Source of the DNA: a virus
Taxonomy: Duplodnaviria > Caudoviricetes
Length of the DNA: 64,000 nucleotides
IMG/VR virus record: IMGVR_UViG_3300031555_003108
Coordinates: 27,270-91,269 of that record
Strand: one strand, 5' to 3'
Below are positions 1 to 64,000 of this stretch, piece by piece. The translations under genes and the position numbers were made by a program. Position 1 is the stretch's first letter, and the number at the start of each line of letters is the position of its first letter. The notes below the pieces were generated by a model, which was not told the DNA's origin, searched no databases, and worked only from the letters and a program-made list of their open reading frames with translations.

Positions 1-114
1 CTCTCCGAGATGGAGTGCCATAGCAAGGTGCAGAGGGGTTTCATTAGGAAGGGTAGAAGATACATAGAACTCCTCTTCAGGATCATCTACATTAGTTACC
101 TTAAAATATTTCAT
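1..114 (-). CDS. hypothetical protein (partial, runs off window start)
   Basis: ATG at 114 with GAGG RBS; MKYFKVTNVDDPEEEFY...; below ORF-track cutoff. Confidence 0.55.
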   Translation of the reverse strand, partial: MKYFKVTNVDDPEEEFYVSSTLPNETPLHLAMALHLGE

Positions 115-122
115 AAGTTACC

Positions 123-284
123 TCACTTAATTATTATATCATTAATTTCTTTGTCGTAGTAAATCTCAACAAAAGGTTCCGGCCACTGAGTTGCACTCAA
201 GGTGATAGTCGCAGAAGAGCTTACCTTACTCAGGAGCTCCTGTAGTTCTCTTACGTTTCTCGCTGTTCCGATATACTTTTCCAT
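123..284 (-). CDS. small hypothetical protein (53 aa)
   Basis: Manually translated MEKYIGTARNVRELQELL...; GGAGG RBS; packs between neighbours. Confidence 0.6.
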   Translation of the reverse strand: MEKYIGTARNVRELQELLSKVSSSATITLSATQWPEPFVEIYYDKEINDIIIK

Positions 285-287
285 AAG

Positions 288-470
288 TTAATCCTCCTTC
301 TGCTGCACCACAGGGTTAGAAAGCCTGCGATAGATAGTACTAAACTTTAGTTCCAGATCCTGCAGCCAAAGTAAAAGACTTACGTCAGCAGTCTCTGAAG
401 CTACATAGTCTATGATCTCGGAAAGGTCTTCTTTAGCTTCTTCAAGAAGTTGAGTAGTAGGTTTAATCAT
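288..470 (-). CDS. hypothetical protein
   Basis: ORF track; overlaps upstream stop; GGAGG RBS. Confidence 0.65.
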   Translation of the reverse strand: MIKPTTQLLEEAKEDLSEIIDYVASETADVSLLLWLQDLELKFSTIYRRLSNPVVQQKED

Positions 471-685
471 TTATTGTCCTCCCTTTTGTATCCGGCTTCG
501 GTAATCACTCTGCAGAGAAAAGGTAAGTAAGCCTTCTCAAGAATCTGGTTAATAACTTCTATAGCTCTGGAATCTGGATTAATCTCTTCCCCGGTATCGA
601 GTCTAAAAACAGGTTCTACGTTTGCGGTGCTACTCTTATCGAGAAGCAGCTGATAGAGTTCATTATATCTTTCTTCGTTTGTCAT
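467..685 (-). CDS. hypothetical protein
   Basis: ORF track; GGAGGAA RBS; coupled to upstream gene. Confidence 0.7.
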   Translation of the reverse strand: MTNEERYNELYQLLLDKSSTANVEPVFRLDTGEEINPDSRAIEVINQILEKAYLPFLCRVITEAGYKREDNK

Positions 686-933
686 ACTTCCTCCAAGGTT
701 CCGCAGAGCTTCGCAATCATAAGCAAAGCTTCATGCTCAGTCTTAAATACTGTCTTACCCCAAGTGTAAGTCTTTCCGAAATCTTTATGACCTCTCAACT
801 TGATCCGGATACTTCTGGTAGTGAAGCCGACCATCTCTACCTTATCAGATCGACACCAGTACTTAGATCCAACTGAATCGATGTACCACACATCATCTCC
901 GGGATAACAGGGGAATTCATATTTGATTGCCAT
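682..933 (-). CDS. conserved small phage protein (PGD.VWYI...VFKT..EA type)
   Basis: Likely start MAIKYEF with GGAGG RBS. Confidence 0.65.
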   Translation of the reverse strand: MAIKYEFPCYPGDDVWYIDSVGSKYWCRSDKVEMVGFTTRSIRIKLRGHKDFGKTYTWGKTVFKTEHEALLMIAKLCGTLEEV

Positions 934-1075
934 CTTTAGAAGCCTCCTTAGTTGCATCAGCCTCGATAGCTTTCATAACTCTGAGAGCCGCTCGGTAATC
1001 TACGCAGTCTTCGTCACAAGTCTTGCACTTACCGTGCTGACAGATAGCTCTTGCTATAAGTTCTGCATTAATCAT
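917..1075 (-). CDS. small Cys-rich hypothetical protein
   Basis: Likely start MINAEL with GGAGGA RBS; C-x4-CxxC-x3-C. Confidence 0.6.
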   Translation of the reverse strand: MINAELIARAICQHGKCKTCDEDCVDYRAALRVMKAIEADATKEASKDGNQI

Positions 1076-1382
1076 CTTCTTTATCCTCCAGCTTCTCAAT
1101 TCTTGCTTCAAGAGCTCTTATGTATTCTCTATCTATCTGATTTGCCTCGACAAGTTCTTGTACAAGAGCATACATAGAATCATCTCGCTTTTGCTTCTTC
1201 TCGAGCAACTCAATTCTATCATGATTATATTCTACTCTAGCCATAACAAGCCAGACATAAGCTGAAGCAAGCCAGAGACATGCGGATATTCCCTCTCCTC
1301 TAATAAGGTTGAAGACGAACATGCCAAAAGCAATTGTTCCGGCAACTAAACCAAACCACTGTGTTTTCCAAAAGCTTACCAT
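1068..1382 (-). CDS. membrane protein (2 TM + coiled coil)
   Basis: Two hydrophobic stretches; likely start MVSFWK with AAGGAG RBS. Confidence 0.65.
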   Translation of the reverse strand: MVSFWKTQWFGLVAGTIAFGMFVFNLIRGEGISACLWLASAYVWLVMARVEYNHDRIELLEKKQKRDDSMYALVQELVEANQIDREYIRALEARIEKLEDKEDD

Positions 1383-1383
1383 A

Positions 1384-1611
1384 TCAATACTCCTTAAATT
1401 TAATTGCTGCAATTTCGGATACAGCTACCGTGAGTTTGCCGAAAGTGATATTCGAACATGCCGGCTCTTCGTAACCGAGACTGTTCTCAATACCCCTTCT
1501 CATTTCGTTAATCGCCCGGAATGCTTGTTTGTTTTTCTTATCTACTTTAATAGTATCTTCTACAGCCACTCCAGATTTCAGAATACAAGTCAGTGTTACT
1601 TTCTTTTTCAT
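1384..1611 (-). CDS. hypothetical protein
   Basis: Likely start MKKKVT, coupled to upstream stop. Confidence 0.65.
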   Translation of the reverse strand: MKKKVTLTCILKSGVAVEDTIKVDKKNKQAFRAINEMRRGIENSLGYEEPACSNITFGKLTVAVSEIAAIKFKEY

Positions 1612-1889
1612 TAGTCGTCTCCCCACTTAATCAGAATATAGTTTTCGTAGCCATTAGGTCCATCGTAGTAAACGTGCTCTGCTTCGAAGCCTTGCTCCTC
1701 AAGCTGTCTTACTACCTCGGCTCCAACTTTATCAGGATTAATAACTCCCTCGAAACTTACTGTAGTATGGAAATGTCCGTTATTGATCGCGTCCTGAATC
1801 GGGATTCCGGTATTGTTGATAATAAACTCTTTAGCCATAACAACAAGTCTGTCGTTAGTTGCTGCTCTTGCTTCTTTTGCACTTATCAT
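1611..1889 (-). CDS. hypothetical protein
   Basis: ORF track; tight packing. Confidence 0.7.
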   Translation of the reverse strand: MISAKEARAATNDRLVVMAKEFIINNTGIPIQDAINNGHFHTTVSFEGVINPDKVGAEVVRQLEEQGFEAEHVYYDGPNGYENYILIKWGDD

Positions 1890-2044
1890 TTGTCTTCTTC
1901 CTTTCTGGGTTCAGAGGCAGTGCAGTTTTCTGTTGCCTTCTCTCTTCTTGCTTTCTTACATGCTTCACACAGATCCTGAAGCTTTTCGAAATCCTGCGCC
2001 ATCCACTTATTAGGAAAGGCGTATCTGTCAGTATCCTTGTACAT
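1886..2044 (-). CDS. small hypothetical protein (52 aa)
   Basis: Manually translated MYKDTDRYAFPNKW...; fills the gap and overlaps both neighbours. Confidence 0.55.
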   Translation of the reverse strand: MYKDTDRYAFPNKWMAQDFEKLQDLCEACKKARREKATENCTASEPRKEEDK

Positions 2045-2439
2045 TATTCTTCATCCTCCTGCTGATGATTAGTCATATACTTTCCGCAGTGAGGGCAGAA
2101 CTTAGAAGCAGTACTTCTACCACGATAATCATTTAGAGCAGAGTAACCACAGTTTGAGCAGACGAATACTATATCTTCTCCAGTAATCGCTCTGCACTGC
2201 AAGGTATCCCACTCAGCTTCAGTATCCTTGAGTTCCTGAGGTGGAATTACTTCAATTACCTCGAGAGTAATAGAAGCATCAGCAAGGTACTTTCTTTTTC
2301 GCAGTGTATCGATCATTTCCTCGGCTGCTTCTTTCCAGTGATAGATCTGAGCTTTTCTGAGTTGATGATCGAAGTGAGCATTACCGCACCAATAGCCGCC
2401 GGCACTTGTCTTTATAACCCAATTTCCTTTAGTCTTCAT
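2044..2439 (-). CDS. zinc-ribbon protein
   Basis: C-terminal CSNCG...FCPHCG. Confidence 0.7.
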   Translation of the reverse strand: MKTKGNWVIKTSAGGYWCGNAHFDHQLRKAQIYHWKEAAEEMIDTLRKRKYLADASITLEVIEVIPPQELKDTEAEWDTLQCRAITGEDIVFVCSNCGYSALNDYRGRSTASKFCPHCGKYMTNHQQEDEE

Positions 2440-2669
2440 CAGTCTTCCCTCCAAACTTTCATTCCTGCAGGATAGCCATTCTCGAATCTATACTCCTTAT
2501 AAACTGTGAAGTTCTCATCTACCTCACAAATAGTGCAAGTACCTTTATTACACCACCAGTCAGCATAATTAGGAACTTCCTTTTTTGCTTCATCGAGAGT
2601 GTCACAAATTTTCTTATAACTAAAGTCACGCTCATTGTTAGTTGTTTGTATCAAGTAATAACGTTTCAT
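2439..2669 (-). CDS. hypothetical protein
   Basis: ORF track; GGAGG RBS. Confidence 0.7.
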   Translation of the reverse strand: MKRYYLIQTTNNERDFSYKKICDTLDEAKKEVPNYADWWCNKGTCTICEVDENFTVYKEYRFENGYPAGMKVWRED

Positions 2670-3118
2670 TCTTTAACCTCCTTAGTTGCTTCGAGAACAG
2701 CTTCAGTAAATTCGAGGAGACTTCCAACCTCAACAGTTTCAGTTTCGAAGGGCACCTTGCCATAAGTCTTTTTCAGGGCTTTAAGATACAGCTCTCGATA
2801 TCTTGCCTGGTCCTCAGAGGCTCCAGAATCTCCTGTATCGCATTTTGTTTCTTTTTGAGTATTGGTAATAGCCCCAGAGCTTTCCTCACAGCAGTGAAGG
2901 TTTTCGGGGCCTCTGGACACAAGCACAAGATATTCCTCAGGCCACCAGCCTGTAAAGCCGTCCACTCTGTATTCAGGACCTCCGCTTGATCCACAGCCTT
3001 TTCTTGAGATTATTTTGCCGCCATTTACTACGGCCTCAAACATACCTATCTTACTTGGGCTGAAGACTGAGCCATATACAAAGGATACATGATCTCCTTT
3101 ATTAAACTTAAATTCCAT
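2666..3118 (-). CDS. hypothetical protein, paralog family with N-terminal KOW/SH3-like domain
   Basis: FKFNKGDHVSF matches YKYNVGDYVRF and YKYKVGNYVKF of the two upstream genes. Confidence 0.7.
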   Translation of the reverse strand: MEFKFNKGDHVSFVYGSVFSPSKIGMFEAVVNGGKIISRKGCGSSGGPEYRVDGFTGWWPEEYLVLVSRGPENLHCCEESSGAITNTQKETKCDTGDSGASEDQARYRELYLKALKKTYGKVPFETETVEVGSLLEFTEAVLEATKEVKE

Positions 3119-3119
3119 C

Positions 3120-3593
3120 TTAAGTCTCCTCGATTACAAGACCGTCAAGGTCATAGATTTCCATACTCTCGTTCATAGCATCAAAGAAACATTTCTTCAT
3201 TGCTCGCAGGTCATCAGGAGTAAGCTTAGCAGAGAAAGAAATCCTGTACCACTTTGCTTCCTCAAGAGGAAGAACATCAAGCTCAGACTCGCCAGAATCG
3301 TCTGTATCGCCTTTTGTCTCAGTGCCCTGTAAAGTACCTACCTCAGCATCCAAAGCAAGCTGTGCGTGAAATTCGGACTCCGTGGCAAGTCCTGCAAAAC
3401 AAGACTCTCTGTATGCACCACAGATGTTATTATCAAGATAGTAATGAGGCTTGTTATTATAGGAAGGGGCAATTCCTGTTATCTTCGCTATAGTTCCCTC
3501 TCTGCCTACGAGGCCTGTAGAAGAAGGGGAATTGAACTTATCCTTAAACCTTACGTAATCTCCTACGTTATACTTATAAGTAATGTTTCTCAT
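3120..3593 (-). CDS. hypothetical protein, paralog family with N-terminal KOW/SH3-like domain
   Basis: GT(I/V)AKITG.AP.YN..PHYY shared with 3619-3894. Confidence 0.75.
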   Translation of the reverse strand: MRNITYKYNVGDYVRFKDKFNSPSSTGLVGREGTIAKITGIAPSYNNKPHYYLDNNICGAYRESCFAGLATESEFHAQLALDAEVGTLQGTETKGDTDDSGESELDVLPLEEAKWYRISFSAKLTPDDLRAMKKCFFDAMNESMEIYDLDGLVIEET

Positions 3594-3618
3594 CTCTTTA
3601 ATTCCTCTCTGATGTTAA

Positions 3619-3894
3619 TTATGAGTTCAGGGCCATGTAAAGTATAGTAGCTACCTCAGGGTCTCCACCTGCCTCTGCACGAAGGTCAGCCATCTTAGCA
3701 AGTCTCTCAAATACAGTTTCAGGGAAAACTTCATCCTTGACTCCGTTAATATAATAATGAGGCTCGTTGTAAGGCGGAGCAAAGCCTGTAATCTTCGCAA
3801 CTGTTCCTGCCCTCTCCTCGAGTCCACAAGTGGGGTTAGTGAACTTAGCTTTGAATTTTACATAGTTTCCTACCTTGTATTTATAATCAAGCAT
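3619..3894 (-). CDS. hypothetical protein, paralog of 3120-3593
   Basis: Clear N-terminal similarity; GGAGG RBS; first gene after a promoter. Confidence 0.75.
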   Translation of the reverse strand: MLDYKYKVGNYVKFKAKFTNPTCGLEERAGTVAKITGFAPPYNEPHYYINGVKDEVFPETVFERLAKMADLRAEAGGDPEVATILYMALNS

Positions 3895-3928
3895 CTTTTG
3901 TAATCCTCCAAGTTTCGTTTACATTTAT

Positions 3929-3990
3929 ATTATACCACATAATTGCTACCCTGATATTATATAAATGTAAACGAATTGTGAATATGTAAA
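3929..3990 (-). promoter_or_regulatory. promoter with 11-bp-phased hexamer array
   Basis: TTCACA-5-TTTACA-5-ATAATA-5-GTAGCA-5-GTGG-TATAAT. Confidence 0.7.
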
Positions 3991-4206
3991 TTATTTGAAA
4001 TTCTTCCAAACAACCTCATTAATGTCGTCGTTATCTTCTGGCATATAGACTACTTCCGTGTATTTAAGTCCGGGAATTTTTTCCGCAGCGAGTCTCTCTG
4101 CACCCGTGATAGCATCTTCTTTAGTTTTGTAGGCACAGGCAGGGCGAAGGTTATCTTTAGCAGGTCCTGCATTTACGATGTAGTCAAACTTATCAGTCTT
4201 CTTCAT
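3991..4206 (-). CDS. hypothetical protein
   Basis: Likely start MKKTDKF. Confidence 0.65.
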   Translation of the reverse strand: MKKTDKFDYIVNAGPAKDNLRPACAYKTKEDAITGAERLAAEKIPGLKYTEVVYMPEDNDDINEVVWKNFK

Positions 4207-4408
4207 CTTCTTCGTCCTCCTCAAAGAGTTCATTAGCTTCTGCCATTGCTTTAACATCGTCCTCGCTCATCCACTCGAGAGCCATAAGAGCAACGTCTTT
4301 AGGGTCAAGCAACCCCTCGTCGATCATCTCAAGAATTTTATTAGTGGTTTTACGTACAGGAGGTTTAGGCATCAAATCCTCCCACCATTGTCTAATCAAA
4401 GGTCTCAT
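4193..4408 (-). CDS. hypothetical protein
   Basis: ORF track; acidic tail; may start at MPKP. Confidence 0.7.
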   Translation of the reverse strand: MRPLIRQWWEDLMPKPPVRKTTNKILEMIDEGLLDPKDVALMALEWMSEDDVKAMAEANELFEEDEEDEED

Positions 4409-4713
4409 TCTTCTTCCTCCTCATCAAAATCGATATAGTCTTCAAGGTCTTCTTTACAGGTTATAGGTGTCGGGGTTTCAAGAGTTCCCATCGAGCGGTC
4501 GTAGAGATAGTAGCTATCGTCAGGACAATCGCTCTCATAAACAGCAGTAAGAATATGTACAGCCATCTGAAGATTCTCTTCGTCAATCTCGTGTTTGGCC
4601 ATAGCAATCAGACCATCTTCTGAGTGTACATCATCAAGATGACCGTAAGCCCACTCAAGAAGTTCTTCAAAGGTCAGGGCATCAAAATGTTTTCGTTTCA
4701 TTCTTGGCATCAT
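4405..4713 (-). CDS. acidic hypothetical protein
   Basis: ORF track; GGAGGAA RBS. Confidence 0.75.
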   Translation of the reverse strand: MMPRMKRKHFDALTFEELLEWAYGHLDDVHSEDGLIAMAKHEIDEENLQMAVHILTAVYESDCPDDSYYLYDRSMGTLETPTPITCKEDLEDYIDFDEEEEE

Positions 4714-4748
4714 AATTAAGTTCCTCCGTTAATTTATCTTACATATAT

Positions 4749-4812
4749 ATTATATCACATTTGAAAAATAATGTGCTACACAATTTGTTATATTTTGTAA
4801 ACAAACTGCAAA
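4749..4812 (-). promoter_or_regulatory. promoter with phased hexamer array
   Basis: TTTGCA-5-TTTACA-4-ATAACA-6-GTAGCA upstream of TG-A-TATAAT. Confidence 0.6.
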
Positions 4813-4813
4813 T

Positions 4814-4858
4814 AAAAAAGAGCTCCGGAGGTTTAATTACCCTCAAGAGCTCTTTTTT
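4814..4858. terminator. bidirectional intrinsic terminator
   Basis: AAAAAAGAGCTC...GAGCTCTTTTTT inverted repeat. Confidence 0.75.
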
Positions 4859-4865
4859 ACTTTAT

Positions 4866-5441
4866 TTAGTTTTCTTCGATTTTTTCAGGTTCCTCATCAA
4901 CAGGCTCATCTACAGGTTCTACAAAGAAACTAAGAGAACAATCACAGGATTTAACAAGTGTACCATCAACTTCTACATAAGGACTGGAGTCATAGCCACG
5001 GTATCCCCAATACTCATATGATCCAATACCACTATCTTCGTGGCTAATATGATCAACTATAACTTCGATAGTCTCTTCCTCATCTACATCTGCAATGTCT
5101 AATGTAACTTTATAACCGTCTATGATGGTAGCAAGAGTCTTAAATGCTTTCTTTGCATCTTCATAAATAGAATCTACGTATTCTACCTCATAGCCGGGGT
5201 CTCTCTTGGCGTCGTCTTCATCATCACAAGTCCAAGATGCCTTACGACTTACACTAACAAAATCTGTATGAGAGACATAGATTAGAAGCTCGCCCGTCAT
5301 ATCATCTACTTCAACCTCAGTAAGCTCAAAGTTGACCTCAGAAGAGAAAATACTCTCTGAGTTAATTGTTTTTAGGAGAGCTTCCGCAAATGATCTTTGC
5401 TCCTGTGCAGACAAAGTCGCAAAATTCTCTATAATCGACAT
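4866..5441 (-). CDS. acidic protein under late promoter (possible head-packaged protein)
   Basis: Own late promoter and terminator; N-terminal MSIIE. Confidence 0.7.
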   Translation of the reverse strand: MSIIENFATLSAQEQRSFAEALLKTINSESIFSSEVNFELTEVEVDDMTGELLIYVSHTDFVSVSRKASWTCDDEDDAKRDPGYEVEYVDSIYEDAKKAFKTLATIIDGYKVTLDIADVDEEETIEVIVDHISHEDSGIGSYEYWGYRGYDSSPYVEVDGTLVKSCDCSLSFFVEPVDEPVDEEPEKIEEN

Positions 5442-5501
5442 AATCGTAATCTCCTTAATTTATTATTTATTATATTAAAGTAGGATAACTTTAATACTAC
5501 A

Positions 5502-5511
5502 TAATTTAGCA
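5502..5511 (-). promoter_or_regulatory. putative late promoter TGCTAAATTA
   Basis: Same motif precedes the structural operons. Confidence 0.7.
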
Positions 5512-5538
5512 TTAAAATTACCCTTAACTTTTATCTAA

Positions 5539-6405
5539 TTAAGTAAGACCAGCTTCGAAGGAAGCAAAATAGCTGGCCGGCACGTGGCTTCTTATCTTAT
5601 CAATGCTCTGCTTCTTGCCAAACTGGAAACCATAGTTGTCGACAAGATCCCAGATGAAAGAAGTATCAGAAATAGCTTTTCCATTCTGACTAAGATATTT
5701 TGTCAGAAAAGCAGGCATATTTGTTGCTTTAGTGGAAATATTAGCCTTCATACTTAAAGCCCACTGCATTGCGAACCCGTTAATAGTTCTCTTCTTAGAG
5801 TCTACAACTGTAGGCTTATAGTCAGTTCCAAACTGTCTTTCAAAAGACGACAACAGATAGTCAGGCATTGCAGCAGAAAAGCTCGTAGCATTTTTTGTAA
5901 GCCAACCAAGAGAATAATAAAATTCATCTGCGGTACTTACAGGTCTATCCACCTGAGTAAGAGCTTCAAAATCCCTAAGAGCCTTTGCTTTAGCTTTCTC
6001 ATATTTCTCTTCGTTCTTCCGATCTTCTTCTGCTTTCTTCCTTGCTGCCTTAGCTTCTTCACAAGCCTGTCTATCAGCAAGTCGTTGAGCTTGTTCACGT
6101 TCGATGAAGTCTGCCTTATATACAGACTGAGCCTCAAGAAGAGTATTGAGCAGAATTTCAGGCATCTCAAGCAAGTTATGCGTAAGCACAACATCCAAAG
6201 CAATGGTCTTGGTACCGGCAGATGTGAAATCAATAGTAGCATACAAACTACCGCCGGTCAAAGGTGCTTTAACAAAAGTAAGCTGGCCTTCGCCGTAGGT
6301 TCTGTGCTTTACTGTGAAAGGATAAGCAAGAGCAGCGAGATCAGAGTTGATAGCATTTCTAAGATCTTCAGCGGTGGTGTAGTCAATGTTGTTGTAAGTA
6401 GTCAT
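5539..6405 (-). CDS. early protein with PcrA/UvrD C-terminal Tudor-like domain and coiled coil
   Basis: VKHRTYGEGQL...IDF...GTKTI resembles the V.H..FG.G.V...F...G.K motif. Confidence 0.6.
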   Translation of the reverse strand: MTTYNNIDYTTAEDLRNAINSDLAALAYPFTVKHRTYGEGQLTFVKAPLTGGSLYATIDFTSAGTKTIALDVVLTHNLLEMPEILLNTLLEAQSVYKADFIEREQAQRLADRQACEEAKAARKKAEEDRKNEEKYEKAKAKALRDFEALTQVDRPVSTADEFYYSLGWLTKNATSFSAAMPDYLLSSFERQFGTDYKPTVVDSKKRTINGFAMQWALSMKANISTKATNMPAFLTKYLSQNGKAISDTSFIWDLVDNYGFQFGKKQSIDKIRSHVPASYFASFEAGLT

Positions 6406-6465
6406 AGCAAGTTCCTCTTTCGTAAAAAATAAAAATTATTTCTGTAAGTTATTGTCCTCCATAAC

Positions 6466-6509
6466 TTACATATATATTATAACATACTTTTGCCCGTTTG
6501 TAAACTGAC
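6466..6509 (-). promoter_or_regulatory. strong early sigmaA-type promoter
   Basis: GTCAG-TTTACA-N17-TATAAT-ATATATGTAA; near-identical copies at 9356, 10376 and 15826. Confidence 0.85.
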
Positions 6510-6541
6510 GAAATAAACAAAATTTCATAAAATTCAAAAGA

Positions 6542-6570
6542 AAAACCTGTGTAGTTTTATACACAGGTTT
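6542..6570. terminator. intrinsic terminator
   Basis: AAACCTGTGTA...TACACAGGTTT. Confidence 0.7.
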
Positions 6571-6595
6571 AATAATTTATTAAATTGATAATTTA

Positions 6596-7366
6596 TTAGT
6601 TCTCTACGTACTCCCAATGATAACCACCAGCAGTTAAGTTAGGATTCTTGCAGCACTCAGCTACGTGTCTAATATTAAGTTGCTTAAAAACATCATGTGC
6701 GCTTCTAAACGTACTACCAGTCTCTACACACAGCACCGCTCGACAACGAGTACAGTTCTCAGTCATTTTCTTTCGACGTTCTTCATCATGCCGGTAGCCG
6801 AGAGCATTAGTATTACCTTTGCTACTCTCAGCGAGCTTGAGCTTTACCTCCTCAGTGTGATGCTTACCTTTTATCCACGGTGTTGAACCGAGTTTTGCTT
6901 TACTCATTTTTTCTCGTGACACTTCAGACACAATCTTATCTTTATGAACGCGACTAACATCAGCCACAAACTCTTGGTATAGCTCTAAATAAATATTTGG
7001 GTCTACTTGATCTAGGTTATCAGACAAGGCAACTCCTCTTAGCATCAATCCTAAAGCATTTACCATGCCAGTATGTAATCTACCAGAAGAACAAAGACTA
7101 AGATAGTAGTGCGCCAGTATATGTTGGTCATGTGTTAAATATACTGTTTGATTGGCTGCAGCGATTGAGAATATCATAGCTTCTTTTCTTGTTTTGCAGT
7201 TATGCTTGTACTTAAAATAACACACTGGTATGACATGATGTTTTGCTGTTTTAAAAGATTCCTGCTCTTGAGATTCTGCATCTTTAATCAGTTTACAGTA
7301 CTGATCTAAGTAATTGTTATCAATAATTTCGTCTAGACCAATTAAAAGGTCTCTAATCTTTTGCAT
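6596..7366 (-). CDS. free-standing HNH homing endonuclease with NUMOD3-like repeats
   Basis: KHHVIP...LTHDQHILAHYYL; KHHTEEVKLKL / RHDEERRKKM NUMOD3-like; C-terminal VLCVETG...YHWEY. Confidence 0.8.
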   Translation of the reverse strand: MQKIRDLLIGLDEIIDNNYLDQYCKLIKDAESQEQESFKTAKHHVIPVCYFKYKHNCKTRKEAMIFSIAAANQTVYLTHDQHILAHYYLSLCSSGRLHTGMVNALGLMLRGVALSDNLDQVDPNIYLELYQEFVADVSRVHKDKIVSEVSREKMSKAKLGSTPWIKGKHHTEEVKLKLAESSKGNTNALGYRHDEERRKKMTENCTRCRAVLCVETGSTFRSAHDVFKQLNIRHVAECCKNPNLTAGGYHWEYVEN

Positions 7367-7373
7367 AGAAAAA

Positions 7374-7473
7374 GATGCTCCTTAATCCTGATGTTCATTA
7401 GCGGGCGCGCCAACACCAGAACTAAAGAGCATCATTATATTAGTGCTTCTCAACACTCATATAATTTAGCAAA
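7374..7473 (-). promoter_or_regulatory. late promoter followed by structured leader hiding the HNH RBS
   Basis: TTTGCTAAATTA (7462-7473); GAGA-tetraloop hairpin; 22-bp stem whose 3' arm contains AAGGAG. Confidence 0.75.
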
Positions 7474-7491
7474 TGTTCTCTAGCAAATTTA

Positions 7492-8811
7492 TTAAAAATC
7501 AGGATTAGCTTTATCCCTTGGATCTCTGATATTAGAAACCCAAGTAGGAAATCTCAAAGACTCAGTTCCATCTGCATTTCTGCTGGACTCAAAATATTTG
7601 ACTTCTACAATCTTATTCATAAGAAGATCAGGCTGCTCCCAATAAAGCTTTCTCTCTTCATCGCTAAAGCCAGAGCCTACCTTAACGATATTGCCGCCTT
7701 TATAACGTACGTGAATTGCTCCAAGTGTTCCGGCGAGTCTTCCTGATCCTTCCTCATAGCCAACTACAAGAAGGTCAAGAGACTGAAACTTCTTTACCTT
7801 CATCAGATCCCAAGTACGAGAGAAACGATAGAGAGACTTTGTGATATTAATCATTACTCCCTCTCCGCCCTTAGACACCACATCATCAAGAAACTCCTGT
7901 ACCTTACTTACATCAGCGCCTCTATAGAGAATAGGAAGCAGCTCAATGTGAGAAATGGGCACAGCAGCATAGCCAAAGAGTCCTTCAAGAAGATTTCGTC
8001 TCTCGTCATAAGTATGAGTGCAGTTCTGAGTGCGCCATTCATCGATATGCATACCGTCAAAGACTCTATAAGTCAAGCCTCTCTTAGGGGTATCACCTTT
8101 GAGTCGGATAATCTTAGATGCTGCTTTATATGCTTCCTTACTTTCCATCTCAAAGTAGTTGCTAATAGTAAGCTCACCATCAAGTACAAGACCTGCCGGA
8201 AAAGCATCTTTCATTTCTTCTTCTATTTCAACCAAGCCTTCTACACGCTGACCAACTCTGGAATAAAACGAGATGTTTCCGTGTTCGTCTTTCATTGCAA
8301 TCAGACGAAAGCCATCAAGTTTCGTAGTAATAGCAAACTCCTTTCCTTCGAGTTTAGCGGGTTTCTCAAAGTATTTTTCGGCAAGCATTACGGAAAACTG
8401 CGGTATCAAGTTCGGAATCACAGCATTGATAGACTTCGCATCGACTCCAAGGTTGAGATCTTTGCAAATAAGGAGCTCAAGAAGCTGTGCACACTCAGTA
8501 TCGTCCTGTGCGAGCCACTCCAGAGCGATCTGGCAGACAGCTACGTCGTAGTCTCTTCCGGTATTATGCTCTGCAAGGTAATCAAAGAGGTCGAAGACAG
8601 TGAGAGGACACTGAACCTCTCCTACGCTTACTTCCTTGTAGAGTTTCTTAACCGAAATTCCGTATCTGGTGTAAGGATCGAAGTTAATCTTAAGGTACTT
8701 CTGAATTATCTCATCATCCTTGTACTTCTGCAGCACCGACTGCTTAAACTTCTTAGAGCCGTTGGAAGTGATCTCCTTTACGAATTCATTAAAATGCTGA
8801 AGTGTAGTCAT
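7492..8811 (-). CDS. lig: ATP-dependent DNA ligase
   Basis: KLDGFR adenylation motif, LDGE, EGVM, KVK, VGSGFSD, SLRFP. Confidence 0.95.
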   Translation of the reverse strand: MTTLQHFNEFVKEITSNGSKKFKQSVLQKYKDDEIIQKYLKINFDPYTRYGISVKKLYKEVSVGEVQCPLTVFDLFDYLAEHNTGRDYDVAVCQIALEWLAQDDTECAQLLELLICKDLNLGVDAKSINAVIPNLIPQFSVMLAEKYFEKPAKLEGKEFAITTKLDGFRLIAMKDEHGNISFYSRVGQRVEGLVEIEEEMKDAFPAGLVLDGELTISNYFEMESKEAYKAASKIIRLKGDTPKRGLTYRVFDGMHIDEWRTQNCTHTYDERRNLLEGLFGYAAVPISHIELLPILYRGADVSKVQEFLDDVVSKGGEGVMINITKSLYRFSRTWDLMKVKKFQSLDLLVVGYEEGSGRLAGTLGAIHVRYKGGNIVKVGSGFSDEERKLYWEQPDLLMNKIVEVKYFESSRNADGTESLRFPTWVSNIRDPRDKANPDF

Positions 8812-8826
8812 CTTATGTGTCCTCCA

Positions 8827-9111
8827 TTAAAGTATTCCGAGTTCCATTGCCTTCTGCTCGATCTCCGTGAGCTGCTCAGCAGTAAGGTCAAGCTTCTCGT
8901 AGTTGATTCTGTAGCTCTTTGCTACTTCATAAAGAAAGTCTGCATCAAACTCCTCTACCGGCAAATCACCATGACAGATACCGATCAAGTACTCAAGTCT
9001 GCCGACGTCCGAACAGATGTAGTCATCCCAACAATCCTCACAGAGCCAGTCTCCGTAAGCGGTCTTAAAAGAATCTCCGCCTAAAGTCTTATCACAGTTT
9101 GCACAACGCAT
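8827..9111 (-). CDS. Zn-finger hypothetical protein
   Basis: CANC...CEDC. Confidence 0.7.
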   Translation of the reverse strand: MRCANCDKTLGGDSFKTAYGDWLCEDCWDDYICSDVGRLEYLIGICHGDLPVEEFDADFLYEVAKSYRINYEKLDLTAEQLTEIEQKAMELGIL

Positions 9112-9124
9112 ATTTTTATCCTCC

Positions 9125-9331
9125 TTAGTTAATTCTAAAACAACTTACTGCCGGTCCATCAACGAAAACAAGCTGAATGCCGTTGTTCATAGCTACCAGA
9201 CACTCTGCTTCATCAAAGCCGTCAACGAGTTCCCAACAGCCTGTATCTGGATTAAACCAATAAAGATTGCCGTCGGGGTGATTATAATAGTAATGAAGAG
9301 TTTCAGAATTAACTGCTGTAATTGATTTCAT
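9125..9331 (-). CDS. hypothetical early protein
   Basis: GGAGG RBS, directly after early promoter. Confidence 0.7.
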   Translation of the reverse strand: MKSITAVNSETLHYYYNHPDGNLYWFNPDTGCWELVDGFDEAECLVAMNNGIQLVFVDGPAVSCFRIN

Positions 9332-9355
9332 GTTTTTATCCTCCGTATCATTAAC

Positions 9356-9399
9356 TTACATATATATTATACCACGTTTTGGTTGATTTGTAAACTGAC
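9356..9399 (-). promoter_or_regulatory. strong early sigmaA-type promoter
   Basis: GTCAG-TTTACA-N17-TATAAT-ATATATGTAA. Confidence 0.85.
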
Positions 9400-9443
9400 A
9401 AACCGCACGAAGTTTATTTATTTTTCCGTGCGGTTTTGTTTAA

Positions 9444-10091
9444 TCAGGCTTTCATACAATATTTTCCAAAGAGCTCTTTGAGATATGTAAACCAGTAGCT
9501 CTCTTCCATATAAGTATCAGGCTTAACAAAGTCGAAGCTATAGCTTTTTCCTACAACAGTCTGCGGGAAAGTTTCAGGATCGAATCTCTTTACATCTGCC
9601 ATCAGATGCTTAGTATACTCCTGTACAGTCTTCCACTCGTAAGGAGAGAACTTCGTAGCTGCCTCGAGGCCGTAGTTCTTAAGAAGCATTTCCACCTTCG
9701 TGAGTTCTACCAGAGACTTAGCAGTAACCTTTACTGCCTTCTCCTGAATCTCATCAAGTGTAGGATACTGAATAGAGTTCTCAGCATCAGTGTACTCCTT
9801 ATCATAAGCCTGACAGCTTTCATAGAGTTCCTGAAGGTCCTCGTCAGTGAGAGCAGCAGCCGGTACTCCGTTCAGCTTACCGCAGAATACATAGTGAGGA
9901 AGCTTGGAGTAAACTTCATAAGGAAGCTTTCCATCGTTAATACCGCCGTCGATATAGGCTTGGCCGTCAGCTACGAGCTTAGTAACTCTTACTCTGCCTA
10001 CCTTATAAGCCTGAAATCTATTACCATCGTCAGAGAAATCCTCTTCGGGGCAACGAACAAATCCGTACTTAGCCATCATAATCTTTTTCAT
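9444..10091 (-). CDS. hypothetical early protein
   Basis: ORF track; AGGAGG RBS. Confidence 0.8.
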   Translation of the reverse strand: MKKIMMAKYGFVRCPEEDFSDDGNRFQAYKVGRVRVTKLVADGQAYIDGGINDGKLPYEVYSKLPHYVFCGKLNGVPAAALTDEDLQELYESCQAYDKEYTDAENSIQYPTLDEIQEKAVKVTAKSLVELTKVEMLLKNYGLEAATKFSPYEWKTVQEYTKHLMADVKRFDPETFPQTVVGKSYSFDFVKPDTYMEESYWFTYLKELFGKYCMKA

Positions 10092-10109
10092 CTTTAGTCT
10101 CCTCCTACT

Positions 10110-10346
10110 TTAATCAAAACGAATTTCGGACACAACCGCAACCTTTTTGATTTCAAACTCTTTCTTATTCTTATGAGTATTATTAAACCAGACACAGTGC
10201 ATTTCACATATTTCAGGTGTAGGCTGAATATCAACCTTGAGCGGGTCTTCCGTCAAAGAAAGCCGATTAGTAATTCCATAACTGATAGCCAATCCCTTAC
10301 GAGACTCCTTATCAAAAGCTGCATAGCCGATAGTTTCTTTTTTCAT
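10110..10346 (-). CDS. hypothetical early protein
   Basis: Likely start MKKETI with GGAGGAAA RBS. Confidence 0.7.
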   Translation of the reverse strand: MKKETIGYAAFDKESRKGLAISYGITNRLSLTEDPLKVDIQPTPEICEMHCVWFNNTHKNKKEFEIKKVAVVSEIRFD

Positions 10347-10375
10347 TTGTATTTCCTCCAAAATGTATTGCTTGA

Positions 10376-10419
10376 TTACATATATATTATATCACAAAAT
10401 CCTCATTTTGTAAACTGAC
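10376..10419 (-). promoter_or_regulatory. strong early sigmaA-type promoter
   Basis: GTCAG-TTTACA-N17-TATAAT-ATATATGTAA. Confidence 0.85.
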
Positions 10420-10475
10420 AAAACAGCCAGAGTTTCAGAAATTTTTCATCCTTGCTCTGGCTGTTTTGTATAATA

Positions 10476-11198
10476 TTATTTTCGATTGTTATAATACCCG
10501 GAAAGCTTTGCAAAAGACTCAGCAGACTTTATCTGTCCGATTGCCTCATAACCATCATAGACTGTCCACTCGATACCGATGTATTCTCCCTTAGTAGTAA
10601 TCCTCTTCCTGAAATTATCCACCGAGAGGGGCGACTTAAAGAGATTCGTCATGAGAGTTACGAAGAAATCGAACTGAGTCATATCTACTCTTATCTGGCT
10701 GCCCTCAATTCGGAAAGGCAGAAGTGATTGCCCAAGAGTCCGTCCCTTTGCCGGCTTATAGTCTTCTACTACCGCGGAGTCAACAACAATCTCGCCAACC
10801 CCAGAAGTTAGAGTAATGTCCCCGAGACCCATTAGCTTATACTGTGTCGCTACCGGAATCTTGGGAAGATCGAGTACGTCTCCAGACCATTTAGTAATTG
10901 CTTTGATAGTAGGTCGGTACTGCTGATACCTCTGCATAGCATAAGTAAACTTCATCATCTGCGGTGGAGTCAGATCTCCCATCCCAACGATGTGATAGAG
11001 ATCAACCATAACTATCTTAGTCATGATTTCTTCTTCCACCGCACAGAAACTCTTTAGGTCCGTAGCTTCTGCGATAGTTAGTCTACCAAGATCATCAGTA
11101 GTTGTCACCTCACCAAGATGTACGGAACAGTGCTCAATACGCTTTTCCAGCGCTTCCATGATTTTCTGAAATTCTATCTTTTCCATATCTTTAATCAC
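10476..11198 (-). CDS. hypothetical protein
   Basis: ORF track, 240 aa. Confidence 0.8.
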   Translation of the reverse strand: MIKDMEKIEFQKIMEALEKRIEHCSVHLGEVTTTDDLGRLTIAEATDLKSFCAVEEEIMTKIVMVDLYHIVGMGDLTPPQMMKFTYAMQRYQQYRPTIKAITKWSGDVLDLPKIPVATQYKLMGLGDITLTSGVGEIVVDSAVVEDYKPAKGRTLGQSLLPFRIEGSQIRVDMTQFDFFVTLMTNLFKSPLSVDNFRKRITTKGEYIGIEWTVYDGYEAIGQIKSAESFAKLSGYYNNRK

Positions 11199-11517
11199 AA
11201 AATGCGTAGCTTACCTTCTGAGTAAACACTTGAGAACGCTCAAGTTCCTTCTTTCGGGCAAAGTCCTCAACGGTATGCTTCTGGTCAAGAACCTGCCTTA
11301 CCTGTCGAGCATTAAGTCGGATCATCTTCATTGCCTTCTGATCAGAAGTAAGTCTCTCAAAGATGTAGTAGTAAGACTGATGTCCCGGATACTTATTTCG
11401 TACTCTTCTTCCGAGATAGTCTCTCTTCTCCTTAAAGGCGGGCTGCACTCTCTCCACTCCCACGTGCGTGCACTCCCAGTCTCCAGACTTCATTCCAAGA
11501 TATTTAGATTTTCTCAT
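11191..11517 (-). CDS. basic hypothetical protein
   Basis: ORF track; GGAGGAA RBS. Confidence 0.75.
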   Translation of the reverse strand: MRKSKYLGMKSGDWECTHVGVERVQPAFKEKRDYLGRRVRNKYPGHQSYYYIFERLTSDQKAMKMIRLNARQVRQVLDQKHTVEDFARKKELERSQVFTQKVSYAFCD

Positions 11518-11540
11518 TAGTATGTTCCTCCGTTCAATTA

Positions 11541-11870
11541 TTAGCCTGCACCTACACAGACGTCAAGTTTAATTTTTGTTTTAAGAATTTTATAACTCAT
11601 GATCTCACCAACGTCGAGTTGCTCGCCGTCGATATAAAGTTTCCAGTATTCCCACTGATGTACATAATCAAGAGTAGAGTAACGAGTCTCGCCGGTAACT
11701 TTCCAAATTTCGAATTTCTTCGGTGAGTCAAACTTATGTTGGGTAGACTCGTATTCAATACGCTTACCGTGTGAGTCCCAGAAGTTCGTGCAGTCTACTT
11801 TAGCAGTATAGCCTTCACAAAGAAGCTCACGCGACAGGTCTCTTGATGTAATTCCAGTAATAGTCGGCAT
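11541..11870 (-). CDS. hypothetical protein
   Basis: ORF track; GGAGG RBS. Confidence 0.75.
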   Translation of the reverse strand: MPTITGITSRDLSRELLCEGYTAKVDCTNFWDSHGKRIEYESTQHKFDSPKKFEIWKVTGETRYSTLDYVHQWEYWKLYIDGEQLDVGEIMSYKILKTKIKLDVCVGAG

Positions 11871-11872
11871 AC

Positions 11873-12100
11873 TTAGTCCTCCTCAAACAGTTTAAGGATA
11901 GCTTCAGGATACTTCGCCATTCTGCGATACATCTTTGCCATCTCAAGGCAGTGTCTTGCATTCTCCTGATGCATCTCAACAGCTTCGTCGGTCTCAGCAC
12001 CAAGAGCCCAGAGATTTTCGTTATCTGCTGCACCTTCGTACTGCTCTGCAAGTTCATTCATGTCCTGAGTAATCTGAATAATAGTAAGTTCGCGGTCCAT
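11873..12100 (-). CDS. hypothetical helical protein
   Basis: ORF track; AGGAGG RBS. Confidence 0.75.
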   Translation of the reverse strand: MDRELTIIQITQDMNELAEQYEGAADNENLWALGAETDEAVEMHQENARHCLEMAKMYRRMAKYPEAILKLFEED

Positions 12101-12133
12101 AAATACATCCTCCTAAGTTTCATTGACATTTAT

Positions 12134-12190
12134 ATTATAACAGGAAGATATTAATTGCACACTATGAAATTATTACGAAATTGTAAATAA
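12134..12190 (-). promoter_or_regulatory. promoter with partial phased hexamer array
   Basis: TTTACA-5-GTAATA... upstream of TG-T-TATAAT. Confidence 0.55.
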
Positions 12191-12484
12191 TTAAATTATG
12201 ATATTTCTGACAAAGACTTTCGAAACCCACTGTCTTGAAATAAGTTCGATAACTCGGTCTACTTCTTCATTCCAAGTTTCCTTAGCTCTGCGAATTGCGG
12301 TTTCAGTAGGGCAATAGATGTCATCAATATCTTTACCTTTTACAAGCCCGCAGCACTCACACTTATACTGATAGGACTTATGTCCGGGATAACCGTGACC
12401 TCCGGGTCTACCGAGGTCATAAGAAGTTTTCTCTGGTACTTCACCGCAGATAGGACAAAGTTTAATCGATACGTAATTCTCCAT
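12191..12484 (-). CDS. Lar-like (restriction alleviation) zinc-ribbon protein
   Basis: LCPICG...CECCG...A..TWN pattern. Confidence 0.6.
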   Translation of the reverse strand: MENYVSIKLCPICGEVPEKTSYDLGRPGGHGYPGHKSYQYKCECCGLVKGKDIDDIYCPTETAIRRAKETWNEEVDRVIELISRQWVSKVFVRNIII

Positions 12485-12495
12485 ATTAACTCTCC

Positions 12496-13194
12496 TTAAA
12501 ATACGTCATTAGAAACGCCAGTACAAATCTTCTGCTCAGGAAGTTTAGTAGTAGTCTGCGTAAACTTTCCGGGGTTGTAGATTCGGTTAATTGCCCAAGT
12601 AGCATCCTTATAACTATTAGTAGTAGCAATCTCAATGATCTTAAGCCGCAGAGCTTTGTCTGTAGTATATCCGGTAACTGTCTTCTCAAACACCTGCACT
12701 ACTGCTTTAGTAAACTTACAGTTCTGCGCGTCTACCATTCCGTCTACCCAACGTTCATAAGCCGCTCTCAACTCGAGGTCATCTTCCAAGATAGCTTTCT
12801 TCATGTTCGCTTTGATCCCGGCAACCTTCGCTGCCTTAGCATCAGCAGAAGTCTTACTGGTCTTCTTAAGCTTAGTAGTATCCTCATCAGTAATGATCGC
12901 AACCATTCCGTTTACTGCGATAGAAATCTTATTAGGGTCTTCCGGGTCTTTGAGTAACACCCCGAGACTAAGAAGCTTTTCATCGCACTTCAGCTGCTTT
13001 GCAATAGTAAGAGTCGTCTCCCTCTCAACATAATCTCGATCCAATGTAAAGAATCCTTTCTCATCGGCAGTCTGCTTCTTTACTACCTGCTTAAGGATAC
13101 TCTGAAGCTCCGCCCAGTAAGCTGCAACTTCAAAGCCAGCGAGCTTTACTAACTTCTTATTCAATCTAAGTTCATCAAATAGGTCAAGGTACAA
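12496..13194 (-). CDS. winged-helix replication initiator/organizer-like protein
   Basis: GFF.L...VERETTL..KQ.KC...L...GVL N-terminal wHTH pattern. Confidence 0.5.
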   Translation of the reverse strand: MYLDLFDELRLNKKLVKLAGFEVAAYWAELQSILKQVVKKQTADEKGFFTLDRDYVERETTLTIAKQLKCDEKLLSLGVLLKDPEDPNKISIAVNGMVAIITDEDTTKLKKTSKTSADAKAAKVAGIKANMKKAILEDDLELRAAYERWVDGMVDAQNCKFTKAVVQVFEKTVTGYTTDKALRLKIIEIATTNSYKDATWAINRIYNPGKFTQTTTKLPEQKICTGVSNDVF

Positions 13195-13227
13195 AATCGT
13201 AATCCTCCAAGTTTCGTTTTATATAAT

Positions 13228-13237
13228 ATTATACAAT
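13228..13237 (-). promoter_or_regulatory. putative middle promoter (ATTGTATAAT, no -35)
   Basis: One of about 12 YGTAT(A/T)ATA copies upstream of transcription units. Confidence 0.65.
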
Positions 13238-13242
13238 AAAAT

Positions 13243-13265
13243 AGGCCGGGGTTTTAAGCCGGCCT
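13243..13265. terminator. intrinsic terminator
   Basis: AGGCCGG...CCGGCCT with A/T tails. Confidence 0.7.
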
Positions 13266-13271
13266 AAATTT

Positions 13272-14132
13272 TTATAGTGCGTAAGATACCTTAAGGTCTT
13301 TCAAGGTGTGATCAAGATAACGATAAATTTTCTGATTATTTGATTTATTGATTACTCCAAGAACAGTGTCAAGTTTCTCCTCGGAAATGTTGTAACGCTC
13401 CATAAAGGTCTTCTTATAAGTCTCAGGAAGCTTACTTACAATCTGAACCAACTTATAAGGCCAGAACTCAGAGCTGTGCTCAATATATTTGTAAGCATCA
13501 CCTTCACGGTTGGTAGTCTTAATAACTTTCTTAAAGTGCTTCTGCACATCATTGAAAGCAATATTATCAATTAAGATTGCCTCAATGACCTTATTACTGT
13601 TTATGTAATTCTGTACGAGCATAATGACTGCGTCTGCTTCTGCTCCAAAGTCTACATTATCATCTTCGAGAGTATCAGCCAAAGTCTTTTCAGCATCATC
13701 TCCGTCTCCACAGATAGGTGCATCCATACTGGTACAGTGATTTACTGTCTTCTTTTTATCAAGTCTGAGGTCGTAATATTTCTGAAGCTTAATGGTATCA
13801 ATACACTTATTGATACACTGCTGAGCATTCAGTTTTTTAGTGGGGTCCTTCCAACCTCTGTACTTACAAGCGTACTCGATTGCCTCGTAGAGCCACCAGA
13901 AGAAATCTTCGTACTCAAGGCAGGGAGCTACGGTATTATTCTTATACATCTTATCGATAACGTACCAGAATCTGAGAATCAAAGCAGAAATATAAACGTC
14001 CTTCAGCGTAGAGTTATTAGTATCTACTGCTTCGCAGTAAGCGTCTGCGAGTTCGTCAATAGTGTAGCTCTCGTAAGGCTGGCTAAGCTTCTTAGCACAA
14101 ATCATGAGGTCTCTTTTTGTTTCCTGTAACAT
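13272..14132 (-). CDS. phage RNA polymerase sigma factor-like protein
   Basis: Region-2-like LILRFW...EDFFWWLYEAIEYA and region-3-like SMDAPI.GDGD...TLADTLED; likely ATG at 14132 with AGGAG RBS. Confidence 0.7.
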   Translation of the reverse strand: MLQETKRDLMICAKKLSQPYESYTIDELADAYCEAVDTNNSTLKDVYISALILRFWYVIDKMYKNNTVAPCLEYEDFFWWLYEAIEYACKYRGWKDPTKKLNAQQCINKCIDTIKLQKYYDLRLDKKKTVNHCTSMDAPICGDGDDAEKTLADTLEDDNVDFGAEADAVIMLVQNYINSNKVIEAILIDNIAFNDVQKHFKKVIKTTNREGDAYKYIEHSSEFWPYKLVQIVSKLPETYKKTFMERYNISEEKLDTVLGVINKSNNQKIYRYLDHTLKDLKVSYAL

Positions 14133-14201
14133 AGCAAGTATATCTCCTGTCAAATTTATCAAGTCGTAGTTTAGTCGTAGTTTAAGTTAATAATATGTAA
14201 A

Positions 14202-14927
14202 TTAAATCTGCTCGAGCTTTACTTTTGTTCCGCCGTCGTAAGCAAGACGATAGCCAACGTCTTTTCTATCAGCGAGTCTCTGGAAAGCTTCAGCAAGGCA
14301 CTGCAGTTGGTAAATTTCAGAAATGTCTACTTCGCCAACTTCGCTAACTTTGAGGTCATCGAAGCCGAGGTACTCAAGGTCATCAGCATAAGTAGCATTG
14401 AAGTTTTCTACAATCTTCTGCATCTCCTCAAGCTCGTAAGAAAGCTTAGAAAGCTCATTAACAAACTCTCTAATCTCATCACAAAGTCTGTCAAAAGCCT
14501 GAACGAGTCTGACAAACTCTACAAGCTCATCTCTATTTGCTTTTACAGAGCCGTAGTAGTCTCTCATATCAGCCTTATAATCTTCGTAGGTTTCATAGTC
14601 AAGAGTCTCAGGAAATACAGAACGATAATTATCTTTATTATAAAGAACAAGATAACCGCTGCTTCTACCATTAAAGCCAACGCTATAGCCGGGATGCTCA
14701 CGCTCCCAATCTTGGATCAGCCAGTTGATAGTATCATACTCACCAGACTCAAGATGAGCGAGCGCTCTCGTCCAGTCACCATCAAGACCGAGCTTATAAA
14801 GTTTTACGTTATGTGCAATGGAACGCGTTCCGTTCCAAGAGTTCATAGTATAATATGTAAAATGCTGAGCAATGAAATTAAACATGCTCTTATCTTTAGT
14901 AATGTCAACGCCTTTCGTATAAAACAT
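14202..14927 (-). CDS. conserved hypothetical phage protein
   Basis: YTMNSWN...AHNVK and GFNGRSSGYLVL motifs. Confidence 0.8.
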   Translation of the reverse strand: MFYTKGVDITKDKSMFNFIAQHFTYYTMNSWNGTRSIAHNVKLYKLGLDGDWTRALAHLESGEYDTINWLIQDWEREHPGYSVGFNGRSSGYLVLYNKDNYRSVFPETLDYETYEDYKADMRDYYGSVKANRDELVEFVRLVQAFDRLCDEIREFVNELSKLSYELEEMQKIVENFNATYADDLEYLGFDDLKVSEVGEVDISEIYQLQCLAEAFQRLADRKDVGYRLAYDGGTKVKLEQI

Positions 14928-14968
14928 CTTTCGTATCCTCCAAGTATGTATTCGTGATTACATTATAT

Positions 14969-15022
14969 ATTATAACGTATAATTGCTACGTAGGTATTAC
15001 ATAATTGTAAACAAATTGTGAA
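14969..15022 (-). promoter_or_regulatory. promoter with 11-bp-phased hexamer array
   Basis: TTCACA-5-TTTACA-5-GTAATA-5-GTAGCA-5-ACGT-TATAAT; same layout as 3929-3990. Confidence 0.7.
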
Positions 15023-15367
15023 TTAACCGATATTGATTTGCGTTTCCCAAATGGTATCGATGTTCTCGGTGCCGTCTTCCGGGTCTTCACACTCAACCAC
15101 AGTTTCAACCTCAAGACTAAAGTAAGCAGTTTCAGAAATGTCTGCTTTCTGCTCAACAGCCGCACAGCATACTACAAGAAGGTCTACTGTCTTTGCGAAA
15201 GCAATAGCTTCAGCCGGGTCCTCAAACTCTCCGAGATACACTTCACAGTCCGTAGGCTCATCATTTTTATCATATCCGAGGGCACAAACAAGATAGATTA
15301 CTTCCTCATTAGCCTCAAAGTCCTCAAGCTCCTCAACAGCAAAGTCCTTAATATTTTCATTCAACAT
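15023..15367 (-). CDS. acidic hypothetical protein
   Basis: ORF track; AGGAGGAA RBS. Confidence 0.75.
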   Translation of the reverse strand: MLNENIKDFAVEELEDFEANEEVIYLVCALGYDKNDEPTDCEVYLGEFEDPAEAIAFAKTVDLLVVCCAAVEQKADISETAYFSLEVETVVECEDPEDGTENIDTIWETQINIG

Positions 15368-15409
15368 AATAAATTCCTCCTGAATTATGTTCGTTTTGAT
15401 TACATTTAT

Positions 15410-15474
15410 ATTATAACGTATTTTAACAAAAAATGTGCTACCAAATTGTAAATGAATTTTACATAATTTGTAAA
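15410..15474 (-). promoter_or_regulatory. promoter with 11-bp-phased hexamer array
   Basis: TTTACA-5-TGTAAA-5-TTTACA-5-GTAGCA upstream of TATAAT. Confidence 0.65.
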
Positions 15475-15477
15475 TGT

Positions 15478-15801
15478 TTAAAAAGGTTTCAGGTCATGTC
15501 TATTCAATCTCGTGAAGCCGCACATGTCGCAATAGTAGAACTGCTTGCGTCCGTCTCGATTAAGTTCGATAACATCGCTCATTGAAAGACTGTGGCCCTT
15601 AAAGTCTGAAGGTGTGCGCATATTAAATATATGGAAGATAACCTCACAGATTTCAATATTCGTCTTTTCATCGAAGCTCTCGAATTCCATTTCGTATTTA
15701 AGTTCGTAATCACCGAAGTTAAACTTACCGGGATTAAAACTTCTGAACGCGTATTCAGTATTTCCAACGTCCTTGATTTGATGAATCTTAAAAGTTATCA
15801 T
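15478..15801 (-). CDS. YodL domain protein
   Basis: IF..FN...P.DFKGHSLSMSDVIEL...YYCD..GF signature. Confidence 0.85.
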   Translation of the reverse strand: MITFKIHQIKDVGNTEYAFRSFNPGKFNFGDYELKYEMEFESFDEKTNIEICEVIFHIFNMRTPSDFKGHSLSMSDVIELNRDGRKQFYYCDMCGFTRLNRHDLKPF

Positions 15802-15825
15802 AACTTTGGTCCTCCGTTTCTTTAC

Positions 15826-15866
15826 TACATATATTATAACACATTTGTCAATATTTGTAAACTGAC
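15826..15866 (-). promoter_or_regulatory. strong early sigmaA-type promoter
   Basis: GTCAG-TTTACA-N17-TATAAT. Confidence 0.85.
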
Positions 15867-15982
15867 AAAACTAACAAAGTTTCAGAAAATAAAAAAGGAT
15901 AATCATGCGTAATGCACAACTATCCTTTAATGTTTATTATTATAAGTAAACCCTATCAGTTTGCTTATAAATTTAAACGTTA

Positions 15983-16477
15983 TCAGTTTTCTTCATATAA
16001 TACAATATCACCGGTTCTTAAGGTTTCTTTCAAATCGATAACTCTTTGGTTCTTAGAGCCGCGATACTTTAATCTAAGGTCCTTTAGCTCTTCAACAAAC
16101 TTTCCATCAACTACTACATCGATCTTTGAACCTATAAGGTCCTCGAAGATTTCTTCTAGTTGATAGCCAGTCCAAAGCCAGACAGTTTTATCCGGATACA
16201 CTTCCTTAAATCTTCTGGCAAGTCGACATACCTCAACAAGGTTCTTAGGGTGCAAGGGTTCGCCACCAAGAATACTCAGTCCGCTAATATGGTCCGGCTT
16301 AGCGAGTTTGAGGATACTGTTTAAAGTATCCTCAGTAAACTCCTTGCCATGATCAAAGTTCCAAGTTTCCGGGTTGAAGCAGTTCTTACATCTATGCTCA
16401 CATCCACTAACGAAGATGCTGATCCGGCAGCCAGGTCCGTTAGCAATATCTAAACTTCTAATTTGACTATATCTCAT
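15983..16477 (-). CDS. nrdG: anaerobic ribonucleotide reductase activase
   Basis: NGPG.R, CxxxCxxC radical SAM motif, GGEP, RGS.NQR. Confidence 0.95.
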   Translation of the reverse strand: MRYSQIRSLDIANGPGCRISIFVSGCEHRCKNCFNPETWNFDHGKEFTEDTLNSILKLAKPDHISGLSILGGEPLHPKNLVEVCRLARRFKEVYPDKTVWLWTGYQLEEIFEDLIGSKIDVVVDGKFVEELKDLRLKYRGSKNQRVIDLKETLRTGDIVLYEEN

Positions 16478-18705
16478 TAGCAACACTCACGACAGTCCAT
16501 ATGAACATGTCTATCTTTAATCTCAGCAGTTCTACCTTGGTTAAAGAACTGAGTTCCAATGTATCCACAAGTTCTTCTTGCAACATTCATCTTCGACTGA
16601 TCTCGGTTTCCGCAGTTAGGGCACTCCCAGACAAGCTTACCTGACTCATCTTCTACGATGAGGATCTCACGATCCCAGCCACACTCCTGGCAGTAGTCTG
16701 ACTTAATATTAAGTTCAGCATACATGATGTTATCATAGATGTACTTGATCACAGTAAGTACTGCTTCGAGATTATTCTCGAGATTCGCACTTTCAATATA
16801 GCTGATCGCACCGCCGGAAGAAAGTCTCTGGAACTTCGCTTCTACTGCAAGCTTCTCAAAAGGATCAATCTCTTTAGTTACATGAACATGGTAACTATTA
16901 GTAATATAGTTCTTATCTGTAACTCCGGGAATTTCGCCCCAGCGCTTCTGCAAGCACTTAGCAAACTTATAAGTAGTTGACTCGAGAGGGGTTCCGTAGA
17001 TTCCGAATCCGAGATAGAGTTCCTTATTCCAGTCATCACACTTCTTATTCATGTAACGCATGATCTCAAGTCCGAGTTCCTGACCTTCCTCAGTAAGTAG
17101 GTCCTTACCAATGAGTTCTACTACACATTCCCAAAGTCCGGCGTATCCAAGTGAGATAGTTGAGTATCCACCAGTAAGAAGCTTATCGATGGTCTCACCC
17201 TTCTTTAGTCGAGCAATAGCACCATGCTGCCAAAGGATCGGAGCGACATCACTTACTGTACCCTTGAGTCTCTCATAGCGGCAAAGCAAAGCTTTATGAC
17301 AGAGCTCGAGTACTTCATCAAAGTTCTTCCAGAAACTATCAAGGTCTTTAGCGTAGTTAGCACCGCTTGCACCGCACGCTACATCTACTAGGTTGACTGT
17401 GACTACACCTTTATTAAATCTACCGTACCACTTCTGCTTTCCGTTCTCATCATACCAGGGGCTCAAGCAGGATCTGCAACCCATAGGTGCGAAGCAGCCG
17501 CCTTCTTTGAGTTCCTTCATGATCTTCTCACTAATGTAATCCGGGACTAGCCGCTTTGCAGTGCACTTCGCCGCAAGCTTAGTGAGGTACCAGTACTCGG
17601 AATCCGGATACACATTATCTTCTTCTAGAACATATACAAGTTTCGGGAATGCGGGGGAAACCCAGATACCTTTCTCATTCTTGATTCCCTCACGTCTTTG
17701 AAGAAGTACTTCTTCGATCACCATCGCGAGATCCTTCTTGGTTCTTTCATCTTCTACTTCATTAAGATACATAAACACCGTGATGAAGGGAGCTTGACCA
17801 TTAGTAGTGAGTAGAGTATTAACTTGGTACTGAATAGTTTGCACTCCGCGCTTTACTTCTGTGCGAACTCTCTTCTCTGTAATTTTGTTAATTATGCTAG
17901 TACGGTATTTAGATGGTAGTAACTTCATAAACAGCTTAATGATCTTAAAAGAATTAAACTCTTCTTCTACTTCGGCTCTGATCTTCTGTCTAGAAATATC
18001 TACGAAAGGAGCCAGGTGGGAGAGGGTGATAGACTGTCCACCGTACTGGTTACTGCTTACTTGTGCGATGATCTGCGTAGCGATATTACAAGCAGTCGCG
18101 AAACTATGAGGCTTCTCGACTAGAGTTCCGGAAATTACGGTTCCGTTTTGAAGCATGTCTTCGAGATTAACGAGGTCGCAGTTATGCATCTTCTGAATAA
18201 AGTAATCTGAGTCATGGAAGTGAATAGTTCCTTCGTCATGCGCCTTCACTACATCCTTAGGAAGAAGAAGTCTTCTAGTAATGTCCTTACTAGTTTCTCC
18301 AGCCATGTAGTCTCTCTGAGTAGAGTTAACTACCGGGTTCTTATTTGCGTTCTCCTGCTTGAGTTCCTCATTACTTAGATTAATCAAACTAAGAATCGAA
18401 TCATCGGTAGTGTTAGACTTTCTTACTAATTCTTTATTGTACCTATACCGAATAAACGCGCGAACGAGATCGTTGTAATTTCGGGAGATAAGTTCGTCTT
18501 CGATAAGATCGTTAATGTCTTCAACCTTAATTGCTCTCTTATACTCCTTACACTTCTCTTCTACTATGTTAGCAAGCTGATCAATCTTTCTAGGACCAAT
18601 CTGCTTTGATTTGATAACTTCCTGATTAGCATGAGAAATTGCCTTGATAATCTTGGACTTATCAAATTCGACTTCTCTGCCATCACGCTTAATAACTCTT
18701 TGCAT
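16477..18705 (-). CDS. nrdD: anaerobic ribonucleoside-triphosphate reductase (class III) with ATP cone
   Basis: VIKRDG ATP cone, MGCRS, RRTCGYIG glycyl-radical motif; likely start MQRVIK. Confidence 0.97.
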   Translation of the reverse strand: MQRVIKRDGREVEFDKSKIIKAISHANQEVIKSKQIGPRKIDQLANIVEEKCKEYKRAIKVEDINDLIEDELISRNYNDLVRAFIRYRYNKELVRKSNTTDDSILSLINLSNEELKQENANKNPVVNSTQRDYMAGETSKDITRRLLLPKDVVKAHDEGTIHFHDSDYFIQKMHNCDLVNLEDMLQNGTVISGTLVEKPHSFATACNIATQIIAQVSSNQYGGQSITLSHLAPFVDISRQKIRAEVEEEFNSFKIIKLFMKLLPSKYRTSIINKITEKRVRTEVKRGVQTIQYQVNTLLTTNGQAPFITVFMYLNEVEDERTKKDLAMVIEEVLLQRREGIKNEKGIWVSPAFPKLVYVLEEDNVYPDSEYWYLTKLAAKCTAKRLVPDYISEKIMKELKEGGCFAPMGCRSCLSPWYDENGKQKWYGRFNKGVVTVNLVDVACGASGANYAKDLDSFWKNFDEVLELCHKALLCRYERLKGTVSDVAPILWQHGAIARLKKGETIDKLLTGGYSTISLGYAGLWECVVELIGKDLLTEEGQELGLEIMRYMNKKCDDWNKELYLGFGIYGTPLESTTYKFAKCLQKRWGEIPGVTDKNYITNSYHVHVTKEIDPFEKLAVEAKFQRLSSGGAISYIESANLENNLEAVLTVIKYIYDNIMYAELNIKSDYCQECGWDREILIVEDESGKLVWECPNCGNRDQSKMNVARRTCGYIGTQFFNQGRTAEIKDRHVHMDCRECC

Positions 18706-18759
18706 AATTTCCACCTTTCTATAGTAATTATCTCCCAAAGTTCATTTACCTGGGGTAAT

Positions 18760-18771
18760 AAATTTAGCAAA
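18760..18771 (-). promoter_or_regulatory. late-type promoter variant TTTGCTAAATTT
   Basis: Motif upstream of nrdD. Confidence 0.55.
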
Positions 18772-18793
18772 TTTTTAAGCTATTTCGGGTTAT

Positions 18794-18872
18794 AAAAAAG
18801 GAGACGGGACGGCAGATCTTTAACCCACCATCCCGATGCCAATGAACACTTTAACCCTAATCACTCACCTAT
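18794..18872 (-). ncRNA. putative small RNA with duplicated GGGUUAAAG seed
   Basis: Promoter ATCGTATAAT (18876-18885); 13-bp terminal hairpin plus U-tract; no ORF. Confidence 0.55.
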
Positions 18873-18886
18873 AATATTATACGATA

Positions 18887-19111
18887 TTAAAGGTTTATTT
18901 TTTGATAAAACGAGAAATAAATCCCAAGTCCGTCTACATATAAATAATACTTCTCAGAGTTATTAGTTTCGGATACTATAAAGTTTTTATACTTAAACTT
19001 ATCGAAGTAGATGGCTCCCACAGGTTTCTTATTTATATCAAGCAACTCGATTACCGGAGGCTTCTCTTGATCCGCATAAGCATGAAATAAAGTAGTTAGC
19101 GAATGTTCCAT
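18887..19111 (-). CDS. hypothetical protein
   Basis: ORF track; overlaps upstream gene. Confidence 0.65.
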   Translation of the reverse strand: MEHSLTTLFHAYADQEKPPVIELLDINKKPVGAIYFDKFKYKNFIVSETNNSEKYYLYVDGLGIYFSFYQKINL

Positions 19112-19476
19112 ATATCTCTCTCCTCTCCGAAAAGAAAAGCTTTTAGGAAATTGCCGGCGAATAGCCAGTTTTCGTAATCTATTAAAATATCCTTAATGAT
19201 CTTCTGCTCTTCTCTATAAAAATAAATTGCCTGCTGAAGTTGCTTATAAGCTAATATCAGATTAACATCAGCCTGATGATGTTTAATAGCCTTACAGTAC
19301 TTTTTAAATAAGGTATTTGCAGAACCTTCTAAAATGTCTATAACTTTCATAACTGCACGTAAAGTAGCTCTTCCACCGGCATACTCGCTAAAGAAGCGTA
19401 ATTGTTCAAATTTCGTATGTTCACCGGCTTTAGCATTTTCTATTAAATTTAAAAATAGTTCTTTTGTGTCGTCCAT
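19096..19476 (-). CDS. hypothetical helical protein
   Basis: ORF track. Confidence 0.7.
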   Translation of the reverse strand: MDDTKELFLNLIENAKAGEHTKFEQLRFFSEYAGGRATLRAVMKVIDILEGSANTLFKKYCKAIKHHQADVNLILAYKQLQQAIYFYREEQKIIKDILIDYENWLFAGNFLKAFLFGEERDIWNIR

Positions 19477-19496
19477 GTTAATAAACCTTTGTAATT

Positions 19497-19578
19497 AAAA
19501 TAATAGAGCCTCGGCAGGAGGAAATCCGAGGCTCTTACGAAAGGAGGAAACTTGTCTATAAGATTTAGTATCTTATAG
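19497..19578 (-). ncRNA. putative anti-Shine-Dalgarno small RNA
   Basis: Promoter ATCGTATAAT (19582-19591); 9-bp 5' hairpin; two UUUCCUCCU; 10-bp terminator stem. Confidence 0.65.
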
Positions 19579-19632
19579 TATATTATACGATATGTAATTT
19601 GAAATTTTTCAAATTGTCTGAAATTTTTCAAA

Positions 19633-20124
19633 TTAATAACCAAAGAAAAGATCGAAAATATCTATTGCTTTCTTTGTAGGTACATTATCGGAAGTCTGCT
19701 TGCTAAGTGTTGTCTCGAAGTCTCCATCTTTTAAAGTGATGTGATAAGAATCATACTTATCAGTAAACTCCTTAAGTGCTACCTGATAGACTTCTTCAGC
19801 CTCAGCAAGCTTGTTATGGATATCCTTCTTGCCGAGCTCAAAAGCATTCTTAAGGTTATCAAGAGCTTCAGCATACTCCTTGGTAAGCTGAGTAAGCTCT
19901 TCCTTATAAGTCTTACGTGCAGCATTGAGTGCCTTAAATGCATCTTCTACCTTAAGAGCATCAGCTTTCTTCTGAGCAGCAGCGTCTTCCTTAGTTTTCT
20001 GTTTAGCATAGTAAGCTTCCTCAGCTTCCTGAAGTTCCTCGATAGTATCAAAGGGTTCCTTCAAAAGCTTTGAGTAGTAACCATACTCTACATCTGTTTT
20101 TCTGGTGTCATTCTTCTTTGTCAT
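19633..20124 (-). CDS. coiled-coil hypothetical protein
   Basis: Heptad-rich; own middle promoter (20197-20206) and 5' hairpin. Confidence 0.8.
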   Translation of the reverse strand: MTKKNDTRKTDVEYGYYSKLLKEPFDTIEELQEAEEAYYAKQKTKEDAAAQKKADALKVEDAFKALNAARKTYKEELTQLTKEYAEALDNLKNAFELGKKDIHNKLAEAEEVYQVALKEFTDKYDSYHITLKDGDFETTLSKQTSDNVPTKKAIDIFDLFFGY

Positions 20125-20211
20125 TTTTAAATACCAATCCTTTTTGTTATTTTTATATTAAGCCGGACAGAAGTCCTCTCAACTGCCTGACTTTATATTA
20201 TACGATAAAAA

Positions 20212-22260
20212 TTAATTAAATCCGCAATCTACACAAATGCCAGTTTCGATATCAAAGGTTTCTTTACCACACTCAGGGCAAAGCCTTAAATGAGAATCTG
20301 AAACTTCTGAAGTTTCGTTAGGATAACCGTCATCATATTCATTACCGAGGTCATGAAGCTCTTCTGGATCAAAGTCTTCTTCAAAGCGTTGAAGTGCTCC
20401 AGGGCCTGGACCTTTGCCGGCAACGACTCTTATGTCAGTTTCTTTCCAATCAAAGCGACCACCAGCTGCACGTCTTTCTGCTTCTAAATTTTTCATATAA
20501 TCTAATGCCCAACTCTCAGCGGCTTCTTTGGTTGTAGCTGTAGTATTCATTAAATTATGCCATTTACCATTATATCTAGTTTGAATATACCAACGTGGTT
20601 GATTATGACGTTCTTCGTATTCAGCCATCCTTTTTGCATGTTGTTCATCCTCAAACTTTTTAACTAGCTCATCTCTACGTTCGCCTTCTACAAACTCCCC
20701 GGTAGCTTCATCATAATAAGGCCACTCTTGTCTCCAATTTTGACGTCCAACAGGGTACTGAGTGTTATATCTTTCGGCACCATACTTTGCCACATAGCGT
20801 TGAGCAAAACGCATATTCTTCTGTCTTTCATGCTCAGCAGCTTTGGCTTCACGCTCAGCAATCTTTTCTGGGCTCAGCTCTCTTGCTTTTCTTACTTTAG
20901 AAAGTGTATCACCAAAGCTGTCAATCGATCTGAAATCATCATCGACTCCGGCTACATCTAAAAGGTAGTCATCATCCCAAGAACTACCAAATTCACTATT
21001 AGCTGCAGCAGCAATATCAGATAAAGAAGCTTCAGTAAGGTCTTCATCTGCAGGATAAACCATAGCTACACCATCATATAAACCATAGTTATAGTCATAG
21101 TACTTGTGCTCCATTGCTTCATAAGCTTCTTCTTCTGTTACTGCTTCCACAGTTCCAATTTCTTTACCATCAAATTCACAAATCCAAGTTTTAGTCTCAA
21201 GTTCTTCGTCGAGCTGGGGTTGGTTATTAAGTTGTCGAGAAATTTCACAAGCTATAGCACTTGCCCAACCTCTATATTTTTCTGGATCCTCTGGAACTTC
21301 AATATCGTAGTTGTTCTCTATGTCTGCAATAACATCATCTACGAAATCTTCTGCAGAAGAATCATAGCCAATATCATTCACCAAGTGATTAATAGAATCT
21401 TTTACAAGGTCAGCGAGAGATTTAGCGTTGTCAATGTCCTCATCAAGGAAATCCCAATAGTTATTCTCTCTAAACGTTAGAGTCTCGCCTCTAGACTTAA
21501 TAGCCATCTCACATCTGCTGCAGAGCCAGCCTAGACCATCATCTGGTCCGCCTGCTCCAACCTCATAACGACACTCACTCTTATCAAAGAGGTCATTACA
21601 CCAAGCACACTCTACGGTATCCTCGTTCTCTTCCATCTCTTCTACTAGCTGCTCGATAGTCATTCCTTCTGGAATAGGCTTTCTGCGGAGCTCATCAGCA
21701 AGTTCTACAATCTTAGCCTTTGAGCCTTTCTTGTAACCAGCGAGAGAAGCCTCAGCATCGGCTAATGAACTAAATATTGACAAAGCGTCTGAATCGATAC
21801 GTACGAGACTTCTACCACCATTGCCTTCATAGTTATATCCATCGCTGTCGTTACTCACTTTTATTACATATTGTTTAGCAGTCTCTTGTCCAGGGGTAGT
21901 TACCCACTCATCTAAGATAGGTTCCTCCGCTTTGCAGTCTACGGAGTTGTCTAATGAATCAAACTCGGGATCCTGACCATCAGCCATAAGCTTAAGGTCG
22001 TCTTTAGTGAAAATAGACTTAGTCGGTTCTGCTTCGGTGTATCCACCCTCGGACTCACCCATTATATCTTCCCAAGACCAAACAGTTCCGAGATCAGCAG
22101 AATCAGTACACTCGCCGAAGTCGTTGCGGCATACCTCTGTCTGAGTAATAATAGGTTTCTGACTTAGGCAACCCAAAGCAAACTCTTTTGCTTCATCAAA
22201 GAAATCGAAGTGCTCATCTTCACAGTTGGGGCACTTTACAAAATAAATATATGTTACCAT
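20212..22260 (-). CDS. modular acidic protein with Zn fingers under late promoter (putative processed head polyprotein)
   Basis: Late promoter 22288-22299; modules separated by ILDE, FLDE, QLDE, DLTE; CPNC, CAWC..CSRC, CPEC..CVDC. Confidence 0.75.
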   Translation of the reverse strand: MVTYIYFVKCPNCEDEHFDFFDEAKEFALGCLSQKPIITQTEVCRNDFGECTDSADLGTVWSWEDIMGESEGGYTEAEPTKSIFTKDDLKLMADGQDPEFDSLDNSVDCKAEEPILDEWVTTPGQETAKQYVIKVSNDSDGYNYEGNGGRSLVRIDSDALSIFSSLADAEASLAGYKKGSKAKIVELADELRRKPIPEGMTIEQLVEEMEENEDTVECAWCNDLFDKSECRYEVGAGGPDDGLGWLCSRCEMAIKSRGETLTFRENNYWDFLDEDIDNAKSLADLVKDSINHLVNDIGYDSSAEDFVDDVIADIENNYDIEVPEDPEKYRGWASAIACEISRQLNNQPQLDEELETKTWICEFDGKEIGTVEAVTEEEAYEAMEHKYYDYNYGLYDGVAMVYPADEDLTEASLSDIAAAANSEFGSSWDDDYLLDVAGVDDDFRSIDSFGDTLSKVRKARELSPEKIAEREAKAAEHERQKNMRFAQRYVAKYGAERYNTQYPVGRQNWRQEWPYYDEATGEFVEGERRDELVKKFEDEQHAKRMAEYEERHNQPRWYIQTRYNGKWHNLMNTTATTKEAAESWALDYMKNLEAERRAAGGRFDWKETDIRVVAGKGPGPGALQRFEEDFDPEELHDLGNEYDDGYPNETSEVSDSHLRLCPECGKETFDIETGICVDCGFN

Positions 22261-22287
22261 TTATGTTCTCCTTAAAGGTTAATCGTA

Positions 22288-22299
22288 TAATTTAGCAAA
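22288..22299 (-). promoter_or_regulatory. putative late promoter TTTGCTAAATTA
   Basis: Consensus match. Confidence 0.75.
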
Positions 22300-22309
22300 T
22301 CGAAATTAC

Positions 22310-22747
22310 TTAAATTTCATCAAGTAATCCGGACTTTCTTAACATCTTCTCAGATTCCGAAATTAGCTGAATCTCGTTTACTTCACCGGCAACTAGGAAG
22401 ACTTTGAGTATCCTGCCTTTGTAGCAAAGCCGGATATCTCTGAAATCTCCATTATGAAAATACTCTAATTTCGCACCGGCGAAATCCGGATAATTACGGA
22501 AGTCAGTTATAAGGTCGAGTTCTCGATCCACAAACTTACACATATCTTCTTTGTAGTAGATATTGTTTAATCCTAGGTCTACTAGCTTCCCTCTCCACTG
22601 AGCGAAGCATTGAACTCCAGAGGGATCACTTAGAAAATTGATCTCGTGATCCCTGTACCTTATAGTATCATATCTAACTACAAGGCCAAGCTCCCTGGCT
22701 TCCTTAGAGATTGGCGTAATTTCGTTAGCCGGTATTAACTGCTCCAA
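22310..22747 (-). CDS. hypothetical protein
   Basis: ORF track; TTG start with GAGGAG RBS. Confidence 0.7.
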   Translation of the reverse strand: MEQLIPANEITPISKEARELGLVVRYDTIRYRDHEINFLSDPSGVQCFAQWRGKLVDLGLNNIYYKEDMCKFVDRELDLITDFRNYPDFAGAKLEYFHNGDFRDIRLCYKGRILKVFLVAGEVNEIQLISESEKMLRKSGLLDEI

Positions 22748-22748
22748 C

Positions 22749-23873
22749 TTAATTCTCCTCTACAACGTATTCGAAATGTAACCCTTTTACGGACTTTAAT
22801 TTTCCTCGTAAATTTGATTTTACACTTATCCCATATTTTTTACAAGCTTGACCAACTGAAATAAATAATTCGCCAGTCTCCGTACAACGTACACTTTTTA
22901 AACGTTTGATGTTATAATCATTAGGAATTTTCAATTTAAAGGCTCTTTGCTTGAGACTATTTATACTTCTACCTAAATAATCGCTACAATACTGCCAGGT
23001 ATTGGCAGGTAAGTTTTCTCGTAACCAAGCGTCTTCTTCAACCGTCCAAAAAGTAGCCTTACTTAACTGAAGACGAGCTGCCTTCGAGGTTATACTACTA
23101 GGGCTTCTATTCAAAAATTCAACACAGGCGGTCATCGACGTTGTAGCATAATTAGCTATTAGCCACTCCGTATCTTCGTCTGTCCATAAGCGGTCAGAAA
23201 TTTGTAAATTAGTTACTTTGTGCTCTATTGAGCCAGGTGTTCTACTTAAGTATTGAGCGCAAGCCTCTCTACCTAAATCTACATAGTTTAATTTTAGCCA
23301 GGTTTCTTCTTCAGAAGTCCAAATACGATCCGAAAGCCCGAGTGTACAGACTCTGCCTTTGACCGCTGCAGGTGTTTTATTTAAAACTTTGGCGATATTT
23401 TCCACAGTTTCTGCTGAGGTGCCGGTACGATAAAGTTCGGCTAGTTTAGCATCATCTTCAGGCGACCAATAGAAATCCAAATTTCGTTTTATCTCAGTAC
23501 AAATCTGCATAATAGCATCTTTAGAAAAGTGTAAAATGTCGGGTTTACCGCTCATTGCGAGAATAGCTTTAGCGTTACTCGTTTTTAGCTTACCAGTAGT
23601 GCAATTAAACAAAAGCCAATGAGCATAAAAATGATCTGAATAAGTCAAGTCTACTAATCGATTGTGCGGGTCATTTAGTGAGATATCCTCAGTTGAAGCA
23701 AACTTTGAATCCTTTGAATAATCTGAATTGTAATAGCTTCTTGGAATTACATGATGCTTTTCAGTGTATTCAGTACTGGAAAAAGAAAAAGGCTGCTCAA
23801 TAAATGACAAATACTCTTCCAAGTACTCGTTATCGATAAAACAACCCAAAGATAATAAATAAGATTTTAACAT
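22749..23873 (-). CDS. HNH endonuclease with four Myb/HTH-like repeats
   Basis: EKHHVIPRS...LVDLT..DHFYAHWLL; 4x W(T/S).E(E/D)...L...Y...L.R(T/S)..S(I/L); C-terminal VRCTETG...FEY. Confidence 0.8.
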   Translation of the reverse strand: MLKSYLLSLGCFIDNEYLEEYLSFIEQPFSFSSTEYTEKHHVIPRSYYNSDYSKDSKFASTEDISLNDPHNRLVDLTYSDHFYAHWLLFNCTTGKLKTSNAKAILAMSGKPDILHFSKDAIMQICTEIKRNLDFYWSPEDDAKLAELYRTGTSAETVENIAKVLNKTPAAVKGRVCTLGLSDRIWTSEEETWLKLNYVDLGREACAQYLSRTPGSIEHKVTNLQISDRLWTDEDTEWLIANYATTSMTACVEFLNRSPSSITSKAARLQLSKATFWTVEEDAWLRENLPANTWQYCSDYLGRSINSLKQRAFKLKIPNDYNIKRLKSVRCTETGELFISVGQACKKYGISVKSNLRGKLKSVKGLHFEYVVEEN

Positions 23874-23962
23874 GTAGATCTCTCCTTCGACAATGTGTCA
23901 GAATTTTAATCACTCCAACAGGCATGCCACTGCCGAAGGAGCTATCTACATAATTTAGCAAA
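23872..23962 (-). promoter_or_regulatory. late promoter plus hairpin hiding the RBS and ATG of the HNH gene
   Basis: TTTGCTAAATTA (23951-23962); ATGTAGAT/ATCTACAT and CTCCTTCGGCAGTG/CATTGTCGAAGGAG stems. Confidence 0.8.
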
Positions 23963-23965
23963 TAA

Positions 23966-25693
23966 TTAAAGCTCCAAAATAATTTTTCTTAGCTCATCCT
24001 GTAAACCTGTTGATAAGCTACTAGAATCTTTACCATCTACTAGGTACTCGCCCAAATCTTTCTTTGTTGATACTATTTCCTGAACTCGCTCATCAATAGT
24101 TTCCTTACACACAAGTACCTTAATATAAGCAGGTCTAGTATTAGAAATTCTGTGTACGCGTTGATAACACTGCTCAAAAAGGGCGAAGGTATACGGAGTA
24201 TCAATAAAAATCAGGTACATAGACGAATTAAGTGTATAGCCAACACCCATCTTAGAACACGAACCCAAAAAGACTTGCTCATCTGAGTCCTCTTGGAATC
24301 TAGCAACATTATTCATTACTGTTGCATCATCTACATCTCCTGTATTTAACGTATATCGAAATCCTTCTAATTTTGTGGCCAACTGATGCAAAGGCTCTTT
24401 AAACACAGAAAATACTACAACCTTTTCACCTTGAGACACAATCTCTTGGATATATTCAAAAGCTCTTTGTACTTTTACTGAATCAATACTTTGAGTAGTA
24501 AGCACGTTTGGACATGCTGTGGCCTGCCTCAACCGTGTAGTAAGCGCAAGTAAATTTCCAGACTTGAGTTCAATCTTATCTGCCTCTTCTTTGACCCCTT
24601 CTTTGATAGCCTCATAGAACTTTTGTTGGCTCTCATCCATCTCAAGGTATTCAGTATCTATAGTAAGCAGCGGAATATCAGCTCTAACATCATATAAAGT
24701 ACGTCTAATAGAGCAGCTATCAATTTCCTCTCGAAGTACCTCTAAGTTCTTATAACCAATAATTTGGCTATTTCCGAAAGGGCCACCAAAATTACAGTAC
24801 TGAGATTTGAAATTCGTAAGTGTCGCACTTTCGTTATCAGTGAACTTTAGACTAGGAAAAGCAGAGAGAGGGCTATTAACTATGAGAGTACCAGTGGCTG
24901 CTACCTTAAAGTCTGCGTCTAGTTTCATTAGGTTATTATACTGAGTAGTATCCGGTGCTCCAATCTTATGAGACTCATCGAAAGCTATTAACCCAAATTT
25001 ATTTTCAGAAGTCTTTATAGCCTCGACAATCTTGGGGTCTCTAATAGACTCAACGTTAATTAAAACGAAGAACTCATCGATTTTATTCTTAAGCTGCTCA
25101 GCTCTTTTAACCATAGAGTGATATCTGGTAGTACCGGTTCTAGTAACATACTTTCCGATAGTAACTACCGACTCGGTCGAAAACTTCTGAATTTCGCGTT
25201 CCCAGTTTCCTCTAAGTCCGGCAATTCCGGTAATTACGAGACAGTGCTCTATAATCCCTCTCTTCTTAAGAGTTTCTGCAAAGAGGATCATCTCGAGAGA
25301 CTTACCAACTCCGCAGCCGTCAAGTAACAAAGACTTCTCCTGTTTAAGTAGAAAGTCTACAGCTTCTAATTGGTGTGGGAAAGGGGAAGCCTTAAACGAA
25401 ATCTTCTCAATCTCGGAGAGGGCCTCAAGATTATATTTTCTGTGTAAACGAAATCCGTCTGATTCCGGTGTATCTAAAAGTTTAAGTTGTATATCGTCCA
25501 GGAAAGTAAGACTATCTAAAACTCTGCCTAGGTAGCAAATGGGAACCTCCCAACATTTCTCCTTCTTGAAGTAATGATAAGTAGGGAGTGTCTTAAGGGC
25601 GTCTACTATGTACTGATTAAAGTCGAAATCTATAATTAGTGAGCTTAAGCCCGAAATCTTTTTTCCCGGAGATATTTCAAATATTCTTATCAA
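23966..25693 (-). CDS. SNF2-family (SF2) helicase
   Basis: GCGVGKS Walker A, DESH, ATGT, Q...RVHRI motif VI. Confidence 0.9.
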   Translation of the reverse strand: MIRIFEISPGKKISGLSSLIIDFDFNQYIVDALKTLPTYHYFKKEKCWEVPICYLGRVLDSLTFLDDIQLKLLDTPESDGFRLHRKYNLEALSEIEKISFKASPFPHQLEAVDFLLKQEKSLLLDGCGVGKSLEMILFAETLKKRGIIEHCLVITGIAGLRGNWEREIQKFSTESVVTIGKYVTRTGTTRYHSMVKRAEQLKNKIDEFFVLINVESIRDPKIVEAIKTSENKFGLIAFDESHKIGAPDTTQYNNLMKLDADFKVAATGTLIVNSPLSAFPSLKFTDNESATLTNFKSQYCNFGGPFGNSQIIGYKNLEVLREEIDSCSIRRTLYDVRADIPLLTIDTEYLEMDESQQKFYEAIKEGVKEEADKIELKSGNLLALTTRLRQATACPNVLTTQSIDSVKVQRAFEYIQEIVSQGEKVVVFSVFKEPLHQLATKLEGFRYTLNTGDVDDATVMNNVARFQEDSDEQVFLGSCSKMGVGYTLNSSMYLIFIDTPYTFALFEQCYQRVHRISNTRPAYIKVLVCKETIDERVQEIVSTKKDLGEYLVDGKDSSSLSTGLQDELRKIILEL

Positions 25694-25790
25694 TTCTGAA
25701 ATCTCCTAAATTACATAATATAAAAAGCAAAAGAAGCTAAATCCGGCGTAAGTGCAAGCAATAGCCTTAAATTTAGCCTTATAGGTGCAA

Positions 25791-26099
25791 TTAATCTAAA
25801 AGAGGAACGTATTGGGTTGAGAAGTCAGCTTCCGGAGCCTCTTTCATAGACTTATATGTAGTAGTAGCCTCAATAACAAAAGGCTTATCACAAAATTCGC
25901 AGATAAAGTGCTCGATCATGTCCGGCTCTCGAGCTTCAGTAGAATAATCCTCATAGATAATCTTTCCTACTGCATCTTTTACTATATCATCCGGCTGGCC
26001 TATCAAAGAACCAGGCATGTAGATCTCACCGGGAAGATATTCTGCTCCGCAGTGAGGACATCTAATTACGGGGGTTTTATGCGCAACTAATGTTTTCAT
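25791..26099 (-). CDS. zinc-ribbon protein
   Basis: CPHC...CEFC; likely start MKTL with GAGGAG RBS. Confidence 0.75.
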   Translation of the reverse strand: MKTLVAHKTPVIRCPHCGAEYLPGEIYMPGSLIGQPDDIVKDAVGKIIYEDYSTEAREPDMIEHFICEFCDKPFVIEATTTYKSMKEAPEADFSTQYVPLLD

Positions 26100-26124
26100 A
26101 TGTATTTTTGGCTCCTCTAACAAA

Positions 26125-26960
26125 AAAAATATTTTTTCTTTAAAATTATTTGCTAAACTTTAAGTAAAGTTTATAAGAGTATTTAAAAAACTCAATACGT
26201 TGAGAAAACCGTTAGGTTTTCGAAACGTAAACAATCAGCTTGCTGATTGTAAAGATAAATAATTAAATATATTTTTTATAGATCATTATTTAGCTCGAGA
26301 TCTATCTATAGAAAAAATAAAAATTTTCCAAAGGCTATATAGATATACAGTAAGTATATTTATATAGTATTTTTTATTTATATATATAATTATCTAATAT
26401 ATTATACAGTATATACTATAGTAATTTAATAAATTATTAAAAAATTTTTTAGAAAAATATATATTTATTTACCGGGCGGGCTATTAATTTAATAAATTAA
26501 TAATTTAATAGTTAAAAACGAAATTTTGAGAATTGCTTAATTCATTTTTTAAAGAAAACTCACTTTTACCCTAAGGAAAAAGTAAACTTTTTGCAGCTTG
26601 AGATTTCTAAAATTTCGTTTTAAAGAAATTGTAAATTTTTCGTGAGCCTGTCGTAAATTTTTTGTTAACAAAATTCTGTGAGTTCCGGGGCTTGCAAGCC
26701 CGCCAGACGCACGCTAGCATGCCATAAACTCTCTGTATCGCCCTTGAATACTAGTACCCTAGTAAGTAGTAGCCTACAGGCTTTCATCGCGTTATAGGTA
26801 CCTTAAATTGAACCAAACGAGGTTGTGAACATTTCGTAAACAATTCCAGGTAGGCCTTATATTTTTAAAACACACACAGACGGCCCTAAAACCCTCTCTG
26901 TCGCGTTTTCTTCCTCGGGCCTATAACTTATATACCTACGGCATTAAATGACGAAATTGG
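26125..26960. other. long AT-rich, palindrome-dense non-coding region (candidate replication origin or structured RNA)
   Basis: No credible ORF; at least 8 inverted repeats; middle promoter at 26401-26410. Confidence 0.55.
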
Positions 26961-26991
26961 ATGAATTACAGCTGCCTGGGAAAGCATAAAC

Positions 26992-27021
26992 AAAAGGACC
27001 CTCAAAAAGAAGGTCCATTTA
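26992..27021. terminator. intrinsic terminator
   Basis: AAAGGACC...GGTCCATTT. Confidence 0.55.
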
Positions 27022-27026
27022 TTTTT

Positions 27027-27557
27027 TTATTTAATAACAGAATCAATACGAGAAAGTATGTCTTCTATAATTTCCTGTGTGGCTTCAGAAAGATTTTTCT
27101 CTGGGTCGGCTTTAGCTTTATTATAATAAAAATCACTAAGCTCTTTTATATCTCCCGAGGCTATAGAGAAGGAACCCCAGTCGCAGATCATCTCGAGTAT
27201 ATAGATATAAGGCATGTCCTCGCCGTCCCAGTACTCAGGATGATGCTCATTATTCATATAATGGTGTTCCCAAGCCTTTTCATATTCAGGAGTCTTCTTT
27301 CCGTCGCCGAACCACTTCTGAGCGTAAGGTTCAAACTCTTCTTCTGAGAACTTAGATTCGTCGTGCTCGGCTATGAGATCATTAAATACTTCTATATCTA
27401 TATTCTCGAAAAGGTCGGGACACTCTTTCTGGAGCCAAGAAGAAAACTGAGTAACTCTTTCTTTATGTTCTATAACATAGTTCTTATATTCTTCCTGATA
27501 ACCGTCGAGGCCTTCAGTAATCATATCTAAAAACTTATAAGCTTGAAGTAAATTCAT
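27027..27557 (-). CDS. HD-superfamily (DUF5662-like) protein with N-terminal leader
   Basis: HK..V, HDESK, AW.HH...N.HHPEYW, EMICDW. Confidence 0.75.
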   Translation of the reverse strand: MNLLQAYKFLDMITEGLDGYQEEYKNYVIEHKERVTQFSSWLQKECPDLFENIDIEVFNDLIAEHDESKFSEEEFEPYAQKWFGDGKKTPEYEKAWEHHYMNNEHHPEYWDGEDMPYIYILEMICDWGSFSIASGDIKELSDFYYNKAKADPEKNLSEATQEIIEDILSRIDSVIK

Positions 27558-27583
27558 TTAGTTTTGCCTTTCTATAAATAAAA

Positions 27584-28786
27584 TTAATCCCAAAGATTTT
27601 CGTAAAGCTTGAAGTCGTCGGCTATAGAAAAAGATTCAGTAAGACTTTTATGTTCAGGACTTCCTGTCTTAGGAACATGAAAGTGAGTTTTAATTTTTAA
27701 TAATAAGTCTTCCCAGCCGACGGCGGATTTAGTAGCTATTCGCTGTCCGTCCATATCTAAATGAATAAAAAATAGATCACCAAATTTACACTCTACTTCT
27801 AAACTAAGGTTATACTCGTCTCCATTGGTAAAGGCTCTCTGCTCTTCGTACTCGAAGCCAGTGTCATTCGGCCCGTTTACAGAAGTAAAAATAACAGAAG
27901 AATCTTTATGCTTCTGCATATAAGCTACTAACTCAGCAAATTTTTCTTTATTAGTTTTAGAAGAAGTTGCTGAAGCGGACTGAGAAGCTTTAGGAGGATT
28001 CATAAGCTGCCATTCATTAAGAGATTCAGTAAGAAGGTCGTCATAATCTGAAGTTCCTTCGTTCGGAAGAAACATATAGGTGTCAGTAAGAATTTCTAAA
28101 ACTTTCTCATAGCCTTCGTAATCGTTTTGATAAACTACTTTGCCATCCACGAAAATACTAAGATAGAATTCATCAGTATATTTATTAACACTTACTATAA
28201 TAGTTCTATCGAATTCATCATTACCAGTATTATAGTGCTCACTAAGGTGGAAGCTGTATTCCTTAATATCCTTGTAAGTAATGCTCTCTAGCTCGGAGGA
28301 AGCATGGTCTATATGATACTTAATAAGTTTTTCAAATCTTTTCTTGTAGCCGCCGGTAGAAGGAGTTTTATTGTTCATAGCAACCCACTCAGTAAGTAAG
28401 TTCTTATACTCAAGCTCTCTAGTTTCCGGAACCACTATATAAGGTCTAAGAGTTTTTAAAAGCTCAGGCCAGCCGGTTCCTTTTAGTTCCTCATCAAGTT
28501 GTCTATTAACAAATATTCTTACTTGCCAATCTTCTGAAGCAGGGTCAATAGAAATTTTATATTCTACTACCTGTCCGTCATCGTACTGCTCAGCGAACCC
28601 GAGCCTGTCCTTAGTAAGTAAGCCGACGAAAAGATAATCTACGTCAACGGGAAGATTGTCACCATGATATCTAATTAACTTCGCAAGCCGCTTCTTAAAA
28701 CCTGTATTAGAAGAAGTACTCACTACTGAAGCTGTATTAGAACTCGCAGCAGGCTTATTTATATATTGCCATTCTCTTAATTCCAT
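27584..28786 (-). CDS. three-repeat putative polyprotein (L-x-E|W junctions)
   Basis: Three ~125-aa homologous units, each starting after LRE/LTE/LNE + W; late promoter at 28886. Confidence 0.8.
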   Translation of the reverse strand: MELREWQYINKPAASSNTASVVSTSSNTGFKKRLAKLIRYHGDNLPVDVDYLFVGLLTKDRLGFAEQYDDGQVVEYKISIDPASEDWQVRIFVNRQLDEELKGTGWPELLKTLRPYIVVPETRELEYKNLLTEWVAMNNKTPSTGGYKKRFEKLIKYHIDHASSELESITYKDIKEYSFHLSEHYNTGNDEFDRTIIVSVNKYTDEFYLSIFVDGKVVYQNDYEGYEKVLEILTDTYMFLPNEGTSDYDDLLTESLNEWQLMNPPKASQSASATSSKTNKEKFAELVAYMQKHKDSSVIFTSVNGPNDTGFEYEEQRAFTNGDEYNLSLEVECKFGDLFFIHLDMDGQRIATKSAVGWEDLLLKIKTHFHVPKTGSPEHKSLTESFSIADDFKLYENLWD

Positions 28787-28885
28787 GTTAAGTTCTCCTT
28801 ATAATAAAAGCTCCCGAGAAAGCCAGCTCTCAGAAGCATACTATCAAATGAGTCTATTTGTCGCATCCACTTTTTCCCATTCATT

Positions 28886-28895
28886 TAATTTAGCA
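28886..28895 (-). promoter_or_regulatory. putative late promoter TGCTAAATTA
   Basis: Consensus match. Confidence 0.65.
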
Positions 28896-29035
28896 TAATA
28901 TTTTAATTAATTTATTATTTTAATAATCTGATAATTTATCAGGTATGAAGGATTAAGGAAGAAAGAAGTATGTTATTTATCATATATGATAAATTATAAA
29001 AAGAACTTAAGTATTTCTACCTAAGTTCTTATATT

Positions 29036-29821
29036 TTAATTATCTGCTTTTATACATTCTTCTTCTGTATATTCATCTACAGGTTCTTCAACAATTTGTT
29101 CTTCTGTTTCATAGGTGACCGAGATCTCAATACCGAAACGAGACTTTAATAGTTCTTTTGCTTTTTCTCCTACTTCATTATTATTAAGAGTAAGATTAAA
29201 TAAAGCTTCTTTTAGATGAGTACAGGGAACACATTCTCCACATACTTTTTCTCCTTCATATATAACAGCCTCGCAGGAAGTGCAGAGTTCTACCAAGTAA
29301 GGAAATTCTTCCATAAGTGTTTTAACTACATCTGTTTTATTAAAGTACTTAAGAGGATAATGTGTATAGATTATTTTATCTTCTTGTATTTTACATGCCG
29401 CCTTAATTAAGTTATTAATATTTTTTTCATGGAGTATCGCTTGGTCATTTTGATTATAACCCAAATACAAGGTATCTTTATGTTCCAGGATGGGAATAAT
29501 ATTGCACAGCCAAAAAATAGGTTGAGCTAATCCTCTGCTATTATAAGCGTCGCCTGTGATCCAATTCGATTCTACATGAATTACTTCATGTTCAATTTTA
29601 ATTTTAGGAAATTGTTTGCGCAGTTCCCTGAGAATTAAGAGCTGACTCTCATATTCTCTTCTAAGCTTTTGTGTTCCTGTAAGATTGTGATCAATCGTGA
29701 CGGCACAAACAGAAGTGTTATCTTCTGCTTCTTTTACTAATCTCGCAAGAACAAGAGCAGAATCAAAGCCACCAGAGAAGAGAACTATTTTTCTATTTCC
29801 TTTTTCTAAAGTATAAGACAT
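29036..29821 (-). CDS. queC: QueC-like (7-cyano-7-deazaguanine synthase family) PP-loop ATPase
   Basis: VLFSGGFDS PP-loop; TSC...CGECVPC Zn site. Confidence 0.7.
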   Translation of the reverse strand: MSYTLEKGNRKIVLFSGGFDSALVLARLVKEAEDNTSVCAVTIDHNLTGTQKLRREYESQLLILRELRKQFPKIKIEHEVIHVESNWITGDAYNSRGLAQPIFWLCNIIPILEHKDTLYLGYNQNDQAILHEKNINNLIKAACKIQEDKIIYTHYPLKYFNKTDVVKTLMEEFPYLVELCTSCEAVIYEGEKVCGECVPCTHLKEALFNLTLNNNEVGEKAKELLKSRFGIEISVTYETEEQIVEEPVDEYTEEECIKADN

Positions 29822-30196
29822 TTAGTTTTCTCCTCTCAGAAATTCTTTATGGTCATTGCTATCAAGGTATTCAGCAGTCAAAGGAGTTCTATTAAGAGGA
29901 ATTCCCTGCTTATCAAGATACTTACATACTTCAAAGCTAAGGTCCTCAAGGGCTTCCTTATAAGAACCAATTAAACAACCATCATGCAGAGTTCTTACTT
30001 GTTTACCAAGGAAATCTACGAAGTCATAGAACTTCTTATTCTGGTCCTCAAAGGAATCTACAGTAGGTTCCTGGTCGAGAAGGCAACCGGCCAGATTAAG
30101 ACCATCGCGCCAGTCCTCGCCTTCATGTTGATAGTCAGGTTCTCTACTTACTTTGTCAAGGGTTTCTTGAAATTTGTTCGCGTCAATAAGTCTCAT
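29822..30196 (-). CDS. hypothetical phage protein (MRLIDA...PTV family)
   Basis: N-terminal MRLIDAN motif. Confidence 0.75.
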   Translation of the reverse strand: MRLIDANKFQETLDKVSREPDYQHEGEDWRDGLNLAGCLLDQEPTVDSFEDQNKKFYDFVDFLGKQVRTLHDGCLIGSYKEALEDLSFEVCKYLDKQGIPLNRTPLTAEYLDSNDHKEFLRGEN

Positions 30197-30197
30197 A

Positions 30198-30464
30198 TTA
30201 TCCTCCTTCAGTTATATCAATAAGTTCTTTCTGCCAACTAAAGATTTTTCTTTCCTGCAGAAATCTTTCTGACTCATACTCATTGAAAATATATTTCATG
30301 TAAACATTAGAAGCTTTAATTACAAGACCGTTACCAGCTTCAACTACCAGTTCGGCAGTATCCTCACCTAAAAGGCCTTTAGTTACATTAATATTAAATT
30401 TATAATTTTCTGAATATGTTGAGTGCAGGAACTTAAGAACATCATTATAAAATTGTGTAGTCAT
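30198..30464 (-). CDS. hypothetical protein
   Basis: AGGAGG RBS; middle promoter 30493-30502. Confidence 0.7.
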   Translation of the reverse strand: MTTQFYNDVLKFLHSTYSENYKFNINVTKGLLGEDTAELVVEAGNGLVIKASNVYMKYIFNEYESERFLQERKIFSWQKELIDITEGG

Positions 30465-30650
30465 AGTATTCCTCCTAAATATTCTTTAATATATAATACA
30501 GCAGCGACAGATAGATTTTAACATGAAATATATTTTTCTTATCTTAAAACTTAAACTCATTTTCTATATAGGTTATTTATTATATTGTTTTATATATGAG
30601 ATTAAGGTAAAACCTTAACTCATTTATTTTTTTTCATGTCGCCGGAAAAG

Positions 30651-30685
30651 AAAAAGAACGATACCCATTAGATACCGTTCTTTTT
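30651..30685. terminator. bidirectional intrinsic terminator
   Basis: AAAAAGAACG...CGTTCTTTTT. Confidence 0.65.
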
Positions 30686-30688
30686 ATA

Positions 30689-30979
30689 TTATACTGCTAC
30701 CTTTGCAAACTCTTCTCCACGGTCGCAGAAGCTATAAATCATGCTTCTAACAAGTCCCCAGCTCATGCCACTATGATTCTGAGCTTCCATAAGTTTAAGG
30801 GCGTGAGATAAGTCACAACCCTCGTTGAGAGCTTTTACAATCTCAAGGCAGCAACCAAGCTCCATACCGTGATAAAGATCATCTAATCTAATAGGAACAC
30901 ACTTATCCCAATCTTTCCAATATTTTTCATCGATAATCTTATGGCCTTCTTCAATCCAATGTTTAACATTATTATCCAT
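30689..30979 (-). CDS. conserved hypothetical phage protein
   Basis: QNHSGMSW...FCDRGEEF motif; own promoter at 31021. Confidence 0.75.
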   Translation of the reverse strand: MDNNVKHWIEEGHKIIDEKYWKDWDKCVPIRLDDLYHGMELGCCLEIVKALNEGCDLSHALKLMEAQNHSGMSWGLVRSMIYSFCDRGEEFAKVAV

Positions 30980-31102
30980 ATTATTTTTTACCTTTCTTAA
31001 AATATATTTTTAATATTAATATTATACAATATAAAAATCTAAATTTTGATAAAGATTACAAATAGATAAGGAACCTGCTCATGCGGAAATACATCTTCTA
31101 TA

Positions 31103-31447
31103 TCATCTCCAATATTTCATAGACTCAGTAATTTTCTTATAATTATCTCTTACTTCTTGCTGAGTCATTTTTCTTACTTGCTCCGGCGTGAACATATCTT
31201 CTTCGATAGTAGTAATTTTAGAAATTGCTTCTGCAGCTAAAGAAGGTCTGGCTTTACAGATACCCGCTTCAATCAGATATTCCCCGAGGTCTTTTAGAAT
31301 ATCGTATGTATTTCTATAATAACCGTAATCTGTTTTTGTTTCTACCCCAAAACGCCTTAGATAATATTCTGCAGTAGCTACCCTGCTTTGTTCTTCCTGC
31401 TCTTCTTCATAGGTTTTAGTATATTCTAATTTTGTTGATTCGTACAT
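31103..31447 (-). CDS. hypothetical protein
   Basis: ORF track; GGAGG RBS. Confidence 0.7.
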   Translation of the reverse strand: MYESTKLEYTKTYEEEQEEQSRVATAEYYLRRFGVETKTDYGYYRNTYDILKDLGEYLIEAGICKARPSLAAEAISKITTIEEDMFTPEQVRKMTQQEVRDNYKKITESMKYWR

Positions 31448-31461
31448 ATTAAGCCTCCGTG

Positions 31462-31842
31462 TTATTCAACCCAGTCCTCGAAATGATAGATTCCGTCTTT
31501 GCAGTAGCTGTGGCTATAAGCTTTCATAAATTCATTATATTCTGCCACAGTCATATTTTCTTCATCTATAGTTGCCTCGTATTTATACCTTCCACTTGGT
31601 ACTCTGAAAAATAGCCCGAGGGTGCAACCCATGATTAAAAGCACGCATAAACCAGCTGTGCCAATATAAAGAATAGCCTTTGACAACTTTTCGTTAGAAA
31701 GCTTTTTATGATCCTTAAAAGAATAGATTAACAAACCTATAAGAAAGATGATCATAGAAAAACCAAAGATGCCAATAACATTAGTTGCCCAAGGCGCCAT
31801 CATTGTAATAGATTCTTTAGAAATAATATTTACATGATCCAT
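31462..31842 (-). CDS. membrane protein (2 TM)
   Basis: Two hydrophobic helices. Confidence 0.75.
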   Translation of the reverse strand: MDHVNIISKESITMMAPWATNVIGIFGFSMIIFLIGLLIYSFKDHKKLSNEKLSKAILYIGTAGLCVLLIMGCTLGLFFRVPSGRYKYEATIDEENMTVAEYNEFMKAYSHSYCKDGIYHFEDWVE

Positions 31843-31870
31843 TTGGTTAGTCCTCCAAAATATTTAGTTA

Positions 31871-32056
31871 TCATTTCTTTTTCCATTTGTCATGTTCCGC
31901 CACGAGATACTCAAATACCTCAGGTGAAACTAAACGCTCTAAAAGTTCAGTACGAACCTCGATAAAGTGATATGTATTATCAAGATAATTATATCCACAT
32001 TCAATACAAGTACCGCAAGCAAAGCCGCGAGTATTTTTACAACTAGGACATTCCAT
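31871..32056 (-). CDS. small Zn-finger protein
   Basis: CPSC...CIECG; AGGAGG RBS; promoter at 32088. Confidence 0.7.
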   Translation of the reverse strand: MECPSCKNTRGFACGTCIECGYNYLDNTYHFIEVRTELLERLVSPEVFEYLVAEHDKWKKK

Positions 32057-32164
32057 TAATACTTCCTCCTATTAATTTCTATATAATATTATACAGTAGC
32101 AATCTGCCTAAAATAAAGGAAAAAGAAAAAGCTTAAAGATTTTACTCTCTAAGCTTTTATTATT

Positions 32165-34072
32165 TTAATTATTGTTCATGGTTTCGGCTTTATACTCTCT
32201 AAAGTATTTTAGCACTTCTTCTTTGGTTAATTTAACTGGCCCATTTGGGTCTGTAACTTTTTCAAGCCAAGCTTTATAGTTATAGTCAGTATTTCCATAA
32301 AGTGCAACTGCGCTTATATCAGTTGCATACTTTCCCATATAATTATTATATGCAAGAGACAACGCCGTTGGATATTCTGTAGCAAAATTTTTAAGATATT
32401 TTAAAGTGTTTTTCCTATTTGTGTTAGCAGCTTTTTTAAATAAATCTTTTATTGGTAACCGGTCTACTGCTGGCATGCCTTTGCTTAATGTTACTAAATC
32501 TCTTGAGTTATAATTAAACTTTTGTTTACAGTACTTTGAAAAATGGCTCCAATCTACATTTACAGGCTCTAGTGCAGTTATATTAGTACGAATAGCGTTT
32601 GTATTTTTGATGAACCAGTCGGTATAAGCTATCGCCAAACTTTTCTCAGGAGACTCTGTAGTAAGTTGTGTAAGGAATGCTTGAATTGTATCGGCACTTT
32701 TAGTTTTGTCTGCGAAGGCTTCTTCTGCATTAAATAGTGACTGGCCTGTATTATAGATCGCATAAATATCTTTTATATTTAGCCCATGTTCTTGTATTGC
32801 TTCTAAGAAAGCTTTGTAGTTGTATTTTTCATTAGTTGTTATGTCTGCAGTAGAGGTAGTATTTTTAGATAGTGCCGCGTTATATGCTATATTATAGCCA
32901 TTAGTATTCTTATACTTTGTTAACTCATTTTTAACAAAATCGATAACTGCTTCTCGAGAGCTTGTAATTTTGTAGAAGTATTCCATAATAGAAGGTTTTT
33001 TGAGTGTCTTAGCTCGTTTTATGCTCAAGTCAATCTCTGGGATATTAGATTCTTCTTTTGACTGATAAACATAGATTGTGAGGTCTTGCTCTTTTACTAA
33101 TTTACGAAGCCACATTACATCAGGTGCAGTATTTTGTTCGTTATCATAATTATTTTCTTTATAATTAGAAGGTAGAACAATACCGACTATGCAGTCTTCT
33201 ATCCTTAGATACGGCTGATCGTCTGCTAGCCATACTCTAAACTCACCTTCATTAAGATTAGTGTGCTCTTTTATATAATCTAAAAGTCCCGGTATTTCTT
33301 TATAGAGGTCAACAAAGTATGGAGACAGAATCTGCGTTCTACAGAAGCCTCTTAGAATAAAGCCTTCGACTACTCTTGATTCTATAGGACGACGTTTTAC
33401 TAAATGTTTTTCTATTTCTTCTATATCTTCTGTATATGATATTAGAGTATCAGGCTTAGTTTCACGTCGTTCTTCGATAAAGGCATCAAAAAAGTTTTTT
33501 ATTTTATCATAAAAGTCAGTTCTTCCAACGTCAACACCTTGATGCTGTTTGAGTGCTTGTCTTATATTATCATTTAAGTTGATTGTAAAGCTACCAAACG
33601 AAGTAATAAGTAATTCAGTTCCATCTTGTAGCTTCGCTGCGCCATATACGTGCATAGTGCTGCCGGGGTGGTCGAAGTCAGTGCTAATGTTAGCACCTTG
33701 TAATTGTTGTACTCTATCCTCAAGCTTTTCTTGGCTTACAGCAATACCATATTTCCATTTTTTTGGCGCACGATAAGCATGACTAAACAATTGACGAGAG
33801 AAAGATACAAATGGACGTTTTTTATGCTGTTTTTCTCCACGAGGTGTTTGAGTATCCGTTTCTTTCTGTTGAGAAGCTTTGATACGTCCTCTGCCTATAA
33901 TAGCAGCTAAAGTATGTATATCTTCTACAAAGTAACGTAATACACCTTCTATAGTGGTAGCTTCTTCTCCGTAAACTACTTCAGCTCCAGGAGTATCAAA
34001 TTTTTCTTCTAGGCCATTATTAATATCTGAAAGTTCTTCATATATACGTAAAAACTCTTCATTTAAAAGCAT
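32165..34072 (-). CDS. putative ADP-ribosyltransferase-fold protein with C-terminal repeats, late-expressed (Alt-like head cargo)
   Basis: LRYF..L..II..G.IKAS, FVSFSR, EGEFRV; three ~85-aa C-terminal repeats; late promoter 34108-34119. Confidence 0.55.
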   Translation of the reverse strand: MLLNEEFLRIYEELSDINNGLEEKFDTPGAEVVYGEEATTIEGVLRYFVEDIHTLAAIIGRGRIKASQQKETDTQTPRGEKQHKKRPFVSFSRQLFSHAYRAPKKWKYGIAVSQEKLEDRVQQLQGANISTDFDHPGSTMHVYGAAKLQDGTELLITSFGSFTINLNDNIRQALKQHQGVDVGRTDFYDKIKNFFDAFIEERRETKPDTLISYTEDIEEIEKHLVKRRPIESRVVEGFILRGFCRTQILSPYFVDLYKEIPGLLDYIKEHTNLNEGEFRVWLADDQPYLRIEDCIVGIVLPSNYKENNYDNEQNTAPDVMWLRKLVKEQDLTIYVYQSKEESNIPEIDLSIKRAKTLKKPSIMEYFYKITSSREAVIDFVKNELTKYKNTNGYNIAYNAALSKNTTSTADITTNEKYNYKAFLEAIQEHGLNIKDIYAIYNTGQSLFNAEEAFADKTKSADTIQAFLTQLTTESPEKSLAIAYTDWFIKNTNAIRTNITALEPVNVDWSHFSKYCKQKFNYNSRDLVTLSKGMPAVDRLPIKDLFKKAANTNRKNTLKYLKNFATEYPTALSLAYNNYMGKYATDISAVALYGNTDYNYKAWLEKVTDPNGPVKLTKEEVLKYFREYKAETMNNN

Positions 34073-34107
34073 TTGTTTAATTCCTTTCAGTTATAGTTTC
34101 TTATGTA

Positions 34108-34119
34108 TAATTTAGCAAA
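34108..34119 (-). promoter_or_regulatory. putative late promoter TTTGCTAAATTA
   Basis: Consensus match. Confidence 0.75.
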
Positions 34120-34186
34120 TGCTTAGTTCAATAGAAAAAGAACAATACGAAGTTTTTATCCTAAGTATTGTTCTTTATATTGTTCT

Positions 34187-34576
34187 TTACTTATTCACAT
34201 CAATATCGGGGAGCGCCGTATAGAAGTGTACTTTATAATGATAAGGGTCGGTAGCAGTACCTGTAATATCTTCTACGACATAGATAACGTATTCATTAAG
34301 GTAAATATAATTCTTTTTGTATACATTTTCGCCGGTCTTACAAGTAACCACAAGTTCATTCGTAGAATTATTAGAAAGGCTCATGTAGCCTTCCATTTCC
34401 ATAATGATTAGGTCTGTGCGTGCGTTGTAGACTGTAATCTTTCGAAGACACTCGAAGTTATCTGCTGCTTTGGAAAGATTGTTATTTATATTGTCCGCCG
34501 CCGAACAGGAAGCAAAGCCAAGGCAGCAAGTTCCAAGAACAGTAATACAAAGAAACATTATAAGAAGCTTTTTCAT
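34187..34576 (-). CDS. conserved phage lipoprotein
   Basis: Signal peptide with lipobox FASC; NLSKAADNF..RKITVYN.RTD. Confidence 0.8.
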   Translation of the reverse strand: MKKLLIMFLCITVLGTCCLGFASCSAADNINNNLSKAADNFECLRKITVYNARTDLIIMEMEGYMSLSNNSTNELVVTCKTGENVYKKNYIYLNEYVIYVVEDITGTATDPYHYKVHFYTALPDIDVNK

Positions 34577-34633
34577 TTTTAATTATCCTTTCAAATTTAA
34601 TTTACTATATTATACAATATTTAATTATTTAAA

Positions 34634-35314
34634 TTATGCAGCCTTCTGAAGCAGGGTCCAGTTGTACCAACCATAGAAAGCATTAGCAGTCCAAGCAATG
34701 TACATAGCAACCATAGACCACTGACCGAGAATAATAAACATAATCAAACTTACTACGTCGATAAGAATCCAACAAGCCCACTGTTCTCTGTATCTCCAAA
34801 CCATAAGAAGCTGAGCAATTACAGCGAGTGCGACAGTCATAGCATCAAGATAAGGAAGAGTACTTCCAAGAACTGCTTCGCCAAAATAACCAAGCAAGAA
34901 GGTACTAAGAGCAACTACACTGGTAGCCACAAGCCACTGCCAAAGTTTAAACTTCTTAGCTTTTACCTGTTTAGTTCCGTCGTCATTCTTCTTCATATTT
35001 TTCTTCCACATGAATACACCGAAGATACAAACAATAAAGTAAAACACCTGTTCACCAAACTCAAGATAAAGAGCGAAGTCCCAACAGATAATCATGTAGG
35101 TAATCATCTGAACAAAGTTAAAGATATACGAAGAAATCTTTCCCTTCGCTGTAAGGGCGACGCAGATAACACCGGCAAGTCCGCAGACAATCCCGATAGC
35201 AGAGTCAGGTACAATGAAATACATAATCACCTGAAGCAGGATCAAGGAAGCGAAAAAGATTTTCTCAAAAGTAGTGTAACCATTCCAAAATTCATTCTTA
35301 AGCCATTTTACCAT
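34634..35314 (-). CDS. pnuC: nicotinamide riboside transporter PnuC
   Basis: About 7 TM helices; PYLDA, REQW..W, YGW..W; adjacent to nadR. Confidence 0.9.
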   Translation of the reverse strand: MVKWLKNEFWNGYTTFEKIFFASLILLQVIMYFIVPDSAIGIVCGLAGVICVALTAKGKISSYIFNFVQMITYMIICWDFALYLEFGEQVFYFIVCIFGVFMWKKNMKKNDDGTKQVKAKKFKLWQWLVATSVVALSTFLLGYFGEAVLGSTLPYLDAMTVALAVIAQLLMVWRYREQWACWILIDVVSLIMFIILGQWSMVAMYIAWTANAFYGWYNWTLLQKAA

Positions 35315-36407
35315 TTTCAATAATCTCCTTTACATCATCAACAATTTTCTTAAAGTTATTATAATATCCGCCATCGAGAATAACTACCTTATCCCAATTA
35401 CCGGAAGCTTTGATATTATTACAAAGAATTTCAAAGAGCTCTCTTCTTTCTGTGTCACCGCTAAAAGCCATATAGCGAGTGTGATCATCTACAAATGTTC
35501 CGTGAGGGCAGAGTAGGTAAATCTTATCCCAACGACATTTCTTAGTGATTGCATCAGCTGCAACAGCAATATCTTTAAACTCTTCTTCAGTAAGGTCGAG
35601 CTCAGGATCTTTGTGATAATATTCAGCATACATGCGAGTAGTCATGCTATCAGAGTCCGCAAAGAAGATTCCCTGATTACTCGGCGAGTTAATCAACTTC
35701 TTATTCATCTGATACTGTCCGTCGAGAAAAGCAAGGTAGTCAGCTCCGTCAAGTTCCCATTCTGAGATAGAGCTTTCTTTCATATAGTCTCGGGCATATT
35801 CGTGAGAATAAGGTGCATTGAAATATTTGCCGAGGTCTTTTACTAAAGTTGTCTTACCTTCACTCGCTGTACCGCAGATCAAGATGTTAGTGCTGAATAC
35901 TCTTCTAAAAGGAAAAGTAATTTTATCCCAATACTTAATGGGATTCTGTCTAATCATCGTTGCCGAAATAGGATTAAGTGTTCGGTCGAGCTTTACTACT
36001 CCATAGCCGAGGCTTTCAAGATGAGTTGCATACTCTTCTTCGCTCACATAAAATACAAGCCGACCAGCAGCAGTAGCAGATGCAAGAATTTCTTCAACTT
36101 TGGCCATGAACTTATCCCAGCCATTCGGATAAGCTTCAATGCCGAGTTCAGTTTCATCAATAGGGTAAACCGCCACAAGATCGTCGTCAGCAAAGAGTTC
36201 TCTCACATAGCGATAACGCAGCTTAAGAGGCATAAGCTCTCCACCTCTGTCACCCTCTCTACCATCTACGAGAACTACACATCCTCCGTCGCATTCTTTC
36301 TTAGCTCTCATAATAACATCGAGATGTCCTTGATGAAGAGGTGCAAAGGTTCCGAAAACAACTCCGACCTTTTTTCCTTTCAATCGTTCCTGATAAGTAT
36401 AAATCAT
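35298..36407 (-). CDS. nadR: NadR-type NMN adenylyltransferase / ribosylnicotinamide kinase (no HTH)
   Basis: FGTFAPLHQGH, ISAT.IR, GTASEGKTT P-loop, EYAR.Y. Confidence 0.9.
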   Translation of the reverse strand: MIYTYQERLKGKKVGVVFGTFAPLHQGHLDVIMRAKKECDGGCVVLVDGREGDRGGELMPLKLRYRYVRELFADDDLVAVYPIDETELGIEAYPNGWDKFMAKVEEILASATAAGRLVFYVSEEEYATHLESLGYGVVKLDRTLNPISATMIRQNPIKYWDKITFPFRRVFSTNILICGTASEGKTTLVKDLGKYFNAPYSHEYARDYMKESSISEWELDGADYLAFLDGQYQMNKKLINSPSNQGIFFADSDSMTTRMYAEYYHKDPELDLTEEEFKDIAVAADAITKKCRWDKIYLLCPHGTFVDDHTRYMAFSGDTERRELFEILCNNIKASGNWDKVVILDGGYYNNFKKIVDDVKEIIENGKMA

Positions 36408-36531
36408 TTTATCCTCCGTAATTATTACTATATTTTATAATACAGTAATCAGCTGGCTAATTTTGTGAACTAAAAAAGAACAATATTAACATGTTTTGTT
36501 AACATTGTTCTTTATAATGTTTTAAAATATT

Positions 36532-36687
36532 TTATGAAGCTGTCTCTGCCTGTCTTAAAGCTACATTTTGTCTAAACAGATTATCTAAATCTTTTTTCAT
36601 TTGTATATATCTGTTAGCTACATCTTCTATCGAGTCACACTCTTTAAAAATATCATCTACCATTGACATAAAATCGTATCTATCCAT
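36532..36687 (-). CDS. small hypothetical protein (51 aa)
   Basis: Manually translated MDRYDFMSMVDDIFKEC...; GGGAG RBS. Confidence 0.55.
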   Translation of the reverse strand: MDRYDFMSMVDDIFKECDSIEDVANRYIQMKKDLDNLFRQNVALRQAETAS

Positions 36688-36706
36688 TTATTTTCTCCCG
36701 TCTAAA

Positions 36707-36889
36707 TTAAAGAAATCTCAATTTTCTAAATTTTGTTTTTCCGTCTCCGATGACCAGTCTCGTCGGCTTTAGACCAAACCAGCTTTTATACCAAGGAAGA
36801 TTTGTTACCACAACAAAAGCTCCATCTGGAATAACCGGATTTGCGTTATAAAATTTTTTATAATCATCTCGAATAAATTGAATGCTCAT
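36707..36889 (-). CDS. stand-alone tail-fibre N-terminal (hyaluronidase-N-like) domain
   Basis: NPVIPDG...RLVIGDGKTKF..L motif, also at the N-terminus of 42055-44538. Confidence 0.6.
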   Translation of the reverse strand: MSIQFIRDDYKKFYNANPVIPDGAFVVVTNLPWYKSWFGLKPTRLVIGDGKTKFRKLRFL

Positions 36890-36891
36890 AC

Positions 36892-37137
36892 TTAAGCTCC
36901 CTCTTCCATCTTTGCTCCGCAATTAGGACAGAAATTACCGCCATCGCCTTCGTAGGTAGCTTTACAAACTGAGCAGATTGAGCGTTCTAAGCCAAATCGG
37001 TCAGTAAGCCATTTTCCTTCTTTTGGTGCCTGATTTATGAAATAAGTAAACTCGCAAATCTTACACATTTCACTTTCTTGGCCATTTTTAGAATAAGAGT
37101 ACCGACAGTCGTCGCATGGATTATATGTTTTATTCAT
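36892..37137 (-). CDS. zinc-ribbon protein
   Basis: CSVC...FCPNCGAKM. Confidence 0.75.
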   Translation of the reverse strand: MNKTYNPCDDCRYSYSKNGQESEMCKICEFTYFINQAPKEGKWLTDRFGLERSICSVCKATYEGDGGNFCPNCGAKMEEGA

Positions 37138-37150
37138 TAGCTTATCCTCC

Positions 37151-37348
37151 TTACGCTATAAAATATCCTTGGTTCATTTCACGTAGCCAGTTTTCTCTGG
37201 TGGTAATATGTTTATAAAGTCTTTTATCGCCCCAGCAATCACAGAATACTTCTACTTCAATATAATGTTCTTTAATGTACTCAGGCATTGGAAGCTCATT
37301 AATATTTATTACTTCAAGTATATAATGTTCAAGTAAGTTCATTAGCAA
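37151..37348 (-). CDS. hypothetical protein
   Basis: ORF track; GGAGG RBS. Confidence 0.7.
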   Translation of the reverse strand: MLMNLLEHYILEVININELPMPEYIKEHYIEVEVFCDCWGDKRLYKHITTRENWLREMNQGYFIA

Positions 37349-37779
37349 TCCTCCAAGGTGAAGCCATAGTAGCCTTTTTCATTAGGCTGTACTTCTTCGC
37401 TCCAATGGGTAAAAGGAAGGTCAATACCTTTTTCTTTAAGAGCCCGGCAGAAGTGATAATCACATCTTTCAGGATAGAGTCTCTTATTAGGAACAAAATC
37501 TCTATTTGACTTAACTTCAACCTGTCTCATGTTCTTAGGCTTTGGTTCACCTCGCATGAAGCTTCCGAGTTCCTTTTCGTAGTTTATTGAATAATCTGTG
37601 TTATAGACTACCGTATAAATCTTTTGGTCTTTCATATAGACATGGAAAGTTTCTCTTTCACAAGTATATCCATACAGTAGGGTTCTATTATAGATGTAAG
37701 GTCTCAGTTCTTGAAGTCCAATAATAGCTTCATTAGCTTTATCTATTTCACTAAGCTTATCAAACCATTCTTTTTTCAT
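37342..37779 (-). CDS. hypothetical protein
   Basis: Likely start MKKEWF; RTLLYGY...PNKRLYPE.CD motif. Confidence 0.75.
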   Translation of the reverse strand: MKKEWFDKLSEIDKANEAIIGLQELRPYIYNRTLLYGYTCERETFHVYMKDQKIYTVVYNTDYSINYEKELGSFMRGEPKPKNMRQVEVKSNRDFVPNKRLYPERCDYHFCRALKEKGIDLPFTHWSEEVQPNEKGYYGFTLEDC

Positions 37780-37863
37780 ATAGCTTTCCTCCAAAATAAA
37801 TTCTATATATTTTATAATACAATACCGCGGGCAAAAGAATTATAAAAAATTAAAATTTAGCTA

Positions 37864-37892
37864 TTTACAAATTATACCGCTTGCGGTAATAT
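37864..37892 (+). promoter_or_regulatory. sigmaA-type promoter with palindromic operator in its spacer
   Basis: TTTACA-N17-TAATAT; TACCGC-TT-GCGGTA at 37875-37888. Confidence 0.7.
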
Positions 37893-37924
37893 AAACTTAA
37901 ATAAATTTTAAAGGAGGATTTTAT

Positions 37925-38479
37925 ATGTATTACTGTACTATTTACAAACAATCAAAGCTGTCTGACAAAAACACCTGCGAGGTATTTATCTGTTTATCTT
38001 ACTTAGATAGAGCAGACGCAGAAAAGTATCAACAAAATTTAATTCAACAAGCCATCGAAGCAGGTGGTCGTACTTATTTAACTGAAGGTAATTATACTAC
38101 AATAACCGGCAAAATAGTACTTAAGCCGACTGGTATCACAAGTAATCGAAGTGGCAATCACTATAGAATTGGTATAGAGAGTGAGTCTACGAAATTTTCT
38201 ATTATACCTGCTAAAGCAAAATCTTTAATTCCGGCTTACAAAATAACTGATGGGCTTGCTTATGAAATTTATGTAGAAGAAGCCCAGCAGCGACAATTAA
38301 ACGAGACTTTGGCAAGACAAGAAGAAGTTAGCACTAACTTAACGAAATTTACCGAAGAGATAAAACCAATGACTGACCTTTATGCAGTTTTAAGATCATT
38401 TGTTAAATATCATAATCAGAAGTCAGATAAAGAGCTGCTCGCTGCAATAGCTATTGAAAAAATTCAAGAATTAATTTAA
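37925..38479 (+). CDS. hypothetical protein (only + strand gene)
   Basis: AAGGAGG RBS, own promoter, convergent terminator. Confidence 0.85.
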   Translation: MYYCTIYKQSKLSDKNTCEVFICLSYLDRADAEKYQQNLIQQAIEAGGRTYLTEGNYTTITGKIVLKPTGITSNRSGNHYRIGIESESTKFSIIPAKAKSLIPAYKITDGLAYEIYVEEAQQRQLNETLARQEEVSTNLTKFTEEIKPMTDLYAVLRSFVKYHNQKSDKELLAAIAIEKIQELI

Positions 38480-38487
38480 AGTAAAAC

Positions 38488-38520
38488 AAAAAGAGCTTAA
38501 GATATTTTCTTAAGCTCTTT
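38488..38520. terminator. bidirectional terminator between convergent genes
   Basis: AAAGAGCTTAAGA...TCTTAAGCTCTTT. Confidence 0.8.
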
Positions 38521-38539
38521 CTTTATAGTTTAAAGTTAT

Positions 38540-39640
38540 TTATGCGTTTGTATTAGCTTCAGCTCTCTTAGCACGAATGTACTTCATATCAAGGTCATAA
38601 AGTTTCTTCCAACGCTTAGAAGGATTCTCAGGAGGAGTAACTTCATGCTTCTTCTGAATGTCTCTTATATGCTTTATGAGATGATCTCTCTTAGCTTCAA
38701 GCTGGTTAATCTCATCACGAATTGCCTGAGCCTCATCACAATGTGTTACAAACTCTTCTTCTGTGAGTTTGCCTTCAGTGTATTTAGTTGTCTTATAGTC
38801 ACCAGCAGCAATTTCTCTCTTCTTGAGAGTAATATGATGCTTTGTGTCGTGAAGTTCTGCATAGAAAGGAGCAGACTCCTGAAGATAAGCACGAGTACTA
38901 AATCTGAGTTTCTGAGCGTCATCAGACTGGTCAGCAGTCAACTTAAAGAACTCAAGATCTTCCTTTGTGATATTCTTATTGTACGCTTCCATACCAACAG
39001 AGTAATATCTCATCTTGGTAGAAGGATTGTTAGCACAAAGAATACCATTAGCAAAGTAAGTATTGTTCTCTGTAACCATAGTGTACTGATCAGAATAATT
39101 TGCTTCTTCTACCTTATCGACATAAGCAAGCATTACATCCTTACCATCAACACCGATACCAATTTCTCCAGCTATCCAAGCACCAGAGTTAGAACAACGA
39201 CCCTTTGTCTTAGAGTAGATACCATGAGTATGAGAGATTTCAAGTATCTTACCATTGTTGAATACATGGTACTGCCATACATTGTCTCTACCAGTACTAA
39301 AAGCACCATAAGACTTAACAGGGAAGAGAGTATGATTATCAAGGTCCCAACCCATTACCATATCTCCGTACTTTACATCCTTGAGGTCTTTAGTTGTAAG
39401 GTCTGCCATGAGGATCTGAGTATCACCACGGAGACATGTTTCAAGAGCATATATACGCTGACTAAGTCTTTCAAGCATTGTTTTGAGGTTTGTCTGATAA
39501 CCTTGACCAGTCAAATAAACATCACTCTCAAAAAATACATTTGTACATACTACTTTACCATCTTCAATGGTTAATACAAGATTACCATTAGAGTCATACA
39601 ACCCCCAGCCATTATTTGTTTTTGTCATTAAATTTGCCAT
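38540..39640 (-). CDS. tail-associated protein with Hint (intein-like) autoprocessing domain
   Basis: CLRGDTQI.MAD block A (C69), S.xH block B, TYFANGILCAN end (N204); C-terminal DYK..KY.EG.LTEEE...RDEIN.LE. Confidence 0.8.
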   Translation of the reverse strand: MANLMTKTNNGWGLYDSNGNLVLTIEDGKVVCTNVFFESDVYLTGQGYQTNLKTMLERLSQRIYALETCLRGDTQILMADLTTKDLKDVKYGDMVMGWDLDNHTLFPVKSYGAFSTGRDNVWQYHVFNNGKILEISHTHGIYSKTKGRCSNSGAWIAGEIGIGVDGKDVMLAYVDKVEEANYSDQYTMVTENNTYFANGILCANNPSTKMRYYSVGMEAYNKNITKEDLEFFKLTADQSDDAQKLRFSTRAYLQESAPFYAELHDTKHHITLKKREIAAGDYKTTKYTEGKLTEEEFVTHCDEAQAIRDEINQLEAKRDHLIKHIRDIQKKHEVTPPENPSKRWKKLYDLDMKYIRAKRAEANTNA

Positions 39641-39667
39641 AATATTTTATTCTCCTTATCCTTTGTA

Positions 39668-42055
39668 TTAGATTACTGTACAATAGACAGTTATTGTAAG
39701 ATCTGTTTCAGATTTATAATTTATTGTGAGTGTTCCATTGTCATTCGAAACGACACTAGTAATAGCATCAGTTAATACATCAATTCCATTAACTGTGATT
39801 GAACTATAGTTCTTGTCTTCAAATAGTGTTACGGATGTTTCTGTTTCACTTGCAGGAAGTGTTACTATTTCAGTAATTTCATCATATACTGAGATATTAT
39901 AGGTAAAGCAAGCAGAATACTCATAGTCTAACATAGTTACTACTAATGTTGCAGTTGTTTTACCGTTTTTAATACCAGTAATGTCTACATCCATGCCCGT
40001 TCCAGGCTCTAATGTAGCAATTCCTTCATTAGTATAGGTAATGGAGCTAGTAAGTATATCATTATATGCAGGATAACTAGTAGTTTGTTCGCCTACTTTT
40101 AAAGTGATATCATAAGTGCTATTGTACATGTATCTTGAGTAAATAGAAATTTTTGCTACTCCATTATTGCTATTAGTTACATATAAAATAGCAGTTCCTT
40201 TTTTGAGTGATGTAACTGTAAGCGTTGTACCTTCAAATGTAACATCTACCAAATCTTGATTAGGATCTTCATAATTAACTTCTACTATATCTCCTCCAAA
40301 ACCATCAGTTTCAATAGTAATATCACATGTCTCTCCAACGTATAAAGATCTATCCCACCAGTCATAACCAACGCTACAATTAGGAGGATAGTTACTAAAG
40401 GGTTCAAGAGAATACTGTAAATCATCTGTTGGTAATCCTATTCTACGAGTTGAACTTATAGGTGAACCTAAATCATACCAGTCAGCAACTCCATAAATAA
40501 CATCATCTATTCTAATAGCAACAGCTATTGTTACACCCTTATTATTAACTATGGGTGCAAATCCTGCTGTATTATACTCACTTTCCATCCATTCTGCCCA
40601 TGTCATTGGATATCTATACTTAATTGTAATAGGACCATTTACACTACCAAATGTATATTCACAAAGTTTAACTGTAATTCTAATTTCGTATATAAAACCG
40701 TTATTTGCAGTTACAGTTACTATAGTTGTACCTATTTCAGTAGCAGTTACATTTAAGGAATTAGAACTATAGCCATCCATTTGTACCGTAGCTATTCCAT
40801 CTTCTGAATAAACAGTTGATATTGAAGTTACATCTTCATCCCAAGGGTCTACATCTAAAGAAATATTTTCAGTACAACCAATACTAAGTTCAACATTGTA
40901 TACATCAATTAAGGTAAAATTAAATAAAAATACACGATCATCATCAGTCTTTATATACGCAGAGTCACTACCTGAGCCGCCAGTACAAGTTATATTTATA
41001 TAGTTATCATGATCATATTCTATATTAATGTCACCACTTGTACCCATAGAAGAAATTCCAGTAACAGGATCAGGTAATCTCATTGTTATTGTTTCACCTT
41101 TTTTAATTGTAATGTCATATGTGTCAGTGCAAGTTACGGTAATGTTGATTCTAAAGATCATACCAAGTCCATTTTCTGCATATATTGTTGTATTTCCAAG
41201 GCTATAACCATCAATTACAACTTCATCAGCATGTCCACTATATGCACTTGCTATACTTGAATCTCCTATGCTAAGAATATTTATTGTCTCACTATTTGTA
41301 TAATCATCATCGTAAATACCTAATGAGAGACTATAACTTCCATGAATTAGAACAGAAACATCAAATGTCTCTGCTATCTCATCAGTACTGTACGCAGAAT
41401 CAGTATATTCAGAATGACTCATATAATCATTAGCCGATACTACTAAACCAGATGTTGTATACAATAATGTATTTGATTTTTCAAAGTAAACATTATTTTC
41501 ATCATCAATACTAAAATCGTTATCTGAACCGTAATATGAGCCTATCCATTCGCTCCATTTAAGCCATGGGAGAGTGCTATATTCATACTCAGTACTAGCA
41601 GTTTTAATTGTGAAACGAGTTTTAGTGTAGTCGTCATTTAATGTTAAGCGATCAGTGTCAATACAACAAAAAACATATGTTTCAATATCACCACTGTTTA
41701 ATTCCATAGTGATTGTCGTAAGACCTTCGCTATAAGCATAAATATACCAGTCGTTATCTTCGCCACAACCAACACTAAAGCTATCATCTAGATTAGAAGC
41801 GGTGATTTTATAAATTTCAGATCCCCAGTGAGACGAAAACCTTTCTGGATAAATCCAAGAAGATGGGAAACAGTAATAATCTATATTACTAACTCCTTCT
41901 CCACTACCTCCACCACTAATACTTCCAATACTACTAACAAATTCTGCTGGGAAAACAAGTGTTCCACTACTTCCAGTTTTTGCACGGATTGCATCAGCTA
42001 TAGATGTCAAATCAGCATCTAATTGTGTGACATTTACTAATTTTACTTCTGCCAT
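39668..42055 (-). CDS. virion appendage protein with Ig-like repeats
   Basis: N-terminal LTSIADAIRAKTG; repeated GIAT...G.T.(I/V)TV beta units; two W.EW..S.Y modules. Confidence 0.75.
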   Translation of the reverse strand: MAEVKLVNVTQLDADLTSIADAIRAKTGSSGTLVFPAEFVSSIGSISGGGSGEGVSNIDYYCFPSSWIYPERFSSHWGSEIYKITASNLDDSFSVGCGEDNDWYIYAYSEGLTTITMELNSGDIETYVFCCIDTDRLTLNDDYTKTRFTIKTASTEYEYSTLPWLKWSEWIGSYYGSDNDFSIDDENNVYFEKSNTLLYTTSGLVVSANDYMSHSEYTDSAYSTDEIAETFDVSVLIHGSYSLSLGIYDDDYTNSETINILSIGDSSIASAYSGHADEVVIDGYSLGNTTIYAENGLGMIFRINITVTCTDTYDITIKKGETITMRLPDPVTGISSMGTSGDINIEYDHDNYINITCTGGSGSDSAYIKTDDDRVFLFNFTLIDVYNVELSIGCTENISLDVDPWDEDVTSISTVYSEDGIATVQMDGYSSNSLNVTATEIGTTIVTVTANNGFIYEIRITVKLCEYTFGSVNGPITIKYRYPMTWAEWMESEYNTAGFAPIVNNKGVTIAVAIRIDDVIYGVADWYDLGSPISSTRRIGLPTDDLQYSLEPFSNYPPNCSVGYDWWDRSLYVGETCDITIETDGFGGDIVEVNYEDPNQDLVDVTFEGTTLTVTSLKKGTAILYVTNSNNGVAKISIYSRYMYNSTYDITLKVGEQTTSYPAYNDILTSSITYTNEGIATLEPGTGMDVDITGIKNGKTTATLVVTMLDYEYSACFTYNISVYDEITEIVTLPASETETSVTLFEDKNYSSITVNGIDVLTDAITSVVSNDNGTLTINYKSETDLTITVYCTVI

Positions 42056-44538
42056 TAATATTTACCTCCATCCCATAATTCAAGATTTTCTATAATATTT
42101 TTTACGTAAGCTTTAAGATATCCCTTATTGACTAAAACGTCATCAGGGTCGTAATCATGAGTGTTGTGGGCAGACCTAATACGTCCATCATAATACATTA
42201 CAACGGCATTAGAACGAACAGAATTTGTACCATTACCAAGACAGAATGCAGCATCAACGGTTTTATTAACACCACTCTCATTTTTCAAAGTTTCATGTCC
42301 TATAGCCTTACTATACTTACCAAAGGCAGTTTGGTTATTAACGTCTGTTGATGTCGTATTGCAATAGCCGCCAATAAAGCCGAATCTACTATTTGCAACA
42401 TGTTTTGCGCCAAATGTTGAACTACCGTCGGCATTGACTTCAATTTCTTCACCCATAGCCACAAAAGCTCTGGTTGACGAAGTTGCTTTTGTTGTGATTT
42501 TATCTCCAAATAAACAGTGTCTCGTATCTACTTTATTATTTAGTGTGGAGTTTGTAACCAACTCCATGCTGTTAAATCTAAATAATCCGGCACCTACCTG
42601 AAGGTTACCGCTGATGTAAGCAGTTGTAGTCTGGAGGTCTGAGGTTTTTACTATAGACTTAACGTTTATATTAGCTGCAGAAACATTTGCATTAGCTGTA
42701 AGATTACCTGTAATGGAAATGTTACCGCCGGTAATATTACCCTCAGAGTCCTTGGCACCGTTTAATTTTAAATTACCGTCTGTACCAAGTTCTAGTATAT
42801 TATGACGAACGGAGTCTGTTGGACCGCCGCCAACTATGAAATATGCTGCATCATTAGCAACATTACGCTTACCTAAAATAGTTTGTTCATTATTAACTGT
42901 GGAATTTTGAGTTAACTTGTATCCAGCTATGAGACCGTGTTTACTGAATACTGTATTACCTTGTCCGAAAACTGCGACATCATCAGTATTAACAGTATTT
43001 AGTGTACCACCTACAACGGCACAAGTCGCTCCTGAATTTAGAGTATTACTACTACCGAACACAGCACTGTGTTTAGAATAGTTAGTATTGCTATATCCAG
43101 CAGTAATAGAATTATCATTAAATCCTTTGTTTTCTGTGCCAGTAATAAAAATATTATTTGCATAGTATGTAGTACCGTCAGGTGCAAGACCGCCGGCTTG
43201 GTTATTTTTGCCGCCAGCAATAATTGATTCACCGCAGCCCTTATTAATAATATTATTAAGACCACTAACAAATGTCTGCGCAGAATGAGAAATATTCCCT
43301 TGACCAACAACAATCGAGTCATTTGCTTGAGTTGCTGTTTCATTAGCACTACCAGCAATTATACTTCCCTTTCCGCGGTTAATATTATTCATACCACCGG
43401 TTATGCCAGCATATCCACCAACATTATCACGACCAGAAGTTAGACCAAAACTGCCGGCTTGAATATTATTCATACCGAATGTTTGGGAGAAGATACCCGC
43501 ACCTAAGTTATTGGCTCCAAATACCTGTGCACCCCAGCCTAGCTCTACAGCACCTGAACGACACTTAATAGTTGCCATATCTACCGAAGATAACTCTAGG
43601 CCTGCGATAGATATCGGGGTCGGGAAGATTCTTTCGACAGCAAAAATCGAATAATCATCAGGCATTTCTATCACTGGACCATCAGCAGTTGTAAAAGGTA
43701 GGGAATCAACTGTAATAGCAACAGTGGTAGTAGTCGCACTATAGGATTTTGGATAATCAACACCAAGAACCGCGCCACTATAAATATAGCCGCTATAAGA
43801 AACTTGTTTAGTACTTATACCAGTTATCTTAGCGCAAAACATATAGTTGTTATCGCTAGCGATACTGATATAATCATTACCTGCTGCGCTCCAGTCAAGC
43901 TCTTCTTGCTGGACGCTTACTGCATCAATAGTTTGTTGAAAAACCTCGGCATTATCAAGCCAAGAAGTCATTGAACCTGTATTAGGCTTTCTGTTTTTAA
44001 CCAAGCTGATAGTCGCACTACCATCATCATTAAAGGTAATATCTTTCCAATAGTATCCTTTAATGCCCGCAGTATTTGCTACACCGAGTGAAATTGCCCC
44101 AGTAGATTGTGCTTTACAGCTAGCTCCTAAAGCTAAGCTTAGGTTGCCGCTAGCTTCAGGTTCTGAAAAGTCAAAATCAACTATTCCGCTAGTCAAAATC
44201 TGTTTTAAGCTTTCACCTAGCGCTTCAGCATCAGCTGTTCCAGCAGCTACTGAATAATCACCTGTGGCCTTACCGCTGCCCGTTACTAATAACGAGTTTT
44301 TTCCAGTCCCAGCGAAAGAGCTGATATACAGTGGAAGGTCATTTACATTTGTAACACCATTACCAATTTTAAAGCCGACTGTATCAGCCACGATAATTTC
44401 TGTACCATTCTTATCGGTATGGCGATCATCATAGATGATAAGCTCACCCTGTTTTGGCACGAAATTTTCAGCCTGCTTCCAGTGATTGGCAATGTCATGT
44501 TTGTGGATAATTCGCGTTTTTAATTGCTTCTCTGACAT
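42055..44538 (-). CDS. tail fibre / receptor-binding protein with YadA-like beta-roll repeats
   Basis: N-terminal PKQGELIIYD...FKIGNG; repeated G..N motifs. Confidence 0.8.
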   Translation of the reverse strand: MSEKQLKTRIIHKHDIANHWKQAENFVPKQGELIIYDDRHTDKNGTEIIVADTVGFKIGNGVTNVNDLPLYISSFAGTGKNSLLVTGSGKATGDYSVAAGTADAEALGESLKQILTSGIVDFDFSEPEASGNLSLALGASCKAQSTGAISLGVANTAGIKGYYWKDITFNDDGSATISLVKNRKPNTGSMTSWLDNAEVFQQTIDAVSVQQEELDWSAAGNDYISIASDNNYMFCAKITGISTKQVSYSGYIYSGAVLGVDYPKSYSATTTTVAITVDSLPFTTADGPVIEMPDDYSIFAVERIFPTPISIAGLELSSVDMATIKCRSGAVELGWGAQVFGANNLGAGIFSQTFGMNNIQAGSFGLTSGRDNVGGYAGITGGMNNINRGKGSIIAGSANETATQANDSIVVGQGNISHSAQTFVSGLNNIINKGCGESIIAGGKNNQAGGLAPDGTTYYANNIFITGTENKGFNDNSITAGYSNTNYSKHSAVFGSSNTLNSGATCAVVGGTLNTVNTDDVAVFGQGNTVFSKHGLIAGYKLTQNSTVNNEQTILGKRNVANDAAYFIVGGGPTDSVRHNILELGTDGNLKLNGAKDSEGNITGGNISITGNLTANANVSAANINVKSIVKTSDLQTTTAYISGNLQVGAGLFRFNSMELVTNSTLNNKVDTRHCLFGDKITTKATSSTRAFVAMGEEIEVNADGSSTFGAKHVANSRFGFIGGYCNTTSTDVNNQTAFGKYSKAIGHETLKNESGVNKTVDAAFCLGNGTNSVRSNAVVMYYDGRIRSAHNTHDYDPDDVLVNKGYLKAYVKNIIENLELWDGGKY

Positions 44539-44624
44539 TACTCACACTCCTTTAATTTTAATCAATTTTCAAAAATTAAGAGCTACTAAAAAATTATCTT
44601 TTCAATTTTTTATAAGCAATCATA

Positions 44625-44636
44625 TAATTTAGCCAA
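44625..44636 (-). promoter_or_regulatory. late promoter TTGGCTAAATTA
   Basis: Motif upstream of the fibre operon. Confidence 0.7.
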
Positions 44637-44708
44637 TAAATAAGACAGAAATAATACTTTTAAATATCATTCCTGTCTTATTTATATGAATGTGGGCAGC
44701 TAAGTAAT

Positions 44709-46013
44709 TTATTTTACATTATCACCGCTAATTCTGGTTAGGGTCAGCTGTGTAGTATAACCATTACTGTTAATGTTGTCTACTTGTTTTGTGACTATAT
44801 AAAGTCCACTTGCGAGGTGTTCATGCCCACCGGGAAATATTATGTTTAGTCGTAGGTACTGCATCAAAGTTGCAGGACGAAGTAATCCTTGAATTGTTAT
44901 ATTTGCAGTAATAGGATATTTTGTAGCCTTAGTCCACCAAACTGTATCTTTAGCAGTGGTATTGAACTCATTAGCCCTAACCATGTAGGTAGGTGAATAA
45001 ATTGTTTCCCATTCGCCTTGTTTATTGAGTCTACGAACATATTCTTCAGAGTGAATCTCGCCTTGATAGTCATAGTATAAAGAGAAGTTTTCATTTTGTT
45101 CAATACTAAAATTACGTACTATTGTCGAAGTATTATAACCGATATCGACTTCATAAGCATCACTATGCTCAGCTGCATAAGACGTTTTAGTAATCTTAAA
45201 ATAAGGTCCGCCTTTTCCTCCGAAGCTGTTTGGGTCATACGTCGTATCTAATATGGTATCATCATGAACCGTTAAGATATAGATATCTTTAGATAGTCCT
45301 GGTTTGGTTCCTGATGGAATCATACAGCTAGCGAGATATGCAATATAGTCGAGAGCTGAAACATTTCGTTTAGAGTCAAGTATAACAGGTTGATCATCAC
45401 CCGCAATAAGCTTATCTAAATCACTTATTCTCATACCGGTAAAAGTATCCTGTAAGCTCTTATTACTTCTAAATAAGCTTTTTATCTTTTCACTTGGCTT
45501 TACTGGAGCACCGGTAGCAAGTTCTGTAATTGTACCGTCTGCTGTAAGAGCTGCACCAGACACTGCCTCTATTTGGTAGGAAATAGAACTAGCTTGTAGG
45601 TTAAAGCCCTGGGTAATTTTTGTAATGATTGCTTCTTCATTTTTATAGGTATAAGATGGAACTGACGCATCACCGTAGGAAAAAATAATTTTACGAGTAT
45701 TACTTATACTGGAAAAAACTTTTTCAAAAAAGTTAGGGTCGTCAAATTGTGTAATAGGATATATAATATTTAGTACATACTGGTTTACTTGCCCGTTTAT
45801 TTTCGTTACGGTAAGGTCTTGGATGTAGTTAGGATATTTTATATTATAAGTAGTATAAAACCCGTTTTTATCCTTTCCGGCCTGTGATTTAGTCTTACTA
45901 TCAAAGATTCCGAAAGTGTAAGTTCCTAGTGTTACCTTTACCCAAGGTACCTGTATTCTAGTTTGGCTTGAGAGTAAGCTTTTTCTTTGCTGTGAAAATT
46001 TTAGTCCTGCCAT
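44709..46013 (-). CDS. baseplate hub-like protein
   Basis: Position; C-terminal SGLYIVTKQVDNI...YTTQLTL typical of hub proteins. Confidence 0.7.
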   Translation of the reverse strand: MAGLKFSQQRKSLLSSQTRIQVPWVKVTLGTYTFGIFDSKTKSQAGKDKNGFYTTYNIKYPNYIQDLTVTKINGQVNQYVLNIIYPITQFDDPNFFEKVFSSISNTRKIIFSYGDASVPSYTYKNEEAIITKITQGFNLQASSISYQIEAVSGAALTADGTITELATGAPVKPSEKIKSLFRSNKSLQDTFTGMRISDLDKLIAGDDQPVILDSKRNVSALDYIAYLASCMIPSGTKPGLSKDIYILTVHDDTILDTTYDPNSFGGKGGPYFKITKTSYAAEHSDAYEVDIGYNTSTIVRNFSIEQNENFSLYYDYQGEIHSEEYVRRLNKQGEWETIYSPTYMVRANEFNTTAKDTVWWTKATKYPITANITIQGLLRPATLMQYLRLNIIFPGGHEHLASGLYIVTKQVDNINSNGYTTQLTLTRISGDNVK

Positions 46014-46339
46014 TAGTTAGTCCTTCCAAAAGTTACACTTGCGATATTTGGAACTCGAAGAATACTATAATGATCTTTTAATGAAACAAAAGAATCCTGA
46101 ATATCATTAAAATACGCGATTACCCACCAATAAGTTGGGTTATTATAGTATTGTAAAGATAGACTATGTAATGTATCTTCTGAAGTTACTTTATGAGAAA
46201 CATACGGACTATCTTTTGATATATTGCTTCCGATGCCATAGATTTCACGTTGTCGTATATCATCAAAATAGTACGGTACATGAGTATATCGGCTCAAGTA
46301 ATCATAGCTTTCATAATTTTTATTTCTTAAAGTATCCAT
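46013..46339 (-). CDS. LysM-domain baseplate wedge protein (gp53-like)
   Basis: H.V...DTL.SLS..YY.NP..WWVIA.FN. Confidence 0.8.
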   Translation of the reverse strand: MDTLRNKNYESYDYLSRYTHVPYYFDDIRQREIYGIGSNISKDSPYVSHKVTSEDTLHSLSLQYYNNPTYWWVIAYFNDIQDSFVSLKDHYSILRVPNIASVTFGRTN

Positions 46340-46342
46340 TGA

Positions 46343-46978
46343 TTAAGCGTCCTCCATTCCCATGCCTTTTCTCATAGATGACACTAGTCCTCTAAAAGAG
46401 CCATTTGTATACACAGTCGAAGCATCATAAGGGTCAACTTCAGCTACAGTAAAGCCTATTCCGACAACAGCATATTTTTCATTTGCTAAAATTGGCTTTT
46501 TATAAGTAACCGTAATTCCACTTGTAACAACACCTTTAACAAACACTTGCCTTCCGAGTCTAATTGCAACTAGTGGCGGCTCGATAGTTTTATTTGTTAA
46601 ATTATATTTTGGTAATGCGATTGCTTGTAGTGATGATATTAATTTATCAGAGTAATCTTCATTGTCATTTAGTATTACACTGCTATAACCAGCATTTGCT
46701 TCATCAATCATATCTCTGTGAAATTCTAGATTAAATTGAACTGTTCTTGGGCCTGCATTACTAAAAGTATAAACAGGTGCAGAGCGACCGAGAGCATTCT
46801 GGTCATTAAAGTTAGATTGCATTTGGTCGGTAACTTCATCGGGATATTGCGGCAAGCGCCAGTATTGAGGCGGCCCGTCTTGAGGCCCAATACCGTCTAA
46901 GTGTGAGATATAAATATAACAGTCAGGAAGTATTCGGTTTTTAATTTCGTTTTCAGTAAAGCTCATTTGTTCTGCCAA
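46343..46978 (-). CDS. baseplate/tube initiator-like protein
   Basis: LGRSAPVYTF...GPRTV.F; follows the tape measure region. Confidence 0.65.
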   Translation of the reverse strand: MAEQMSFTENEIKNRILPDCYIYISHLDGIGPQDGPPQYWRLPQYPDEVTDQMQSNFNDQNALGRSAPVYTFSNAGPRTVQFNLEFHRDMIDEANAGYSSVILNDNEDYSDKLISSLQAIALPKYNLTNKTIEPPLVAIRLGRQVFVKGVVTSGITVTYKKPILANEKYAVVGIGFTVAEVDPYDASTVYTNGSFRGLVSSMRKGMGMEDA

Positions 46979-46992
46979 AGTGTATCCCTCCT

Positions 46993-48684
46993 TTAAACGT
47001 TATATAAATTTGAGTAGATATCTACATTTTCTAAAGTTGTTTTCGCTGTAACTTGGGGCTTCTTGGTCTTTTCATTGATCTCAACTCTCCAGCTTGCATA
47101 AAGCTTTTCCGCATCCTTGTCAGCATAACCTAGTATATCATAAAAGTCAGAACGGCTTTTTTGACCGATTTGCTTAAGGTTACCGCCCGTCTGCTTTTTG
47201 GGGTCAGAGTTGTGCCCTTGATTTTTTACTTTATAAAGAGCCTGATTTGTTCGTTCGTCTATTTTTTCATCAACTACAAATTTTCCACTATTCATCAAAT
47301 AATCATATAGGATCATTTGCATCTTAGGTTCCCAGATACCATCTATTTGAAAACTATAGCCGCAGTCTTCCATTACTTTTTGAAGTCGTTTAATGTTGTC
47401 TGGTGTGGGGTCATTTGGTAATATAACATTTGTTACTAAATACTCTATTAAACGATCTGCAAACGGGTAAGATATGCCTGTATTTAGCGCGAGTAATTGT
47501 AGTTTACTTATAGGCCTGAACTCTCGTGAGTTTAGCTCAGGCAAAGTTGACTGCTTATAAGTTTTCTTTGTCTCAAAGTTTGTAATAGTCGAGTTATTAA
47601 TATACCGCCAACCCGCCGTGTCACTTACCGTATAAAGGGAATCATTGAAGTTACGATAGTCGCCTTCTAAAACAGTAATGCTTGACGTATTAGTAGCAGG
47701 AACTTTTATAAATAATTTAAGTTCGCTTTCTCTCATAGCAACTTCTGACCTTAAAATTTTAGTAGTATCGAATAGCATAGGCGGGCGAATTGCTTCACCA
47801 CTATCAGTTCCAAATATACCTGTTGTTGTACCAAGTTTTACTTTAGTTTGGTTGTTTTCATCATACCAGTTCCAGTGCTTTACATGAAGCTTATCATAAA
47901 TAAATGGTTGGTTAAACAAAGCTTTCGGAATTTTGGTGTACGTCTTTTTAATTAGGTCCATAGCCTTAGTAGATGTATCTAACTTTTCATTATAAAAACC
48001 GCAGAATAATTCTATGCCTTGATAACAGTCTATTGCTATTGTGTAATTTTCAAAAAGTTTTACCGGAAGCATATAAATTTTAAAATTAGTATCATAAGCA
48101 TTTATAGAAATAGCTCTGCTTGGCGTATCTGTATTTTCTTCTTCTAAATTAAGGTTCAACTTTATATTATTGCAAAGTCGATTGCTAAAGCAGTTATACA
48201 TAGACATTAAGTTTATATTTTCATAATCTCTTAAGAATCTCAAATAATCGCCTAAGTACTCATGAGTTTGATAATTATAGAGTGTTGTAGGATTTTTTAA
48301 TGTTTTGGTTAAACCTAAAATTTTATTTCCATTATAGTGGATAGACTGATTGCTTTTCCAATACTTAATTATTTGGTTTTCATAGCTGAGATGCTCATTG
48401 AGGCCCTTACTGAGCCCCAGACTGGCATTCCAATTACTTGTTTCCCAAAAGTATTGCTGTGCACTGCCGTCTTTTAGGTAAGTAATTCCGATAGCAGGTC
48501 TGGTTTTATTTGTAGAAATTACTATTGGCAAGTTAGATTCGATAACTCTCGGATCTTCATACCCATGCTCAGCGTAAAACTTTTCAAATTCCGCCGTATA
48601 AACTTTACAGGTAGGCAGGTTAAAAGAAGAGAGAAACTGCTTCAGATAACCTGTAAATATGTGGTTGTTATTAAATTGTAGCAT
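46993..48684 (-). CDS. structural protein (tail/baseplate region)
   Basis: ORF track; position. Confidence 0.6.
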   Translation of the reverse strand: MLQFNNNHIFTGYLKQFLSSFNLPTCKVYTAEFEKFYAEHGYEDPRVIESNLPIVISTNKTRPAIGITYLKDGSAQQYFWETSNWNASLGLSKGLNEHLSYENQIIKYWKSNQSIHYNGNKILGLTKTLKNPTTLYNYQTHEYLGDYLRFLRDYENINLMSMYNCFSNRLCNNIKLNLNLEEENTDTPSRAISINAYDTNFKIYMLPVKLFENYTIAIDCYQGIELFCGFYNEKLDTSTKAMDLIKKTYTKIPKALFNQPFIYDKLHVKHWNWYDENNQTKVKLGTTTGIFGTDSGEAIRPPMLFDTTKILRSEVAMRESELKLFIKVPATNTSSITVLEGDYRNFNDSLYTVSDTAGWRYINNSTITNFETKKTYKQSTLPELNSREFRPISKLQLLALNTGISYPFADRLIEYLVTNVILPNDPTPDNIKRLQKVMEDCGYSFQIDGIWEPKMQMILYDYLMNSGKFVVDEKIDERTNQALYKVKNQGHNSDPKKQTGGNLKQIGQKSRSDFYDILGYADKDAEKLYASWRVEINEKTKKPQVTAKTTLENVDIYSNLYNV

Positions 48685-48703
48685 ATTTTAATTCCTCTCT
48701 TCT

Positions 48704-51700
48704 TTAGAATGATAATACCCAGTTACCGTTATCTGTTCCATTTGTACCGGCAGTCGGAGTAGTGACACTTGTCGAAGGGTCACCTGTTAATGGGTCAGTA
48801 TGATTGCAATTACAACTTAGTACTGGAGCCCCGCCGTTTCCACTGCCGCTTACTAGCCTTACACGTAAGCTTTGTGAGCCGTGTGCAACTTCTTCTAGCA
48901 GGTTATAAATATTTACAACAGCTAGATTTGCATTAGTAGCAACGTCATCAGCAGTTTCATTTTCTTTTGCTTCAACCATTTGTTTCTTTTTATCGTCTTC
49001 AGCATCTTGTAGCGTTGCGTTTTTAACATCTTCCCCGGAGCTGTTTCCGATATAGCCTGACTCAGAAATACTAGAGCCTCTGAGGTTTTGCAATGGCTGA
49101 GCTGAACCGCGAGCAAGAACTGGAATTTTTCCGTCAGTCTTTATACCAGCACGCCGCAGCATAGTACTTCCAACGAGCGGATTAACTAAGTCGGTTAAAC
49201 CGGTAAATAATGGGCCAAGAGCACCGAGAGCCGTGCCAGCCATAGACGCGACAGACATAAGATCAGCCACAGAGGTATTTAAGTCAACACCAAAGCCCAT
49301 AACGTTTGCAAACGGCAGAGCAATACCTCCACCACCAGTAACGTCTCTTAGCAAGTCAGCCATCTTTGGAAGCGCATATAATATTGGATTACTTGCTTGA
49401 GTACTTGCCATGCTATACATCATGTTGTCCCACATATTGGTCATACCTTCACCAATACTGGTTCTAAACCTGATAGTATTCATCATAGACTCGAGCTGTC
49501 CAAGCATCCCACTATAAGATAAGTCTTGCTTTGAGACCTCTTTAAGGCTAGATGCCAGGTTGGTAGCTGCTCTTAGATCAGACGCTTTCATACCGTAAAC
49601 ATTTGCTAACTGTTGTTGAACAACTTTACTATCGCTGGAGGTCTCAGCAATCTCGGCTAAGTAATTTACCATAGCTTGCATGAGTTTATTAGTCTCGTCA
49701 GCATCTAAGCCTTCTTGTAGGATATCCGCTATAGACATTCCAGCTTCATTTGCAGCCATTATTAACAGGTTGCCTGTGCCGCTTCCAGTAAGTCCTCCAA
49801 CATCACCACTTGTGATTTGACCAAATGTCTGAGCGATACCTTCGACGGCGCTTTTAGACATACCTACCGAATACAGAGAACCCATCCATTTTTGTACTTG
49901 GTACTCAACTTCTGCAGCCTCTGCTCCAGTCATTAATGCCTGCATCTCTTCGAGGCTACTACGAATACCGCTTGCAACTTCTGATAAATATTCAGAGGTT
50001 TCATACATGCTATTTAAGAAGCTATTTAAAGCAGACTCCATACCAAGACGGCCTGCGGTGGTGTCTTCTTGCTGAATACGAATTAGCCTTAAAAGTGTTC
50101 CATCAGCTACGTTAAAAGTATTAGCGATTTTTTCTTGAATTGTCATCAAGAAAGCTCTCTGTTTAATATCAAAAGAAATACCTTTATCAACCAGTTCTTT
50201 TATATTGTCAACAAGTTTTTCTTGTTTAATGAAAGGAGATGCCCCTGCTATCTTTTTTGCATCTTCTAACAGCTGATTCCAATAAGAACCATTACCAAAA
50301 TCACGTTTATTGGCTGTTGACCCTTGTAGACGAGTATCTACAATACCTTGCATAGAAGAAATTTTCTTAACATCTGCGTCAAGCATTTTTGCAAGACTTC
50401 CAGCAGCCTCAGCAAGTAACTCAAACTGTGCTGACAGTTTTGCAGAAGACTCGTCAAGTCCGTCTTCCCCTTTCATTAGCTCTGCAGTACGCTGTCCCAT
50501 GTATTCGCCGTAAGACTGTTTTACATCAACTAAAGAAAATTCCCCGGTACCGAATTTCTTTAGGCTATCGGTTATTCCGCCTACAGCTTCTTTTTTCGCA
50601 GCTTTATGACGTTTTTTCTCTTGGTCTGCTTTATACTCTTCTAAGCTAACTGCATAGTCCCCCGCCTTAAGCAGGTGTTTCTGATACTTTTGCAGATAAC
50701 CGAGTTCTCTTTCTTGTTTTTCTTGGGCTAAAAGCTCATCTCTATGAGCAGCTGTAAATGCAATTTCTGCTTCAAGGTTTGCTTGAGTTTCTAGCTGTTC
50801 CTTTTCTTTGTCCGCTAAGCTTTTTCTTAATTCGTGCTCTTTTGTTGCCAAGATAAGACGTTGATTTAGTTCTTCGTTAGCCGTAAATTCTTTTAACTTT
50901 GATTCTGCATCATTAGCAGCATTAATTTGTTCTATTAAGCTGCCTGCTAAGTCTAGTGTAGTTTGAGATGAGTCTGTTATGTAGTTTCCATCTTCGTCTT
51001 TTGCTGTAATACTATTTAAGTCTTTTGTAATAGTCTCATTTAAACGTGCTGTTGCTAATTTACTTGAGTCCTCGGACTGCTCTTTTGTCAATTTTCTCGA
51101 GCTGTCTAAATACTCACGGAGCCCATCGAACCCTGCAAGTATGGCCTCAGGTGAGTACTTGCCTAAATCAACTCTGTCTTCGTGGCTCATTCCAGCATCG
51201 GAGTATTGACGTTCTTTTTGTTCTTCAGCTTGGACCGCTGGCATACTTACTGACTCGGATGTACTATTTACAGTTGAAGCCTTTGGTTCTGTCTGTGTAT
51301 TTACAGTCGCCGCTTGTATATCTTTCGTAGCTACTGCTTGCGCCAGCTGCTCCTCAGCCCCCGCTAATAAGCTTTTTTCCTTTTGGGTAAAAGCTACTAC
51401 GGTATCTCGTAAAGAGCTAAGAGTGTTGTCAATCGAGCCGACTAGCCCAAGAAGCTCTGCATCAGTCTCATTTGCAGTACTAGCAGCGCTTGCTGTTTTT
51501 GCCTGAGCTGATGAGTTATTTTTAGGAGTAGTAATTGGTTTGCTTACGGGAGCCTCAAATTTTTTACTAGCTACTTTGCGTAATTCTTCTACAGCTTCTT
51601 TCGTTAGCTGAAGCTCTTTTTGAATTTCCTGTTTGCGAACTTTAAACTGCTTTTCAGACAGCTTAAGTCTTATTGCAGCAAGTTCTCTTATTCCCGCTTC

Positions 51701-51916
51701 TTCTTGTTTAAGGAGCTCATTAAGTTTCTTTATTTTGTCTTCCTGCTGTACTGCCAAATTTTTAAATTTTAAGGCAGCAAGTTCCTCCTCAGCCGCCAGC
51801 TCAGCTGCACCAATTGACGCAGTAAGTTTGTCCATTTCGGCTTCATATCGTTTTATACTTTCTACGTCATTTCTTGCATTAAAAGCGTCTTGTTGATTTT
51901 GTTCAAAACCAGCCAC
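48704..51916 (-). CDS. tape measure protein
   Basis: 1070 aa, helical, Ala/Gly-rich; follows the chaperone pair. Confidence 0.75.
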   Translation of the reverse strand: MAGFEQNQQDAFNARNDVESIKRYEAEMDKLTASIGAAELAAEEELAALKFKNLAVQQEDKIKKLNELLKQEEAGIRELAAIRLKLSEKQFKVRKQEIQKELQLTKEAVEELRKVASKKFEAPVSKPITTPKNNSSAQAKTASAASTANETDAELLGLVGSIDNTLSSLRDTVVAFTQKEKSLLAGAEEQLAQAVATKDIQAATVNTQTEPKASTVNSTSESVSMPAVQAEEQKERQYSDAGMSHEDRVDLGKYSPEAILAGFDGLREYLDSSRKLTKEQSEDSSKLATARLNETITKDLNSITAKDEDGNYITDSSQTTLDLAGSLIEQINAANDAESKLKEFTANEELNQRLILATKEHELRKSLADKEKEQLETQANLEAEIAFTAAHRDELLAQEKQERELGYLQKYQKHLLKAGDYAVSLEEYKADQEKKRHKAAKKEAVGGITDSLKKFGTGEFSLVDVKQSYGEYMGQRTAELMKGEDGLDESSAKLSAQFELLAEAAGSLAKMLDADVKKISSMQGIVDTRLQGSTANKRDFGNGSYWNQLLEDAKKIAGASPFIKQEKLVDNIKELVDKGISFDIKQRAFLMTIQEKIANTFNVADGTLLRLIRIQQEDTTAGRLGMESALNSFLNSMYETSEYLSEVASGIRSSLEEMQALMTGAEAAEVEYQVQKWMGSLYSVGMSKSAVEGIAQTFGQITSGDVGGLTGSGTGNLLIMAANEAGMSIADILQEGLDADETNKLMQAMVNYLAEIAETSSDSKVVQQQLANVYGMKASDLRAATNLASSLKEVSKQDLSYSGMLGQLESMMNTIRFRTSIGEGMTNMWDNMMYSMASTQASNPILYALPKMADLLRDVTGGGGIALPFANVMGFGVDLNTSVADLMSVASMAGTALGALGPLFTGLTDLVNPLVGSTMLRRAGIKTDGKIPVLARGSAQPLQNLRGSSISESGYIGNSSGEDVKNATLQDAEDDKKKQMVEAKENETADDVATNANLAVVNIYNLLEEVAHGSQSLRVRLVSGSGNGGAPVLSCNCNHTDPLTGDPSTSVTTPTAGTNGTDNGNWVLSF

Positions 51917-51942
51917 TTAAGATTTACCTCCTAATAAAATTC

Positions 51943-52171
51943 CTACCTGGATTGCGCGCTTTGTCGAGCTTCTTCAAAAGCTTTTTTAGTAGCGTCATTT
52001 TTTGCATTAATATTTTCAATTAAATATACTCGTTCTGTGTAGGATAGATCAAGTACATCTGTGTAGCTGGTATGTAAGCTATCACTTATATACCAGCATT
52101 CTTTGACTATTTCTTTAAATCGTTTTGGGCCGTAAGGCGAGCCGTCATTAGATGTTTGTGGGTCTAAAAAA
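51943..52171 (-). CDS. gp51-like small chaperone, probably the frameshifted C-terminal extension of 52148-52915
   Basis: SYTDVLDLSYTERVYLI motif; no RBS; entered via TTTTTT. Confidence 0.6.
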
Positions 52172-52915
52172 CTCGGGCCCGAAGCGAAAGAAGGATGTAA
52201 TTTCTTCACCGCACTTAGGACAATTTACATAAAGGATATTCTCTAAGCCGATAAGAGTGTTTAGCTTATCAATATTATTTAATATCTTTTGTAAGTCAAG
52301 CGCCGGCAGCTTGTCGATAAAGCTCTCAAGCTCATGTTCAGGTTTCTTTTCGCCATCTACATAGTCTATTGCACAAAGAAGCTTTACAAGAGTCTCAAAA
52401 TCAATTGTAGCCGTCTTATACTTACGCTTCATTTCTTTAACTTTAACTTCCATCTCCTCAGTCATTCTAGGAGTATTAAACTTTAGAGTAACAGTTCTAC
52501 CGCTCTTAGGAAGTACAAAAGTTCTGTGATTATTAATTTCTTCTTCATCAAAAGGCTTAAGCTCAATATTGCCGAGCTTTGCTGTTGTCTCTACGATTTC
52601 ACCACACTCAGGACATTTAAGAGTAACCTTGTAGTCTTCCCCATAAGTTACAATTCTTAGCTTGTGGAGTAAGAACTCATAATCGCCCAAACACATATCA
52701 TAAACGTGAATAGTGGGTTTTTCAATAAAGCAGTCTTCAATAATATCTGCGAGTGTTTTTAAAGGCGTGCTTGAGGGAGAAAGTCTCTTCATCTCATCTC
52801 TCGCAGTCATGCTTCTGAGCTCTACATGAGGGTCTACTTTTGCTTCATAAATCTTACCACCGGAGGGAAGTTCATAACCCTCCATAATAGTGTAGTTAGT
52901 GTTTCTTTCTGCCAT
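52148..52915 (-). CDS. T4 gp26-like baseplate hub / tail assembly chaperone
   Basis: ELPSGG..Y, LRSMTARDE, LR..TYGE, CPECG, CPKCG, terminal FF. Confidence 0.8.
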   Translation of the reverse strand: MAERNTNYTIMEGYELPSGGKIYEAKVDPHVELRSMTARDEMKRLSPSSTPLKTLADIIEDCFIEKPTIHVYDMCLGDYEFLLHKLRIVTYGEDYKVTLKCPECGEIVETTAKLGNIELKPFDEEEINNHRTFVLPKSGRTVTLKFNTPRMTEEMEVKVKEMKRKYKTATIDFETLVKLLCAIDYVDGEKKPEHELESFIDKLPALDLQKILNNIDKLNTLIGLENILYVNCPKCGEEITSFFRFGPEFFRPTNI

Positions 52916-52940
52916 AATAAATTTACCTTTCTTTTATATC

Positions 52941-53105
52941 TTAGATTTCGCGGTTTTCAAAATACTTCTCAAGAATTTCACGAATCAGCGCAGAAACTGT
53001 TATATTTTTTCTTTGTGCTGCTTCTTTTAGCCTTAATACGAGAGGCCGTGAAGATTCAAAAGTTTGTATTACTTTATCGCTTCTATCTACTTTTTTTCGT
53101 CCCAT
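52941..53105 (-). CDS. ribbon-helix-helix DNA-binding protein
   Basis: LKEAA..KNITVSALIREILEKY; likely start MGRKK. Confidence 0.75.
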   Translation of the reverse strand: MGRKKVDRSDKVIQTFESSRPLVLRLKEAAQRKNITVSALIREILEKYFENREI

Positions 53106-53150
53106 AAACAGTTGTCCTTTCAATTATTATTTTGTCCTGGAACAATCATA

Positions 53151-53162
53151 TAATTTAGCAAA
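53151..53162 (-). promoter_or_regulatory. late promoter TTTGCTAAATTA
   Basis: Consensus match. Confidence 0.75.
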
Positions 53163-53197
53163 AAATAAATAGATTTATTAAATTTATTTGAAGAAAA

Positions 53198-53229
53198 AGA
53201 AAGATACTAGCTTATTCTAGTATCTTTCT
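53198..53229. terminator. intrinsic terminator after tail tube
   Basis: AGAAAGATACTAG...CTAGTATCTTTCT. Confidence 0.8.
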
Positions 53230-53245
53230 TATGTTTTAATTAATT

Positions 53246-53827
53246 TTAGTCTGCTTCATTCATGACAGCACGGTCATACTGAATAGTCGCAGTAATTGCG
53301 CGCTTACCATCGTTTTCTTTATCAAAAGCATCCTCAGACAGGGCGCTAATCCAGCAGCCATAAAGTGTCCAGCTTCTGACCTGTTCATAATCCTGAGTAT
53401 ACTCGACGAGCGTGCAGTTACGCTTATAGTCGACCATACGTCCGCCCTTGCGAGTGTGTACGTTATAAGCGAGTCCCTGCCAAGCCATAAGAATAGACTT
53501 AGTATCAACACCAACAACGTCATCAACTTTTATAGAGCCAGCATTGAATGTAGGCGTTCCAGCAAAACGAATAGTCTCATTACCTCTCTTATATTCAAGA
53601 ACACCGAGTTCAAAGTGAGGAACATCTGAAGTAAGTACATTAAGTTTAAGTACTTCTTGTGCCTTAGCAATTTTATCAGTAGCAGGTGCAGCAGCGTGAT
53701 CTCCAGTATAAGTTGCTTTTATAATATTATCAAGGTTATCAACAATTAGTGAGAAGAAACCTGTTCTAGCTGCTTCGTAATTCGCAAGATTCGTACTAAT
53801 GTGTTGAGCATCTAAACTATTTGCCAT
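53246..53827 (-). CDS. tail tube protein (gp19-like)
   Basis: FAG.PTF, YKR...L, W.L.GCW, TIQYD; follows sheath. Confidence 0.85.
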   Translation of the reverse strand: MANSLDAQHISTNLANYEAARTGFFSLIVDNLDNIIKATYTGDHAAAPATDKIAKAQEVLKLNVLTSDVPHFELGVLEYKRGNETIRFAGTPTFNAGSIKVDDVVGVDTKSILMAWQGLAYNVHTRKGGRMVDYKRNCTLVEYTQDYEQVRSWTLYGCWISALSEDAFDKENDGKRAITATIQYDRAVMNEAD

Positions 53828-53849
53828 AATATATTAATCTCCTTTCAAA

Positions 53850-55649
53850 TTACTCAGTAACAGTTACAGCAGTCTCACCGAGGGAATCCTCAAGAGAAAC
53901 TTCAAGAACAAAGTCCTCAATAGCTTCAATCGGAACAATTCTTACTCTAGCTTTAAGTGTAGCCTTTTTATCAGTATAGACCTTTTCGACTTTGTAGTCT
54001 CTTACGCCTTGGTCAGCTTTCATTCTGTCAAGCGTAGGAGTAATAGAGTTCTTAAAGTTAATCCAAAGTACATCACTATTAGGATCGAATGTGAATCTAC
54101 GGCAAGATACATAAAGCTGTTTCTTAATAGTTGTACAAAGCTGTCTAATGTTTAAGAAGTGATGAGCCGTAAGGTCTCCACCGCCGTCATAGTCGCCAAG
54201 CAGATGACAAGTTCTATTGCCCCAGAGATAGTAGCTTCCACGGAAGTTAGCAACTACATTAACTGCAAAAGGCATATTATATCTGCCGGCTCTCTTATAT
54301 CTAGGCTCAAGTGCTTGAATAGCAATCTCACCGAGCTTAACGGTTGTATGGTCTATTGTGTAGCTAGAAACACCACGATTATAACCGGCTGCAGCGTACC
54401 ATTCTGCAAAATTCATGTCAATCATTCTCTTGTAGCAGGCAAGATAATGGAACGCACCTGGGAACTTCGTATTGTCTCCAAAACGAGGAGCATCCATTTT
54501 ATAAACTACACTAGGAACTGTACATGTGCAGTATTTACCAGTCTCTGCTGTAATACCAAGTTTTGCAGCAGCCTCTTCAATGCGATGTTCCGGACGTCCA
54601 GCTCCAGAAATATAAGTATCTTCATTAATTTCAACAAGAGCTACACAGTCACCACGTCCGCTCTCAGGGTCAGCTTCGTATTCTTCTGACTGTTTGTATG
54701 CAGCGAGTTTTGCAATAATTGCATTTGCGTTATTGAAGTCAGCTGTAGTAAAGCAATCTTCTGTTTCAAAGTCAAAATGTTCCTCAGCAATTTTAGCGGC
54801 TTTTTGCGCAGTCTCGTTAGCAACTTCTGCATTCTGTACTGCAGATGTTGCTTTAGTAACATCATCAGCAGCTTTTTTATCTGCGGCATCGGCTGTTTTA
54901 ATAAGGTCTTCTAGTTTTTTCTTTGTTTCTTTTAATTTCTCTAGTTTTCCTTCTTCATAGCCTTCTTGACCCTTTTCAGGACAAGTGTCTATTTCCTCTA
55001 AGTTTACTGCAAGGCTATCTTCTAGATTTTTTAACTCAGCATTTGTTGTTATTTTATTTTTTTCTGCTGTTTCAAGAGTAGCTTGTGCTGTTTTCAACGT
55101 TTCAGCAGCTTTTTCAGCTTCTGCTATTGCTTTATTCATTTCAGTTTCAAGCTGAGCAGCTTTAGGTGTATTATGAGCAGAAAGAAAACCATGGGTAATA
55201 AATCTAAAATCATAACTTGCTTTATCTTTAAAGATTTCCCAAGCGTCTTCTTTTGTGACGTCCTTCATAGCTTTAATCGCGTCAGCTGCGCTCTCAGGAA
55301 TCTTACCGAGTGACATATAAATAACAGTAGGATAACCTTGTTTAAGTAGCTCATAAGCCATCTGGTTACCATAGTGAGGCGGAACATGCAAAGCCCATTC
55401 TTCATCTTCAGCAATAAAGCTGGGCGCAACTAAACCGATAGTCGTTTCAAAATCACCGACAGAAGAAAACTCAAAAATACCATTATCATCGGGTAGAGTA
55501 TAACCTTTATTAGGATTAATTTTCATCTGATTAATAATTTCTTCTGTGGATCTTTGCGCAAAACCACAAATGAGAACTGAGTTATTAGAATACTCGCCAG
55601 GAGTACCAGCAGTAGTTCTATCAATTTCATTAATAAGTATCTTTGGCAT
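53850..55649 (-). CDS. tail sheath protein with coiled-coil insertion
   Basis: W.AAAG.NRG, LWGNRT, LNIRQL, F.F.PN, P..AIE. Confidence 0.9.
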   Translation of the reverse strand: MPKILINEIDRTTAGTPGEYSNNSVLICGFAQRSTEEIINQMKINPNKGYTLPDDNGIFEFSSVGDFETTIGLVAPSFIAEDEEWALHVPPHYGNQMAYELLKQGYPTVIYMSLGKIPESAADAIKAMKDVTKEDAWEIFKDKASYDFRFITHGFLSAHNTPKAAQLETEMNKAIAEAEKAAETLKTAQATLETAEKNKITTNAELKNLEDSLAVNLEEIDTCPEKGQEGYEEGKLEKLKETKKKLEDLIKTADAADKKAADDVTKATSAVQNAEVANETAQKAAKIAEEHFDFETEDCFTTADFNNANAIIAKLAAYKQSEEYEADPESGRGDCVALVEINEDTYISGAGRPEHRIEEAAAKLGITAETGKYCTCTVPSVVYKMDAPRFGDNTKFPGAFHYLACYKRMIDMNFAEWYAAAGYNRGVSSYTIDHTTVKLGEIAIQALEPRYKRAGRYNMPFAVNVVANFRGSYYLWGNRTCHLLGDYDGGGDLTAHHFLNIRQLCTTIKKQLYVSCRRFTFDPNSDVLWINFKNSITPTLDRMKADQGVRDYKVEKVYTDKKATLKARVRIVPIEAIEDFVLEVSLEDSLGETAVTVTE

Positions 55650-55719
55650 ACTAAATGAATCTCCTTATTTATTTTTAATTAATTTTATACGCTAAAAGTT
55701 GTGAGTCGTTAAACTCAAT

Positions 55720-55731
55720 TAATTTAGCAAA
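55720..55731 (-). promoter_or_regulatory. late promoter TTTGCTAAATTA
   Basis: Overlaps upstream stop; precedes sheath. Confidence 0.75.
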
Positions 55732-56374
55732 TAATTTGTTCTATTATATCTAATTCTTTAGGATCTTCAATTCTATCGCAAAGGGCAAGTTCAACTCCAA
55801 CAAAACGCCAATTCTTTTTATATGGAATACTAAATAGAAAGCCATCTTGCAATTCAAGCTGAATTGTCCAGCGATAAAATTGTCCTGAGAAAATATGTGT
55901 TGGGATATCGCTCGTGTCAGACACACTGTTTAGAACTCTTAAATTTGCAGTGTGTTTAATTACATAATTATTGTATGGAATTTCTACAATAATTTGTGGG
56001 TTATTTATGAGCTTAAATAAAAACTGTCTAACATATTCATCAGCGTCAAGCTGCCTTTTAGTGTAGATATCTAGTTGGTAAAGTGTTTTAACTGGGATAA
56101 CATTCATATGCACAGTCGCAGCATTTAATGTGTCTTTTTGAATTATTAAACCATCAAAAGATTTATTCTGCTTAATTGTATTAGTTATTTCAAGCTCCTT
56201 ATTTCTAGATATTGTCAATAGTGGCAGTTGGAGTGGTTTATCTCCAGAATCCTCAGCTTGTAGCTCAATCACTCTTTTTGTCTCATCCGGGTTAAGTACT
56301 CTCAAGGTAGAGCTATCTGCAAGCCAGCCTTTTATTTTAGCAGTAACTGCATCATCATAATAACTTATTGCCAT
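55724..56374 (-). CDS. tail terminator/completion protein (gp15-like)
   Basis: LPLLTISR, PV...YQLDIYT; position. Confidence 0.7.
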   Translation of the reverse strand: MAISYYDDAVTAKIKGWLADSSTLRVLNPDETKRVIELQAEDSGDKPLQLPLLTISRNKELEITNTIKQNKSFDGLIIQKDTLNAATVHMNVIPVKTLYQLDIYTKRQLDADEYVRQFLFKLINNPQIIVEIPYNNYVIKHTANLRVLNSVSDTSDIPTHIFSGQFYRWTIQLELQDGFLFSIPYKKNWRFVGVELALCDRIEDPKELDIIEQIIC

Positions 56375-56388
56375 AAAATAACTCCTTT

Positions 56389-56715
56389 CTAAGCGCTTAG
56401 CGCAGTTTTTAATATCTGACTGCCTGAAATATTATTTATTCCATAAGTAATTATTCTGGCGAGTTGGTCGTACTTTTCATCTTTAAAAAAGAATATAATT
56501 TCATTTTCCTCGCCGGTGCTAAACTGCAGATTGGCGAGCAACAAAAAACATGCATTTTTTAAGGTAAGCTTATAATTTTCTATTAAGTAATTATTTAAAA
56601 TTACTTCAGTGCCTCGCATTGGATATAAAGAAATGAGTGACCTTGCTCTTATTAAAGTTTTTAGCTTTATAATACTTACTGGCTTTTTACTATCTGTTTG
56701 TATAGCATAGAACAT
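56389..56715 (-). CDS. hypothetical protein
   Basis: ORF track; coupled to upstream gene. Confidence 0.7.
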   Translation of the reverse strand: MFYAIQTDSKKPVSIIKLKTLIRARSLISLYPMRGTEVILNNYLIENYKLTLKNACFLLLANLQFSTGEENEIIFFFKDEKYDQLARIITYGINNISGSQILKTALSA

Positions 56716-58130
56716 TATTTATCAGCTCCAGCTTTTTCTTTTCCTGGCGTATCCAGTAGGTATGCAATTACCCTTGAAGCCATTTTCTTTTCCACATCCA
56801 AAGTCAGGTCGTAGTCTGCTAAAATTTCCTCTTGAATGCGATCAAGCTTTGTGTCATCTGTATGATACTTTAGCTTGATTAGAAGTTCTTTGGCCTGTTG
56901 CGCTAACTTCTTGTGAACTCTTCTGAACTCGTCCTGGCCCAGTATATATCTTAACAAATCTTTTACAAGACTTCTCTTTACCGCTTCCTGTAGAATCTTC
57001 TCAATAGCATTATTGTCAGCAGTTTTCTTTGCAGCTGTTTTAAATAGATGCTTATAAAGCTCTCGTACCTCAAGTAATGACTTTAGCTTTGCATCTCTTG
57101 CTAATGCACTTACAGCTTCTTGCTTACTATTAAACAGTGCTTTTACATTTTCTAAATAATTTTTATCTAAAACCTGCTGCTGAATAAACATTTTGGATAA
57201 AAATCTAGGGTCATTAGCATATTCAGTGCCTTCAACAGAAGCTAAGACTTGCTTTTGCAGCGAAAGATACTCAACGATATCTAAACCATTACGATTATAA
57301 AGGTCACTGCAGAATAAAATATTTTCAGTGCCAATCGCATCAGGGTAGTTACCCAGCATATTGCCTGTAATATGTTTTTCTATAAAAGCATTATGAATAG
57401 CCCCGTAGTTATTTAGAGTGAGTTTTTCAAATATCTCTGGTTTCTTTTGAATTAAAATTTTTAAAAATTGAGCAAATGGGTTAACTTCTGAATTATAACC
57501 AAGTTTATTAAATTCAATAGTTAACACTTTATCTAAGCTTTTTAGCTTGGCTACAATGCCTTTAGTATCTTTTTCTGGTGATTCTACCCCTGCGTATTCT
57601 TGGCTGTAGTAGTCATCATAGAATTTACTAAGTACTTCTGATGTAGCTGTATTAGTCTTTTTAGCATCATTGAGTCTTCTGGCTCTTTCTGCTGTCCAGT
57701 CAAGCTTGCCTTTATTTGACACTGCCTCATCAGTTCCATTTTCTGCCGGCTCTTCAGGTTCTTCAGGCTTTCTTGGATTAGGCATCTTGCTAAGCCCCGC
57801 TAGAATTTCCAAGGTTGTTTGTTTAATTATTTTTAATTCTTTCTGGCTAGAGCTATATTTCTCTACTAACTCAATTAGCTTATTAATCATGCCCCAGAGT
57901 TGATTAGTTCTTGGTGGTAATCCTAATTTAAGTACTTCTGCTTTATAGGAAAGCTCTAGTTTATCTAACTGAACTTCTCCTGTTTTTTGCATGTGTTTAC
58001 CAGCCCACTCAGCGAGCTTTGTATAATAATCATAGTCTGGGTTATCCTTACCTTCTGGTGCTAGTATTGTTAGAACATCTTTACTTTGTGGTAAGCGTTT
58101 TTCTATAAGATATGTTTCTGGTAAAATCAT
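56715..58130 (-). CDS. hypothetical virion-region protein
   Basis: 471 aa; N-terminal YLIE. Confidence 0.7.
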   Translation of the reverse strand: MILPETYLIEKRLPQSKDVLTILAPEGKDNPDYDYYTKLAEWAGKHMQKTGEVQLDKLELSYKAEVLKLGLPPRTNQLWGMINKLIELVEKYSSSQKELKIIKQTTLEILAGLSKMPNPRKPEEPEEPAENGTDEAVSNKGKLDWTAERARRLNDAKKTNTATSEVLSKFYDDYYSQEYAGVESPEKDTKGIVAKLKSLDKVLTIEFNKLGYNSEVNPFAQFLKILIQKKPEIFEKLTLNNYGAIHNAFIEKHITGNMLGNYPDAIGTENILFCSDLYNRNGLDIVEYLSLQKQVLASVEGTEYANDPRFLSKMFIQQQVLDKNYLENVKALFNSKQEAVSALARDAKLKSLLEVRELYKHLFKTAAKKTADNNAIEKILQEAVKRSLVKDLLRYILGQDEFRRVHKKLAQQAKELLIKLKYHTDDTKLDRIQEEILADYDLTLDVEKKMASRVIAYLLDTPGKEKAGADK

Positions 58131-58135
58131 AGTTT

Positions 58136-58651
58136 TTAATCATCACCTTCACGGTCAATTAGTAGTGGCATGTCTTCTTTTTCATGGGCTGTGGTTGTTA
58201 AGTGTTGTTCATCAACTGATTCATACTCAAGAGCAATTTCACAGGCAATTGATGCAGGGTAAATCATAATGTTCTGCAGACTAATTACACGGAACGTTCT
58301 CGGTTTAGCTAGATCAAGCCCACTTGGAACGTCAAAGAGTGCTCCAACTTGCAGCCCCGGCAAATCATATGGTACATGAATAATGGAAGAACCTTCTTGG
58401 AGCTCAGCAACCCAGCCCATCTTTTTAAGGGACTTCTGGTCAGGGTGCTCTTGGAAGATACAGCCGATAGTGATTCCTGGCTTATACCCGCTTACCAAGT
58501 CGCCTCTGTTATCATATTCTTTATTTTTTAAAGGCTCCTTATAAATAACATTAATGCCATGTAGTCTGGTCATTTCTTTAAACCAAGTTCTATACAGCTT
58601 TATGTCATTTCCACGAATAAGAAAACCGAAGTCATTCCTGGTGTCTGACAT
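58136..58651 (-). CDS. head closure / neck protein (gp14-like)
   Basis: E...LHGINV.Y, LKKMGW..E; position. Confidence 0.6.
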   Translation of the reverse strand: MSDTRNDFGFLIRGNDIKLYRTWFKEMTRLHGINVIYKEPLKNKEYDNRGDLVSGYKPGITIGCIFQEHPDQKSLKKMGWVAELQEGSSIIHVPYDLPGLQVGALFDVPSGLDLAKPRTFRVISLQNIMIYPASIACEIALEYESVDEQHLTTTAHEKEDMPLLIDREGDD

Positions 58652-58717
58652 TAGTAGAGCTCCTTTCTATAAATATCTTAAGAAAGAGCACGTTTGTACT
58701 CTTTCTTAAGTCTTAAA

Positions 58718-60202
58718 TTAATTTTTTGCGATCTTAAAAGATTCTGTAATAAGAGTTTTATTTTCGGTGCGACCAACAATAAAGAATTGCTTATCTAAAC
58801 CAAGTTTTTCATTTAAGCCTCGTAGAGTAATTTTGCCATCCTCAACAAGAGCCTCATTAAAAGTATAAGCTATTTTTCTTGTATTACCAGAAGTAAAATG
58901 TACAACACCTTCAACCATAAACTTATTATCTGAATAAGAGCATTCCTTTAATCTAAAGCCTGCAACATTACCATAAAGCTCGACTAGTGCATCCGACATC
59001 ATATACTCAAGAGCATCTTCCTGAAGTTCGTCAACGCTCTCAAAAACACTATCTAAGCTTTCTTCTTTCTTAGACTTTTCTTCATCTTCCATAGCAAGCA
59101 TAGCTCTAACAGCGGTATCGGAAATAGGCTTTTTAAACTCAGACGAGTTCATAAGTTGGTCAAATTCTGCATCAGATACATCAGAATCAGTATCTTCGTG
59201 GAGTGCTTCAGTAAGGCTCTCATTGACCTCTTCAGTTTCCACAGGCATGTCTTCTGCAACAGGTTCTTCTGCATCTGTTTCGTTCTCTGCAAGTTCTTCT
59301 GCACTAACTTCATCGTTTTTTACTGCATCAGGAAGTGCATTTTCTAAGTCAGCTTTAAAAGCATCGATTCTTCTCTGGATAGCATCTTTAACCTGAGCAT
59401 TTTCAGTTTTTTCAAGAGCGGCTTCTTCCTGAGCAATCATATTTCTAAGATATTCAATATATTCGTTATGCGCCTCAAGCTTTGCGTCAAGGTCTTTGTC
59501 ATCAGCGAGCTCCTCTACAAGAGCTTCGCCTGTGTGAGTAACAAAAGATTCTTCTTTCTTTTCTTCTCCCTCTACATCATCTTCGATATTATCAAGGTCA
59601 AATTCTTCTAGCTCATCATCGAAGTTGAGGTCTTCCTCAGAAGATTCTTCTGTAGTTTCTTCAGCAGCCTCTTCACTCTCAACGTCAAGATCAAGCTCAC
59701 CTTCTGCAGGAAGTTCCTCGGGAGCAGCTTCTTCTGGCTCAGCTTCACCAACCTTACCAATGATACTGTAGCCACTCTCATTTCCGCAGTGCTGACAAAC
59801 TTCATTAACGTTTACTGTAGCAGGGTCTTCCTCAGAAGCGACTACGTCTTCCGGATTTTTATAGAAAAGTGTCATACATTGAGGACACTGCATAATTAGC
59901 TTGCCAACATAAGAGGTAAGAAGGTCTTCAGCTGACTCTGCATCAAGGTCAACAATTTTTTCAATGCGAGCAAGCTTTGCCTGTGCCACTTCGGCTTCTC
60001 TGGCATCTTTTGCATCTTCTAAACCTTCATTACTACTAATGTCATAATACTCTTCCATAAGAGTATCGAACTTAGTTTTACGTGAAAAAATTTCTGTAAG
60101 TGCAGGACGATTAGCTCTAACTTTTTCCGCCTGTGGTATTTCGATTTCATCGAGCGCCTTAAAAGCGGCTTCTAAGTCAAACTTTGTAATAGATTCTTTC
60201 AT
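58718..60202 (-). CDS. acidic scaffold/core-like head protein with Zn finger
   Basis: Very acidic; many L-x-E sites (LMEE, LVEE, SLTE, LHE, ITE); CPQC..CQHC. Confidence 0.6.
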   Translation of the reverse strand: MKESITKFDLEAAFKALDEIEIPQAEKVRANRPALTEIFSRKTKFDTLMEEYYDISSNEGLEDAKDAREAEVAQAKLARIEKIVDLDAESAEDLLTSYVGKLIMQCPQCMTLFYKNPEDVVASEEDPATVNVNEVCQHCGNESGYSIIGKVGEAEPEEAAPEELPAEGELDLDVESEEAAEETTEESSEEDLNFDDELEEFDLDNIEDDVEGEEKKEESFVTHTGEALVEELADDKDLDAKLEAHNEYIEYLRNMIAQEEAALEKTENAQVKDAIQRRIDAFKADLENALPDAVKNDEVSAEELAENETDAEEPVAEDMPVETEEVNESLTEALHEDTDSDVSDAEFDQLMNSSEFKKPISDTAVRAMLAMEDEEKSKKEESLDSVFESVDELQEDALEYMMSDALVELYGNVAGFRLKECSYSDNKFMVEGVVHFTSGNTRKIAYTFNEALVEDGKITLRGLNEKLGLDKQFFIVGRTENKTLITESFKIAKN

Positions 60203-60229
60203 TTTATAATAAATCTCCTTTTTATTTAC

Positions 60230-60952
60230 TTAATCGAGTAAGAATGTCATATTTGAATTGACTCTAAGTATTTCACGAAGTTCTTTTAATTCAGTATTAC
60301 CTTCTTCTAAAATTTTGTCACCATCTTGAGTCCAAAGCGCATTACTCTGTGCAAAGCGAGTTCTAATACGACCGAGGACAACTTTTGTCAAAGCAACACA
60401 TAGCTTAATTAAAATATCAATCCAATAGTCACTTTTAATATCTTCAACAGACTTTAACTTTGGAATATACTCTATAGTAATCATGCTAGGTCTAGAACTT
60501 CCACAGCTAATATATAATTTATTATCGTGTCGATCTTCTTTAAATGACAGGTCAGTAGACATAGTATTTTTTATTTGGTATATAGTCATCCAAGAAGCGT
60601 AGTTCATAACGTAGTCCTGAAGATTATACATCGTGCCGCCATTACTAAAAATAGCAAACTGTGCCATTTGAACTGGGTCATTCATAACTGAGAGTCCACT
60701 AGCAGAATCTCCAAAACCTTCTGTTCGATAGACTTTTACGATAGAGCTTACTTCTTCTTTAAAAAACTCGCCTTCAAGACTTATACAACTCGCAAAAGGC
60801 AAGGTAAGCATTTTCGTCTCGTCCCAGTACCGGGTAAGCTCTCTAAGTGCTTTTTTAACTACAGACACTAAAGTTTCATCTGTAATTTCCATATCTAATA
60901 TATATCCTGTAAGCTCAATCTTTATTTCGTCAAGAATGTCTTCAAGCTTCAT
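60230..60952 (-). CDS. neck protein (gp13-like)
   Basis: I..ELTG....EIT; ALTK..LG.IR..F; DG..ILEEG..EL..L. Confidence 0.8.
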   Translation of the reverse strand: MKLEDILDEIKIELTGYILDMEITDETLVSVVKKALRELTRYWDETKMLTLPFASCISLEGEFFKEEVSSIVKVYRTEGFGDSASGLSVMNDPVQMAQFAIFSNGGTMYNLQDYVMNYASWMTIYQIKNTMSTDLSFKEDRHDNKLYISCGSSRPSMITIEYIPKLKSVEDIKSDYWIDILIKLCVALTKVVLGRIRTRFAQSNALWTQDGDKILEEGNTELKELREILRVNSNMTFLLD

Positions 60953-60980
60953 CTTTTACCTCCCTGTCAACATTACTAAA

Positions 60981-60992
60981 TAATTTAGCAAA
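60981..60992 (-). promoter_or_regulatory. late promoter TTTGCTAAATTA
   Basis: Consensus match upstream of neck gene. Confidence 0.75.
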
Positions 60993-60993
60993 T

Positions 60994-61032
60994 AAAAAAG
61001 AGACTATCCTTAAAGTAGGATAGTCTCTTTTT
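60994..61032. terminator. bidirectional terminator
   Basis: AAAAAGAGACTATCCT...AGGATAGTCTCTTTTT. Confidence 0.85.
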
Positions 61033-61040
61033 AAATTTGA

Positions 61041-62159
61041 TTATACTGTGGGCTTCTTTCTGAACACAATGCCACCAAAACTCTTTTTACCATCAGCGCC
61101 AATATATGTCTTAGCCTCAATTTTATGAGTAAATGGACTTACTTCAGGATTAGAATTAAGATACTTCTTACACTCTGTTACATACCATTCATAAGTTTCC
61201 ATATCAAGGTTATCAAGCACACCGATAGTAGAAAACATCCAGCCAGCAAAATCTTCTGGATAGGTAGACATACTAACTCTAATAGGATGAGTACCATCCT
61301 TCATAGTCATACCAATCATCTCTATATATTCTTCTTTATAAAGATCATAATTTACACCAGACTTAAAATGCTTTGCATTACGTTCTGCTTGTGCCTCATG
61401 AAAAGAAGTGATCCAATCACAATTAACTACTTTAGTTCCAGAGTAATTATTTTCCTTAGTCGGATTGTCGAAGGTCATATGCAACTCGATGCCAAAACCA
61501 AGGTAAGCCTGCTTAAGCATGAGGTATCCGCCAACACAAGGGTTAGCACGATTCATCAGCGGAGCGAGAATAATAAAATCGACCTTACCAACAATGCACT
61601 TCATAAATTCGCCGTAGAGTGAGAAGGGCGGATTCGTAATACAGACATCGTACTTAGAGTAGTTCACATCCTGAAATTTAATACCAAGGCCGGTAGCAGG
61701 ATTATAACCACTTGCAGTAATACTCTTAATGCCCCAAGCTCGAGCATTTTGAGTAAGCGCTCTTATAAAGTTACAAGTAAGTCTATCTCTAAGGAAGTCT
61801 TCGATTTCATCCTCCGCGAGCGCAATGTGTTTTACTGTATGTTCTTCGTCATTAGACCAAAGATCTACATAAACAGACTGAACCGCCTTGAATACCGAGT
61901 TACCTGCCACTTCTACCCCAGGGTCTTTATATGTAATAGTAATAGAATAAATATTTTCATTCTCTACAATATTCCAATCACAGGGACAAATAATAGTCTT
62001 ACCTTGAAATTTACCAAGTGCTGCCCACAGAGAGAGCTCATTAAGAATATCTTGCATGTCAGTATAGCATTCGTCATTTTTCTTAGCACCGAGCTGTCCC
62101 TCGTTTCCGTGCTTAAGTGAGTTCTTTATTTTCTTAAGTACCTTTTCCTGTTTCTCCAT
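61041..62159 (-). CDS. adenine-specific DNA methyltransferase, EcoRI-methylase family
   Basis: K.DE.YT...I..EL...F.GK.I.CPCD; catalytic TNPPFS. Confidence 0.8.
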   Translation of the reverse strand: MEKQEKVLKKIKNSLKHGNEGQLGAKKNDECYTDMQDILNELSLWAALGKFQGKTIICPCDWNIVENENIYSITITYKDPGVEVAGNSVFKAVQSVYVDLWSNDEEHTVKHIALAEDEIEDFLRDRLTCNFIRALTQNARAWGIKSITASGYNPATGLGIKFQDVNYSKYDVCITNPPFSLYGEFMKCIVGKVDFIILAPLMNRANPCVGGYLMLKQAYLGFGIELHMTFDNPTKENNYSGTKVVNCDWITSFHEAQAERNAKHFKSGVNYDLYKEEYIEMIGMTMKDGTHPIRVSMSTYPEDFAGWMFSTIGVLDNLDMETYEWYVTECKKYLNSNPEVSPFTHKIEAKTYIGADGKKSFGGIVFRKKPTV

Positions 62160-62171
62160 TGCAGTATCTCC

Positions 62172-63329
62172 TTACGCCTTATTACCTTTACTAGTATTGT
62201 GATGCTTACAAAGAAGCTGTGCGTTCGCAAGAATAGTTCTTCCACCTTTAGACCACGGGGTAATGTGGTCTACCTCGAGTTTAGAATAATTAGTCTCTGT
62301 GCAGTGTACTCCGGTCGCCGGATCAATATGTGCACAGCGATTACTACGAGAGTAGAGTTCATCCTTAATATTCTTAGAGAAGTTACGCTGAGGGTCGAGG
62401 GAAGCGGAATAGCTGTTATCTACGAAATAGTCGATAAATGTCTTATGAGTATCAATATCCCAAGAGCCAATATCGTTAATACCCTTAATACTCTTTCTGT
62501 AGAGGTTAATAATATCATCTGCGTTGTAGTTCTTTCTTACGATATATGCAGCGACAGCAAGTGCTCTATCTTCTTTAATCTTAGTTGCTCTCGCGAATTC
62601 ATTGAAGACCTGAAGTATTTCATCAAAACTAAATGCCTTTGGGTCAAACCAAGACGTTCTCAGCGGACGAATACGATCACGGAGAAGAAGCTTTGATTTA
62701 TCTGCACTTGGTGCTTTCTTAGAATCATGAAGGTCAAACATAGTAAGAAGAAGCTTGTAGGCCTGCTCACCACGGCCGATCGGTTTAATCTGATCCATAG
62801 TCTTAGCGGAATGCTCTACGAAGTTTTCGAACTCTGTGAGGAAGGTTCCGTGAAGCATACCAGACAGACACTCATAGGGTGTGAGGTTGACGGAGTTGGT
62901 ATTAATAAGGTCAAAGCTTTGTTCTTCCTCCGCACTTGTACCTGCTCGTTCTACGATATCAAAAGTATAGCTAAGAAGTTTTTCTTGGTCTTCAGAAGAG
63001 AGAGCTGCAAAGTTTACTGCCTTACCGTTTCTGATAGTTGTGAAATTAATGCTAGGTGTAGGATTAATGAAATAGTAGAGAGAAAGTACTCTCTGCTTAC
63101 CATCATGAAGATTAAGGTAACCGGTCTCGGTGTTAGACCAGAAATAAAGGGCAGGTAGTTGAATATTGTATTCTAAGATAGAATGAATCACGCTTCCTGA
63201 TTTAGTTGTCTTACCACAGTCAAGCTGTACCTCAATGGAAGCATAAATAAACTTACGCTGTGTAGACTGATTGTACTGAAGCTTTCCTGTATTAATCATC
63301 TCAACAAGTTCTCTTACGGTCTTTTTCAT
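62172..63329 (-). CDS. DUF262 + HNH endonuclease (GmrSD-like architecture)
   Basis: QR.FI, DGKQR, F..IN...V.L; C-terminal EVDHITPWSKGG.T...N.QLLC..HN..K. Confidence 0.85.
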   Translation of the reverse strand: MKKTVRELVEMINTGKLQYNQSTQRKFIYASIEVQLDCGKTTKSGSVIHSILEYNIQLPALYFWSNTETGYLNLHDGKQRVLSLYYFINPTPSINFTTIRNGKAVNFAALSSEDQEKLLSYTFDIVERAGTSAEEEQSFDLINTNSVNLTPYECLSGMLHGTFLTEFENFVEHSAKTMDQIKPIGRGEQAYKLLLTMFDLHDSKKAPSADKSKLLLRDRIRPLRTSWFDPKAFSFDEILQVFNEFARATKIKEDRALAVAAYIVRKNYNADDIINLYRKSIKGINDIGSWDIDTHKTFIDYFVDNSYSASLDPQRNFSKNIKDELYSRSNRCAHIDPATGVHCTETNYSKLEVDHITPWSKGGRTILANAQLLCKHHNTSKGNKA

Positions 63330-63362
63330 TTACAGTTTCCTCCAAAATTTATCTATTACTAT

Positions 63363-63372
63363 ATAATACAAT
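63363..63372 (-). promoter_or_regulatory. middle-type promoter for the nuclease/methylase cassette
   Basis: ATTGTATTAT. Confidence 0.55.
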
Positions 63373-63401
63373 ATATACTTTAGTTTTTCACTATATATTA
63401 A

Positions 63402-63439
63402 AAAAATAGCAGGGCTTCTTTTGAAGCCCTGCTATTTTT
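63402..63439. terminator. terminator after major capsid gene
   Basis: AAAAATAGCAGGGCTTC...GAAGCCCTGCTATTTTT. Confidence 0.9.
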
Positions 63440-63455
63440 ATTTAGTTGCTATTAA

Positions 63456-64000
63456 TTAGTCAACAATCTTACCAGCGATAAGGAGGTTCTTGTTAAGAAG
63501 AGCCTTAGCATACCAGGTGCTGAAGCCCTGTGCCATACCGCCGTCAGGAGTACCAAGAAGCTGGGTAGGAACGATAGCCATATATGGCGCATATACGCCG
63601 GCACTGGACATCATGTCGTTACCGTTGAGACCAAGGAAGAACTCGCCAGCTCCCATCATAGGAGAAACGTAAACGTTCATACCATCAAGCTCACCAACCT
63701 TGTAAGGACCATTCATCTTAACGTTCTTAACAGCAGTAAAGCCATTTACGAAACGAAGAACAGGAAGGATATCAGAAGCGATTACCATGTAGTTAGGATG
63801 GAATTTCTTAGTTCTATCATAGATGATAGCCTTAGCCATTTCAACGATTTCAAGGAAGCCGTTGTAGTGCTCGAACTTAGAAACGCCAACAGGAAGAGTC
63901 TTAGACCAAGTTAACTTAGCGAGCTCTTCTGCAGTTGTGCCTTCCTTAGCACCGTCTTTAAGCATACCAACGATCTCGGTGTCGATCTCGTAAGCAAGCT
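63456..64000 (-). CDS. major capsid protein, T4 gp23-like (3' part; runs off window end)
   Basis: LAYEIDTEIV; VGELDG..VY; GVYAPY..I...GFSTWY; strong terminator. Confidence 0.85.
   Translation of the reverse strand, partial: LAYEIDTEIVGMLKDGAKEGTTAEELAKLTWSKTLPVGVSKFEHYNGFLEIVEMAKAIIYDRTKKFHPNYMVIASDILPVLRFVNGFTAVKNVKMNGPYKVGELDGMNVYVSPMMGAGEFFLGLNGNDMMSSAGVYAPYMAIVPTQLLGTPDGGMAQGFSTWYAKALLNKNLLIAGKIVD

Follow-up and report, generated by a model that had tools for sequence, protein, structure and literature searches.

Small RNAs (sRNAs) with anti-Shine-Dalgarno (anti-SD) sequences are well known in bacteria. Among phages, the lambda pR'-tR' 6S RNA and the oop RNA exemplify short RNAs that arise from a phage promoter and end at a terminator ~80–200 nt further on, with the downstream genes expressed by read-through; lambda 6S serves as the substrate on which Q antitermination acts, does not regulate by base pairing, and has no anti-SD motifs. 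LhrC of Listeria monocytogenes binds the SD region of lapB through a single-stranded stretch and its terminator loop and thereby blocks translation, and C-rich loops that contact SD sequences are a common feature of the sRNAs of low-GC Gram-positive bacteria (PMC4132741). The CiaR-dependent csRNAs of streptococci consist of two stem-loops, the second of which is the terminator, separated by an unpaired SD-complementary stretch (PMC3091779), and the "cuckoo"-type RNAs alpha-r14/NfeR1 carry identical, ultraconserved anti-SD motifs on divergent stems, are functionally redundant, and occlude the ribosome-binding site (PMC10746234). A 2025 review of phage sRNAs (PMC12197685) and full-text literature searches returned no phage RNA with a perfect anti-SD core as a conserved feature.

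The element described here lies in a 64,000-nucleotide stretch (the window) of a Caudoviricetes record from IMG/VR (IMGVR_UViG_3300031555_003108, positions 27,270 to 91,269). The full record comprises 91 kb at 37.7% G+C, with 139 of its 153 called genes on the minus strand, and represents a circularly permuted piece, ~42% complete, of a ~220-kb genome; its relatives G003 (220 kb) and G005 (233 kb) were rated 96–100% complete. Gene calls and SD classes throughout were obtained with a simple purpose-made caller. The element separates two minus-strand genes, one of 163 aa whose stop codon is at 19633 and one of 126 aa whose start codon is at 19476, and the locus reads as follows in the direction of transcription:

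20124-19633, minus strand: upstream gene of 163 aa, without a terminator of its own and with no match to a Pfam or PHROG family
19632-19617 and 19613-19598, minus strand: tandem palindromes, two copies of TTTGAAAAATTTCAAA with a CAGACA box between them, overlapping the -35 region of the sRNA promoter
19591-19493, minus strand: the whole element, made up of promoter, 5' hairpin, GUUUCCUCCUUU, terminator hairpin, and tail
19591-19582, minus strand: promoter motif ATCGTATAAT, with the -10 hexamer TATAAT at 19587-19582
19578-19556, minus strand: 5' hairpin of 9 bp, CTATAAGAT/ATCTTATAG (RNA stem CUAUAAGAU/AUCUUAUAG, loop ACUAA), present in both the minimum-energy and the centroid fold
19551-19540, minus strand: anti-SD motif 1, GTTTCCTCCTTT (RNA GUUUCCUCCUUU), single-stranded in the window copy
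19535-19526 and 19514-19505, minus strand: G+C-rich terminator stem of 10 bp, AGAGCCTCGG/CCGAGGCTCT (RNA AGAGCCUCGG/CCGAGGCUCU)
19525-19515, minus strand: terminator loop of 11 nt, ATTTCCTCCTG (RNA AUUUCCUCCUG), which contains UUUCCUCCU; anti-SD motif 2 is at 19524-19516
19504-19493, minus strand: U-rich terminator tail, ATTATTTTAATT (RNA AUUAUUUUAAUU), a T-rich run retained in all variants
19476-19096, minus strand: downstream gene of 126 aa, starting ~25 nt past the terminator, lacking a separate promoter and any Pfam or PHROG match, and preceded by a weak AAAGG SD

A first-pass annotation made from the letters of the window had described a promoter, a hairpin, a single-stranded motif, a stem, a loop motif, and a tail on the minus strand; all of these are present, and the RNAfold structure matches the described one exactly. 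The window copy folds at -26.9 kcal/mol (z = -5.79), a stability equaled by none of 200 shuffled sequences, and the two anti-SD copies that had been taken to be exposed are predicted to be unpaired with probabilities of 0.93 (motif 1) and 0.99 (terminator loop); among 16 variants, this probability is at least 0.8 for most motifs. The 9-mer TTTCCTCCT occurs twice in the window, counting both strands, and both copies fall inside the element, 26 nt apart. The count alone is unremarkable (0.94 expected; 27 of 100 shuffles reach two), and it is the clustering, strand, unpaired display, and conservation of the copies that are non-random.

The promoter sits 5' of the terminator on the same strand, an arrangement that, at the level of sequence, defines a short transcript. 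Judged from motif spacing alone, the promoter is presumably used and transcription would begin near 19576. The promoter ATCGTATAAT is conserved 5' of the element in every relative that was read. Its earlier designation as a middle promoter is not established; the consensus AT[CT]GTAT[AT]AT is a general promoter motif of the phage, with 16 minus-strand copies in the record and ~50 in G003, where it also precedes some tRNA genes. What distinguishes this promoter from others of its class is the sequence upstream of it. Exact and one-mismatch copies of the palindrome TTTGAAAAATTTCAAA were found only at the element in a search of the 64-kb window, a version of the form CTGAGACA-TTT(G/A)A(A/G)AAATTT(C/A)(A/G)A is retained 5' of the element in relatives, and the CTGAGACA/palindrome box was not present at other promoters of the same class. 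Because box and palindrome are private to this promoter, they point to dedicated regulation, and the tandem palindrome is probably an operator or activator site to which a protein would bind.

In the placement of its two motifs, one between stem-loops and one in the terminator loop, the element resembles LhrC1-5, in which CU-rich motifs are found at the same positions. The LhrC motif, however, is UCCC/CUCCC and has a third copy in loop A, whereas the element carries the perfect anti-SD core CCUCC; LhrC is chromosomal, multicopy, and under LisR control, whereas the element is single-copy and phage-borne; and the two share neither sequence homology nor an Rfam match. The csRNAs likewise hold an anti-SD stretch unpaired between two stem-loops, the second being the terminator, but they differ in having an anti-start codon (CAU in 53 of 61) and CiaR promoters, whereas the unpaired stretch of the element has no CAU, a second motif lies in its terminator loop, and no Rfam match connects them. 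A CAA does stand 5' of motif 1 and would imply 4 nt between SD and UUG; the relatives have this CAA within the middle stem. Display of C-rich motifs in loops is also shared with the RNAIII hairpins, RsaE/RoxS, SprD, and FsrA, although their UCCC/CCCC motifs pair with G-rich SD variants, their sequences are unrelated, and no Rfam threshold is reached. As a promoter-proximal terminated transcript the predicted RNA would be like lambda 6S and oop, and it differs from lambda 6S in having anti-SD motifs.

Twenty-seven distinct versions of the element were gathered from related phage and metagenome contigs by four routes. Homologs of the upstream gene (60–64% identity) in IMG/VR contigs were followed by the element, with differing stem sequences; a pattern scan was run on viral contigs, together with a metagenome scan needing just the 3' arm of hairpin 1 and motif 1; a covariance model recovered further copies in loci already collected; and the conserved 74-aa gene, the second downstream of the element, was used as an anchor and contributed one extra lineage, independent of RNA motifs. 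The element is present once per genome in five of five related records.

Covariation in relatives had been named in the first-pass annotation as a check on the RNA, and it is pronounced. Across the 27 variants all 426 of 426 stem cells pair, using standard pairs, and compensatory double changes occur at nine of the ten terminator pairs; the covariation score is 0.458, compared with 0.182 when shuffled (none of 500 shuffles reach the observed score) and at most 0.10 when the partners were slid by 1–3 columns, and although the alignment was fitted to the model and thus favors pairing, the compensatory changes are nonetheless visible in the raw sequences. Inside the terminator loop, which ranges from 5 to 12 nt, CCUCC is present in 27 of 27 variants, 20 of which were found by a pattern that did not demand it. 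The flanks of the loop motif vary, being mostly UUCCUCC but also ACCUCC, CUCCUCC, and CCUCCUCC. Of the six protein-anchored lineages, five retain motif 1 intact and one (L307) has a degenerate form (UUUUAUUCCUUU); the invariance of the motif among the metagenome-derived copies was set by the search pattern and has no value as evidence. In most relatives motif 1 is predicted to form an 8-nt loop, UUUCCUCC, on a weak A-U stem in which 87.8% of cells pair and covariation is slight; this middle stem is not formed in the window copy. The core of hairpin 1, AUAAGA/UCUUAU, pairs in all 27 variants with changes solely to G-U, so that the stem is conserved in sequence, and its loop varies freely. The combination of a constant, unpaired anti-SD motif with covarying stems is the same evolutionary signature as that of alpha-r14, although the motif of the latter, CCUCCUCCC, is carried in three hairpins, and those RNAs are chromosomal and belong to alpha-proteobacteria, a different phylum from the likely host.

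The minus strand is favored as the functional strand by covariation, by G-U pairs, and by the orientation of the terminator. A U-G pair closes the loop in 18 of the 27 variants and G-U pairs occur in hairpin 1 in nine of 27, and since such pairs function in the minus-strand RNA alone, the functional strand is minus; additionally, a T-run follows the hairpin on the minus strand and none does so on the plus strand. The CsrA sponge that the first-pass annotation had envisaged for a plus-strand RNA is disfavored, as the plus strand has no T-tail and the G-U pairs turn into C-A mismatches. Variants differ in length by other than whole codons, and conservation does not extend to the plus-strand mini-ORF; the region is thus non-coding. 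Two coding candidates were rejected: a plus-strand SD followed by a TTG mini-ORF, whose length or sequence differs or which is missing altogether in relatives, and a 64-aa minus-strand ORF (19449-19643) overlapping the element, any frame of which is destroyed by indels among the variants. When the whole window was compared with Rfam 15, no family reached its gathering score and local hits stayed at chance level, the best minus-strand match being to RF02344 (alpha-r14) at 18.2 bits (E = 0.21) against a gathering score of 58.8; the element is thus not a member of that family. Together, these comparisons support a discrete, conserved minus-strand unit of non-coding RNA that is predicted to expose anti-SD sequence. 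By sequence criteria it is a new RNA family that would resemble known regulators in kind, here in the new context of a large lytic-type phage.

A separate candidate RNA of ~200 nt with four CCUCC motifs was found in G003, G004, and G002; one of its motifs reads ACCUCCUUUCUAAA in G003 and G002 and GCCUCCUUUCUAAA in G004. In G003, this second RNA lies between its own promoter and terminator, with another promoter immediately beyond. Its existence in relatives indicates that anti-SD display recurs in the phage group and is not the by-product of one leader.

The host of these uncultured phages, a group with genomes of roughly 220 kb, probably belongs to the Clostridia of the gut or rumen; the related contigs came from ruminant and other gut samples. 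The adjacent NrdD is 62–67% identical to NrdD proteins of gut and rumen Clostridia MAGs (Oscillospiraceae, Acutalibacteraceae, and Lachnospiraceae), which, together with strong SD usage, suggests a host within the Bacillota. Close phage relatives were not found in GenBank or INPHARED by megablast, and blastn gave one irrelevant match of 48 nt.

The likeliest reading, which we consider somewhat probable by analogy with the characterized systems, is that the RNA acts in trans by SD occlusion, its CCUCC motifs base-pairing with GGAGG-type ribosome-binding sites and blocking translation initiation; the layout matches that of the characterized anti-SD sRNAs (LhrC, alpha-r14/NfeR1, and the csRNAs) and for this reason favors SD occlusion. 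An RNA of ~80 nt would be transcribed from the minus strand by a standard phage promoter under a private upstream palindromic control site. It would owe its stability to the hairpin at its extreme 5' end, which is probably a 5' stabilizer, and to the intrinsic terminator. Two anti-SD cores would then be exposed, GUUUCCUCCUUU in the stretch that separates the hairpins and UUCCUCC in the terminator loop, which is unusually large, and these could pair with the GGAGG-type SDs of some host mRNAs, phage mRNAs, or both, occluding 30S binding in the manner of the sRNAs just named and of the RsaE type. The same element would form the 3' end of the upstream mRNA and, on read-through of the terminator, the leader of the downstream two-gene unit. 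The sequences themselves show the features, fold, conservation, covariation, strandedness, and single-copy status of the element; that the ~80-nt RNA is transcribed, is stable, pairs with SDs, and represses translation is presumed. The genes of the phage itself use strong SDs, with 94 GGAGG against 15 CCTCC on the minus, coding strand of the 91-kb record, and this was counted in support of SD occlusion; that a generic CCUCC would also strike these strong SDs was counted against it.

If the element acts as proposed, it would provide large phages of gut Clostridia with a compact, RNA-only means of interfering with translation initiation, and its targets would reveal which host or phage functions are throttled. 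The comparative signature is unusually clean: the loop motif is invariant across 27 variants, the stems are fully compensated, and the element is single-copy and syntenic. It can serve as a test case for how a generic SD complement of 5–8 nt gains specificity.

It is rather unlikely, in our estimate, that the element works purely in cis as a leader or attenuator, with expression of the 126-aa and 74-aa genes gated at its terminator, through antitermination or controlled read-through, and the short RNA arising as a by-product; the CCUCC motifs and the 5' hairpin would then be binding sites of a regulator or would sequester the downstream SD. A role in cis as such follows from the layout. The 163-aa gene has no terminator, so its mRNA should enter the element and stop at the terminator there. 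Neither the 126-aa gene, ~25 nt past that terminator, nor the conserved 74-aa gene has a promoter of its own, from which the element would certainly double as leader and terminator; as the gene order is laid out, it is a predicted 3' UTR with terminator for the upstream gene and a read-through leader for the downstream two-gene unit. The terminator is placed between the promoter and the downstream ORF, as that of an attenuator would be, and homologs of the 126-aa gene lie 3' of the element at every locus checked (16 of 16). Conservation in the stem of hairpin 1 extends beyond pairing to the sequence, as would be expected of a protein site, and the private upstream palindrome suggests regulated expression. 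A leader role is, however, compatible with one in trans. Motif 1 reaches at least three expected base pairs with the downstream SD in just six of 26 variants (mean 1.9) and the loop motif forms none, and cis sequestration of the SD was rejected given that the predicted pairing is inconsistent among the 26 variants. Additionally, no alternative fold competing with the terminator, as an antiterminator would, was seen in 16 variants, though antitermination mediated by a protein may operate, and the second CCUCC-rich RNA of the relatives is free-standing in G003. A leader or terminator role alone could hold the hairpin under selection, but not the loop sequence. The SD of the 126-aa gene lacks GGAG and GAGG (AGGA type) in 22 of 26 variants, compared with ~14% of genes genome-wide, and a conserved weak SD at this position is what would be expected if a strong SD in cis were self-occluded; like the four-motif RNA of the relatives, it was counted in support of an active anti-SD.

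The first-pass annotation had gone further, proposing that the RNA acts globally, silencing GGAGGA-type host and early mRNAs and sparing late mRNAs, whose sites are AAGGAG, GGAGGT, or AAAGG, as a host-shutoff device or an early-to-late switch. We regard this as distinctly unlikely, and a global class switch through the RNA as speculative. The examples listed there of GGAGGA(A/T) sites on early and middle genes and of AAGGAG, GGAGGT, and AAAGG sites on late-promoter genes are correct. The bias between SD classes is also real. In G003, GGAGGA SDs precede 27 of 81 genes in the small-ORF, "early-like" region compared with 24 of 189 elsewhere (p = 1.5e-4), and GGAGGAA SDs precede 14 of 81 early-like genes compared with 10 of 179 others (p = 0.004); in the present record, GGAGGA is found at 39 of 120 non-structural but only one of 19 structural genes (p = 0.014). 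By promoter class, GGAGGA is rarer after the late-type TGCTAAATT motif (5 of 47 versus 86 of 362 for all others, p = 0.04), the genes behind this motif having mostly AAGGAG. The bias is nevertheless modest, and it shifts with the definition of the classes: when the record is divided into early and late genes in a different way, significance is lost (p = 0.079 for GGAGGA and 0.77 for GGAGGAA), and late-motif genes do not differ from general-promoter genes (p = 0.34). GGAGGA sites are mostly on operon-internal genes, where the SD overlaps the upstream coding sequence, and this overlap is an alternative cause of the bias.

Escape of late mRNAs by way of a different ribosome-binding site is not borne out by the predicted energies. 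Complementarity of the single-stranded site UUUCCUCCUUU is equal for AAAGGAG and GGAGGAA, the mean duplex energy at this site in the present record is -11.1 kcal/mol for both SD classes (p = 0.92), and elsewhere the gap between the classes stays below 1 kcal/mol. Discrimination between them would depend on the UU flank, which is replaced in those loops that read ACCUCC, CUCCUCC, or CCUCCUCC, and the promoter, being of the general phage type, provides no defined middle class. A related formulation, in which the 80-nt and ~200-nt RNAs are mimics of the 16S anti-SD tail that act as stoichiometric SD competitors or sponges and shift ribosome access between SD-flank classes (GGAGGA(A) versus AAGGAG/GGAGGU), strikes us as decidedly doubtful. 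In favor of the class switch itself, both motifs of the element in this record present UUUCCUCC where the 16S tail has CACCUCC, so that GGAGGAA would pair better with the RNA than with rRNA; measured against the 16S tail, the energy difference is unlike between the classes (p = 0.012–0.016), and the six CCUCC motifs per genome in relatives could mean a high competitor capacity. If true, such mimics of the anti-SD tail would be an RNA-only means of host shutoff or temporal control.

It is very unlikely that the element and the four-motif RNA are decoys for a protein, titrating through mimicry of the 16S rRNA 3' tail a nuclease, a modification or maturation factor, or a defense effector, of host or phage, that recognizes the anti-SD tail, with no pairing to mRNA. 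Several identical motifs would fit a sponge, and CCUCCUUU is common to the element and the Gram-positive-type 16S 3' end; the motif of the second RNA noted above (ACCUCCUUUCUAAA or GCCUCCUUUCUAAA, depending on the genome) was counted in the same direction. A decoy would also agree with the outcome of the target search, which counts against SD occlusion and the class switch: among phage initiation regions, no specific target by extended complementarity emerged beyond flank-shuffled controls, the best duplex, at -20.9 kcal/mol, being equaled by 24.5% of those controls (p = 0.245). However, searches of the neighboring genes against Pfam and PHROGs identified only NrdD, NUMOD3, HNH, and a weak tail-sheath match, the neighboring proteins have no recognizable RNA-binding or nuclease domains, and no candidate for a binding protein was found among them. 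The characterized bacterial sRNAs of the same motif layout, moreover, all act by SD pairing (PMC4132741, PMC3091779, PMC10746234).

That the locus is a plain intergenic promoter and terminator with no function at the RNA level and incidental CCUCC copies is extremely improbable, for although terminator stems covary anyway and the 9-mer count in the window is not significant, the loop CCUCC is held in 27 of 27 variants while nine of ten stem pairs change, just one other CCTCC lies in a coding-strand hairpin loop in the record (within a gene), and the promoter is upstream, not downstream, of the terminator, defining a short transcript.

A few smaller observations concern individual sequences in the region and the wider window. 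The 126-aa protein was modeled as a three-helix hairpin (pLDDT 89.8) without a significant structural match in the PDB, and Protein Atlas and Foldseek gave generic helical hairpins (E at least 0.67). In the gene at 5539-6405, a candidate target with a 5' UTR hairpin, an ACUUG before the start codon is retained in two relatives, which may reflect shared ancestry. SDs at 15380, 32069, and 4727 of the window are predicted to lie in hairpin loops. A plus-strand ATCGTATAAT at 22282 proved to be the reverse complement of the tail of a minus-strand late-type motif, TTGCTAAATTATACGAT, and not a separate unit.

The 91-kb record is a permuted piece, 42% complete, of a ~220-kb phage genome. Of the record's 153 called genes, 66 have homologues, in conserved order, in the related record G003 (~220 kb, rated complete). 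The NrdD of the 91-kb record shares 93% identity with the G003 protein and 62-67% with NrdD from MAGs of gut and rumen Clostridia. Close to the candidate sRNA, two features were delineated in the window:

19096-19476, minus strand, gene for a 126-aa protein, next to the sRNA in every locus checked
18800-18885, minus strand, second small promoter-to-terminator unit, just before the nrdD late-type promoter

For the 126-aa protein, a high-confidence model (pLDDT 89.8) predicts a long hairpin of three helices; the protein has no family match and no significant structural match, and its invariant residues are a Y-C pair, F23, Y87, and R120. The 18800-18885 unit is a candidate second sRNA (fold z = -3.3), in which promoter ATCGTATAAT is followed by a conserved 5′ part (AUAGGUGA...GUGUUCAUUGGCAUC), a 14-bp terminator kept in G003 with a different stem sequence, and the tail CUCCUUUU.

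A further RNA, CU-rich and ~200 nt long, is absent from the 91-kb record and was found in relatives, at the following viral contig loci:

L210:10248-10444 (G003 about 210457-210250), minus strand, CU-rich RNA
L212:1480-1660, minus strand, CU-rich RNA
L211:1480-1700, minus strand, CU-rich RNA

In G003, this RNA (fold z = -5.9) has the promoter ATCGTATAAT and a 46-nt loop that carries two CACCUCC motifs and is closed by a 15-bp stem, 3′ of which lie GACUUCCUCCUUUG, GUACCUCCUUUCUAAA, which resembles the 3′ tail of 16S rRNA, and a terminator, with the next promoter directly after. Its four CCUCC motifs are kept in the related records G004 and G002.

Hairpins also occur at or near translation starts in the window:

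Window 15380, 32069, and 4727, minus strand, ribosome-binding sites in hairpin loops
Window 6433-6470, minus strand, 10-bp 5′ UTR hairpin upstream of gene 5539-6405

At the first three, the start codon lies within the 3′ arm or just past it, as in AACAUAAU-UCAGGAGGAAUUU-AUUAUGUU, and such sites would be natural loop-loop partners for a CCUCC loop. Gene 5539-6405 has a near-consensus promoter (TTTACA-17-TATAAT) and a 5′ UTR opening with the hairpin, the loop of which exposes GGAGGACA. Among predicted partners of the sRNA, the true initiation region of this gene, UACGAAAGAGGAACUUG, ranks with the best (-20.5 kcal/mol), but this pairing does not go beyond controls.

The motif layout of the sRNA may have arisen independently in an unrelated high-GC viral contig, where one hairpin weakly matches the covariance model (21.8 bits, E = 0.25):

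L009:807-858, plus strand, hairpin with UUUCCUCC in the loop and GUUUCCUCCUUUU preceding

The late-type motif lies at these positions:

Window 22282-22298 and 18760-18785, minus strand, late-type motif
G003 9483, late-type motif

Upstream of gene 20212-22260 it reads TTGCTAAATTATACGAT. Read on the opposite strand, the tail of this motif gives the core of the general promoter, ATCGTATAAT; the plus-strand promoter match at 22282 is therefore an artefact.

What the first reader, a model, noticed from the sequence alone, without database searches (positions are those of the whole stretch)
27027..34119. Putative capsid-cargo system: shared targeting helix plus L/I-x-E cleavage on unrelated late-expressed enzymes
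Seen: late-promoter genes outside the structural module carry a similar short amphipathic segment cut off from the body by an L/I-x-E site: NLLQAYKFLDMITE| (27557, HD protein), EEFLRIYEELSDINNGLEE| (34072, ART-like) and C-terminal SLTE|SFSIADDFKLYENLWD (27584). The scaffold-like gene 60202 starts with DLEAAFKALDEIE. Established: T4 internal proteins and Alt use a removable capsid-targeting sequence cleaved after (I/L)-x-E. Inference: a portable tag, usable at either terminus, that packages effectors for injection with the DNA (anti-defence or host takeover), and a possible protein-delivery tool.
Basis: partly seen in the sequence, partly recalled or inferred. Interest (0 to 1): 0.8.

Follow-up and report, generated by a model that had tools for sequence, protein, structure and literature searches.

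The report
Portable capsid-loading tags on phage enzymes
An uncultured ~220-kb T4-like phage lineage puts one short acidic helix at the very start or very end of at least a dozen unrelated proteins, usually set off by a Leu/Ile-x-Glu site. The helix most likely loads these proteins into the phage head for trimming by the head protease, as phage T4 does with its internal proteins, but no virion data exist.

Summary

**What holds**
- The N-terminal peptide of the 635-aa protein and the C-terminal peptide of the 400-aa protein belong to one recurrent, strictly terminal tag family.
- In three related genomes a strict pattern hits 12 times against 0.01-0.02 expected per genome. All 12 hits are terminal.
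- The tag sits on 12 unrelated protein bodies: an ADP-ribosyltransferase-fold protein, nucleases, an acetyltransferase and others.
- The true partner of the 635-aa tag is a 410-aa nuclease upstream of the window.

**What does not hold**
- The HD (DUF5662) N-terminus is a clade-specific 21-aa extension ending I-x-E. It cannot be shown to be the same tag.
- The resemblance of gene 60202 is at chance level.

**Capsid-loading reading: circumstantial support**
- Complete relatives (220-233 kb) carry a T4 gp20 portal, a gp21-type protease fused to a scaffold-like tail, and a gp23-type capsid protein.
- L/I/M-T-E-S marks the capsid propeptide, the protease-scaffold and the tag boundaries.
- Tagged genes share a promoter-like motif with the tail and head operons.
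- The tag has E-E-F at residues 5-7, where the T4 capsid targeting sequence has Q-E-F.

Packaging and cleavage are untested. This scan has reported similar T4-like tags in other uncultured jumbo phages; use at the C-terminus is what distinguishes this case.

The parts
32165..34072 (-). 635-aa cargo protein: N-terminal tag, disordered linker, ADP-ribosyltransferase-fold domain (about residues 40-340) and a helical C-terminal part
   Evidence: ORF. AlphaFold model: helix 6-21, residues 1-39 at pLDDT <50, then the body. VIA-align: Z 9.5 to Tpt1 and 8.6/8.0/7.4 to DarT, with many other ADP-ribosyltransferases at Z 4-5. No Pfam or PHROG hit.
34013..34072 (-). Tag type A, residues 1-20 (M-x-L-N-x-E-F-x-x-[IL]-Y-E-E-L-S-x-[IL]-N)
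   Evidence: Shared with the 410-aa nuclease. Profile hits lie at protein N-termini. Invariant L14 uses 5 codons and S15 uses both TCN and AGT codons, so selection acts on the peptide.
34004..34012 (-). L-E-E (residues 21-23), candidate protease site between tag and body
   Evidence: Across 14 homologs L21 is invariant, E23 is nearly invariant and residue 22 varies. NUDIX-insertion variants have L-T-E after the tag and L-V-E before the body.
34108..34117 (-). TGCTAAATTA promoter-like motif upstream of the 635-aa gene
   Evidence: Nine copies in the window against 0.6 expected, all on the coding strand. The same motif precedes all 9 tagged genes in the metagenome loci.
27584..28786 (-). 400-aa protein of three ~125-aa repeats, each boundary marked L-x-E-[WS]; candidate polyprotein cargo
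   Evidence: Repeat alignment. Boundary sites at residues 3, 131, 252/256 and 382. Family of 201 proteins: 109 of the 120 listed start M-x-L-x-E-[WF], and there are 176 internal L-x-E-W junctions with x free.
27587..27634 (-). Tag type B at the C-terminus (last 16 residues, core D-F-K-L-Y-E-N-L-W-D)
   Evidence: 105 of 120 homologs end in it. The type B profile hits only this site in the contig's ORF set (E 1.9e-9). The same peptide is N-terminal in P0094 and in G001/G002 genes.
27635..27643 (-). L-T-E (residues 382-384) just before the C-terminal tag
   Evidence: [LI]-x-E lies upstream of the tag in 104 of 105 tagged homologs, mostly [LI]-x-E-S 7-9 residues before the Phe, with x = C, T, A, Q, E, V, L....
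28886..28895 (-). TGCTAAATTA motif upstream of the 400-aa gene; the HD gene follows 26 nt downstream
27027..27557 (-). DUF5662 (HD-like) protein with a clade-specific 21-aa N-terminal extension
   Evidence: Pfam PF18907 covers residues 22-169. Distant homologs in other phages match only from residue 22-23.
27513..27557 (-). HD N-terminal peptide (residues 1-15) ending I-T-E; possible third tag class, unproven
   Evidence: Conserved in 120 homologs, with [IV]-x-E-G at residues 13-16 in 95 of them. pLDDT 51-59 for residues 1-20. Not detected by the tag profiles.
58718..60202 (-). 494-aa very acidic protein with a Cys-x-x-Cys pair, downstream of the capsid gene; not a tag carrier by any test
   Evidence: Sequence. 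N-terminal similarity to the tags is at chance. It carries I-T-E-S six residues from the C-end. Its homolog holds the same position in G001.
63456..63998 (-). C-terminal 180 aa of the gp23-type major capsid protein; the gene runs off the contig end
   Evidence: Pfam PF07068, E 1.4e-12. 84% identical to the complete capsid protein of relative G001.
55720..55729 (-). The same promoter-like motif upstream of the tail sheath gene (53850-55649)

Best explanation
The tag is a capsid-targeting propeptide of the phage T4 kind, in a longer form that works at either end of a protein.

**Proposed mechanism**
- A 12-20-residue acidic amphipathic helix (core F, 1-2 residues, [LI]-[YF]-E-[EN]-[LM]) at the extreme N- or C-terminus docks the protein to the scaffolding core while the prohead assembles.
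- The gp21-type head protease then cuts after Glu at [LIMV]-x-E, inside or next to the tag. This frees the mature protein, which stays in the head with the DNA and probably enters the host at infection.
- In this window the cargo would be the 635-aa ADP-ribosyltransferase-fold protein and the 400-aa three-repeat protein, the latter possibly cut into about 125-aa units. The DUF5662 protein may be a third cargo.

**Shown here**
- The tag is real, strictly terminal, portable and under peptide-level selection.
- The lineage has the T4-type head machinery.
- L-x-E marks the boundaries.

**Inferred**
- Binding to the core, cleavage, packaging and injection.
For: **The tag is real and terminal**
- A strict tag pattern gives 3, 5 and 4 hits in the own contig, G001 and G002, against 0.01-0.02 expected. 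Ten hits put Phe at residue 6-7 and two end at the C-terminus.
- The tag sits on 12 unrelated body families.
- Codons vary under invariant residues, and the 5' leaders are not conserved.

**The lineage has T4-type head genes**
- All five IMG/VR relatives have Peptidase_S77 above the curated cut-off, immediately upstream of a Gp23 capsid gene.
- G001 also has a Gp20 portal.
- The window's capsid fragment is 84% identical to G001's.

**L-x-E marks boundaries**
- The capsid protein has [LMI]-T-E-S at about residues 48-51, before the Gp23 domain starts at residue 68.
- The protease-scaffold has L-T-E-S after the protease domain, and [IV]-[TA]-E-S before a C-terminal peptide.
- [LI]-T-E-S is enriched: 12 observed against 3.0 +/- 1.7 expected.
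- x is free while L and E are fixed at the tag boundaries.

**Promoter-like motif shared with structural genes**
- The motif precedes 3 of 3 tagged genes here, 9 of 9 in the metagenome loci and 5 of 8 in G001, against 25 motifs in 339 ORFs. It also precedes the sheath and baseplate genes and the genes after the capsid gene.

**Comparison with T4**
- The T4 capsid targeting sequence is M-K-T-Y-Q-E-F-I-A-E (10.1101/2021.01.19.427310). Targeting depends on residues 4 and 7, processing on residues 8 and 10, and gp21 cuts after L/I-x-E (PMC9026906). The tags here have E-E-F at residues 5-7 followed by [LI]-x-E.
- T4 Alt, an ADP-ribosyltransferase, is packaged and cut at both termini (PMC9026906).
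Against: - There is no virion proteome, N-terminome or transcript data for any member.
- The protease gene of this very phage lies off the contig (42% complete).
- In 5 of 24 tag examples I see no clear [LIMV]-x-E between tag and body, only the L-Y-E inside the tag (my reading). For a C-terminal tag, a cut at that internal site would not detach the tag.
- [LI]-x-E is common in helices.
- Some cargo (GIY-YIG and Vsr-like nucleases) resemble homing endonucleases, which have no obvious need to be packaged.
- The promoter-like motif also precedes endonuclease-like genes and genes of unknown function, so 'late' is inferred, not shown.
- The resemblance to the T4 sequence rests on about 4 positions.
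Confidence: 0.6

Rival explanations
1. The terminal helix is a docking motif for some other shared partner, not for the capsid. Candidates are a phage-encoded inhibitor or chaperone that keeps toxic enzymes silent, or a host hub protein. The nearby L-x-E is then just part of the helix or linker.
For: - Short terminal linear motifs commonly bind hubs.
- The cargo are potentially toxic enzymes: ADP-ribosyltransferase fold, nucleases, acetyltransferase.
- 5 of 24 tags lack a boundary L-x-E.
Against: - It does not explain why the same [LIM]-T-E-S marks the capsid propeptide and the protease-scaffold.
- It does not explain why every repeat junction of the 400-aa family keeps L-x-E with a free x.
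- It does not explain the promoter-like motif shared with structural operons.
Confidence: 0.2
2. The tag is a timing or turnover signal, such as a degron or an activation propeptide cut in the cytoplasm. It would limit the activity of these enzymes to a window of infection without packaging them.
For: Terminal position and a protease-type site next to the tag. Zymogen-like control would suit nucleases.
Against: T4-type S77 proteases are known to act inside the assembled prohead (PMC9958956, PMC9026906). I looked for no other protease gene in these genomes, so a cytoplasmic one is not excluded. Acidic amphipathic helices are not typical bacterial degrons (own knowledge).
Confidence: 0.1
3. The shared ends come from shuffling of promoter-leader gene cassettes. 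They would be recombination scars like the repeated regulatory cassettes of T4-type phages, and the peptide itself would have no function.
For: Tagged genes are often single units behind the same promoter-like motif.
Against: - DNA between the motif and the ATG is not conserved, and conserved residues use many codons, including both Ser codon families.
- The tag also occurs at C-termini in more than 100 proteins.
Confidence: 0.04

Closest known systems
Phage T4 capsid targeting sequence (CTS) of internal proteins IPII/IPIII (and IPI), removed by prohead protease gp21
   Same: - A short N-terminal peptide shared by unrelated proteins.
- A phage with gp20/gp21/gp23-type head genes.
- An L/I-x-E site at the end of the peptide.
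- Glu-Phe at residues 6-7.
- Swappable cargo behind a constant leader (PMC9026906; 10.1101/2021.01.19.427310).
   Different: - Here the tag is 12-20 residues, acidic and helical, with a different sequence.
- It also occurs at the C-terminus and once internally.
- It sits on enzymes of 130-840 aa rather than small basic proteins.
- The protease is fused to a scaffold-like region.
- Nothing has been tested experimentally.
Phage T4 Alt (packaged ADP-ribosyltransferase)
   Same: An ADP-ribosyltransferase-fold enzyme with a removable terminal peptide in a T4-type phage. Alt is cut by gp21 at both termini (PMC9026906).
   Different: - The 635-aa protein has no detectable sequence similarity to any Pfam family.
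- Its fold is nearest DarT/Tpt1.
- Catalytic residues were not verified.
Propeptides of phiKZ-like giant phages cut by gp175-type proteases
   Same: Many head and ejected proteins carry propeptides cut after Glu by a diverged gp21 homolog, with redundant sites (PMC9026906).
   Different: The motif there is S/A-x-E, and no single portable tag sequence is described. The lineage and head architecture differ.
Encapsulin cargo-loading peptides and the P22 scaffold coat-binding domain (own knowledge)
   Same: It works like them: a short terminal peptide, at either end depending on the system, is enough to load foreign cargo into an HK97-fold shell.
   Different: Those peptides are not removed by a maturation protease and have unrelated sequences. 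Encapsulins are not viruses.
Trafficking domains of polymorphic toxins (e.g. MIX, LXG; own knowledge)
   Same: A constant address module is joined to interchangeable nuclease, ADP-ribosyltransferase or other toxin bodies.
   Different: The delivery vehicle here would be a phage head, not a secretion system, and the address is only about 15 residues.

Membership tests
T4-type capsid targeting propeptide system | The phage encodes a gp21-family (Peptidase_S77) prohead protease | tested here: met
   Found above the Pfam cut-off in 5 of 5 related IMG/VR genomes, directly upstream of the capsid gene. Not found in the own contig, which ends inside the capsid gene. For this phage it is therefore inferred from synteny and from 84% capsid identity.
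T4-type capsid targeting propeptide system | gp23-family major capsid protein and gp20-family portal | tested here: met
   PF07068 in the window and in relatives. PF07230 portal in G001.
T4-type capsid targeting propeptide system | The same short terminal peptide on otherwise unrelated proteins | tested here: met
   (12 body families; all strict hits are terminal).
T4-type capsid targeting propeptide system | The peptide is bounded by the protease's cleavage motif (L/I-x-E in T4) | tested here: inconclusive
   - Present with a free x in the 635-aa family and in 104 of 105 C-terminal tags.
- The same motif occurs in the capsid propeptide and the protease-scaffold.
- 5 of 24 examples have only the L-Y-E inside the tag.
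- The protease's real specificity is unknown.
T4-type capsid targeting propeptide system | Tagged proteins are present in virions with the tag removed | not testable with these tools
   No cultured member and no proteome.
T4-type capsid targeting propeptide system | Sequence relationship to the T4 CTS | tested here: inconclusive
   Shared M1, E6 and F7, with [LI]-x-E after it, by eye against the published 10-mer. The peptide is too short for statistics.
T4-type capsid targeting propeptide system | Late expression together with head genes | tested here: inconclusive
   The shared TGCTAAATTA motif precedes sheath, baseplate, post-capsid genes and tagged genes. It also precedes endonuclease-like genes, and there are no transcript data.
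ADP-ribosyltransferase superfamily (635-aa protein) | ART fold | tested here: met
   VIA-align Z 9.5 (Tpt1, rmsd 3.3, 110 aligned) and Z 8.6/8.0/7.4 (DarT). A long run of other ADP-ribosyltransferases follows at Z 4-5, all over residues about 40-340. Foldseek alone was not significant.
ADP-ribosyltransferase superfamily (635-aa protein) | Catalytic motif residues in place | not tested
   The family has invariant Arg, S-x-S and E-G-E positions, but they were not mapped onto the structural alignment.

The most novel reading that the evidence does not exclude
This jumbo-phage lineage uses one address peptide that works from either terminus, and between polyprotein units, to load an interchangeable arsenal into the head for delivery with the DNA. 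The arsenal would include an ADP-ribosyltransferase, nucleases, an acetyltransferase, a NUDIX fusion and repeat 'internal proteins'. C-terminal tags and L-x-E-delimited polyproteins would be natural features not established for T4. The tag would then let the injected proteome be read from sequence, and it would be a ready-made protein-packaging handle for phages of gut bacteria.
Probability: 0.45. Interest if true: 0.75.

Novelty: new variant of a known kind. Interest (0 to 1): 0.6.

Why it matters
- **Reading the injected proteome from sequence.** If the tag is a loading signal, the set of proteins that this uncultured ~220-kb phage lineage carries into its host can be read directly from genome sequence. 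There are at least 8 candidate tag-bearing proteins in one complete genome.
- **Function for genes of unknown function.** Candidate first-strike effectors emerge: an ADP-ribosyltransferase-fold enzyme next to NAD-salvage genes, nucleases and an acetyltransferase.
- **Extending the T4 paradigm.** The T4 capsid-targeting model would extend to C-terminal tags and to polyprotein cargo.
- **A practical handle.** It offers a natural peptide for packaging foreign proteins into phage heads.

The general idea is already known from T4, and the evidence here is comparative only.

Tried and rejected
**Searches that found nothing**
- No nucleotide or protein match in the INPHARED phage collection, apart from one weak tail-sheath hit.
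- IMG/VR scans with the 635-aa protein, its family alignment, and a degenerate DNA pattern for the tag found nothing. Relatives were reached only through the DUF5662 alignment.
- PDB sequence searches for the 494-aa, 471-aa and 635-aa proteins gave nothing useful.
- Foldseek against PDB was not significant.
- The ESM Atlas gave nothing for the 400-aa protein.
- A literature search for the motif strings found nothing relevant.

The 219-234-kb Logan/ENA contigs that encode homologs could therefore not be read.
- Metagenome loci cannot be searched as whole records.

**Ideas tested and dropped**
- Profiles of tag A and tag B do not detect the HD N-terminus or gene 60202. All-against-all N-terminal alignment puts those similarities within noise.
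- The C-terminal peptide of the protease-scaffold (acidic run, then L-x-x-L-Y-E-L) looks like tag B by eye. The tag B profile does not pick it up, so I do not claim mimicry.
- The DNA-cassette explanation is rejected on codon evidence.
- My first tag A profile also missed the C-terminal tag B. The link between the two rests on P0094 and the G001 genes, where tag B occupies the N-terminal slot.

Full report
**Setting**

The window is bases 27270-91269 of a 91,269-bp IMG/VR virus contig that CheckV rates 42% complete. Almost all genes lie on the minus strand. The following genes mark it as a distant T4-type myovirus:
- a gp23-type capsid fragment running off the contig end;
- a gp19-type tail tube, a T4 baseplate protein and a tail sheath.

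Nothing similar is in the cultured-phage collection.

**Checking the peptides**

A 410-aa zinc-ribbon/Vsr-like nuclease 6.9 kb upstream of the window shares the first 20 residues (12 identical, 17 similar) and nothing else.
- Among 10,011 pairs of N-terminal 25-mers this pair ranks third. Only two pairs of full-length paralogs score higher.
- The DNA is not conserved between promoter and start codon.
- Across 11 tags the invariant Leu-14 uses five codons, and the invariant Ser-15 uses both TCN and AGT. Selection therefore acts on the peptide.

*Profile search.* A profile of the two tags was run against 1.84 billion representative proteins. It returned 17 hits at E<=1e-3, and 15 of them match at residues 1-6 of the protein. 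Their bodies are unrelated:
- the 635-aa family;
- a version with a NUDIX domain inserted between tag and body;
- nucleases;
- a 'WCITG' domain family with varied C-terminal ends;
- several orphans.

*400-aa protein, C-terminus.* My tag A profile missed this peptide, but homologs settle the matter. The 400-aa family has 201 members, of which 120 were examined.
- 105 of the 120 end in D-F-[KR]-x-Y-E-N-L-W.
- 104 of those have [LI]-x-E upstream, mostly [LI]-x-E-S 7-9 residues before the Phe, with x free.

The same peptide opens other proteins at the N-terminus. In P0094 it occupies exactly the slot that tag A fills in its homologs. In the complete relative G001 it starts a GIY-YIG nuclease and two orphans.

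*Census.* A strict pattern for the common core gives 3, 5 and 4 hits in the own contig, G001 and G002, against 0.01-0.02 expected per genome. All 12 hits are terminal: ten place Phe at residue 6-7 and two end within one residue of the C-terminus. Counting looser cases, the tag sits on 12 body families with no BLAST similarity to each other. 'A portable tag usable at either terminus' is therefore confirmed as a sequence fact.

**The two weaker examples**

*HD protein (Pfam DUF5662, residues 22-169).*
- It has a 21-residue N-terminal extension that is conserved in 120 close homologs and ends [IV]-x-E-G in 95 of them.
- The extension is missing from the distant homologs in smaller phages, which align only from residue 22-23.
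- It is modelled at pLDDT 51-59, against 81-98 for most of the body.
- It shares the M-x-L-x-x-x-[FY] skeleton with the tags, but neither profile detects it (E about 7), and its alignment scores are within noise.
- It may be a third tag class; I cannot show it.

*Gene 60202.*
- Its similarity scores to the two confirmed N-terminal tags are 13 and 14, at the mean of all pairs (14.6).
- It is not the scaffold of this lineage.

**Is there a matching protease?**

The contig stops inside the capsid gene, and no S77 protease is found in it. Five IMG/VR relatives were reached through the DUF5662 alignment. One is 233,329 bp and rated 100% complete; another is 220 kb and rated 96%.
- All five carry Peptidase_S77 above the curated threshold, directly upstream of a Gp23 capsid gene.
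- In G001 the order is Gp20 portal, two small genes, a 632-aa protein, then the capsid gene.
- In that 632-aa protein, residues 38-143 are the protease and the rest is acidic and coiled-coil-like.
- The genes after the capsid gene match the window's order. The window's capsid fragment is 84% identical to G001's.

**The cleavage-type motif**

- The capsid proteins of four distinct relatives carry [LMI]-T-E-S at about residues 48-51, ahead of the Gp23 domain that starts at residue 68.
- The protease-scaffold has L-T-E-S just after the protease domain. It also has [IV]-[TA]-E-S 20-30 residues from its C-terminus.
- Its N-terminus has I-L-E ending at residue 9-10. This matches the L-I-E ending at residue 9 noted for T4 gp21 (PMC9026906).
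- [LI]-T-E-S occurs 12 times in G001 against 3.0 +/- 1.7 expected from shuffles, with a maximum of 8 in 200 shuffles.
- In the 635-aa family, Leu-21 is invariant and Glu-23 nearly so, while residue 22 varies. In the NUDIX-insertion variants L-T-E follows the tag and L-V-E precedes the body.
- In the 400-aa family every repeat junction reads L-x-E-W: 176 junctions with x free. 109 of 120 proteins begin M-x-L-x-E-[WF]. This is what a polyprotein cut into about 125-aa units would look like. A syntenic relative (L010) has tag A, the WCITG domain, a zinc ribbon and two such repeats in one 511-aa protein.

Caveats:
- [LI]-x-E is common in helical proteins.
- In 5 of 24 tag examples I see only the L-[YF]-E inside the tag and no boundary site (my reading).

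**Promoter-like motif**

- TGCTAAATTA occurs nine times in the window against 0.6 expected, always on the coding strand.
- It precedes the sheath gene, the baseplate unit and the genes after the capsid gene.
- It precedes all three tagged genes of this contig.
- It lies 35-47 nt upstream of all nine tagged genes recovered from a metagenome assembly.
- In G001 it precedes 5 of 8 tagged genes, against 25 motifs in 339 ORFs.
- It also precedes endonuclease-like genes and genes of unknown function. 'Late' is plausible, not shown.

**Comparison with T4**

- The published T4 capsid targeting sequence is M-K-T-Y-Q-E-F-I-A-E (10.1101/2021.01.19.427310).
- Targeting depends mainly on residues 4 and 7, and processing on residues 8 and 10.
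- gp21 cuts after L/I-x-E.
- Alt and gp21 are also processed at the C-terminus (PMC9026906; PMC9958956).
- The tags here read M-x-L-x-E-E-F, followed one or two residues later by [LI]-[YF]-E. They share the Glu-Phe at residues 6-7 and a following L/I-x-E, on a longer helix.

**The cargo**

- The 635-aa protein has an ADP-ribosyltransferase fold nearest Tpt1 and DarT (Z 9.5-7.4). It is thus a functional counterpart of T4 Alt.
- Its model shows helix 6-21, a disordered stretch to residue 39, then the body.

**Verdict**

A real, portable, terminal tag exists. The best-supported mechanism is T4-type capsid targeting with proteolytic removal (confidence about 0.6). The evidence is entirely comparative. 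The same kind of tag has been reported by this scan in other uncultured T4-like jumbo phages. Here the distinguishing points are C-terminal use and the L-x-E-delimited repeat protein.

Noticed in passing
window 34634-36407 (-): A PnuC-type NMN transporter (PF04973) and a NadR-like NMN adenylyltransferase/kinase lie 0.6-2.3 kb upstream of the ADP-ribosyltransferase-fold gene, with one small gene between. This puts NAD salvage next to a likely NAD consumer.
   Followed up: partly
P0014, P0015 (homologs of window 32165-34072): Some homologs of the 635-aa protein carry a ~200-aa NUDIX domain inserted between tag and body. The tag stays at the N-terminus and L-x-E lies on both sides of the insert.
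   Followed up: partly
window 31103-31447 (-): A 114-aa protein of unknown function ends in I-T-E-S followed by only five residues. It is one of four [LI]-T-E-S sites in the contig.
   Followed up: no
window 61041-63329 (-): An EcoRI-like adenine methylase and a ParB/HNH endonuclease sit between the capsid gene and the next head-module gene. They are absent at that position in relative G001, so they look like a mobile insertion.
   Followed up: no
L106:14262-16160 (G001): In relatives the T4-type prohead protease is fused to a ~450-aa acidic, coiled-coil, scaffold-like region in one 632-655-aa protein.
   Followed up: partly
window 37925-38479 (+); L108:1390-2007 (G001): The only sizeable plus-strand ORF in this part of the window is conserved in relatives (68-88% identity). 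In G001 its positional counterpart, similar at the N-terminus by eye, ends in a tag-A-like C-terminal peptide that the window's copy lacks.
   Followed up: no
G001 9536-11404 and 228029-229897; 13946-14572 and 232439-233065: ORFs of equal length with matching printed fragments recur about 218.5 kb apart in the 233-kb contig. This suggests a terminal repeat or an assembly wrap-around, and a unit genome of about 218 kb.
   Followed up: no
window 29036-29821 (-): A QueC-like PP-loop protein, possibly for 7-deazaguanine DNA modification, lies between the two tagged genes.
   Followed up: no
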